From Candidatus Geocrenenecus huangii (GTDB lineage Archaea; Thermoproteota; Nitrososphaeria_A; Caldarchaeales; Wolframiiraptoraceae), in NCBI GenBank assembly GCA_023254095.1, contig JALNLM010000001.1, forward strand, positions 205,660 to 240,564: a DNA stretch of 34,905 nucleotides, read 5' to 3'. The stretch's first letter is position 1, and each line of letters opens with the position of its first letter. Position numbers and translations under genes: made by a program. The notes under the pieces were generated by a model that saw nothing but the letters and a program-made list of their open reading frames with translations, had not been told where the DNA came from and ran no database searches. Below are positions 1-34,905 of this stretch, piece by piece.

Positions 1-26
1 GTAGTGTAGAGGAGGTTCTCTTCGAG

Positions 27-188
27 GTGAAGCATAAGCCGCCCAAAGAAAGAAAGTTTGGTAAAGGCGTAGTAAAATGTAGACGATGTGGAACGACAGT
101 GGGGGTTATACGCAAGTATAAACTCTATCTCTGCAGGAGATGTTTAAATGAAGTAGCACCAAGTCTAGGATTCAAAGTTTACGAGTAA
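27..188 (+). CDS. rps14: 30S ribosomal protein S14 (uS14, Zn-binding type); not in the supplied ORF track
   Basis: Manual translation from GTG at 27: MKHKPPKERKFGKGVVKCRRCGTTVGVIRKYKLYLCRRCLNEVAPSLGFKVYE*. It has two CxxC motifs, GGAGGT at 11-16 upstream, and the canonical position before S8. Confidence 0.95.
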   Translation: MKHKPPKERKFGKGVVKCRRCGTTVGVIRKYKLYLCRRCLNEVAPSLGFKVYE

Positions 189-376
189 ATATATCTCTTG
201 ACGACACCCTATCTAGATATCTCGAAAAAAGCATGGGCGAGAAATTTCTTTAGACTCTTTATAGGTTTAGATGCTATACAAGTCAAGGTGAAATTTAACT
301 TATCCTACGCTTAAAGTTCTCAGCAGCGAATAATTAATTAAATAGTATTGTTATTTGCTGGTTTAGGATTGACGAG

Positions 377-763
377 ATGAGTAGGGACTTGGTTTCAGGG
401 CTTTTCACAACGTTGCAGAATAATGAAGCTGTAAGGAATAGAGAGTGTATCTACCCTGCTAGTAAGCTTATAGCGAACATTCTTAGAGTCCTTCAAAGAC
501 ATGGCTATGTAGGAGCATTCGAGTATATTGAAGATGGTAGAGGTGGAAAATTTAGAATACAGCTACTAGGAAGGATTAATCGTTCAGCCCCAGTTAAACC
601 TAGGTTTAGTGTAAAGAAGGATGAATACGACGAATGGGAGAAAAAGTTTCTTCCAAGTCGGGATATCGGCATACTAATCGTATCAACAAATAAAGGAGTA
701 TTCTCCCATATTGAGGCTAAGAAGATGAGTATAGGTGGAAAACTATTAGGATATGTCTACTGA
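377..763 (+). CDS. rps8: 30S ribosomal protein S8 (uS8)
   Basis: PASKLI, GYVGAFEYIEDGRGGKF, STNKGV and GGKLLGYVY motifs; operon position. Confidence 0.97.
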   Translation: MSRDLVSGLFTTLQNNEAVRNRECIYPASKLIANILRVLQRHGYVGAFEYIEDGRGGKFRIQLLGRINRSAPVKPRFSVKKDEYDEWEKKFLPSRDIGILIVSTNKGVFSHIEAKKMSIGGKLLGYVY

Positions 764-778
764 AGGTGATGTGGAGAG

Positions 779-1324
779 ATGTCTCAAGTAGTTGAAGAAG
801 TAGAAATCCCGGAAGGAGTACAGGTAGAGATCAATAGTCCAGCAACAATAAGAGTGAGAGGGAGGCTTGGAGAATTGGTCAATGACCTCTCTCACACCGG
901 AGCCAAGTTCAAGCTGGATGGGAAGAAAATCATTATTAAGTTTATGGGAAAAAGAAGAAGGGCCAAGTCCATGATTGGAACAATCACCTCCTTATTAGAG
1001 AACATGTTCAAAGGCGTTACCCAAGGATACACTTATAAGCTCAAGATAGTCTCCACCCATTTCCCTATAAACGTTAAGGTTCAGAAAGACGTCGTGATTA
1101 TAGAAAACTTCATTGGAGAAAGATATCAGAGGAAAGCGAGGATAGTCGGTGAAGGAACAAAGGTTAAGGTTCAAGGGGAAGACATAATCATAACTGGAAT
1201 AGATAAACAAGCAGTAGGACAGACCGCAGCCAACATAGAGGCAGCAACGAAGATTAAGAGAAAAGACTTAAGAAAATTCCTTGATGGTATTTATCTATTT
1301 GAAAGGAAGGTTGGTATGGAATGA
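779..1324 (+). CDS. rpl6: 50S ribosomal protein L6 (uL6)
   Basis: IPEGV, HFPI, ENFIGE, VGQTAANIE and RKFLDGIY motifs. Confidence 0.97.
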   Translation: MSQVVEEVEIPEGVQVEINSPATIRVRGRLGELVNDLSHTGAKFKLDGKKIIIKFMGKRRRAKSMIGTITSLLENMFKGVTQGYTYKLKIVSTHFPINVKVQKDVVIIENFIGERYQRKARIVGEGTKVKVQGEDIIITGIDKQAVGQTAANIEAATKIKRKDLRKFLDGIYLFERKVGME

Positions 1325-1794
1325 GCCCTGTAAGGATTCCTAGGAAGATAAAAGAAATGAAGAATAAACGTCCAGAGTTTGCCCGTCAAGAGAGTTGGAG
1401 ATATGCTCGATTAAAACCTAACTGGAGGAGACCTAGAGGCAAGGATAGTAAGATGAGACTCCAGAAAAGTGGAGCCCCTCAACTTGTAAAAGTAGGATAT
1501 AGAACTCCTAGAAAATACAGGAACATCCATCCAAGCGGATATATGGAGGTCCTCGTCCATAGAGTTGGAGACCTTGAAGGTCTAGACCCTGGAAGACATG
1601 CTGTAAGAATTGCGGGCTCAGTAGGTAGACTAAAGAAGTTCAAGATAATGGAGGAGGCTGAGAAGAAGGGGTTGAAGGTATTGAATCCGATAACTATAAC
1701 AGTGCCCGAAGCGGAGAAGCCTGAGATAATACCACCTGAAGAAGTTAAGGAAGAAGGCGGAGAAAGTGGAGAGGTGGAAGGGAATGCCGGCTAA
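1321..1794 (+). CDS. rpl32e: 50S ribosomal protein L32e with acidic C-terminal extension
   Basis: FARQESWRY, NWRRPRGKDSKMR, VGYRTP and HPSG motifs; ATGA overlap with rpl6. Confidence 0.95.
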   Translation: MSPVRIPRKIKEMKNKRPEFARQESWRYARLKPNWRRPRGKDSKMRLQKSGAPQLVKVGYRTPRKYRNIHPSGYMEVLVHRVGDLEGLDPGRHAVRIAGSVGRLKKFKIMEEAEKKGLKVLNPITITVPEAEKPEIIPPEEVKEEGGESGEVEGNAG

Positions 1795-2239
1795 GCTAGA
1801 TCTTCAAAAAAGAATCGCTGCTAAATTGATGAAATGTGGTGAGACAAGGGTTAGATTTGATCCTGAGAGACTGGATGACGTCGCCGAGGCAATAACTAGA
1901 GAAGATATAAAGAAATTAATTGAGGATGGGGCAATCTACAAAGTCCAGGCGATAGGTGTAAGCAGGGTAAGAGCGAGAAAAAGAGAAGAGAAAGAAAGAG
2001 TCAGAGGTCATGGAAGCAGAAAAGGTGGAAGATATAGTAGAGTTACGAGAAAAGAAAGATGGATGTTGAAGGTCAGAGTTCAGAGGAAGAAGCTGAAGCA
2101 GCTGAGAGAGAAGAAGCTTATCGACGCTTCAACTTATAGGAGAGTCTACAGGATGGTTAAGGCCGGAGCATTCAAGTCTGTATCTGACCTGATAAGCTAC
2201 TTGGAGGCAAACAGGCTGATCAGGAGGCCGCTCATATGA
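1784..2239 (+). CDS. rpl19e: 50S ribosomal protein L19e
   Basis: LQKRIAAKLMKCG, AITREDI, RGHGSRKG and WMLKVRVQR motifs. Start moved to ATG 1784 because GAGGTG lies at 1771-1776. Confidence 0.95.
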   Translation: MPAKLDLQKRIAAKLMKCGETRVRFDPERLDDVAEAITREDIKKLIEDGAIYKVQAIGVSRVRARKREEKERVRGHGSRKGGRYSRVTRKERWMLKVRVQRKKLKQLREKKLIDASTYRRVYRMVKAGAFKSVSDLISYLEANRLIRRPLI

Positions 2240-2826
2240 GCCAGATGAAGATCTTGAAGAGGAGACCTCCGCGGAGAAGGAGAGGAGGACTTACAAACTA
2301 TAGAATACGTCTAAAACTTGTCAAATCTGGTCTTCCTAGACTGGTTGTTAGGAAGAGCAGCAGGTATATAACAGTACAAGTAGTTGATTCTAGAGCAGGT
2401 GGAGATAGAACGATTCTAACAGTTAGTTCTAGACATCTCTCACGTTATGGTTGGAGAGCTAGTACCAAAAATCTTCCAGCCGCATATCTTACAGGATTTC
2501 TAGCAGGCATTGTAGCTAAGAAGAAAGGTATCCAGAAAGCAATAGTCGATATAGGTCTATATACGCCTGTATCTGGTTCGAGGCTCTTCGCATCTATTAA
2601 AGGATTTAGAGATGCTGGGGTAGAGGTTCCTGTAAGCGAAGAAAAACTACCTAGCGAAGATAGAGTAAAAGGTGGCCACATTCAGGAGTACTATCAGATG
2701 ATTAAGGAACAGAATGTTGAGACACAGCAATTTTCAAAATCTCCTATGGAAATCTATAATAGGTTAAGTGAACATTTCGAAGAAGTTAGACAAAGGATAG
2801 TAGAAGAGTGGGAGAAACATGAGTAG
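2236..2826 (+). CDS. rpl18: 50S ribosomal protein L18 (uL18)
   Basis: [24 protein letters not shown] and NLPAAYLTG motifs. Confidence 0.96.
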
Positions 2827-3442
2827 TCCAAGTGAGTGGGTTCCCAAGACAAGGCTTGGGAGAATGGTGGCCCAGGGACAGATAACATCAATAGATGAGG
2901 TGTTTGCTAATCATTGGAAGATAACAGAACCTGAAATTGTTGATGCGCTACTGCCTGGTCTAGAGCAAGAAGTCATAGATATAAAGCTTGTACAGAAGCA
3001 GACAGACGCAGGTGAAAGAAGCAGATTTAAAGCGATTGTGGTTATAGGTAATAGGGATGGCTACGTTGGGCTGGGAACAGGGAAATCAGTCCACGTAGTC
3101 TCAGCGATCGAGAAAGCGATAAAGAATGCCAAGATGAATATTATCCCAGTCGTTAGGGGATGTGGAAGCTGGGAATGCTCCTGTGGTACCGAGCATAGTC
3201 TACCAACCAAGGTTGAGGGAAAATGGGGAAGCGTAAGAATACAGCTTTTACCAGGTCCTAGAGGTCTAGGACTTGTAGCAGGAGAAACAGCCAGAATAGT
3301 TTTAGAACTAGCAGGCGTGAAAGATGTCTGGACTAGAACGTTTGGAGAGACTAGGACGACACTATCTTTCGCAGGAGCGGCATTTATGGCCTTAAAGAAT
3401 ACTAACAAGATAGTCTTACCAACTATATGGAGGGAAACATAG
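2819..3442 (+). CDS. rps5: 30S ribosomal protein S5 (uS5)
   Basis: [28 protein letters not shown] and PRGLGLVAG motifs. Confidence 0.97.
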
Positions 3443-3604
3443 AAAAACCCTAAAACAGATCTTCTCCCACGACCAGACGATATCACAATATCGGAGTATC
3501 CTCTTTATACATATACACTGATATTTAGGCGTAGTTACGCTTCTTTAATGAAATTTATTAGAAACTTAATCTGTTTAGCAGTAGAAGCTCTGGGATGATA
3601 AACC

Positions 3605-4093
3605 ATGACTGTGAACGGTAATGCGGGATGCTACCTCGTTATCAGGATTAAGGGGGGGATAAAAGCCAGCCAAGAAGAACTCGACACTCTTAGAATGCTT
3701 AACCTACCTAGAGCAAATTATGCAGTATTCATTCCGAAAGACTCTAGCTTTGAGGGGATGCTGAAGAAGATTGCACATTATGTTACTTGGGGGGAGCCGA
3801 CACCAGCAACTGTGAAAAGACTTTTGAAAAGAGCTGAGTTCAATGGAAGAATTAAACTAGGAGATGAAAACATCTCTAGGCTGGGTTACAGTAGCTTAGA
3901 AGAACTAGCTGAGAAAATATTTAGAGGAGAAGTAACATTAAGCAAGTTGAGGAATAAAGGTCTTAAACCTTATCTTAGACTACACCCACCTAAGAGGGGA
4001 TTCAAGAAGACCATTAAGAAACCATTCTCCGCAGAAGGAGAATACGGATACCGTGGAGAAAATATTAATGAACTCGCAGTTAGGATGTCTTAA
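3605..4093 (+). CDS. rpl30: 50S ribosomal protein L30 (uL30, long archaeal form)
   Basis: TLRMLNL, YVTWGE, RLHPPKRGF and GEYGYRGENINEL motifs. Confidence 0.95.
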   Translation: MTVNGNAGCYLVIRIKGGIKASQEELDTLRMLNLPRANYAVFIPKDSSFEGMLKKIAHYVTWGEPTPATVKRLLKRAEFNGRIKLGDENISRLGYSSLEELAEKIFRGEVTLSKLRNKGLKPYLRLHPPKRGFKKTIKKPFSAEGEYGYRGENINELAVRMS

Positions 4094-4155
4094 GGATGGT
4101 TTAAAGTATTTGAAATTCTTATTAATTGCTGAGAATGTCTACAGGGTGAGAATAG

Positions 4156-4599
4156 TTGCCGACGAGGTTCAGGAAAGTTAGGAAGAAGAGAGGTAGCAGG
4201 ACTCACGGCTGGGGCCAGATAGGTCAGCATAGAAAGACTGGATCGAAAGGTGGACGCGGAGAAGCTGGAAAACATAAACACAAGTGGACATGGGTACTTA
4301 GATATGACAGAGATCGCTTCGGGAAACATGGATTCTATAGACCGAATAGAAAAGAGGTCAGGTCTATAAACCTTCTTCAATTGGCGACAGTCGTCGAAAA
4401 TTTGGAAGAAGATATGTTGAAGACTTTAGATAACAGGATTGTTGTAGACTTACATTCATTGGGCGTTAAGAAATTAATTGGGGGTGGAAGAGTAAGCAAA
4501 CCACTGCTTGTAATCGTAGAGGCTTGGACCAAGACAGCTGAAGAAAAAATCAAAGAAGCTGGAGGACAGATAGTTAAACCGAAAGAGGTAAAGGTGTAA
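4156..4599 (+). CDS. rpl15: 50S ribosomal protein L15 (uL15)
   Basis: RGSRTHGWG, GGRGEAG, FGKHGF and AEEKIKEAGG motifs; TTG start with GGTGA upstream. Confidence 0.96.
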   Translation: MPTRFRKVRKKRGSRTHGWGQIGQHRKTGSKGGRGEAGKHKHKWTWVLRYDRDRFGKHGFYRPNRKEVRSINLLQLATVVENLEEDMLKTLDNRIVVDLHSLGVKKLIGGGRVSKPLLVIVEAWTKTAEEKIKEAGGQIVKPKEVKV

Positions 4600-4603
4600 A
4601 AGA

Positions 4604-6037
4604 TTGCCGAGTGCAAAGGAAATAGTTAAAGAGGTTGGAAGATACTTCCCCGAAATTATGAAACCTACTAGAAAACTTAGCTTAGGAGAAAGGTTTCTCT
4701 GGACCGGGCTAGTGCTCGTAATATATGTATTGATGAGTCACACGTTTCTCTATGGTGTACCACAGGCTGCCAAACTCTCACAGCAAAACCCAATCATCCT
4801 TAACATAATATTCGCGCAACGTATGGGAACCCTAACAACCTTAGGTATAGGTCCAATCGTTACATCAGGTTTAATACTACAGCTACTAGTAGGTGCACAG
4901 ATAATAAAACTTGATTTATCTAAATCCGATGATAGAGCAGTATTCACAGCGGCGAGCAAGATATTTGCAGTGGTTGTAACAGTGTTTGAGGCGGCTGTAT
5001 TTACTTTTTCTGGAATGCTTGGACAAATGGATTTCAATACATACATACTTGTGTTTCTACAGCTTGTCGCAGCCACAACTTTGATAGTATTGATGGATGA
5101 GCTTGTACAGAAGGGATGGGGTCTAGGAAGCGGTGTAAGCTTATTTATAGCTGTTGGAGTAGCTGAAAACATCATCGTAAGCTTATTCTCACCAATAATA
5201 CTCCCCGACGGATACTATCAAGGAATAATTCTAGCATTAATTCAAGCAGCTCTCTCAGGGAGGCCTATCTCGCCTCTACTAGTTAGAGGACAGTTCCCAG
5301 ATGTTCTAGGATTAGCTAGTACGTTTCTATTATTATTCTTCATAATATACTTGGAAGCTGTCAGAGTCGAAGTCCCAATACAGTATGCAAGATACTCAGG
5401 TTTCGCAGCAAAATATCCAATCAAGTTCCTATATGTTTCAAACATACCCGTTATCTTCGCATCAACAGTGTTTACGAATATCTACTATCTTTCGGGTATA
5501 GTTTGGAGTAGATTCAACCCAGATAATAGTAATCCATTCTTAAACTTAATCGGCATGTTTAACTCCACACGTTATCTTGAAGATAGAATTTTAACGCCGG
5601 TAGGTGGCTTAGCATACTATGTTACTTCACCTTACAATATCTATGGAGTATTGCATGATCCCGTCAAGGCACTAATATATGCTTTGATAATGATCGGCTT
5701 CTGCCTACTCTTCGCTAAGTTCTGGGTAGACATTGGCGGGTTGTCCCCAACACAAGTTGCAGATCAGCTTGTTAAGGCAGGTATGCAAGTTCCAGGGTTT
5801 AGACGTGCACCAACCGTTATTGCCAAGATAATCGAGAAATACATCTCTACTGTGACTATTCTCGGAGCTCTAGTAGTTGGATCAGTAGCAGTCTTCGGAG
5901 ACTTCTTCAATGTATTTGGTGGAGGCATAGGTATCCTCCTGATGACTGGAATCCTATACCAATACTATCAGATACTAGTGAGGGAAAGATTGACGGAGAT
6001 GTATCCGGCCATAGGAAAACTACTTGGGGAAGAATAA
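4604..6037 (+). CDS. secY: Preprotein translocase subunit SecY (Sec61 alpha)
   Basis: About 10 hydrophobic segments; LGIGPIVTSGLILQLL, KGWGLGSGVSLFI, YPIKFLYVSNIPVIF and GMQVPGFRR motifs; TTG start. Confidence 0.97.
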   Translation: MPSAKEIVKEVGRYFPEIMKPTRKLSLGERFLWTGLVLVIYVLMSHTFLYGVPQAAKLSQQNPIILNIIFAQRMGTLTTLGIGPIVTSGLILQLLVGAQIIKLDLSKSDDRAVFTAASKIFAVVVTVFEAAVFTFSGMLGQMDFNTYILVFLQLVAATTLIVLMDELVQKGWGLGSGVSLFIAVGVAENIIVSLFSPIILPDGYYQGIILALIQAALSGRPISPLLVRGQFPDVLGLASTFLLLFFIIYLEAVRVEVPIQYARYSGFAAKYPIKFLYVSNIPVIFASTVFTNIYYLSGIVWSRFNPDNSNPFLNLIGMFNSTRYLEDRILTPVGGLAYYVTSPYNIYGVLHDPVKALIYALIMIGFCLLFAKFWVDIGGLSPTQVADQLVKAGMQVPGFRRAPTVIAKIIEKYISTVTILGALVVGSVAVFGDFFNVFGGGIGILLMTGILYQYYQILVRERLTEMYPAIGKLLGEE

Positions 6038-6125
6038 CCACGAAAGTACTGACAATTTCTCTCCTACAGTATTGAATGTGAATATTATTTATTAAGCAGA
6101 ATGATGTCTTTGTAGAAAGGAGAAG

Positions 6126-6611
6126 ATGAATTCTCTTATTGAGATCTTCGCATTAGCTATTTTAGTAAGCATGGCCACAAATCTTATTCGAAGAAAATTT
6201 ATCAGTAAAGAAGATGCTCTGAAGATGGCTGAATCCCAACTATATAAGAAGAGTCTGCTGGAAGCAAAAAAGAGAGGAGATGAAAAACAAATCCAGAGAC
6301 TAATGAAGAAGCAAGAATACTATCAAAAGATAGATGCAGAGATAGCTAAGAAGAACATCATAACCCTCTTCGCAACTCTAGCCGTATTCTACCTAGCATA
6401 CATTCTCTTAGCACAAATCTATGGAAACGGTATTGTAGCTAACCTTCCAGCCGACTTGATAATCCCCTTAATCTCATCAGGAAACCAATTAACAGTTGCA
6501 GGATGGTTTATCATTTCTCTAATAGCAGTGGGATTACCTATATCGAAGATACTCGGTGTAGGGGGGCCACCTCAATTATCTAAAGAGGCTGAGAAGAAAA
6601 TTAAAGAATGA
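6126..6611 (+). CDS. EMC3/TMCO1 (DUF106, Oxa1 superfamily) membrane protein
   Basis: TM1, then a coiled coil (KKSLLEAKKRGDEKQIQRL), TM2 and TM3 (GWFII); conserved position between secY and rpl34e. Confidence 0.85.
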   Translation: MNSLIEIFALAILVSMATNLIRRKFISKEDALKMAESQLYKKSLLEAKKRGDEKQIQRLMKKQEYYQKIDAEIAKKNIITLFATLAVFYLAYILLAQIYGNGIVANLPADLIIPLISSGNQLTVAGWFIISLIAVGLPISKILGVGGPPQLSKEAEKKIKE

Positions 6612-6690
6612 GGCCTAACTAGACCCTTATCAGCATAGAGTTAGATTGAATAAAATAAAATAGTAGATTGAAAAAGTATGTTCTTAGAGT

Positions 6691-6960
6691 ATGAGGCGGA
6701 GTCTGAGAACTAGGTCGAGAAAGAAGAAACATGTACGGACTCCTGGCGGGAGGACTGTGACTCATTTTGAAGATGAGAAGAGAGGCTTTCATCATTGTGC
6801 AAAATGTGGAGCTACAATCCACGGCATACCTAGAGAAAGAGACTACAAGCTCTCCCATAGTGAAAGAACAGTAGAGAGATATTTTGGAGGAACGCTTTGC
6901 CAAAATTGTCTAGAACAATTAATTAAAGATAAAGTATATCTTGAATGGGTGAAAACCTAG
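6691..6960 (+). CDS. rpl34e: 50S ribosomal protein L34e
   Basis: VRTPGGR, CAKCG and RYFGGTLCQNC motifs. Confidence 0.95.
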   Translation: MRRSLRTRSRKKKHVRTPGGRTVTHFEDEKRGFHHCAKCGATIHGIPRERDYKLSHSERTVERYFGGTLCQNCLEQLIKDKVYLEWVKT

Positions 6961-6968
6961 AAGACAAA

Positions 6969-7556
6969 TTACTCATACGGAGAGGTGACCTTAAAGTACT
7001 CTTTTATAGCTTGGGCAACTATTCTATATACCCCTGTTATGCTCAGGTTACTTGTATCTAGTACTAGATGGAATGGAGTATAATCTTTCCCAATCTCAAC
7101 ACCATACAATCTCCTATATATTTCCGCGCTATCTTCATCCCTCTTCTTCAATATCTCTCTAGCTATCTCTGGCCTAACCTTGCTTCTTTTTACTAATCTC
7201 TTTACTCTAACGTCTTCAGACGCTTTCAACCATATATTGAATCCATGAGGGTATAGCCAGGGAATTATCCAGCTATCTATAACCACGTTCCCTTTTTCAG
7301 CATATTCTAGTAGTTTCTGGTCTACGAGTTTATCGAAGTCGGGATTCTTCATTCTCTCTTCTAGAAATTTTAATCCTTCATCTGTTTCCCACCAAGCTTT
7401 TCCGGCAGGTTTATAGCCTTTCTCTCTAGCGAGCAACTTTAATCCGTCTCCTCCCGAGAGATACTTTAGCAGGAAAAACCTTGCAAGCTTCTTCCCCAGA
7501 GTGCTTTTACCTGTTGCAGCGAATCCGCTTATACAGATGACTATCTTCTTCCCCAT
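6969..7556 (-). CDS. cmk: Cytidylate kinase, archaeal type (inverted relative to the operon)
   Basis: P-loop ISGFAATGKST, YLSGG, DKLVD, NVVIDS, IWLKAS, YRRLYG and LVLDTS motifs; usual slot between rpl34e and rpl14e. Confidence 0.88.
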   Translation of the reverse strand: MGKKIVICISGFAATGKSTLGKKLARFFLLKYLSGGDGLKLLAREKGYKPAGKAWWETDEGLKFLEERMKNPDFDKLVDQKLLEYAEKGNVVIDSWIIPWLYPHGFNIWLKASEDVRVKRLVKRSKVRPEIAREILKKRDEDSAEIYRRLYGVEIGKDYTPFHLVLDTSNLSITGVYRIVAQAIKEYFKVTSPYE

Positions 7557-7749
7557 ATATGTTAAAATTAACCACGAATATATTAGTATTCAAATAATCA
7601 CCACAATTTCAACATGGCTTCAAATACTAAATACTGCATATCCCTGCAGTGAGTTAAAGTCTAAGAGTATTTTAATAAGTTAACCTATATAGCTTTCATT
7701 AAATTCGAGTTGAAATAGTAGTAATGTTCTTCATAGTTAGGGGGATTAG

Positions 7750-8052
7750 ATGAAGGAGGAGATTGGTAGAATAGCAGTAAAGACAGCAGGTAGAGAAGCT
7801 TCTAGAAAATGTGTTATAGTCTCTATCGTCGATAAAAACTTTGTTCTCGTCACTGGACCGAAGACTCTGACAGGAGTGAGAAGGAGGAAGGTAAACATAT
7901 CCCACTTAGCTTTTACACCTTACAAGCTAGAGATAGAAGAGAATGCATCTGATGACGTAGTATTGAAGAAAATTGAGGAAGCAGGGCTTCTAGACTACAT
8001 GCGTCAACACGTTAGAATCCATCCGAAGGCTCTACCTCTATCTACTACATAG
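7750..8052 (+). CDS. rpl14e: 50S ribosomal protein L14e
   Basis: IGRIAVKTAGREA, FVLVTGPK and GVRRRKVNISHL motifs. Confidence 0.95.
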   Translation: MKEEIGRIAVKTAGREASRKCVIVSIVDKNFVLVTGPKTLTGVRRRKVNISHLAFTPYKLEIEENASDDVVLKKIEEAGLLDYMRQHVRIHPKALPLSTT

Positions 8053-8178
8053 CGATAAAGTAGGATCAGTTAATGAAGTCCTAGTTATAGGAATCTGCGA
8101 AAAGGCCAGGAACATCGATCTCTATATCTGTTGGCATAATTAATATTATTCTTGGGCTAATATTATCACCGGAGCAGG

Positions 8179-9195
8179 ATGAGTAAAAAGCTTAATCCTC
8201 CGTGGATGATTGAATCTAAGATTCTTGTAAGAGTCGAGGCTGAGACTAATCCATCCTTTGGTGAAGACCCATATAATAGACCTCTTAATAGGTATATAAA
8301 GCTTGGGGTCGTAAATCTCGATAAACCTAGAGGGCCAACAAGCCATGATACTGCTAGTAAAGTCAAGTCTCTAATAGGTGTGGAGAGGGCAGGGCATGGT
8401 GGAACGCTCGATCCAGCTGTTTCAGGTGTTCTACCAATCTTACTTGATGAGGCTACGAAATGTTCTAACGTAGTCATGAGCGGAGGAAAGGAATATGTAT
8501 GCGTTATGAAGCTTCATGGCGACGTATCTGACGAGGAACTTGAAGATGCTTTCAGAACTTTCACAGGAGACATATATCAGCTTCCTCCAGTAAGGTCTAG
8601 TGTAGCAAGGTCTGTGAGAGTTAGAACAATCTACAGCATAGACCTCCTTGAGCGAGATGGGAGATATGTTTTGATGAAGGTGGCATGCTCGGGTGGAACT
8701 TATATTAGGAAACTATGCTATGACATCGGCCTATATCTTGGTGTGGGTGCTCACATGCAAGAGCTGAGGAGGACAAGGGCTGGACCATTCACTGAAGAAA
8801 CAGCTATAACAATGTTGGACCTCTATGAGGCAGTAGAGAGATGGAAGAAAAATAACGATGAATCTATGTTGAGAAGGATTGTTAGACCTGTCGAAGAGAC
8901 TGTGAAACATGTACCTAAATTGTATCTTATGGATTCTGCTGTCGGAGCAGTATGTAATGGAGCTAACCTAGCGGTATCTGGGGTCTCCAAACTTGAAGAT
9001 AATGTTAGAAGAGGTAAGATGGTTGCGATGATGACGCTTAAAGGCGAACTCGTAGCACTTGGAATAAGTAGAATGAGCTCTGAAGAGATTATCGAGGCAG
9101 AAGAAGGTATAGCTGTAGACACTGAGAGGGTGATAATGAGCGTAAGCCTATATCCTCGTATATGGAAGCATAAAAAACATGAACCAGATAGGTAG
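8179..9195 (+). CDS. cbf5: H/ACA RNA-guided pseudouridine synthase Cbf5 (TruB family, PUA domain)
   Basis: LDKPRGPTSH, GHGGTLDP (catalytic Asp), YQLPP, GTYIRKL and MQELRRTR motifs; C-terminal PUA domain. Confidence 0.96.
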   Translation: MSKKLNPPWMIESKILVRVEAETNPSFGEDPYNRPLNRYIKLGVVNLDKPRGPTSHDTASKVKSLIGVERAGHGGTLDPAVSGVLPILLDEATKCSNVVMSGGKEYVCVMKLHGDVSDEELEDAFRTFTGDIYQLPPVRSSVARSVRVRTIYSIDLLERDGRYVLMKVACSGGTYIRKLCYDIGLYLGVGAHMQELRRTRAGPFTEETAITMLDLYEAVERWKKNNDESMLRRIVRPVEETVKHVPKLYLMDSAVGAVCNGANLAVSGVSKLEDNVRRGKMVAMMTLKGELVALGISRMSSEEIIEAEEGIAVDTERVIMSVSLYPRIWKHKKHEPDR

Positions 9196-9209
9196 AATAC
9201 ACCTAACTG

Positions 9210-9638
9210 TCAACGGGTTCTCTTATCTATGTATCTTCTCAATACCTTTGGAAAAAGTTCGTCCTCTTCTTTCCTATAATGGTCGCTTAACACTCTCCTA
9301 ATCTCTTTAAATAAGTCTGCATCTTGATAACATTCTTCTAATGTTCTACTAAGCCTATCAAATAAGTCAAAGATCCTTCTATGTTCCTTGAAGACTTCTA
9401 TCAAGTCCTTACTACCTTCTTTACCAAACATGTCTAAAGCTTTTCTTAAAATCGTAGCTTCTTCATCGACGATATGTTGGCTGATGTTCTTTTTTAGTTC
9501 ATCTAGTATCTCAGAAGCTCTGTGAAGATCACTGCTGAGAAGATGATTGTGGATTCTAGAGAGCTTAGCCATTGAAATAGCATGCTCGTCTATTAAAATA
9601 GTGATTAGCTGTGGGAGGTCTAGTTGTCGAGGCTTCAT
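9210..9638 (-). CDS. Hemerythrin-like (HHE cation-binding) domain protein
   Basis: Four-helix ligand pattern: EH, HIVDEE, EH, HYRKEEDELFP. Confidence 0.85.
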   Translation of the reverse strand: MKPRQLDLPQLITILIDEHAISMAKLSRIHNHLLSSDLHRASEILDELKKNISQHIVDEEATILRKALDMFGKEGSKDLIEVFKEHRRIFDLFDRLSRTLEECYQDADLFKEIRRVLSDHYRKEEDELFPKVLRRYIDKRTR

Positions 9639-9726
9639 AGATAACTCTCAGAGATCACGTTATATCAGTTTATCTAATCCACCATTTTGCTTGTACAGTT
9701 TAATGCTTCCTAGAGTGATTAACTCG

Positions 9727-10974
9727 TTAAGAGATTTGTGAGAGCAGTGTTAATACTTCTGCATCTTTTCTTATATTTTCTATCTTGCAGTACTCGTTCG
9801 GTTTATGAGCCATCCTATCCAACGTTGACCAGACTACTGCAGGTATGTTCTTTGCTCTAAGAAAAGCTGCACAAGTTCCTCCGCCTATCCCTATTATTCT
9901 CGGATCAATGTTCCTAGCTATTTTTAATGCATTCGTCAACTTCTTAACTATTGGGGCGTCCAGGGGGGTTGGGGGCGGAGACTCCCACCTTAAGTTTTCC
10001 TCAACCTCTATCTTAACATTATAGACTAGCTCAAAGCTTCTGCACACCTTATTAACTGCCTCCAAGACGTCCTTAAGATCGTATCTTGGAAGAACTCTGC
10101 AATCAAAGTAGAATACATCTTTTCCTGGAACAGTGTTCACATTATCTACGTTCGGTTCTTTCTTTGTTGGCTCGAAAGTAGATGTCGGTGGAATGAATAT
10201 CTGATCCACCTCATGGAATCTTTCGTTAAGTATCTGGTCTAATGTTGAGATAAGTCGTGCTCCAATCCTATGGGCGTTTACTCCTTCATGTGGAAATGCT
10301 GCGTGAGCTTGCACTCCATGTACGGTGAATTTTAACCATAGAAGATGTTTCTCAGCTACTTCTATTTCCGAGCCATCTGGAGCTCCGTAGTCTAGAACCA
10401 AGGCTTCATCATTCTCTTTAAACATACCCTTCTCAACCAGATATTGTAACCCATATTTACTGCCAGCTTCCTCATCCGAGGCGAAAACCAAGCCTAGATT
10501 GTATTTAGGTGTTAAATCGAGTTCTCTGATAATCCTCACTGTTAGAAGTATTGAAGCTATTGCTTGTCCATTATCTTCTGTTCCCCTACCATAAATTTTT
10601 CCATCCTTTATAACTGGTTTAAATGGATCTGTCTCCCAAAGTTTTTTATCACCTTCAGGGACGGTGTCTATATGAGCTACAAGCCATAAAGTCCTACTCT
10701 TGTCTTCCCCATCGATTACCGCTTGTATGTTTGGTCTTACACCCTCCTTAACTCTATAATCTGGAACATCGATCCTCGAAACCTTGCTTAGACCATATGT
10801 AGATAAAATATCCATCATCTTCTCAGCTCTCTTAGCTTCACCTGACCCGCCTCCTGAAGGATTAACAGCGGGGATCTCTAGGATCTCCATAAAAGATCTT
10901 AAAACATCATCTAGATTTTTGTTAGCCACGACTTTTATCTTTTCCACTAAATCCTTCATACATGGCCTCTTCAT
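9727..10974 (-). CDS. M20 family metallo-amidohydrolase (DapE/ArgE-like)
   Basis: AHIDTVP, GRGTEDNG, SDEE, QAHAAFP, NTVPG and C-terminal AH motifs. The true start may be the second Met (MKDLVEK). Confidence 0.9.
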   Translation of the reverse strand: MKRPCMKDLVEKIKVVANKNLDDVLRSFMEILEIPAVNPSGGGSGEAKRAEKMMDILSTYGLSKVSRIDVPDYRVKEGVRPNIQAVIDGEDKSRTLWLVAHIDTVPEGDKKLWETDPFKPVIKDGKIYGRGTEDNGQAIASILLTVRIIRELDLTPKYNLGLVFASDEEAGSKYGLQYLVEKGMFKENDEALVLDYGAPDGSEIEVAEKHLLWLKFTVHGVQAHAAFPHEGVNAHRIGARLISTLDQILNERFHEVDQIFIPPTSTFEPTKKEPNVDNVNTVPGKDVFYFDCRVLPRYDLKDVLEAVNKVCRSFELVYNVKIEVEENLRWESPPPTPLDAPIVKKLTNALKIARNIDPRIIGIGGGTCAAFLRAKNIPAVVWSTLDRMAHKPNEYCKIENIRKDAEVLTLLSQIS

Positions 10975-11026
10975 ATAGATGGATTAAAACCTTTACGTCA
11001 TGTGGGGAAGTTGAAAAGACCCCTGT

Positions 11027-11998
11027 TTATTTCTTAACGTGGAGCCAGCAATATGTTCTATGTTTCTCCCCGAATTGGATCTCTGGTGGTTCTTCTTCTC
11101 TACAAACATCCATGACGTGCGGGCATCTAGTATGGAATCTACATGCTTTTGGAGGATTCGTCGGACTTGGAGGTTCACCTCTTAAGATTACTTTCTCTCT
11201 AACATCTTTAGCGAAGGGGTCCGGTACAGAAGTTAAGAGTGTCTGAGTATAGGGGTGTAGAGGTTCTTTGAAGATTTTCTCTGTTGGAGCTTCCTCCATT
11301 ATCTTTCCCAAGTATATTACCAGTACTCTATCGCTAATGTATCTAACTATTGAGAGGTCGTGAGTTATAAGAAGATATGAAAGATTCATTTTTTCTTTGA
11401 GTTCAGCGAGCAGGTTTAAGATCTGCGCTTGAATACTAACGTCTAGAGCGCTTGTAGGTTCATCTAAGATTACGAGCTTAGGGTTAAGAGAGATAGCTCT
11501 AGCTATTGCAACTCTCTGCGCTTGACCTCCACTAAGCTCATGCGGAAACTTCTCTAAGAAGGATTGGTCGAGTCCTACCATCTCAAGCAGTTTTGATACA
11601 TACTCGTAGAGTTCTTTCCTGGATAGCTTCATATGATTCTTCACGGGCTCTGAGATTATATCATGAACATTCATTCTAGGGTCTAGGGATAAGAAGGGGT
11701 TCTGGAAGACTGCCTGCACGCTTCTTCTATAATCTCTATACTCCTTACCTCTTGCTTCGGTAATATTGTACCCATCAAATAGTATCTCTCCAGAAGTGGG
11801 TCTTTCAAGTAGGAGTAGACATTTAGCTATGGTTGTCTTACCTGAGCCTGACTCACCCACGAGGCTTACTACTTCACTTTGACCGACACTGAAAGTAATC
11901 CCATCGACTGCTTTAACATGTCCGACTATCTTTCCAAATAAGCCAGACCTTATCGGGAAATACTTTCTTAAATTATTGATCTCAACTAGTCTACTCAT
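11027..11998 (-). CDS. dppF: Oligo/dipeptide ABC transporter ATP-binding subunit (DppF/OppF)
   Basis: GESGSGKT, LSGGQAQR, LDEPTSALD, HPYT and CRFHTRC motifs. Start set to the ATG at 11998, which overlaps the dppD stop (ATGA). Confidence 0.92.
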   Translation of the reverse strand: MSRLVEINNLRKYFPIRSGLFGKIVGHVKAVDGITFSVGQSEVVSLVGESGSGKTTIAKCLLLLERPTSGEILFDGYNITEARGKEYRDYRRSVQAVFQNPFLSLDPRMNVHDIISEPVKNHMKLSRKELYEYVSKLLEMVGLDQSFLEKFPHELSGGQAQRVAIARAISLNPKLVILDEPTSALDVSIQAQILNLLAELKEKMNLSYLLITHDLSIVRYISDRVLVIYLGKIMEEAPTEKIFKEPLHPYTQTLLTSVPDPFAKDVREKVILRGEPPSPTNPPKACRFHTRCPHVMDVCREEEPPEIQFGEKHRTYCWLHVKK

Positions 11999-12969
11999 TG
12001 TTTCTCCTCCATGTATAGATGACATGCAACCTTATGGTTCCTTGAATACTCTTTGATGGGGGGCTTAACAACTCTACATACATCCATAACTTCGCTGCAT
12101 CTGTCTGAGAATATGCATCCTTTTAATGGATTCGCTAGATCCGGTATCGTTCCGGGAATATGTTTTAGCTTGGAGTACTTGATATGTGTTCGAGGAATAC
12201 ATTCCATTAATCCTCTTGTGTATGGATGTAGCGGATTATTGATTAGTTCGCTTGAGTTTGCTTCTTCTATTAATTCTCCTCCATACATCACTATTATCCT
12301 ATCAGCTATCTCCGAGGCCACACCCAGGTTATGAGTTATGAAAAGCATGGATAGTCCAAGCTTCCTCTTAAGACTTAGCAGCAGATCTATTATCTGGGCC
12401 TGAAGCGTTACATCAAGCATAGTTGTGGGTTCATCGGCGATCAACATTCTTGGATTAGTCGATAACGCTATGGCTATTACAACTCTTTGAAGCATCCCAC
12501 CGCTTAATTCGTGGGGATATGAATTATATATCCTCGTGGGGTCCGGGAGCTCAACCATCCTAAACATCTCCAAGGCTTTCTCTTTAATCTTCTCACGTTC
12601 CTTTATCTGGAGGTGAGTTTTTATTACGTCGGAGATTACTTCTCCAACCTTAAACAACGGGTTGAGTGTGGCCGCAGGGTCTTGAAAAACTATCATTATG
12701 TTATTAACCTTCTTATTTCTTGTCTCAGCCTCGAGCAAATTCTTCCCCATGAAGATAATTCTACCGCTACGTATGATAGCGTTTTCGGGGAGGGCGCCCG
12801 CTATTGCTAACCCGACTGTAGATTTACCCGAGCCAGATTCCCCAACTAGGCAGACTACTTCACCCTCATATATTTCGAAGGATACATTTCTTACAGCTTT
12901 TAGGGATCCTCCTAAGACGATGTAATCTATTGACAGATCTTCAACCCTGAGTATTGAGTGGTTTTTCAT
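11995..12969 (-). CDS. dppD: Oligo/dipeptide ABC transporter ATP-binding subunit (DppD/OppD)
   Basis: GESGSGKS, LSGGMLQR, ADEPTT, HPYT and C-terminal Cys cluster. Confidence 0.92.
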   Translation of the reverse strand: MKNHSILRVEDLSIDYIVLGGSLKAVRNVSFEIYEGEVVCLVGESGSGKSTVGLAIAGALPENAIIRSGRIIFMGKNLLEAETRNKKVNNIMIVFQDPAATLNPLFKVGEVISDVIKTHLQIKEREKIKEKALEMFRMVELPDPTRIYNSYPHELSGGMLQRVVIAIALSTNPRMLIADEPTTMLDVTLQAQIIDLLLSLKRKLGLSMLFITHNLGVASEIADRIIVMYGGELIEEANSSELINNPLHPYTRGLMECIPRTHIKYSKLKHIPGTIPDLANPLKGCIFSDRCSEVMDVCRVVKPPIKEYSRNHKVACHLYMEEKQ

Positions 12970-13856
12970 TGTTTTATCCCCAGCCTCATCAATATTGTTC
13001 TCCTAATTCTAGGGTCTGCCGATTCTCTCAGAGCATCTGAAAACAGGTTGAAGCCTACAACCGTTATAAGTATCGCTAGGCCTGGGAAGAAAGCTATCCA
13101 CCAAGCATAGTTTATCGATTGCCAACCTTCGCTTACGAGTAGACCCCATTCAGGTGTAGGTGGCTTAACGCCTACACCTATGAAGCTTAGGCCAGCTGCT
13201 TCAAGTATAGCTGAGCCCGTATCTAATGCTGCCTGTACAAGGGTTGGGGTAAGAGCGTTTGGGATTACGTGCTTGGTCATTATCTTGAAACTTGAAAGTC
13301 CAGCTATCTTCGCAGAATCGATATAAGGCATGTTCTTCACAGTATTTGTCTGGACGTATACCAGTCTAGCATACCATGGCCACCATGAGATAGCGAGCGC
13401 TATGATTAGGTTTAGAAGTCCTCTGCCGAGAGTCGCTGCGAAAACTATTGCTAGCAATAGTGGTGGAAAAGCAAGAAACATATCGGTAATCCTCATGAGT
13501 ATTGTCCCGATCCTGCCCCCATGGTATCCTGCAGCTACCCCGACCGGTATACCTATAATTAAAGATAACCCTATTACTCCAGCAGCGATGACTAGCGAGA
13601 AACTTGAGCCTAGGAGAACTCTACTGAGCATGTCTCTTCCTAATGCGTCAGTCCCAAATGGATGTTCGAGGCTTGGCGGTAGAAACCTTTTTTCTACATT
13701 ATATGTGAGCCCCCAAGCATCTTCGGAATAAGGAACGATCAATGGCGCTGTCAGCCCGACTACTACAAAACATACTACTATGATTAAGCTAGCTAGTGAC
13801 GTCGGCTTCTTGATTATTAGGTTCAGTATTATGATTTGTTCTTTGAATCTTTTCAT
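12966..13856 (-). CDS. dppC: Oligo/dipeptide ABC transporter permease (DppC/OppC)
   Basis: HPFGTDALGRD, EAA-like loop YIDSAKIAG, HVIPN and PPTPEWG motifs. Confidence 0.92.
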   Translation of the reverse strand: MKRFKEQIIILNLIIKKPTSLASLIIVVCFVVVGLTAPLIVPYSEDAWGLTYNVEKRFLPPSLEHPFGTDALGRDMLSRVLLGSSFSLVIAAGVIGLSLIIGIPVGVAAGYHGGRIGTILMRITDMFLAFPPLLLAIVFAATLGRGLLNLIIALAISWWPWYARLVYVQTNTVKNMPYIDSAKIAGLSSFKIMTKHVIPNALTPTLVQAALDTGSAILEAAGLSFIGVGVKPPTPEWGLLVSEGWQSINYAWWIAFFPGLAILITVVGFNLFSDALRESADPRIRRTILMRLGIKQ

Positions 13857-14875
13857 AGCTTCACCCTAGGGTCTAATGCTGAATGAATTACGTCTACTAA
13901 TGTGTTAATTACGCAGTAGAATATGGCGACTATTAGCACGCATCCTATTACCGCTGGATAATCGAAACTGAGTAAAGCCATTGCAGCATAGAATCCGATT
14001 CCAGGCCATACGAATACTAGCTCAACCATGAAGGCCCCGATAATCGTGTATCCGAATGATAGACCTATCGAAGCGATGACAGGGGCAAGCGTGTTCTTCA
14101 AAGAGTATTTGAACAGTATGATTCTTTGAGGGAGCCCCCACGCTGTTAGGCTTCTTACATGCTGCTCGGTCAAAACTTCCATCATCATAGCTCTAGTCAT
14201 CCTTGCACTCAGACAGAATGGATAAGAGGCCAAAACCATTGCTGGAAGAATTATGTGTTTCAGAGAATCTATGAAGACCATGTAGTTTCCCTGAATCAAG
14301 CTATCAATGAGATAGAACCCTGTAATCTGTCTGAAGCCGGTCACTATTACGACCCATTCATCCACCCTTTTCGCTGAGGGTAGCATACCGAGCCAAGTAC
14401 CGAAAACTAATTGAATTATCAATGCAAGCCAGAATACAGGTATAGATGCTCCTACAACCGTTATTATCTTAACCAAGTCGTCGATCCAAGTATATTTCTT
14501 TATTGCTGCAAACACTCCCAGGGGAACTCCAATAATAAGTGCAAACGCAAACGCTATAATTATTAATTCTAATGTAGCGGTTAAGCTCGACATGACATCT
14601 ACTAAGACCGGGGACCTAGTCCTCCATGAGACTCCCCAGTTGCCTTGGAAGAAGTCTTGTAGATAGAGGATAAACTGTATATAGATTGGCTTATCTAGAT
14701 GTAGTTGTTTCCTCGCTTTGTCTATCTGCTCAATGGTTGCGTGTGGTCCAGCCCAGAGGAGTTCAGGTCTAGCTGGAACAATTCTAGTAATAATAAACGT
14801 TATGAATAATACTCCTAACACTACCAGTATGAGGAGTATTAATCTCTTCACAAGGTATTCTTTACTTACTGGCAT
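13853..14875 (-). CDS. dppB: Oligo/dipeptide ABC transporter permease (DppB/OppB)
   Basis: LDKPIYIQF, ATLEL, HIILPA, VELVFVWPGIG and DPRV motifs. Confidence 0.92.
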   Translation of the reverse strand: MPVSKEYLVKRLILLILVVLGVLFITFIITRIVPARPELLWAGPHATIEQIDKARKQLHLDKPIYIQFILYLQDFFQGNWGVSWRTRSPVLVDVMSSLTATLELIIIAFAFALIIGVPLGVFAAIKKYTWIDDLVKIITVVGASIPVFWLALIIQLVFGTWLGMLPSAKRVDEWVVIVTGFRQITGFYLIDSLIQGNYMVFIDSLKHIILPAMVLASYPFCLSARMTRAMMMEVLTEQHVRSLTAWGLPQRIILFKYSLKNTLAPVIASIGLSFGYTIIGAFMVELVFVWPGIGFYAAMALLSFDYPAVIGCVLIVAIFYCVINTLVDVIHSALDPRVKL

Positions 14876-14923
14876 CTACTCCCTCCTCAAAAAATAGAGG
14901 GTTTGTAAATTGATGTACACCGC

Positions 14924-16588
14924 CTATTTCTCGACGCTTAATACCTGTGCGAAGATCACCGTTGGATACCCTGGGTTAACAGCATTATCTAGATTTCTTA
15001 TATATGCTCTACCTACTCTGACATCGATCATATCCCATAGTGGGATCGCTGGGACATCTTCATAGAGCATCTTCTGAGCCTGGTAGTAGAGTCGCAGGGC
15101 TTCTTCTTCATTTATACCTTCTAAGGCTATCGCTTCTTCTATTGTTTTCTCGAACTCTGGATTCTCGTAGTAGCATAGATTAAAAGATTTAGAATCACTG
15201 TGGAACATATTGTAGAGGAAGTCGAATGGAGTGATATACGTGGGCCACCAATAGAAGATGAATAAGTCTTGTGCTTTCTCAGGGTCTTCCCAACCTGACT
15301 GGGCTAAAGCCCATTGCTCCTCCCAGCTCATAGGCCTGACATCCACTTTTATGCCTATCTTACTTAGGCTTGCAGCTATCAGTTCTGAGGTCCTCTGCTC
15401 ATACACGTCTCCAGCCGTGTAGACTAGCACTAACGTTTTATCTAATCCACTTGGGTAACCTGCTTCAGCCAGTAGTTTTCTAGCTTCGTCGAGGTCGTAT
15501 TTGTATTTGAAGTCATCAAAGTGTCCAAACATTCCCGTTGGGACAGGGCCGCTTGCAACATTCGCTAATCCGGCTCTCGCTACTTTAACGATGTCTTCAT
15601 AGGGTATAGCATGCGCTATAGCTCTCCTAACTAAAACATTATCTAGGGGGCTTTTCTTGGTATTGATTAGTAGGAGTAGGTTCTGGAAGCTCGGTTTAAC
15701 GGTTACATGTAGGTTCGGGTCGGCTTTCAAACGGTCAATATCTTCCAGCGGCACATACTCTGCAATATCTATATCTCCCGAGACTACAAGTCTTTCTTGT
15801 GTTACGGCATCTTTAACTATCTTTACAATAAATACGTCTGGAGCATTCCTGGAAGCCATCTCGTAGGATGGAAGCTTCCAGCCCCACCAATCTTCAAACT
15901 TCTCAAGTATAACCTCGTTCTCGGGATCCCACTTAACGAGTTTGTAGGGTCCGCTTCCTGCATCATTACCTTGGTTAAACCATTCAGGCGTATTCGGCGT
16001 CTTCGGGCTAAAGATCCATGCACCATATGATGAGGCTGCAATACTATCGAGCGGTGCAGGATACTTCAACGTGAACATAACGGTATAATCGTTTACGACT
16101 TCTATTTTCTCTACAGGGTCCCATATGAAGGCAGCTCCTTGGCCCAGCGTTATTGTCCTATTCAGCGCTGATTTTACAGCTTCAGCTGTAAACGGTGTCC
16201 CATCATGGAATACAACGCCTTTCCTAAGATAGAATGTCCAGATGAGACCATCCTGAGAAAACTCCCATTTCTCTGCTAAGGCCGGTATAAACTTATTCTC
16301 CAATGGATTGTACCATAGAAGAGGCTCATAAACCAAACAAAGCCATAGTATAGAGTTTGAGAACTCTGTGCTGGGATCCGCTGTAGTCATTTCTGAAAGT
16401 GAAGCATAAACAACTACTTTCTTTGTCGGGGTTGGAGTAGTAGATACTGTCGTCGTAGTCGGTGTTACAGTAGGCGGTGCGGGCGCCATAATGAAGTAGA
16501 GACCTACAACGATGACCGCTAATATAATTACTACAATTAATACTATGATCTTCGAGATTGCTTTTCTATTCATGTTACCACCCGACAT
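14924..16588 (-). CDS. dppA: ABC transporter substrate-binding protein, family 5 (DppA/OppA-like), with class III-like signal peptide and Pro/Thr linker
   Basis: VYEPL, PALAEKWE, FYLRKGVVFHDGTPFTAEAV and GSGPY motifs. N-terminus RKA|ISKII plus hydrophobic helix, then PAPPTVTPTTTT. The start may be 16573. Confidence 0.92.
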   Translation of the reverse strand: MSGGNMNRKAISKIIVLIVVIILAVIVVGLYFIMAPAPPTVTPTTTTVSTTPTPTKKVVVYASLSEMTTADPSTEFSNSILWLCLVYEPLLWYNPLENKFIPALAEKWEFSQDGLIWTFYLRKGVVFHDGTPFTAEAVKSALNRTITLGQGAAFIWDPVEKIEVVNDYTVMFTLKYPAPLDSIAASSYGAWIFSPKTPNTPEWFNQGNDAGSGPYKLVKWDPENEVILEKFEDWWGWKLPSYEMASRNAPDVFIVKIVKDAVTQERLVVSGDIDIAEYVPLEDIDRLKADPNLHVTVKPSFQNLLLLINTKKSPLDNVLVRRAIAHAIPYEDIVKVARAGLANVASGPVPTGMFGHFDDFKYKYDLDEARKLLAEAGYPSGLDKTLVLVYTAGDVYEQRTSELIAASLSKIGIKVDVRPMSWEEQWALAQSGWEDPEKAQDLFIFYWWPTYITPFDFLYNMFHSDSKSFNLCYYENPEFEKTIEEAIALEGINEEEALRLYYQAQKMLYEDVPAIPLWDMIDVRVGRAYIRNLDNAVNPGYPTVIFAQVLSVEK

Positions 16589-16637
16589 TAAATCATCGGT
16601 CCTAGACGCTTATTAACTTTTCAAGCAAACTTATCAT

Positions 16638-17330
16638 TTAGTCAATTCTGTATAGATATCTCTTGCTGTGCTTTAAGCCGATTGAGGCTAGGGCTTCAGC
16701 TATCTTGAATGTTGTAATTGCTGGGTCGATTACTGGAACCTTGAGTTCCTCCGACATCCATTCAGCTAAACCTATCATTCCACTGCATCCCAATACTATC
16801 ACTTCTGCAAGATGTTCTTCAACAGCTTTCTTGCCTTCTTCCAGAATCATCCTCCTAGTTCTTTCTTCGTCGGTCCTCAATTCTAGAACATGGAGGGGTA
16901 TCCCCGAAGCATATGCTAGTCTATCTCTCACACCAAGTTTTAATGCTTTAATATCATAGGAAGCTTTAGATTTCTCTCCTGTGGATATTACTGCAAACCT
17001 ATATCCTAGGTGAAGAGCGGTAAGCATTGATGTCTCGCCTACACCGAGAACAAGTATGGAAGCTTTCTCTCTAGCGGCCTCCAAGCCTGGATCGTCGAAA
17101 CAATTAATCACTGCTGCATCGTATCCTTTACCCTCAGCTTCCAGAACCTTCTCGACGACACGTGGAGCTGCCAAAACTACATCTGAATCCGACTCGATCG
17201 ATCTAGGGCCATCATCTAAGTTTCCGACAGATAGCTCCGTATCTTTGAATGCTATTTTCTTTAGAGTCTTTTCTGTAATCCGATTCCATATACTTATTGA
17301 AACGGGGTTAAGAACAAATATGCGGACCAA
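16638..17330 (-). CDS. Asp/Glu/hydantoin racemase family protein (hydantoin/allantoin racemase-like)
   Basis: VLNP, GPRSIE, NCFDDPG, LGCSGM and PVIDP motifs; both catalytic Cys present. Confidence 0.9.
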   Translation of the reverse strand: MVRIFVLNPVSISIWNRITEKTLKKIAFKDTELSVGNLDDGPRSIESDSDVVLAAPRVVEKVLEAEGKGYDAAVINCFDDPGLEAAREKASILVLGVGETSMLTALHLGYRFAVISTGEKSKASYDIKALKLGVRDRLAYASGIPLHVLELRTDEERTRRMILEEGKKAVEEHLAEVIVLGCSGMIGLAEWMSEELKVPVIDPAITTFKIAEALASIGLKHSKRYLYRID

Positions 17331-17399
17331 CTTAGCTCAACAGAATAGTAGGGTAAGATTTATTTAAGAGATCTCACATCTAGGTTGAAGGTGCGATAA
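17331..17399. promoter_or_regulatory. Compact divergent promoter region of the catabolic cluster
   Basis: 69-bp spacer between divergent starts, with a central AT box (TTTATTTAA, about 17359-17367) readable as TATA-like on both strands. Confidence 0.5.
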
Positions 17400-18500
17400 A
17401 TGTTTGAAGTTAGTAATATTGAACAGATTAGAGACTTTGTTAGAGGTGCAACGATTCTAGGAACCGGAGGCGGCGGAGACCCTGACGAGGGATTAAGATT
17501 GCTGGAGAAAGTTTTTCTAGAGGGTAAGAAGATAAAGCTTGTCAATTTATCTGAGATTGATAAAGAATCAGTCATCGTTGTTCCATACTATGTTGGGACA
17601 ATAGCTCCAGATGCAAAAACAAGAAAACCGATAAAAATTCAGGAACCGATAAAAATAGCTTTCAGAGAAATGGAGCGCATACTCGGTAGAAAGATCTCAG
17701 CTGTATTAGCCTCCGAATTAGGGGGATTTAATGCTTCTCTAGCATTATATATGGGTGCATACATGGATTTACCAGTAGTCGATGGAGACCTACTTGGTAG
17801 AGCCGCTCCGGAACTTCATCAATGCACGGTACATATATTCGGTATCCCCATGTATCCTTCTGTAATAGTCTCTGAGACCGGGAACAAAGTCGTCGTATAT
17901 GAGTATAGCGATATAGATGATTATGAGGCTATCGCTAGATATCTCTCCGTCTTGTCGGGAAGATTCGCCGCAGTCGTGGACACCCCTCTAAGAATAGAAG
18001 ATGCTGAGAAAGCAGTCGTCAAGAATACTTTGAGCATGTGCATCAAGGTTGGAGAAGCAGTTAGAATTGCTAGGGGCAGAAGAATAGACCCAGTAGAGGA
18101 AGTTAGAAAAATACTTGGTGGATGGAGAATATTTGAAGGCATAGTTGAATCATATCAGTATAGGGATGAGAAGGGATTTCTGAGAGGAGAAGCAATCGTC
18201 AAAGGTGCTGGCAAGTATAGTGGGATGAAGCTTAGGACATGGATAATGAATGAGCATCTAATGGCTTGGATAGATGGTAAACCAGTAGTCATGGCCCCCG
18301 ACCTCATAATGTTTCTCAATGATGAAGGTGAAGGAATAACGAATTCCGAATTAAAGGAAGGCATGAAGGTAAACGTTATAGCTTCTAAGGCACCAGATAT
18401 GTGGAGAACAGAGAATGGATTAAAATATTTTAGCCCAAGGAGGTTTGGATTCGACATCGATTATATACCTATTGAAGAACTAGTGGGGAAGACTAAATGA
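17400..18500 (+). CDS. DUF917 family protein (thiohydantoin desulfurase-like family)
   Basis: GATILGTGGGGDP, ELGGFN, VVDGDLLGRAAPEL, NEHL and PDLI motifs characteristic of DUF917. Confidence 0.88.
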   Translation: MFEVSNIEQIRDFVRGATILGTGGGGDPDEGLRLLEKVFLEGKKIKLVNLSEIDKESVIVVPYYVGTIAPDAKTRKPIKIQEPIKIAFREMERILGRKISAVLASELGGFNASLALYMGAYMDLPVVDGDLLGRAAPELHQCTVHIFGIPMYPSVIVSETGNKVVVYEYSDIDDYEAIARYLSVLSGRFAAVVDTPLRIEDAEKAVVKNTLSMCIKVGEAVRIARGRRIDPVEEVRKILGGWRIFEGIVESYQYRDEKGFLRGEAIVKGAGKYSGMKLRTWIMNEHLMAWIDGKPVVMAPDLIMFLNDEGEGITNSELKEGMKVNVIASKAPDMWRTENGLKYFSPRRFGFDIDYIPIEELVGKTK

Positions 18501-19159
18501 AGATACTCGTTATAAACCCTATAGGTGATGATAGCTGGGATGAAAGTGATAGGAGATTCTTTCAGAATATTGCTTCCTCTACAACGAAGATTGATGTTGT
18601 AAGCCTGGGTAGCGGTCCTCCAAGCGTTGAAACTATACGAGACTATGAGGCCGTGAGGCCTATAGTAATAGACTTAGCATTAAAGATGTACAGAGAATAC
18701 GATGGGCTAATCGTTAATTGTTTCCTAGACCCAGGAGTCCAAGAATTGAAAAATCTAATCAATAGGCCTGTCGTAGGTCCTGGAGAATCTTCTCTAGCTT
18801 TCGGGAGTATTTTCGGAGGAAGGTTAGGCATAGTGAGTATCGAGAGCGAGGCTCTCAAACTGATAGAGGAAAAATGCAGTATCCTGGGATACGGTGAGAG
18901 AATCGTTTCGATTAGAGGTATCAAGACTCATGTTGTCGACTTGGCGAGGGACTGGGATAGGGTGAAGATGGAGTTGGTAGAAGAATCTAGGAGGGCCGTC
19001 AGAGATGGTGCAGAAGTGATTATTCTCGGATGCACAGGTTTGGCGGGTTTAAGTAAATGGGTCTCCGAAGCCGTCAGTAAGCCCGTAATCGATCCTGCTG
19101 CAGCAGCTCTCAAGATGATCGAGAGCATCGTATCGCTAGGGTTGAGAAGGATGGAGTGA
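18497..19159 (+). CDS. Asp/Glu/hydantoin racemase family protein, second paralog
   Basis: VINP, GPPSVE, NCFLDPG, LGCTGL and PVIDP motifs. Confidence 0.9.
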   Translation: MKILVINPIGDDSWDESDRRFFQNIASSTTKIDVVSLGSGPPSVETIRDYEAVRPIVIDLALKMYREYDGLIVNCFLDPGVQELKNLINRPVVGPGESSLAFGSIFGGRLGIVSIESEALKLIEEKCSILGYGERIVSIRGIKTHVVDLARDWDRVKMELVEESRRAVRDGAEVIILGCTGLAGLSKWVSEAVSKPVIDPAAAALKMIESIVSLGLRRME

Positions 19160-19163
19160 AGAC

Positions 19164-20207
19164 ATGGGTGGAAGCCAGTTATCGATAGAGTTGATGTCCG
19201 CTGCATTCAAGCTTGTGAAAGATGTGCTTAAGGTTGATAGGAACGAGAATGTAGTAATAACGATCGATACCACGGGTGATTGGAGGGTTGCCGAAGCCGT
19301 CGCTGAGGCTACATACATACTCGGCGGAAAACCTCTAGTTTTATGGTATCCTTCTCCACCAGCTGTAGGTAAAGCTGCAGACCCGTATCTCCCTCTACTC
19401 CCTCTAACCGAGTGTGTGAAGAATTCTGATGTATGGATCGAGTTTAACAAGAGCTGGCTACTATACTCGACCGTCTATGAGGAAGCGATGAAGATTAACA
19501 GAACTAGGTACATTTGCTTGGTTGGTATGAACGTCGATATGATGGTTAGAACAATAGGTAGAGTTAACATACCTGTGGTATATGAGTTTCAGAGAAGATT
19601 AGCAGACCTAACAAGCAGGGGGAGGAGAGTAAAGATAACATCACCTGCAGGGATGGATGTAGAGTTCGAGAATGATCCAGCTAGACCAGTACTCGTTGAA
19701 GGCGAAGTCTCAGGTCCGGGAGAATACATGTTATTCGGTCAAGTCGACTGGGCTCCGTACGAGGAATCGATAAGCGGCAGGATCGTATTTGATGGATCCA
19801 TGTGGCCCCCGCATGAATTGGGGTTATTGAAAGAGCCCATCATACTAGATGTGGAAAAAGGTAGAATTGTAAAGGTTTCAGGAGGAGCAGAAGCTAGGAT
19901 ATTCGAAAGATGGATAAAGAACTTTAATGATGAGAAGATGTACTGTATAGCTCATCTATCTTACGGGTGTAATCCTGGTGCAAAACTTACTGGAAACATC
20001 CTTGAAGATGAAAGAGTATGGGGAGTTGTAGAATGGGGCATTGGAAGCCAGTCCTCAACATTTAAGGGCAAGCTAGGGTTAGCGAGTTCTCACACAGATG
20101 GGATCTGCTTAAACCCCACGGTAACCATAGATGGAGAGAAAATAATACAAGATGGAGAATACGTGCATCCATCTTTAAGGGAACTTGCATCTAGAATCAG
20201 ACTCTAA
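19164..20207 (+). CDS. Peptidase M29 (aminopeptidase T)-fold metalloprotein with non-canonical ligands
   Basis: ENVVITIDT, ITSPAGMDVEF, GRIVFDGS, GCNPGA, NILEDER and SHTDGICLNPTVTIDG motifs. Confidence 0.8.
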   Translation: MGGSQLSIELMSAAFKLVKDVLKVDRNENVVITIDTTGDWRVAEAVAEATYILGGKPLVLWYPSPPAVGKAADPYLPLLPLTECVKNSDVWIEFNKSWLLYSTVYEEAMKINRTRYICLVGMNVDMMVRTIGRVNIPVVYEFQRRLADLTSRGRRVKITSPAGMDVEFENDPARPVLVEGEVSGPGEYMLFGQVDWAPYEESISGRIVFDGSMWPPHELGLLKEPIILDVEKGRIVKVSGGAEARIFERWIKNFNDEKMYCIAHLSYGCNPGAKLTGNILEDERVWGVVEWGIGSQSSTFKGKLGLASSHTDGICLNPTVTIDGEKIIQDGEYVHPSLRELASRIRL

Positions 20208-20309
20208 AACTCTTTTATCTCAACGTAACGGTATAGAACCTAAAGTAAATCACATGCAGGTAAAATAATAATCCAGCTGGGGGAAATTCAAGGTAAACTT
20301 AAATGAATC

Positions 20310-20316
20310 TTTAAAA
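20310..20316 (+). promoter_or_regulatory. TATA box of the tRNA gene
   Basis: TTTAAAA, ending 23 nt upstream of the mature tRNA 5' end. Confidence 0.55.
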
Positions 20317-20338
20317 CAGTATGAAGACGGTAGAGTAA

Positions 20339-20435
20339 GCGGCGGTACCCTAGCCAGGTAAGGGGCAGGCCTGGAGAACAGACTAGCCAGCCTGTGGCCC
20401 GCGTGGCCTCGAGGGTTCAAATCCCTCCCGCCGCG
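20339..20435 (+). tRNA. tRNA-Ser(GGA) with 12-nt intron at position 37/38 (20377-20388); CCA not encoded
   Basis: Acceptor stem GCGGCGG/CCGCCGC, discriminator G, anticodon stem CAGGC/GCCTG, spliced loop CT-GGA-GA, long variable arm, T arm GAGGG-TTCAAAT-CCCTC. The 4-bp helix CTGG/CTAG with a CCA bulge forms the splice motif. Confidence 0.93.
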
Positions 20436-20803
20436 TAACATAAAACTTCAAGTTCTTCAACTTAAGTTCCATGAAAATCCTATTGCATTCTTTCTCAATA
20501 TTCTTCATCGTCTAAATCCATATTCCATAACTACTTCCATAGTACATGTTAGCTTTTAGATAGTTTAACGAAAATATAATTAGGTAACTCATAAAAAAAC
20601 ACTGTAGGATTCGCTTGCGAAGATCAATTTAATTATTATTTCTCAACAATACTTGCCGCTGAGAATTATCTTAAGGATCACGTATATGTTTAATGAGTGT
20701 TAAGACCTGTTCTCTAGGTATTCTTCTAGATATTCTCCTTGTTTGTAAATATTTCATCTTGATAGATCAATTTTATGTAGAGTTCTATATTGAGTTCTAC
20801 TTG

Positions 20804-21235
20804 ATGGCTTATCTCCAAGATTTGTATGAAGTTGGGTATGACTTAGATTATCTAATCAAGAAAATGGTGGCTTCTGGTAGAGGGATGATTGAGACTGTAG
20901 TAGTAGTTTCCAGAGATTTATCTGTACTAGCGTTAGAAGTGGGACATAGTGTATCTTTAGATGAACTTACATCTGCAGGTGCAATTATTATAAGTGCTTT
21001 CTCAAATATTCTTAGAGAAGTAAGTCTGTGTAGATCGGAGAAGATTAGAATAGAGTTAAAAGATAAGAGATACCTAATCATACAATCTTACATAGACTAT
21101 TTTCTAATCTGCATGATTGAGCCCAATTCAAGGTTAGGGTTTATAGATCTAGTTCTAGAGTACTATAAACCCTTGTTATACGAAGTTCTCTATCCTTCAC
21201 ATAATGAAATATCAGAAATAGATAGTTTCACATAA
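20804..21235 (+). CDS. Roadblock/LC7 (MglB-like) domain protein, divergent paralog of 31758..32120
   Basis: helix-VVVVSRD-helix-ELKDKRYLII...PNSRLGFIDLVLE. The start is placed at ATG 20804 by comparison with the paralog; the ORF is open from 20693. Confidence 0.75.
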   Translation: MAYLQDLYEVGYDLDYLIKKMVASGRGMIETVVVVSRDLSVLALEVGHSVSLDELTSAGAIIISAFSNILREVSLCRSEKIRIELKDKRYLIIQSYIDYFLICMIEPNSRLGFIDLVLEYYKPLLYEVLYPSHNEISEIDSFT

Positions 21236-21397
21236 ATGATTATTGAGAATAAATAGGTGTTCATGCAAACTTTAGATTAGGATTTATAAAGTCTGTTATA
21301 GATTATTACCTTTATGATGATATTTCTGATAAGATAATAATTATAGACAAGTATAAGAAATATGACGAATCAGGTAGACTCTGGTTATTTTGATTTA

Positions 21398-22687
21398 CTA
21401 GGTGATAGATGTTTCACATAGTAGTAGTGGGTAGACCTGCTCTTCTATCTTAGTTGGGTTTACTCGGCATAGCGTGATTTCACCTATTATAGAGGGTAAT
21501 TCAAATCCAGAAGTGTCAGAATATGATTTACCCGAAATTTCAGTTACCGCTCTAATTAATTCAATTCGGTATGTTATAGAACCACCAAGTTTAGTAATGT
21601 CGTCGCCAGCATCATCTTCTACAGTTATTTGGAGAACGTCAAAATATGTTTCGCCAGGAAGAATTCTACTAATCTTCTTAGTAGGTGTGAATTCTCGTCC
21701 AAGATTAAGCCCAGAGAGACTTACATCTATTCTTATCTCTACATCTCTTAATGGCTCAGACTGGTTTCCAAGAGAGATCGCGTATGGTATATCTACTGTT
21801 TCTAAATCATTTTTCATCACTACTACCGTGTAGTTGGATATTGTTGGTCTCAGTCTAAGAGGTATCTGTTCTGGCTGTGAGACTTCAAGAGATGCGTCTA
21901 GCCTCACGACCATGTCGTCGAGTACTTCTATAGGCTGTGTTCTGTAGAATGACACTAACTGGCCAGTCATGTAATCATATACTGCTATGGATATAGTGTA
22001 GTTTCCAGGTGCTACCATAAACGTTATCAGAGCATCTCTATCTAAGGATGTTTGAGGTATAAGTTCGTGGGTTCCAAAAGCTTGACATGTCTGGGTAATA
22101 TTCTCAGATACACAACCGTATTCTCCAACGATCTCCACTTTAACTTTGTATTTGTAGCCTACAGTCATGTTTTTCACTAAGATAGCGAGTGTGTAAGGAA
22201 GGTTCCTTGGTCCTATGATATTCTTTGATACGAAGCTGTTTCCTCTTAATGTTATGAACTTAACTCGGACAGTATCATCAATACCTGGATTAAATGATAA
22301 TCTTAAATCTTCGGGAGTAATCACTCTTCTCTGACCAGGAATGATAACCCAGTCTCCATTTTCTCCTTCTCTTACTAATAACCCATATCTATAGCTTTCT
22401 ATATATATCGTGGGGATTGATACTGAAAGTATTCCTGGGTTGAATACTACTACACATACATATAGATCAGACGTCCCCCATCCTCCACAGATTGTCGTGT
22501 AAACTTCCAGTCTTTCGTTAAGCCTCTCCAACTCATATTGAAGTCTCCTATTTGCTTCTTGCATAAATAGTGTTTGTAGACTCTGCATATAGAGGAAGAG
22601 TGGGATAATTATTGCAAATACTATTGTTAATGCTATCGCTGTTCCAATTATCGCAGATATAGCCTTCTTATTCCTCTTCATTCTCAT
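21398..22687 (-). CDS. Large type IV pilin-like protein (class III signal peptide) with Ig-like beta domains
   Basis: KRNKKA|ISAII plus 20-aa hydrophobic helix, amphipathic helix ending ERLEV, VFNPG, VKFITLRGNSF (archaeal pilin-like C-terminal motif), and six Cys. Confidence 0.8.
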   Translation of the reverse strand: MRMKRNKKAISAIIGTAIALTIVFAIIIPLFLYMQSLQTLFMQEANRRLQYELERLNERLEVYTTICGGWGTSDLYVCVVVFNPGILSVSIPTIYIESYRYGLLVREGENGDWVIIPGQRRVITPEDLRLSFNPGIDDTVRVKFITLRGNSFVSKNIIGPRNLPYTLAILVKNMTVGYKYKVKVEIVGEYGCVSENITQTCQAFGTHELIPQTSLDRDALITFMVAPGNYTISIAVYDYMTGQLVSFYRTQPIEVLDDMVVRLDASLEVSQPEQIPLRLRPTISNYTVVVMKNDLETVDIPYAISLGNQSEPLRDVEIRIDVSLSGLNLGREFTPTKKISRILPGETYFDVLQITVEDDAGDDITKLGGSITYRIELIRAVTEISGKSYSDTSGFELPSIIGEITLCRVNPTKIEEQVYPLLLCETSIT

Positions 22688-23301
22688 CCACCTGATTCAC
22701 ATACTGTTGAAGTGTGGGTTATAGTTCTAGTTGTCGTAGTAGTTGCTGAAATAGTCGTTACAATGGTTTGCGTACCCGTTACTGGAATGGTTACAACTCT
22801 ATATTCTGTCGTTGTAGCTGTGACTGGTTGATTAACTGTTTGAGTGCTGGTAGAAGTTGTTGTAGTAGTTCCACCTGTTATAGTTGTCGTAGTCCACCGT
22901 GTGGTAAGAGAAGTTGTTGTTCTTGTCGTCCATATAACGCTAGTAGTTCTTACATATCTTACAGTTCTTAATGTTGTAGTAGTTGTCGTCGTAATAATTC
23001 TAGTTGTCGTGGATGTGCCTGTGGTTACTGTGGTAGTTGTTGTTAAGGTTTGAGTTATCGGCGTTGTTACCTCAACGATAGTTGTAACTGTGACCATACT
23101 TGTCACAGTTCCTGAACTTGTAGTAGTAGTAGATGTTACCGTTTCAGTTATAGTCGTAGTGACGGTGGTCGTAGTGGTAGCTGTTTCAGTCCTTCCCGAG
23201 TATGATTGAGGCAGCAGGCTAGTCAACCCGATCAATAAGGTCGACACCAAGATTAACACTATGATGTAACTCTCAAACTTTCCGGATTGTCCGTTAACCA
23301 C
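22684..23301 (-). CDS. Thr-rich membrane-anchored/secreted stalk protein, possible minor pilin
   Basis: GTG start at 23301 preceded by GGAGGTG and overlapping the upstream stop; one N-terminal hydrophobic helix, then about 165 aa of Thr/Val/Ile-rich sequence. Confidence 0.75.
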   Translation of the reverse strand: MVNGQSGKFESYIIVLILVSTLLIGLTSLLPQSYSGRTETATTTTTVTTTITETVTSTTTTSSGTVTSMVTVTTIVEVTTPITQTLTTTTTVTTGTSTTTRIITTTTTTTLRTVRYVRTTSVIWTTRTTTSLTTRWTTTTITGGTTTTTSTSTQTVNQPVTATTTEYRVVTIPVTGTQTIVTTISATTTTTRTITHTSTVCESGG

Positions 23302-25042
23302 TCTTCCACCTCCTCCCGACAACATATATGAATGGAAGGAATACACCTAGTGAAAATAAGCTCTGTTTTATATCTGAGGATTGGATAATGGGTGAGCCTA
23401 ATGGACATGTCTGCATCATAGTGGTTGTCGTTGTGCTAGTTGTAACGGTTTTGGTGGAGTACACCGTTGATGTAGTTGATTTAGTGATTGTAGTTACGGT
23501 CGTATAAGATGTTGCGGTACTGGTTAAAGTTTGTGTAGTAATCGTCGTTGGTCTCGTTGTGGTAACCGTTGTCGTTATCGTTCTGGTTGATGCAGGTATT
23601 GTGATCGTCGAAGTCCTACTAACCGTCGAAACAGTTGTAACTATCGAAGTACTTGTCCTAGTAGTTGTAACAGTAGCGGTGGCAGTATAACTCGTTCTCG
23701 TAACTGTTCGAGTGGTGGTTATAGTTGTAGTTATTGTGGTTCTAGGCACAGTAGTAGTCTGGGTAGCGTAAAACAAAGTAGTACTTGTGACGGTTCTAGT
23801 TGAAGTTGCTGTCTGAGTATTGGTTATAGTCGTTTCTGGAACTGTTGCAGTCGAGAGAGATGTCGAGGTCGTTGTCGCAGTCTTTGTTACTGTCGATGTC
23901 TCCGTTACAGTCACTATTGGAGATACATCAACTACCTGCACCTCAATACTGTAAACATCACTCATCAATGGATTTCTATCAAACTCTAATCCATAGTCTA
24001 GATATAATTCTCGGAAGCCGCCCAGCCGGACTTCACGGTCGATAACTTCGCTCTTCGCTATCAACACACCATTACAATCATTTACCTTGACCTCGATCTT
24101 ATAGTGTCCATCATCGTTATAGTTTATCGTGAGGAATGCTCCAGTTAATCTAAAAGTATAAGGGCTCCAGATTAGCATAATCTTATCGACATAAGCTGTG
24201 ACATCATTCTTAAAGGTCCAGTGATTTTGAATTAGAGTCCAGTTAGGCGTCCTTACATCGAAGTATATTTCTACTGGGTACTCTAGGCTAGAGCTTGATG
24301 ATAACTCTATAAGTTCTTCTCCACTAGATACTGTTGGAACAATTCTCTCTCCTTCAGCAATATCCCCATCTCGATCTTCTAGCACAGTATGTAAAAGAAC
24401 CTCATCTAGGATAGAAGCTCTTGGAAGCTTTATCTTCAATACATTCGAAATAGTTCCTCCTTCTTCAACAGGATCTACATAATCTATCCAAACCCATTTC
24501 TCATTTATGGGAATAGGACATATGTTCCCAGGAGCTATCGTAAGTTCTTCAGCTTTAAATGATGCGACGCGAAAGAGTATTACGTCAGATGTCGGATTAA
24601 TTAACTCTGGATTTGATGGATCATAAAGATCAGCCGGCATATAATGTACCTGTAATACAACTAAGTCGTCACGGCTGCATCCCGGGCAATCAAAAAAGAT
24701 CTTAGATACTTCTCTCACATCTATCCTTTCAATCTCTCTTATTCCGTAAACTTGGAAAGAATCCCAAGCAATTTCTCCATTACGTAAAGTGATTAGTCTA
24801 AATATTACGACTGGTTCTTTACCAGTATTTCTAATATAAGCTTCTCCCCCTGGATAGATAACGTAGTCTGCAGAAATCATCGAGCGGAGCACGAGAGCTT
24901 CAGCATTAAGTTCTTCAAGAGCTTTAACTCTGTATATACTAGCATATGCTGAAAGAATGCTCCACACAAATAACCCTATACCTAACACCATAGCTACAGC
25001 TATCGTTATTACGAGAGTGTTGCTCTGACCAGTTTTCCTCAT
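23294..25042 (-). CDS. Type IV pilin-like adhesin with Thr-rich stalk and C-terminal hydrophobic anchor
   Basis: MRKTG|QSNT plus hydrophobic helix, YIRNTGKEPV pilin motif, about 170-aa Thr-rich tract, C-terminal LFSLGVFLPFIYVVG-RRWK. Confidence 0.8.
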   Translation of the reverse strand: MRKTGQSNTLVITIAVAMVLGIGLFVWSILSAYASIYRVKALEELNAEALVLRSMISADYVIYPGGEAYIRNTGKEPVVIFRLITLRNGEIAWDSFQVYGIREIERIDVREVSKIFFDCPGCSRDDLVVLQVHYMPADLYDPSNPELINPTSDVILFRVASFKAEELTIAPGNICPIPINEKWVWIDYVDPVEEGGTISNVLKIKLPRASILDEVLLHTVLEDRDGDIAEGERIVPTVSSGEELIELSSSSSLEYPVEIYFDVRTPNWTLIQNHWTFKNDVTAYVDKIMLIWSPYTFRLTGAFLTINYNDDGHYKIEVKVNDCNGVLIAKSEVIDREVRLGGFRELYLDYGLEFDRNPLMSDVYSIEVQVVDVSPIVTVTETSTVTKTATTTSTSLSTATVPETTITNTQTATSTRTVTSTTLFYATQTTTVPRTTITTTITTTRTVTRTSYTATATVTTTRTSTSIVTTVSTVSRTSTITIPASTRTITTTVTTTRPTTITTQTLTSTATSYTTVTTITKSTTSTVYSTKTVTTSTTTTTMMQTCPLGSPIIQSSDIKQSLFSLGVFLPFIYVVGRRWKSG

Positions 25043-25057
25043 ACACTCGACCCCCCA

Positions 25058-26242
25058 TTACCTCTTTTCCTCTATCTTTGTCTCGATATAGTATATCTGG
25101 TCTAATCTTACAGAATTTGAAACAGGGATAAACCTTATCTCAAAGTCATTAATTCTCTCAACCTCGACTGTGATGGTTGAATCCTGTAGTACATCTTTAT
25201 AGCAATCTCTCAGGATAACGCGCACATTGTAATTCCCCTTTTCTCCAAGCCCGAGTTCGAGCATAATTCCCTCAAGCGTTCTATCTATCCTAGACCATTG
25301 TAGATATATGCCGCTAACATGTAATTTTAATCTATCTGGTGTTTCATCTGGTAATCCATCTAGAAACCATTCTCTTTGAATTACATCCCAACTTGAACCT
25401 ACTATTATCCTAAGCGGGGTTTGGAGACCGCCGAAAGTTCCAGAAATACGTTCAAGACGTATTGATGGTACATCAAGGCTTGCAGTCCCCGAGCCAGATC
25501 TACCCGTTTCATCTTCCATGACAATAACTGTGAAAGGCATATCCTCAATTTGATTAGATGCGAGTGAAGGTCTAATATAGACGGCCGGTTCTAGTGTACT
25601 GATACGTCCAAAGATAGCTCCTGTAGCTGGATCAACGTAATCGACCATTATCCAGTTACTAGTAGGTAATGGACACTTCAAAACTTCTACAGCACCGATT
25701 GGTTTAATCATCCTGAATTCGACGTAAAGCATATTACTTACAGATAGTAGGGGATTCTCAACATCATATAAGCTTGATGAAATATACCACACTCTGTAAG
25801 TTAGGTTTTCACCCTTGTGACAGGAAGGACATGTTGGCGCATCTAAGATTTTTTTCTCACCATTTATTAGCTTAGTTAGGTTACCGAATCCATAGGGAGT
25901 TTTTGGAAGCGAATCATAAAACCTATCATTTGAAATAAGTAGTTCGATCCTCGTAATAGTAAGGTCTATTGCTTGTTTAGCAATATTTCTAACATGAATC
26001 TTCGCATATTCTTCCCCATTCTCTTCTCCATATTGTACTGATTCAATGAGGAGTATTCCTCTAAGTAGCTGTATGTTTCTATCCGTCTCTTTCGTCAAAT
26101 CATAAGTAGTATTAGCAAATATTCCAGCAGAATATAACATAAGAAAGATCCCTAAAGCTATAACCATGGAAGAAATAACCGCAACCTCAATAACCGTTAA
26201 ACCCTTCTTACTATTACGTAGTGAAACTATGAGCTTACACAT
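25058..26242 (-). CDS. Type IV pilin-like protein (class III signal peptide with Glu at +5)
   Basis: SKKG|LTVIEVAVISSMVIALGIFL, LLIESV and HVRNIAK motifs; paralogous to the N-terminal part of 23294..25042. Confidence 0.82.
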   Translation of the reverse strand: MCKLIVSLRNSKKGLTVIEVAVISSMVIALGIFLMLYSAGIFANTTYDLTKETDRNIQLLRGILLIESVQYGEENGEEYAKIHVRNIAKQAIDLTITRIELLISNDRFYDSLPKTPYGFGNLTKLINGEKKILDAPTCPSCHKGENLTYRVWYISSSLYDVENPLLSVSNMLYVEFRMIKPIGAVEVLKCPLPTSNWIMVDYVDPATGAIFGRISTLEPAVYIRPSLASNQIEDMPFTVIVMEDETGRSGSGTASLDVPSIRLERISGTFGGLQTPLRIIVGSSWDVIQREWFLDGLPDETPDRLKLHVSGIYLQWSRIDRTLEGIMLELGLGEKGNYNVRVILRDCYKDVLQDSTITVEVERINDFEIRFIPVSNSVRLDQIYYIETKIEEKR

Positions 26243-26255
26243 TACCGAAGTCTAA

Positions 26256-26290
26256 AATATATAAAGATTATACATAATATATAAGGGTTT
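26256..26290 (-). promoter_or_regulatory. BRE/TATA promoter of the pilin-like operon (two TATA-like copies)
   Basis: Minus strand reads GAAACCCTTATATATT; TTATATATT occurs twice, 20 bp apart (26256-26264 and 26276-26284). Confidence 0.55.
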
Positions 26291-26573
26291 CATTGATCAC
26301 TTTAAAACTTCTTGGTCAATAATACGTCAGGATTTTTAGAAGTTTCGTGGTTAGTTTGTTTTTAGACATTTAAAGACATCAACTTGGACGACATGATTGG
26401 CATAACATTCCTCTAAACTATAAGTTTCTCCAAGATGCTTAGAAGCTTTGAAAGGGAACTAGCCGATGGGGTAGCTTATCGACTATAAGTATTTGGTTTT
26501 GAGAATTGCCCCATATAATTAGAGTAATTATACTGCTAAAAGATGTAGTCAGGTTTTATTATCATCTACTTTA

Positions 26574-27405
26574 CTACCGACCTCTATCTGGCCATAGTAG
26601 CCATACAATCATGAATCCTTGAGCAATACTGTCTAGCACCATTTCTACTCCATGTCCAAGTCTAAGCTCGATCGGCCAAGCTACGTTGACTAGCTGTGGG
26701 ACTACAGCACCAATAATTGCTAGTAGTGCTCCTAGATATAGGCCAAGCCTCCATCTACTCAGCCTGATCAACGCTATTAGTGGAGTAAAAGTCAATGCAT
26801 ATATTAGTCCACGTGCCAACTCGACGGGTACTATTACTTCTGGACTAGGAATAACGAGGCCCAGCCCGAGCTCGGGGTTATCATAGAAGGGGCCAGTTAT
26901 TGGAGAGAATATGAAGCCGAAGAAATAATATATCGGGACGAAGAGCACGGATGCAAGAGCGAATCGCCAAGGCCAATGGAGGCTGCTACGCTTCGAGAAA
27001 TATCTCTTAACTTCGCTGAATAGGTCCTTACTGGCTTTTCCCGGTTTAAAGAGAACTCCAACAGCTATCGCTATTATCAGATTGACGATTAGTTGTTCCA
27101 TGAGAAGAAATAGTTGGAATGATGTCGGATACGTAGTGAATAGTGCGACGTCAGGAACTCCTATCAGATACGAGAACATGTACAATGTTAGGAACAGTAT
27201 AATTATTCTCTGAGCAAGTGGAATTTCAAGCATTTCTTCTTAATATTTTCTTCTTAATATCTTAGCGTATCTTAGCGGTCGTAATTAAGCCCACCGCCAG
27301 ACCAAATGAAGAAGTAACCATCGTAGATAGGAAATACAAGAAACCGATAAGAAATACCCTCCATAATATTTCTAAACCAAACTTCGATACAACTACACAG
27401 ATTAC
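26574..27405 (-). pseudogene. Multi-pass membrane protein of unknown function, probably disrupted at its 5' end (intact portion 26574..27233)
   Basis: The 219-aa ORF has about 6 TM helices. The upstream stop-to-stop frame 27262..27405 encodes LWRVFLIGFLYF, resembling the internal WPWRFALASVLFVPIYY. Tandem duplications lie at the junction. Confidence 0.55.
27233..27277. repeat. Two abutting perfect tandem duplications (14 bp x2 and 10 bp x2)
   Basis: TTTCTTCTTAATAT at 27233-27246 and 27247-27260; TATCTTAGCG at 27258-27267 and 27268-27277. Confidence 0.9.
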
Positions 27406-27642
27406 TCATTGCGGCCCATTCATATAAACGTTTCAATCAGATTATTGATGACTCTCCAGCAATTTGCTAAGGTGCTCTCAGCCATCATCTCTGTATCTGC
27501 TACAGAACTTTAACATCCCTCTTAAGCTCCTAGAACAACAACCTAGTCTTCCCTTTCTTCACTACTGATAGGGAACCTCTAATCTATAGAGTACGTTACC
27601 ATGTTATCAAGTGATTTTCAAAGACCTTGATTAATCTTCTTA

Positions 27643-28011
27643 CTAGTCTAATACGTCTTTTAGTTTTTCTACCGTATCTTTCACATCTATGATCAATAAG
27701 CCTATCTTTGCTTTAGGGCTCATCAATATTATTAGAGATGCTTTCTTTCCTGGGTATAGTATTGCTCCACCCTTGTCTGTTAATAGTATGAGGAAGTTCA
27801 GTTTACCCAATGCAACTTGATCTGAGACTCTTTCAACAATACTCTGGAGAGCTGAGAACGCGGCTGAAGCACGTTCTTCATCGACACCGCTCGGTAAGCT
27901 ACTTTCTATAACTAATCCTTCAGTACTTATTATTGCTGCACCAGAAACGTCTGGATTACCTCTGATTAATTCACTTATTACGCTTCTTATCTTCTCAGCA
28001 CGAGTAGACAT
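27643..28011 (-). CDS. Roadblock/LC7 (MglB-like) domain protein
   Basis: Canonical pattern PDVSGAAIISTEGLVIES...DEERASAAFSAL...AKIGLLI; own BRE/TATA (GAAACAAATATATATA) and AGGTGA SD. Confidence 0.92.
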   Translation of the reverse strand: MSTRAEKIRSVISELIRGNPDVSGAAIISTEGLVIESSLPSGVDEERASAAFSALQSIVERVSDQVALGKLNFLILLTDKGGAILYPGKKASLIILMSPKAKIGLLIIDVKDTVEKLKDVLD

Positions 28012-28307
28012 TCTTTAATCACCTTGATAACACATTTAGTTATTTCTTCTCTATATATATTTGTTTCTTTTGAAGCGATTAAACCTTCTTCGAACTTGTC
28101 CTACGAATTACTTAGTATTCTTAATTATGTCGATTAATGCCCATTTTATTATTTCTTTGTGGATATATTACTTAGATATGGCCAATATCCTCCATCATTG
28201 TTAACAATCAGACGCGTTACTATTTCTTGTAGGGTAGCATACTCCTTCTCCAAGGACAGCGTCTAGGTTTCTGACGTTAGAACAAAATAATTCTAATAGT
28301 TAGGTTC

Positions 28308-28907
28308 TTATTCAATGCTTTTTCCTAGTAATTCTTCATATGTCTTCTTCATTTTTCTATAAGTTTCATCATCTATCTTCTTCTCCTTGTATAGTTTCTC
28401 TAAGTTGGATAATTTTTCACTTATCGTCTGTCTAAAAACATTCGTTAACGGGGCTTCTTTTAATTCAATCTCTTCTCTAGCCTCTCGAATCTGCGTTTCT
28501 GCAAGGCTTTTGGCTGTTGCTGCTAGGTGATACAGTATCTGTTCTGCACTGGTGTATTTGTTCGCTGTAAGAAGTGTATGTAGGTCTGAAGCAATGGTTA
28601 CAGCATGTTCTCCGGTATAGATGTTTTCACCTATTTTAGCCGCTGGGATAGTAGTCAACCCAAATTTCGTCCTCATCGCTTCTTGATAATCCCTTGGTGA
28701 AGTCCATATCTCGCATTCCAGTTCTTCACTTCTCCCAAGCGCTGAAGGTAGTGAAACCCTAACATTAGTTACAGCGAAAGCTGGCCAGACATCTCGAGTA
28801 GACATTTTTGCTATATCTTTGACTTCGCCGACCATTCCATTTAAGATTTTTAAGAGCTTAATAGACAAATCATCTTCAGAAACGTAGAAGGTTATCTTTC
28901 TCGGCAT
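28308..28907 (-). CDS. Hypothetical protein: thioredoxin-like fold without CxxC plus C-terminal SHOCT-like helical motif
   Basis: KITFYVS-helix ... KFGLTTIPAAKIGENIYTG (cis-Pro loop pattern); C-terminus LSNLEKLYKEKKIDDETYRKMK. Confidence 0.6.
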   Translation of the reverse strand: MPRKITFYVSEDDLSIKLLKILNGMVGEVKDIAKMSTRDVWPAFAVTNVRVSLPSALGRSEELECEIWTSPRDYQEAMRTKFGLTTIPAAKIGENIYTGEHAVTIASDLHTLLTANKYTSAEQILYHLAATAKSLAETQIREAREEIELKEAPLTNVFRQTISEKLSNLEKLYKEKKIDDETYRKMKKTYEELLGKSIE

Positions 28908-28982
28908 GTAGTATTATGTTTCAAACATGTTTTTAAAGTTTATGAAAGCTCGGCTAGAGGTTAGTACCTAAGTGATGTTTGG

Positions 28983-30791
28983 TTAAACGCTTCTCGCTGC
29001 TTCTCTCAATCTAACATTCATTGATTCAATGAGTATTGTTCCTTCTTCTCTCAATTGTTTTAATGCTTCAACTATTACATCTTTCGGCAACGGTATCTTG
29101 ACGAAGACTTGGTAGTATGGTACTGTCCCGTTATTTGCTTTAAGAAGCTCAAGAATGTATCCTATAGCTACTTCAATTTTTTCAACGGGTATTTCTCTAG
29201 GTTTAGGTGGAGGTATGGGGATGTAGATTTCTTCAACCTTGATTCCTAGCTCTCTAATCAACCTCTCAGGATCCGTATAGTAGGAATAGATTATCCTCGC
29301 TACTTCATTTATCTCTTTCACGTCTTTCTTAACCATCCAGTCTAGCAATGCTTTCCTCTTAAGCACTTCTCTAATCATATCTGTCTTCTTCTTCCCCCAC
29401 CTCAGAGCTATCTGATCTAGAAGTACGCTTTTATCAAATTCAACTACGAAGATATCGCTTAATGGATCCCATTCAGCGATTGTAATGTACTTCTCGTAGT
29501 CCGCTATCTCCCATACATATCTCATTCTTCTACCGAATGTAGCTCCTTTAAATGGTTTAGGCAACAGTGTTCTCTCGACTAGGCAGAGAACGTCGAGTAG
29601 GGGTATATGGCTTGGAGGAATATTCATCGGAGGGCTTGTAAGCCTCCTCACCGCAGTCTCAATACTCTCAGCGTGGACTGTGGATAGTCCGCCATGGCCT
29701 GTCGCAATCGCTTGGAATAACACGAATGCCTCTTCACCTCTTATCTCTCCTACTATCAAGTAGTCGGGGCGGTATCTCAGACTCATCCTCACTAGGTCGT
29801 ATAATGTTATTTCTCCTGTCTTCGCGGTTCCTAGACCGTAGCTCTCACGGGTTACGAATCTAACCCAGTTATCCGTAGGCATGTTTAGCTCAGCGGTCTC
29901 CTCACATGTTATTATCTTCATTCTAGGCTTAATGAAGCATGATAGAGCATTCAGCAGTGTTGTTTTACCGCTTCCAGTTGCTCCAGCAACCATTATGTTT
30001 GCTTTATTCTCAAGCAGTATCCAAAAGTATGCGGCAAGATCTGGACTTAGTACATTGCTCTGTAGTAGCTCAATTATACTGAACGGTTTCTCTCTGAATT
30101 TTCTTATCGTGAAGGTTGATCCACGTGGTGAAACTTCTTCTCTAAATGTTGCCGCCAACCTATGCTTACCATATATCATAGCGTCAAGCATTGGGAAGGC
30201 GGATGAGATATGTTTTCCAGCTTTATGTGCTAGCTGTATTATGAAGTCGTCTAGAACCGCTCTATCAGTGAAGGTTATGTTTGTGGGTAGGCTCTCGTAA
30301 TCTCTATGCCAAACATATATCGGAACATTCACTCCATCGCAGGATATATCTTCTATTCTGTAGTCTTCCATGATTACGTTGAGGATGCCGAAGCCGAGTA
30401 GATCCCTCTCAAGATAGTAAAAGAGCTTCTTCTTTGAGTCCTCGCTGACTACTCCTATCCCTCTACCATACTTCTTTAGAAGCTTGTCAGCTGAGTTGAG
30501 GAGTACCTTCTTTACTTCTTGTTCTTCTCCAACAGTTGGAGGTTCAAGTTCTTTTGCAAGAAAATCTTTTAATCGCTCTAATGCTTTAGCTTCTTGCTCG
30601 GTTAGTTCTACTTCTTTAACGAAGTATTGAGGTTCCAATACTATTCCTGGTTTAGCTGCGATTACCACTTCAGCGAATTCTTCTCTTACTGGATAACGTT
30701 GAAGAACCTCGTAATCCGGGGGCACGGGGTCTACCTTTATCCCTTTATCTTTCTTGACTTCTTCTTTCTCCTCCTTCTTGAATAGGGGCAT
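28983..30791 (-). CDS. Type II/IV secretion system (pilus assembly) ATPase, ArlI/TadA/VirB11 family, with C-terminal extension
   Basis: IEDISCDG, TFTIRKF, Walker A GATGSGKT, Asp box CEETAEL, Walker B RPDYLIVGEIRG, His box GHGGLSTVH. Confidence 0.95.
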   Translation of the reverse strand: MPLFKKEEKEEVKKDKGIKVDPVPPDYEVLQRYPVREEFAEVVIAAKPGIVLEPQYFVKEVELTEQEAKALERLKDFLAKELEPPTVGEEQEVKKVLLNSADKLLKKYGRGIGVVSEDSKKKLFYYLERDLLGFGILNVIMEDYRIEDISCDGVNVPIYVWHRDYESLPTNITFTDRAVLDDFIIQLAHKAGKHISSAFPMLDAMIYGKHRLAATFREEVSPRGSTFTIRKFREKPFSIIELLQSNVLSPDLAAYFWILLENKANIMVAGATGSGKTTLLNALSCFIKPRMKIITCEETAELNMPTDNWVRFVTRESYGLGTAKTGEITLYDLVRMSLRYRPDYLIVGEIRGEEAFVLFQAIATGHGGLSTVHAESIETAVRRLTSPPMNIPPSHIPLLDVLCLVERTLLPKPFKGATFGRRMRYVWEIADYEKYITIAEWDPLSDIFVVEFDKSVLLDQIALRWGKKKTDMIREVLKRKALLDWMVKKDVKEINEVARIIYSYYTDPERLIRELGIKVEEIYIPIPPPKPREIPVEKIEVAIGYILELLKANNGTVPYYQVFVKIPLPKDVIVEALKQLREEGTILIESMNVRLREAARSV

Positions 30792-30804
30792 CTATACCCT
30801 CCCT

Positions 30805-30830
30805 ACTGATAAATAATTACTTATATCAGT
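30805..30830. promoter_or_regulatory. Inverted repeat between TATA box and SD of the ATPase gene (candidate operator)
   Basis: ACTGATA-N12-TATCAGT; on the minus strand it lies directly after GAAAAGAATTTAAG and before GGGAGG. Confidence 0.4.
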
Positions 30831-31158
30831 CTTAAATTCTTTTCCTCTTATTAAGATCTTGTGGAGATTTGTTAGAATGGTTGCCTATACATTGGTTGAA
30901 AGATTTATCTGATTATGCTAATCTTCTACGAAACTGGGTTCCTTGGCCAAGATATTGTAAACTTATCCTCGTATCTTTAGCGACTACATTATCACGCCAT
31001 TAAATGAATTCTTCTTACTAGATCTCTGTTCTTTTCAAGATCTTTCTAGGCTGTCCTATAACTTATCTTGCCGCCAAGATAGCGTATTACCTATACTGTA
31101 TGCTTGAATCCAGAGCTGATAAAGTAATTTAAGGAAGTGTAAACTTATAATTACTAGT

Positions 31159-31755
31159 ATGGATGGGATACTGGATGCTTTACCGAATATCTTGTTAAGC
31201 CCATTCCTAGTCTTTATTCTTATCGTAGCGGCCATTGCCTTGTCTGTTATCTCATTAGTCTTTACACTCATCTTGGCTAGAAAGGTATCTGTAACTCTAA
31301 CGTCAATAACGACTACTCCGCCTCCTACGCCTGTCTCGACCGCCCCATCCACTAAGCCTTCAACAGGAGTAGTAGGTAAACCTACATCTACTGATGTCAT
31401 TAGGATTACAAGTGGGCTTGAATCTCTTGAAGAGATTTCTTCAGCTCTAGCTGTTAATTCTATTCTTCTCTTCAATCTAGCAGGTATGTCTATTGAGGCC
31501 CATAATATTAAAGATGAGGAAAAGCTCGCGGCTATACTTGCAGATATCGTTGCATCTTTTAGGAAGAACGGCTTCCCAGCCGAGACGATCTCCATAAAGG
31601 ATAGTATTCAAGGTTATATACTATCTGTTACTAAGGTAGGCGAGATGGAGGTCTACGCATTGGTCCTCGGAGAAGCAGATGCTATTGTCGACGTTGAAGA
31701 AGCTCGCCAGCTTCTAAAAAATTTCATTACGTCAATAGTTAAGAAGGGAGGATAA
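31159..31755 (+). CDS. Membrane-anchored Roadblock-like protein (TM, Pro/Thr linker, Roadblock-like domain)
   Basis: Hydrophobic helix at about residues 11-40 followed by RK, then TTTPPPTPVSTAP linker, then SILLFNLAGMSIEA...DEEKLAAILA, matching the Roadblock strand-G-strand/helix pattern. Confidence 0.68.
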   Translation: MDGILDALPNILLSPFLVFILIVAAIALSVISLVFTLILARKVSVTLTSITTTPPPTPVSTAPSTKPSTGVVGKPTSTDVIRITSGLESLEEISSALAVNSILLFNLAGMSIEAHNIKDEEKLAAILADIVASFRKNGFPAETISIKDSIQGYILSVTKVGEMEVYALVLGEADAIVDVEEARQLLKNFITSIVKKGG

Positions 31756-31757
31756 TC

Positions 31758-32120
31758 ATGGCCACAGCTTATGAGACTTTCCAGGTTCTTGTTGAAAGCA
31801 TTATGGTTAGTAGTAAGGGATGGGTTGACGTAGTGACTATAGTTTCTCAGGATGGCGCACCTATTACGTTTAGCGCCAACATAGATTTTAACCCTGAGTA
31901 TATTGCTGCAGCTACAGCGGCTATCGGTGGTGCGACCTCTGCTGTTGTAGAGTTGTTGAATTCGAAGGGTTTCGATAAGGTTGATGTACAGTTGAAGGAT
32001 AAGAGGTACTTGCTGATTAGGATGTATAAAGACCACTACGTTATCTGTGTTACAAAGCCTAATCCGAATCTTGGTTTCATAAACCTAATACTTGAGGCAT
32101 TCCTCTCTGGTAAGCCATGA
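31758..32120 (+). CDS. Roadblock/LC7 (MglB-like) domain protein
   Basis: VDVVTIVSQDGAPI...PEYIAAATAAI...PNLGFINLILE; GGAGG SD; ATGA overlap with the GTPase gene. Confidence 0.9.
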   Translation: MATAYETFQVLVESIMVSSKGWVDVVTIVSQDGAPITFSANIDFNPEYIAAATAAIGGATSAVVELLNSKGFDKVDVQLKDKRYLLIRMYKDHYVICVTKPNPNLGFINLILEAFLSGKP

Positions 32121-32671
32121 AGATATTTAAGATCCTTATCACTGGACCGTATAATTCAGGTAAAACTACATTTATCAAGACTATATGTAGTAATGCCCTC
32201 ACAACAGATAAGAAGGTTTCAAGTGATGAGCTGGTGAAGTCCTCTACTACCGTCGCCCTCGACTTCGGCCTCATAGAGATAGGCGGGTATAGAGTTAGAT
32301 TGTTCGGGACGCCGGGTCAGAGCAGGTTTCATTTCATGTGGCGTGCACTCTCCATAGGTATGGATGGATACGTCTTCATGGTTGATAGTAGCGACCCTAT
32401 GAGCTTTAATGAGGCCCTCCACATTTATATGTTTTTCAGGTCTATGCATCCATATACTAGTCATGTAGTTGCAGCAAACAAGTATGACAAAGAAAATAAG
32501 CTAAGCATAGATACTATTAGGTCTGCTTTGAAGATCCCAGAGCATATCCCGATATATCCTACAGTAGCCTATAATAGAGAAAACGTTGTAAAGGTATTGG
32601 AAGCACTAATAGAGCTTATACAGAGCTCATCTATTATTATCAAGTATAAAGATTCTAAGAAGAGTGTTTGA
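32117..32671 (+). CDS. MglA-like small Ras-superfamily GTPase
   Basis: G1 GPYNSGKTT, G2 TTVALDFG, G3 GTPGQSRF, G4 NKYD, G5 TVA; directly downstream of a Roadblock gene. Confidence 0.92.
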   Translation: MKIFKILITGPYNSGKTTFIKTICSNALTTDKKVSSDELVKSSTTVALDFGLIEIGGYRVRLFGTPGQSRFHFMWRALSIGMDGYVFMVDSSDPMSFNEALHIYMFFRSMHPYTSHVVAANKYDKENKLSIDTIRSALKIPEHIPIYPTVAYNRENVVKVLEALIELIQSSSIIIKYKDSKKSV

Positions 32672-32895
32672 AGTTCTCTAGATGCTCACGCGTATTCTTC
32701 TATAACTGTTCTTGTGCAAGATCAACAATCCTAGATCTGTATTCCATTATCAACAGTGCTAGTGCGGACCTGTTTTGTGAGTGATTCTCTCAAAGTTTGG
32801 TAAATCTCTTGTTATCTTCTTCGTAAATCTAAGATCATACCGTAGGACACTGACAGTAAATTTTTATATATTTGGTGAACAGGGATCTTGTCAGT

Positions 32896-34671
32896 ATGGG
32901 GTTCCTAGAAAGTTTTAGCGGATTTTCCTATGCTAGTTTTAGAGGGTTGGGATTACGTATTCTCAGGTTGTTTCCAGGGATTTCCGCTAAACTTGAAAGT
33001 GCTGGGAAACGTATTCACCCTGAAGCTTACGCAGCTATCGTTGCAAGCTTAACTGTTTTATCATTGATTGGGGCCGGTGTCGGCTCAGTACTGGTCTTCC
33101 TCTTTACTGGTAGCTTGCTCTTCTCGTTATTGTTGTTTATTATCCCGGCTCTCGTCTTCATTATGGGCGTTCTATATCCTTATGGTGAGGCCTCATCTGT
33201 ATCTAGTGTTCTTGAGAGTGAGGTGCCGTACGCTGCTACTTATCTAGCCGTTATGGCCACAGGAGGGATCGCTCCATACACTAGTCTTAGCCGTATCGCT
33301 AAAGGAGAGCTTATGCCTAATATCGCTAAAGCTGCGAGGAATGCTGAGATCGCTGTTAAGACTGGTGGGATAGACCCTGTATCAGCTCTGGAGAATATGG
33401 CTAAAGGTGTTCCATCTAAGGATTACCGTGACTTGATTATGGGCTATGCTTCTACGTTGAGGAGTGGTGGAGATGTTGTACACTTCTTGATCAGGAAGAC
33501 TGAGCAGATCTTTGATTCTAGGATGGGTAAGATGAGGATTATTGGTGAGAGGATGGGGATGCTTATGGAGGCTTACGCAGCTATTACGATGATGCTCTCC
33601 CTAGTCGTCTACATCGTCTATATTGTTTCTAGAGCTATGCCGAGCGAGTTCGTTACATTACCCTCTGAGCAATTCGTAATCTTCGCGTATCTAGTCATGC
33701 CTCTCCTCGCACTCGTCTTCTTGTACCTCGCCGATATTACTCAGCCCAAGTATCCTATGACCGATACTCGCCCATACAGAATATTCTACTTAACGATACC
33801 TTTTGCATCTATCGTTTTAATGTTGTTTGTTGTTCCATTCTTTTTAGATGCTTTAAGATTTATTCCGCCGTTTGATGCTAGTAGCCAGCTTATAGTAGAG
33901 TTGAGGAAGGCTATGGGGCTTGTTCAAGGCTACGAGTCTAGTATTGGTCTCTGCATCTTCTTCATGGTTTTGTTCGCTCCAGGCATGGTCTTCTATGAAA
34001 AGTACGGTAAGGAGAGTATAGGTATCCTTCATGGCATGACCTTGTTTTTGAGGGATTTGACAGAGGCCAGGAAGACCGGCATGAGCCCCGAGAAATGTAT
34101 TATTACTTTGAGGGATAGACCCTACGGCGGGTTTACTAAGCATTTGAAGATTATTGCCAGGCAGATCGGTTGGGGCGAGCCGCTCAGGAAAGTTTACCAA
34201 GATTTTGTTAAGAGGGTTCACGGATGGATGAGTAGGGCGAGCTTGTATGTCTTGATAGATGCTATAGATGTTGGGGGAGGCGCTCCTGAGACCTTCGACG
34301 TCTTAGCTACGTTCATGGAGAATCTGGAGGAGGTCGAGAAGCAGAAGAGGTCTACCCTTCTACCTCTAATGATGATCCCGTACATGACAGCTATAATGCT
34401 AGTCGTGGTAGTCGTCATCCTCGTAAGCTTTATGCGTAACCTACTCGAGATAGCCAGGATCTACATATCCTTGGCAGAGTTCATCCACTTCTTTCTCCCA
34501 CCAGTAATCTTGATAGCGGTGATAAGCGGCCTTGTAGCAGGGAAAGTCTCAGCAGGAATTATCGCTGCAGGGTTCAAGCATGCGTTTATACTCTCGATAG
34601 TATCATTCATAGCCGTATGGCTTTCAGGAACAGTCTCGGTACAGATATTCTCAACGCCAATGATGAGTTAA
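32896..34671 (+). CDS. Type IV pilus/T2SS-F membrane platform protein (TadC/ArlJ-like, two F domains)
   Basis: Two repeats: EVPYAATYLAVMATGG...STLRSGG and FLRDLTEARKTGMS...AIDVGG, each followed by TM helices; terminal GLVAGK...AGFKH. Start ATG 32896 is about 25 nt after TTTATATA; the ORF is open from 32872. Confidence 0.92.
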   Translation: MGFLESFSGFSYASFRGLGLRILRLFPGISAKLESAGKRIHPEAYAAIVASLTVLSLIGAGVGSVLVFLFTGSLLFSLLLFIIPALVFIMGVLYPYGEASSVSSVLESEVPYAATYLAVMATGGIAPYTSLSRIAKGELMPNIAKAARNAEIAVKTGGIDPVSALENMAKGVPSKDYRDLIMGYASTLRSGGDVVHFLIRKTEQIFDSRMGKMRIIGERMGMLMEAYAAITMMLSLVVYIVYIVSRAMPSEFVTLPSEQFVIFAYLVMPLLALVFLYLADITQPKYPMTDTRPYRIFYLTIPFASIVLMLFVVPFFLDALRFIPPFDASSQLIVELRKAMGLVQGYESSIGLCIFFMVLFAPGMVFYEKYGKESIGILHGMTLFLRDLTEARKTGMSPEKCIITLRDRPYGGFTKHLKIIARQIGWGEPLRKVYQDFVKRVHGWMSRASLYVLIDAIDVGGGAPETFDVLATFMENLEEVEKQKRSTLLPLMMIPYMTAIMLVVVVVILVSFMRNLLEIARIYISLAEFIHFFLPPVILIAVISGLVAGKVSAGIIAAGFKHAFILSIVSFIAVWLSGTVSVQIFSTPMMS

Positions 34672-34905
34672 GAATAAATTACAAGAAGAACTTAGGGTTT
34701 TAGAGTATTTGGAGTGGCCAGAGAATCTCTAGTGAAGAATATCCTATCTTGAGTATCTATGTTGTTTGCTATTGTTTAGCGGTGTAGTCGACTTTTACTT
34801 AATTTATTCTTTGATAGATTTATGGCCTATTATGTTCTCCGCTATTATAATATTAGAGACATGGATAGTTCCAGCGTAATATCTATCTTTCATAATATTT
34901 ATATG

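Follow-up and report, generated by a model that had tools for sequence, protein, structure and literature searches.

What does a small GTPase do in the type IV pilus (T4P) locus of a hot-spring archaeon, and does it act on pilus assembly? The locus lies in a window of 34,905 nt (by which we mean the whole stretch of DNA that was analyzed) from Candidatus Geocrenenecus huangii (GCA_023254095.1, contig JALNLM010000001.1, positions 205,660–240,564 of the forward strand; GTDB lineage Archaea; Thermoproteota; Nitrososphaeria_A; Caldarchaeales; Wolframiiraptoraceae). The original prediction had placed a pilus locus with GTPase and Roadblock genes at positions 20804–34671 of this window, and ORFs, profiles and structures indeed recovered every named gene where it was claimed to be (Table 1). 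ORF coordinates and strands bear out that the genes for a TM-Roadblock protein (TMRbl), a Roadblock protein (RblK) and the GTPase form a three-gene operon, which separates the ATPase gene from the divergently oriented TadC gene, and that two further Roadblock genes of the cluster flank the pilin-like genes, encoding RblA, a paralog of RblK, and RblG, a Robl_LC7 protein. Three features come in addition, namely H, a 219-aa membrane protein and a Thr-rich ORF. When all 4839 ORFs of the host genome (1.6 Mb, 96% complete) were searched with family HMMs, every Roadblock-family gene (four in total), H and the only MglA-type GTPase turned up within this 14-kb stretch, a degree of clustering that exceeds chance.

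Table 1. Features of the pilus locus; positions refer to the window.
Feature	Position	Strand	Evidence
RblA, soluble Roadblock, adjoins pilin-like genes	20804..21235	+	RblK-family HMM 6e-41
PilX1, 429-aa pilin-like protein	21398..22687	-	NCBIfam UpsB pilin N-terminus 7.9e-6, sub-threshold
Thr-rich ORF, N-terminal hydrophobic stretch; candidate gene	22684..23346	-	ORF; only Pfam match DUF5336 0.031
PilX2, 582-aa pilin-like protein, C-terminal part Thr-rich	23294..25042	-	Prepilin-like N-terminus conserved
PilX3, 394-aa pilin-like protein	25058..26242	-	Conserved N-terminus KKG-LTVIEVAV
219-aa multi-pass membrane protein, candidate system member	26574..27233	-	ORF
RblG, soluble Roadblock/LC7 protein	27643..28011	-	Robl_LC7 5.5e-11
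H, orphan 199-aa protein	28308..28907	-	AlphaFold pLDDT 83.9
T4P assembly ATPase (PilB/FlaI superfamily), C-terminal extension	28983..30791	-	Pfam T2SSE 7.7e-35, weak PilB3_C match
AATTTAAGA, candidate TATA-like element, 39–47 nt upstream of ATPase start	30830..30838	-	Invariant in 6 genomes
AATTTAAGG, candidate TATA-like element, 25–33 nt upstream of TMRbl start	31126..31134	+	Invariant in 6 genomes
TMRbl, single-pass membrane anchor, ~40 aa Pro/Thr-rich linker, Roadblock-fold domain	31159..31755	+	AlphaFold, Foldseek
RblK, soluble Roadblock	31758..32120	+	hhalign vs RblG family 98.6% probability, E 1.1e-15
MglA-type small GTPase, 184 aa, single domain, GTPGQ class	32117..32671	+	Pfam, NCBIfam
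TadC/PilC-type platform protein	32872..34671	+	T2SSF 1.6e-23, two domains

The GTPase, the only small GTPase retrieved by a genome-wide profile search, is by its sequence a member of the MglA type, as had been predicted. It matches Pfam Arf (9.9e-12) and Ras (1.5e-7), exceeds the cut-off of NCBIfam small_GTP (45.5 versus 42.5 bits) and finds its best PDB matches in MglA of M. xanthus (2.9e-8) and T. thermophilus (9.4e-8). Its motifs, derived from an alignment of 35 sequences, are GxxxxGKT as G1, an invariant TT, GTPGQ as G3 and NKxD. An intrinsic arginine finger is missing, Thr occupying the corresponding position. GTPGQ and Thr are the signature of MglA groups 2–5 and an Asp-Gly pair that of their MglB partners, according to the available part of the study by Wuichet and Sogaard-Andersen. 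The equivalent residues of RblK, D32 and G33, are nearly invariant, and RblK is probably the cognate MglB of the GTPase. Its gene starts 2 nt after that for TMRbl and overlaps the GTPase gene by 4 nt; the protein reaches only 18.9 bits with Pfam Robl_LC7 (cut-off 23). RblA, without a Pfam match, is 32% identical to RblK over 105 aa (blastp 8e-19); a single ortholog was found in the relatives' loci (L029), and in the RblK tree RblA belongs to a long-branched pair specific to its genus. RblG has the Thorarchaeota Roadblock protein 7f8m as its best PDB match (1.5e-11).

TMRbl had no match in Pfam and weak ones to profiles (E 0.0057 and 0.023). Its AlphaFold model consists of a TM helix, the linker and an alpha-beta-beta-alpha-beta-beta-beta-alpha domain, for which Foldseek returned MglB (E 9e-6, TM 0.63 by target) and the Roadblock domains of Rag and Ragulator as the best PDB matches, so that the predicted fold is MglB-like. 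The alignment for this protein comprised 19 relatives. Basic residues that follow the TM helix suggest, by the positive-inside rule, that the domain is cytoplasmic.

Our main reading, to which we assign a probability of about 0.55, is that in Wolframiiraptoraceae a pilus locus has taken up a small-GTPase switch that acts on pilus assembly. The ATPase, the TadC platform and the three large pilin-like proteins would constitute a non-archaellar type IV pilus (T4F) machine, which in this family would have acquired a switch anchored in the membrane. TMRbl, with its TM helix, flexible linker and cytoplasmic Roadblock domain, would pair with RblK, and the two would provide an MglB-like platform, fixed to the membrane next to TadC, to which the MglA-type GTPase would bind and which would determine the nucleotide state of the GTPase. 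In the GTP-bound form, the GTPase may allow or place pilus assembly by acting on the motor formed by ATPase and TadC, be it by itself or with H and RblG as intermediaries; the genes of the latter two are located just downstream of the ATPase gene on the same strand. The rblG gene comes after that for H in 10 of the 12 family loci with H, and by their position the genes for H and the ATPase appear to be co-transcribed. H is restricted to family loci that also carry the GTPase. Its AlphaFold model shows an alpha/beta domain (residues 1–114), a long helix (121–174) and a C-terminal helix; it belongs to no Pfam family, Foldseek found nothing below 1e-3 in the PDB, and its relatives among 5.8 billion proteins are confined to 33 clusters, of which the four with source names are 'hypothetical protein' or, in one weak match, EF-G. 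That H has no recognizable fold or relatives counts against the main reading.

The two candidate promoter elements in Table 1 are invariant blocks across six genomes of the genus; the pattern AATTTAAGR has only three matches in the window, AATTTAAGA among them, and AATTTAAGG was also located by pattern search. Short RNA-derived contigs match the PilX genes, those for RblG, H, the ATPase, TMRbl and TadC and the junction between the RblK and GTPase genes, which is weak support; the contigs stem from two libraries of one study and may reflect DNA carry-over. The original prediction further stated that no second, PilT-like ATPase is encoded in the window. This is true, but the absence is not special to the locus. 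To our knowledge, PilT is not known in any archaeal T4P system, and the missing second ATPase therefore means little.

A survey of gene neighborhoods in related genomes showed that the linkage of GTPase and pilus genes is kept through rearrangements within one archaeal family, Wolframiiraptoraceae. The GTPase gene is linked to T4P genes in 17 of the 18 GTPase loci of this family, at a distance of 0–921 nt from the ATPase or TadC gene, and in the 18th, on a contig of 8.8 kb, it abuts pilin-like genes. This linkage persists through at least three gene orders. The order is TMRbl-RblK-GTPase-TadC in genera g1, g3 and g5, while g2 has two TMRbl-RblK pairs, one preceding TadC and one preceding the GTPase, and g4 has TMRbl-RblK-TadC without the GTPase. 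In the 20 family genomes outside g4, GTPase and TadC are jointly present or absent with one exception: 16 contain both, three contain neither (completeness 97, 84 and 78%) and one contains the GTPase only. The family genomes are kin and the linkage in 17 of 18 loci may therefore trace to a single insertion, which counts against the main reading.

Beyond the family, the predicted linkage fails in sister family f2 and recurs in three of 34 other archaeal loci. The orthologous T4P loci of f2 and f4, with TadC proteins 62–66% identical and ATPase and TadC genes adjacent, contain no Roadblock, GTPase or H genes, and the GTPase was found in none of four f3 and none of six f4 genomes. As the pilus loci of sister families lack the module, the machine does not need it and the module is accessory. 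Family f2 has kept both the pilus locus and the TMRbl-RblK-GTPase operon, at separate sites (620 kb from TadC in one genome), the neighbors of the operon being housekeeping genes, among them those for a tRNA intron endonuclease, RNase HII, a proteasome subunit and a PhoU-like protein. Most other archaea that carry the module also have it alone, beside housekeeping genes. The trio might thus be a general membrane-anchored switch, serving for example cell polarity, division or envelope and membrane processes, which came into the pilus locus of this one family by rearrangement and is co-located and perhaps co-expressed there without acting on the pilus machine. This would agree with the operon standing alone beside unrelated housekeeping genes in eight of nine f2 loci and in Thermofilaceae, with pilus loci devoid of the module in f2, f3 and f4, and with the absence of T4P genes, within the DNA examined around each, from 31 of the 34 non-family archaeal loci with a single-domain GTPase. 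We nevertheless consider it unlikely, since the linkage is kept through several gene orders in four to five genera, GTPase and TadC share their pattern of presence and absence, and the locus holds two more Roadblock genes and H, none of which occur elsewhere in the genome. Furthermore, linkage to T4P genes is found independently in three other archaeal lineages (L100, 1.7 kb; L083, 2.0 kb; L079, 6.6 kb), the GTPases of which take separate places in a quick GTPase tree, and in bacteria. The 80 best-scoring matches to the GTPase profile included 59 bacterial loci, with at least one PilB-like ATPase in 47, PilC in 32, a Roadblock protein in 46 and a PATAN (DUF4388) protein in 51 (Pfam was run on locus L158). 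PATAN domains of Synechocystis bind PilB1 and PilC, according to the accessible part of the published work. Linkage within the family and its recurrence in other archaea and in bacteria make a regulatory link of the GTPase/Roadblock module to the pilus machine well supported, as far as gene context can tell.

A different division of labor, in which TadC or the ATPase would work with the Roadblock proteins as structural or regulatory accessories and the GTPase would be a dispensable addition that only tunes the latter, is in keeping with an earlier suggestion that NTPases are regulated by Roadblock proteins. It draws on genus g4, where TMRbl-RblK is located directly upstream of TadC and no GTPase was found (0/5 and 0/7 genomes, 93–99% complete); the Roadblock pair may therefore act on the machine alone, and this counts against the main reading. 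In addition, g2 dedicates a separate TMRbl-RblK pair to TadC, with which the g4 copies group in a quick tree (SH-aLRT 91), and the available part of Makarova et al. (2016) mentions, for a range of archaeal T4P loci, genes for Roadblock proteins rather than for GTPases. On the other hand, the GTPase is kept in four of five genera and, as judged from the overlap in the window, is translationally coupled to RblK, the Asp-Gly pair of RblK is typical of MglB coupled to MglA, and outside the family TMRbl-RblK almost always occurs with a GTPase. We regard this division of labor as distinctly improbable.

The nature of the machine itself deserves attention. The ATPase scores 348 bits with the NCBIfam FlaI model, which requires 550, and also stays below the cut-off for BasE; the true FlaI of the genome is encoded on another contig. 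TadC and ArlJ are the only clear T2SSF proteins of the genome, the matches of TadC to UpsF and BasF falling below their cut-offs. The pilin-like genes (21398–26242) encode conserved N-termini with basic residues, Gly/Ala and a hydrophobic stretch; in PilX1, ISAIIGT precedes the hydrophobic stretch, and the arrangement is kept in 14 of the 16 PilX1-type ORFs listed. PilX3 is a paralog of PilX2, orthologs of which occur in T4P loci of families f1, f2 and f4; as a lead only, its nearest Atlas cluster is 'Archaeal Type IV pilin N-terminal domain-containing protein' (0.84). The Thr-rich ORF had no tblastn match in the relatives' loci, nor had the 219-aa membrane protein, which has no Pfam family and was found in this genome only. 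That the machine is no adhesive or motile pilus but builds some other type IV filament, for instance a bindosome-like structure at the cell surface or a system for displaying adhesins, with the module controlling its assembly, would fit pilin-like proteins that are all large (394–582 aa), partly Thr-rich and without Pfam family, the lack of a recognized small PilA-type pilin in the locus and an ATPase and TadC below the cut-offs of every named NCBIfam system, but archaeal major pilins are often encoded elsewhere (Makarova et al. 2016, available part) and nothing about the switch distinguishes this very doubtful idea from the main reading.

Several known systems resemble the locus in part. The polarity module MglA/MglB of Myxococcus xanthus and Thermus thermophilus (with MglC, RomY and RomR/RomX) also has a Ras-like GTPase gene beside a Roadblock gene, its MglA proteins are the best solved relatives of our GTPase, the Roadblock fold matches MglB, and there is more than one Roadblock paralog (compare MglB and MglC). 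The locus differs in its membrane-anchored Roadblock protein, in the position of the genes inside a pilus locus and in its archaeal host, the pili of which, as far as we know, are without PilT. Roadblock-PATAN-MglA modules in PilB/PilC loci of Coriobacteriia and other Actinomycetota share a GTPGQ GTPase (40–46% identical) and the placement of GTPase and Roadblock genes between those for T4P ATPase and platform; unlike the archaeal locus, they lack H and a TM-anchored Roadblock protein and add a second or third PilB/PilT-like ATPase and a PATAN (DUF4388) protein, for which a search of the host genome was negative. No published description of this arrangement was found in the literature searched. 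Ragulator-Rag of eukaryotes likewise uses membrane-tethered Roadblock-fold dimers as a small-GTPase platform, and the TMRbl model matches its Roadblock domains. Rag GTPases, however, are heterodimers with a fused Roadblock domain of their own and the anchor LAMTOR1 is lipidated, whereas the archaeal GTPase, 184 aa long, has one domain only and anchoring is left to the TM helix of a Roadblock protein; the likeness is one of analogy, not of membership. The accessible parts of the literature tie MglA to type IV pili, ascribe to group 1 MglA the TVPGQ motif and intrinsic Arg finger that our GTPGQ-class protein lacks, and describe the Streptomyces conservon (CvnA-D) as a membrane-associated complex with a GTPGQ-class group 2 MglA and a Roadblock protein, albeit anchored by a histidine kinase and unlinked to pili; the archaeal locus encodes no kinase. 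In gene content, the locus is similar to archaeal T4P clade 4, in that an ATPase and a TadC come with several pilin-like components that cannot be traced, the situation reported for subclade 4A in Desulfurococcales (Makarova, Koonin and Albers 2016, available part). To clade 4 loci as published there it adds the small GTPase, the TM-anchored Roadblock protein and H, none of which is reported in the available T4P-locus text, where one sentence concerns Roadblock genes (arCOG02603). GTPase and Roadblock are also not mentioned in the available main text of the 2026 T4F census (Sivabalasarma and Albers), nor is H reported there. Roadblock proteins in archaeal T4P loci are therefore already known, and mention of a GTPase there was not found in the literature searched, as far as its available parts go. 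To ascribe to the module a role in polarity, as known from Myxococcus, is speculative. What the genes of the locus suggest is that a Ras-like switch may control pilus assembly in this archaeon, as in some bacteria.

The pilus locus lies in an archaeal genome of 1.6 Mb and 96% completeness (the window being C13:205660-240564), which belongs to the Wolframiiraptoraceae, a family of the Caldarchaeales, formerly 'Aigarchaeota'. The original prediction had described a type IV pilus (T4P) locus with a built-in GTPase and several Roadblock proteins, and Pfam, profile comparisons and fold confirm these genes. A T2SSE ATPase and a T2SSF platform protein of the TadC/PilC type are encoded together (Pfam), the combination by which a type IV filament (T4F) system is recognized. 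On the minus strand, from 30791 to 21398, the genes for the assembly ATPase, the orphan 199-aa protein H, the soluble Roadblock protein RblG, a 219-aa membrane protein, the large pilin-like proteins PilX3, PilX2 and PilX1 and a Thr-rich ORF follow each other. The genes for TMRbl (a membrane-anchored Roadblock protein), RblK (a soluble one), the GTPase and TadC diverge from the ATPase gene, with 367 bp between the two directions. A gap of 2 nt separates TMRbl from RblK, the RblK and GTPase genes overlap by 4 nt, and TadC begins 200 nt behind the GTPase. A search of all 4839 ORFs with family HMMs located all Roadblock-family genes of the genome, its only MglA-type GTPase and H in this one locus. 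Ordinary genes occupy the 20 kb at the start of the window (encoding an oligopeptide ABC transporter, a racemase, an M20 peptidase and a TruB/Cbf5-like pseudouridine synthase), and since the Pfam scans of the window contain no integrase, there is no indication of a mobile island. The locus is bordered by a tRNA gene with a further ORF next to it (see table). A counterpart of the 219-aa membrane protein is absent from every relative's locus searched; there, PilX3 directly follows RblG.

Coordinates of features in the window and in related loci (unprefixed positions refer to the window)
Feature	Location	Strand	Remarks
347-aa ORF	19164-20207		just upstream of tRNA-Ser; no Pfam family
tRNA-Ser	20339-20435		97 nt; AGA anticodon as printed; ~370 nt upstream of RblA
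RblA	20804-21235		soluble Roadblock protein; far end of locus
219-aa membrane protein	26574-27233	-	multi-pass; between PilX3 and RblG; no Pfam family
Pilus ATPase	28983-30791	-	T2SSE, 7.7e-35 (Pfam)
AATTTAAGR	30830-30838	-	faces the ATPase operon
AATTTAAGR	31126-31134	+	faces the TMRbl operon
RNA contigs	31979-32200		span the RblK/GTPase junction
GTPase	32117-32671		MglA-type
Archaellum operon	C11:14648-21556 (L169)		same genome
ATPase with insert	L028:1242-4499		insert of ~485 aa
ATPase with insert	L029:5115-8375		insert of ~485 aa
ATPase with insert	L034:3448-6735		insert of ~485 aa
ATPase with insert	L035:2129-5416		insert of ~485 aa
ATPase with insert	L094:10531-13809		insert of ~485 aa
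ATPase, Thermofilaceae	L100:6461-8479		winged helix-turn-helix tail (HTH_24, 8.9e-7)
KaiC-MglA-like fusion	L050:9231-10436		Wolframiiraptoraceae
KaiC-MglA-like fusion	L138:876-2042		Archaeoglobaceae MAG
PilB/PilC locus	L158:5295-15038		Coriobacteriia chromosome

The four Roadblock proteins were recognized by different means. RblG, encoded on the minus strand, matches Robl_LC7 (5.5e-11, Pfam). RblK falls below the Pfam cut-off, and its family profile matches that of RblG with 98.6% probability (hhalign, E 1.1e-15); RblA is a paralog of RblK (blastp, 8e-19). In alignments, the nearly invariant D32-G33 of RblK equals the Asp-Gly pair of MglB coupled to group 2-5 MglA, RblG has Glu-Gly in its place with the Gly invariant, and TMRbl retains the Gly alone. 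TMRbl has no Pfam match, finds nothing in RblG by blastp (E 0.30), and its family profile is only weakly related to two Roadblock families (hhalign, E 0.023 and 0.0057, probabilities of 2-6%). As sequence comparison is nearly blind in this case, TMRbl was assigned by its fold. The AlphaFold model (mean pLDDT 70.6, most 10-residue blocks of the domain at 75-87) consists of a transmembrane helix (residues 15-48), a disordered linker (49-86) and an alpha-beta-beta-alpha-beta-beta-beta-alpha domain, for which Foldseek retrieved MglB from Myxococcus xanthus and Thermus thermophilus, an Asgard Roadblock protein and the Roadblock domains of Rag proteins (E 7e-6 to 4e-4; 9e-6 for MglB). An Arg-Lys pair is conserved right behind the transmembrane helix and, by the positive-inside rule, suggests that the domain faces the cytoplasm.

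The GTPase consists of 184 aa with a single Ras-superfamily domain (matches to Arf and Ras in Pfam and to small_GTP in NCBIfam). Among solved structures, those of MglA from M. xanthus (2.9e-8) and T. thermophilus (9.4e-8) match it best, followed by Sec4, Arl2 and Sar1. An alignment with 34 relatives (35 sequences in total) revealed the motifs GxxxxGKT and NKxD, an invariant TT (T44, T45) and a G3 motif that reads GTPGQ in the window and lacks the canonical Asp, with G64, P66 and G67 invariant and Q68 nearly so; a Thr occupies the position of the arginine finger of M. xanthus MglA. In the available part of their survey, Wuichet & Sogaard-Andersen 2014 define MglA groups 2-5 by a GTPGQ-type G3 and a Thr replacing the arginine finger of group 1, describe MglB with a conserved Asp-Gly as the partner of these groups, and note PATAN neighbours as occasional. 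The protein from the window combines the single domain, the G1, G2 and G4 motifs, GTPGQ, the Thr and an adjoining gene for a cognate MglB, and the pairing of the RblK and GTPase genes is retained in the Wolframiiraptoraceae, in a sister family (f2) and in a further archaeal family, f28. In the same part of their survey, the archaeal representatives (group 4) stem almost only from Euryarchaeota and had no conserved neighbours; the GTPases of the window type from Thermoproteota may therefore possibly form a further archaeal MglA group.

Other GTPase and filament systems were set apart from this assignment. Membership in the Ragulator-Rag system was rejected, as GTPases of the Rag type carry a fused C-terminal Roadblock domain and form heterodimers, whereas the GTPase from the window is a single-domain protein encoded by the only such gene in its genome. 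The locus does not encode the archaellum either: its ATPase scores 348 bits, where the FlaI cut-off is 550, and a separate, complete archaellum operon on contig C11 comprises genes for archaellin, ArlG, two to three unassigned small proteins, FlaH, FlaI and ArlJ. FlaI (661 bits) and FlaH exceed their cut-offs there, ArlJ, ArlG and archaellin stay below theirs, and neither Roadblock nor GTPase genes are found beside this operon. Because the operon is complete, the organism can probably swim in addition to producing pili. A conservon is ruled out by the lack of a kinase.

Genome-wide, we detected four T2SSE ATPases, one of which is a true FlaI; apart from ArlJ, TadC from the window is the sole T2SSF protein. 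A class III signal peptidase is present on contig C23 (Peptidase_A24, 32.9 bits, above the cut-off). In the conserved N-termini of the PilX proteins, basic residues and Gly/Ala precede a hydrophobic stretch, an arrangement which we take to be prepilin-like. None of the PilX proteins surpasses the cut-off of a curated pilin model; PilX1 has a sub-threshold match to UpsB (NCBIfam), and an Atlas lead for PilX3 stands at 0.84. H was modelled with confidence (pLDDT 83.9) as an alpha/beta domain followed by a helix of ~54 residues and a terminal helix. Foldseek found no match to H below 1e-3 in the PDB (TM scores of ~0.2), the Atlas leads are sub-threshold (thioredoxin/glutaredoxin, 0.79; KaiB-like, TM 0.40), and we refrained from giving H a family name; its relatives form 33 clusters among 5.8 billion proteins, none of them informatively named. 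Beyond a PilB3_C-like region, the pilus ATPase is extended at its C-terminus (residues ~540-602), and the corresponding tail of a Thermofilaceae ATPase is recognized as a winged helix-turn-helix domain. Orthologous pilus ATPases from five relatives contain an in-frame insert near residue 364. Intein_splicing was identified in both inserts examined and LAGLIDADG domains also in one of them; the ATPase from the window is free of an intein, and hot-spring DNA runs contain joints and loose ends around the insert region.

Among 41 relatives, the GTPase was found in 23 (16 of 24 Wolframiiraptoraceae, 6/6, 0/4 and 0/6 in the sister families f2, f3 and f4, respectively), and in 65 of the 401 genomes of a phylum sample. 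Up to 20 kb around the GTPase matches were searched with the proteins from the window and family HMMs. Within the Wolframiiraptoraceae, this survey bears out the linkage to ATPase and TadC: the GTPase gene lies 0-921 nt from one or the other of these genes in 17 of 18 loci of the family, and in the remaining locus, an 8.8-kb contig (L043), it abuts PilX genes. Three genera (g1, g3, g5) share the gene order of the window. Genus g2 has two TMRbl-RblK sets (TadC<-RblK<-TMRbl, ATPase->, <-GTPase<-RblK'<-TMRbl', H->RblG->), and genus g4 retains ATPase<-, TMRbl->RblK->TadC, devoid of GTPase, H and RblG; a GTPase gene was found nowhere in its genomes (0/5 relatives, 0/7 in the phylum sample). A quick tree of RblK places the g4 copies with those that adjoin TadC in g2 (SH-aLRT 91), a topology that, with moderate support, would fit a duplication and, in g4, the later loss of the set linked to the GTPase. 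Joint presence or absence of GTPase and TadC prevails among 25 genomes of the family: 16 contain both and six neither, two possess TadC only (both g4) and one, G022, whose contig begins at the ATPase gene, the GTPase only. Relatives from the family also encode KaiC-MglA-like fusion proteins (L050, L051, L052 and L053), as does an Archaeoglobaceae MAG (L138); they comprise ~390-400 aa with the KaiC-like domain at the N-terminus, and an RblG-like Roadblock gene follows each of theirs, with no T4P genes nearby.

Orthologous TadC proteins (62-66% identical) occur in f2 and f4, where ATPase and TadC genes are adjacent and convergent with PilX genes nearby, and no Roadblock, GTPase or H genes are present in these pilus loci. 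The TMRbl-RblK-GTPase operon is intact in eight of nine f2 loci, away from pilus genes (620 kb between GTPase and TadC in G025) and surrounded by unrelated housekeeping genes. In Thermofilaceae the order is TMRbl-RblK-GTPase-RblG. Because the module is intact elsewhere in f2 and Thermofilaceae, while the pilus loci of f2 and f4 lack it, it is an older, self-standing unit that was put into the pilus locus in the Wolframiiraptoraceae. The stand-alone modules of f2, f25 and f28 (the latter two being other archaeal families) have no functional partner in common and only housekeeping neighbours.

Outside the Wolframiiraptoraceae, T4P genes are near the GTPase in 3 of 34 archaeal loci with single-domain GTPases, some of the remaining 31 being on short contigs, for which absence carries little weight. 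A Thermofilaceae MAG (L100) encodes TadC-ATPase followed by RblK-RblG-GTPase-TMRbl-like (Pfam-confirmed), L083 has an ATPase gene at a distance of 2.0 kb at a contig end, and in L079 TadC and ATPase are 6.6 kb away. In a quick GTPase tree with poorly supported deep branches, these three stand apart from the Wolframiiraptoraceae and from each other, and were likely recruited independently. Linkage to pilus genes also occurs in Bacteria. Among the best 80 loci retrieved with the GTPase profile from a species-genome collection, 59 are bacterial, mostly from Actinomycetota including Coriobacteriia; 47 of these contain at least one PilB-like ATPase, 36 at least two, 32 PilC, 46 Roadblock and 51 PATAN. 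The locus on a Coriobacteriia chromosome (L158) reads PilB(T2SSE+MshEN)-Roadblock-DUF4388/PATAN-GTPase-unknown-PilB-PilC (Pfam), and bacterial GTPGQ-type GTPases in PilB/PilC loci (L158 and 46 more among L105-L168) are 40-46% identical to that from the window. Our literature search found no description of the PilB-Roadblock-PATAN-GTPase-PilB-PilC arrangement. PATAN domains of Synechocystis are reported to bind PilB1 and the N-domain of PilC. These parallel bacterial loci suggest that coupling between GTPase and pilus is general.

At least part of the stretch is contained in at least 20 runs from 11 studies, nearly all of them hot-spring metagenomes. Two RNA libraries from one study yielded contigs of 181-511 nt that match PilX1-3, RblG, H, ATPase, TMRbl and TadC, and contigs from the same study cover the junction listed in the table. 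With DNA in RNA libraries being possible, this is a weak hint that the locus is transcribed; for such short contigs, uncovered parts carry no meaning, and strand, transcript ends and expression level are unreadable. The sequence AATTTAAGR is oriented towards both divergent operons, one copy for each, and does not vary among six genomes of the genus. It occurs three times in the window, a number reached in 20 of 100 shuffles and not significant by itself; the pair, at TATA-like distances from both operons, provides candidate elements.

The interactions that we propose between module and pilus rest on gene order, on homology and on the genes being present or absent together. With a probability of roughly 0.55, slightly better than even, we regard the module as a membrane-tethered switch of the MglA/MglB type that is functionally coupled to the pilus machine. 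TMRbl and RblK would form a platform beside TadC, and H and RblG a second sub-complex on the ATPase side. A complex prediction for H, GTPase and ATPase (ATPase scored, alignment per chain, no controls) scored 0.20 and 0.00, the mark being 0.32, and is neutral on binding. The proposal of a GTPase switch acting on the pilus is partly supported, namely in the MglA-like class and the linkage within the family; nothing here supports a pole-defining role as in Myxococcus. Of the partners in a Myxococcus-type polarity circuit (PATAN, RomR/RomX or SgmX), PATAN (DUF4388) was looked for and not found in the genome of the window. A bolder and rather doubtful extension takes the TMRbl-RblK-GTPase trio for an archaeal counterpart of tethered platforms of the Ragulator-Rag kind, with the pilus motor as the direct effector in the Wolframiiraptoraceae; the trio with its GTPGQ-type GTPase is kept as an operon in Caldarchaeales and Thermofilaceae.

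Roadblock proteins (arCOG02603) in T4P loci have been reported (Makarova, Koonin & Albers 2016), and the word 'GTPase' in the text of that paper refers solely to FtsZ. The terms GTPase, Roadblock, MglA and MglB have no occurrence in the main text of Sivabalasarma & Albers 2026, pili go unmentioned in the available text of Tran et al. 2024 on Asgard GTPases and Roadblocks, as do GTPase and Roadblock in that of the Caldarchaeales MAG paper, and a search of the full-text literature, subscription journals and supplements being outside its scope, found no archaeal small GTPase tied to a T4P locus; GTPase genes from such loci may appear in Table S4 of Makarova 2016 and in the supplements to the 2026 census. 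Within this scope, MglA/MglB-type control of T4F, in itself known, would be new in its archaeal, membrane-anchored, multi-Roadblock form within a pilus locus.

The regulation of the many type IV filament systems of archaea is largely unknown. Archaea commonly possess small GTPases and Roadblock proteins, which figure in discussions of how eukaryotic GTPase signalling arose, and we know of no cellular role shown for them. The locus offers a concrete set of partners (one GTPase, four Roadblocks, one orphan, one ATPase and one platform) in a small genome, and a cultivable relative, Wolframiiraptor, may exist. Under the bolder reading given above, no archaeal small GTPase would have had an effector assigned to it before the pilus motor, and GTPase control of type IV filaments would be either common to Bacteria and Archaea or reinvented in them.
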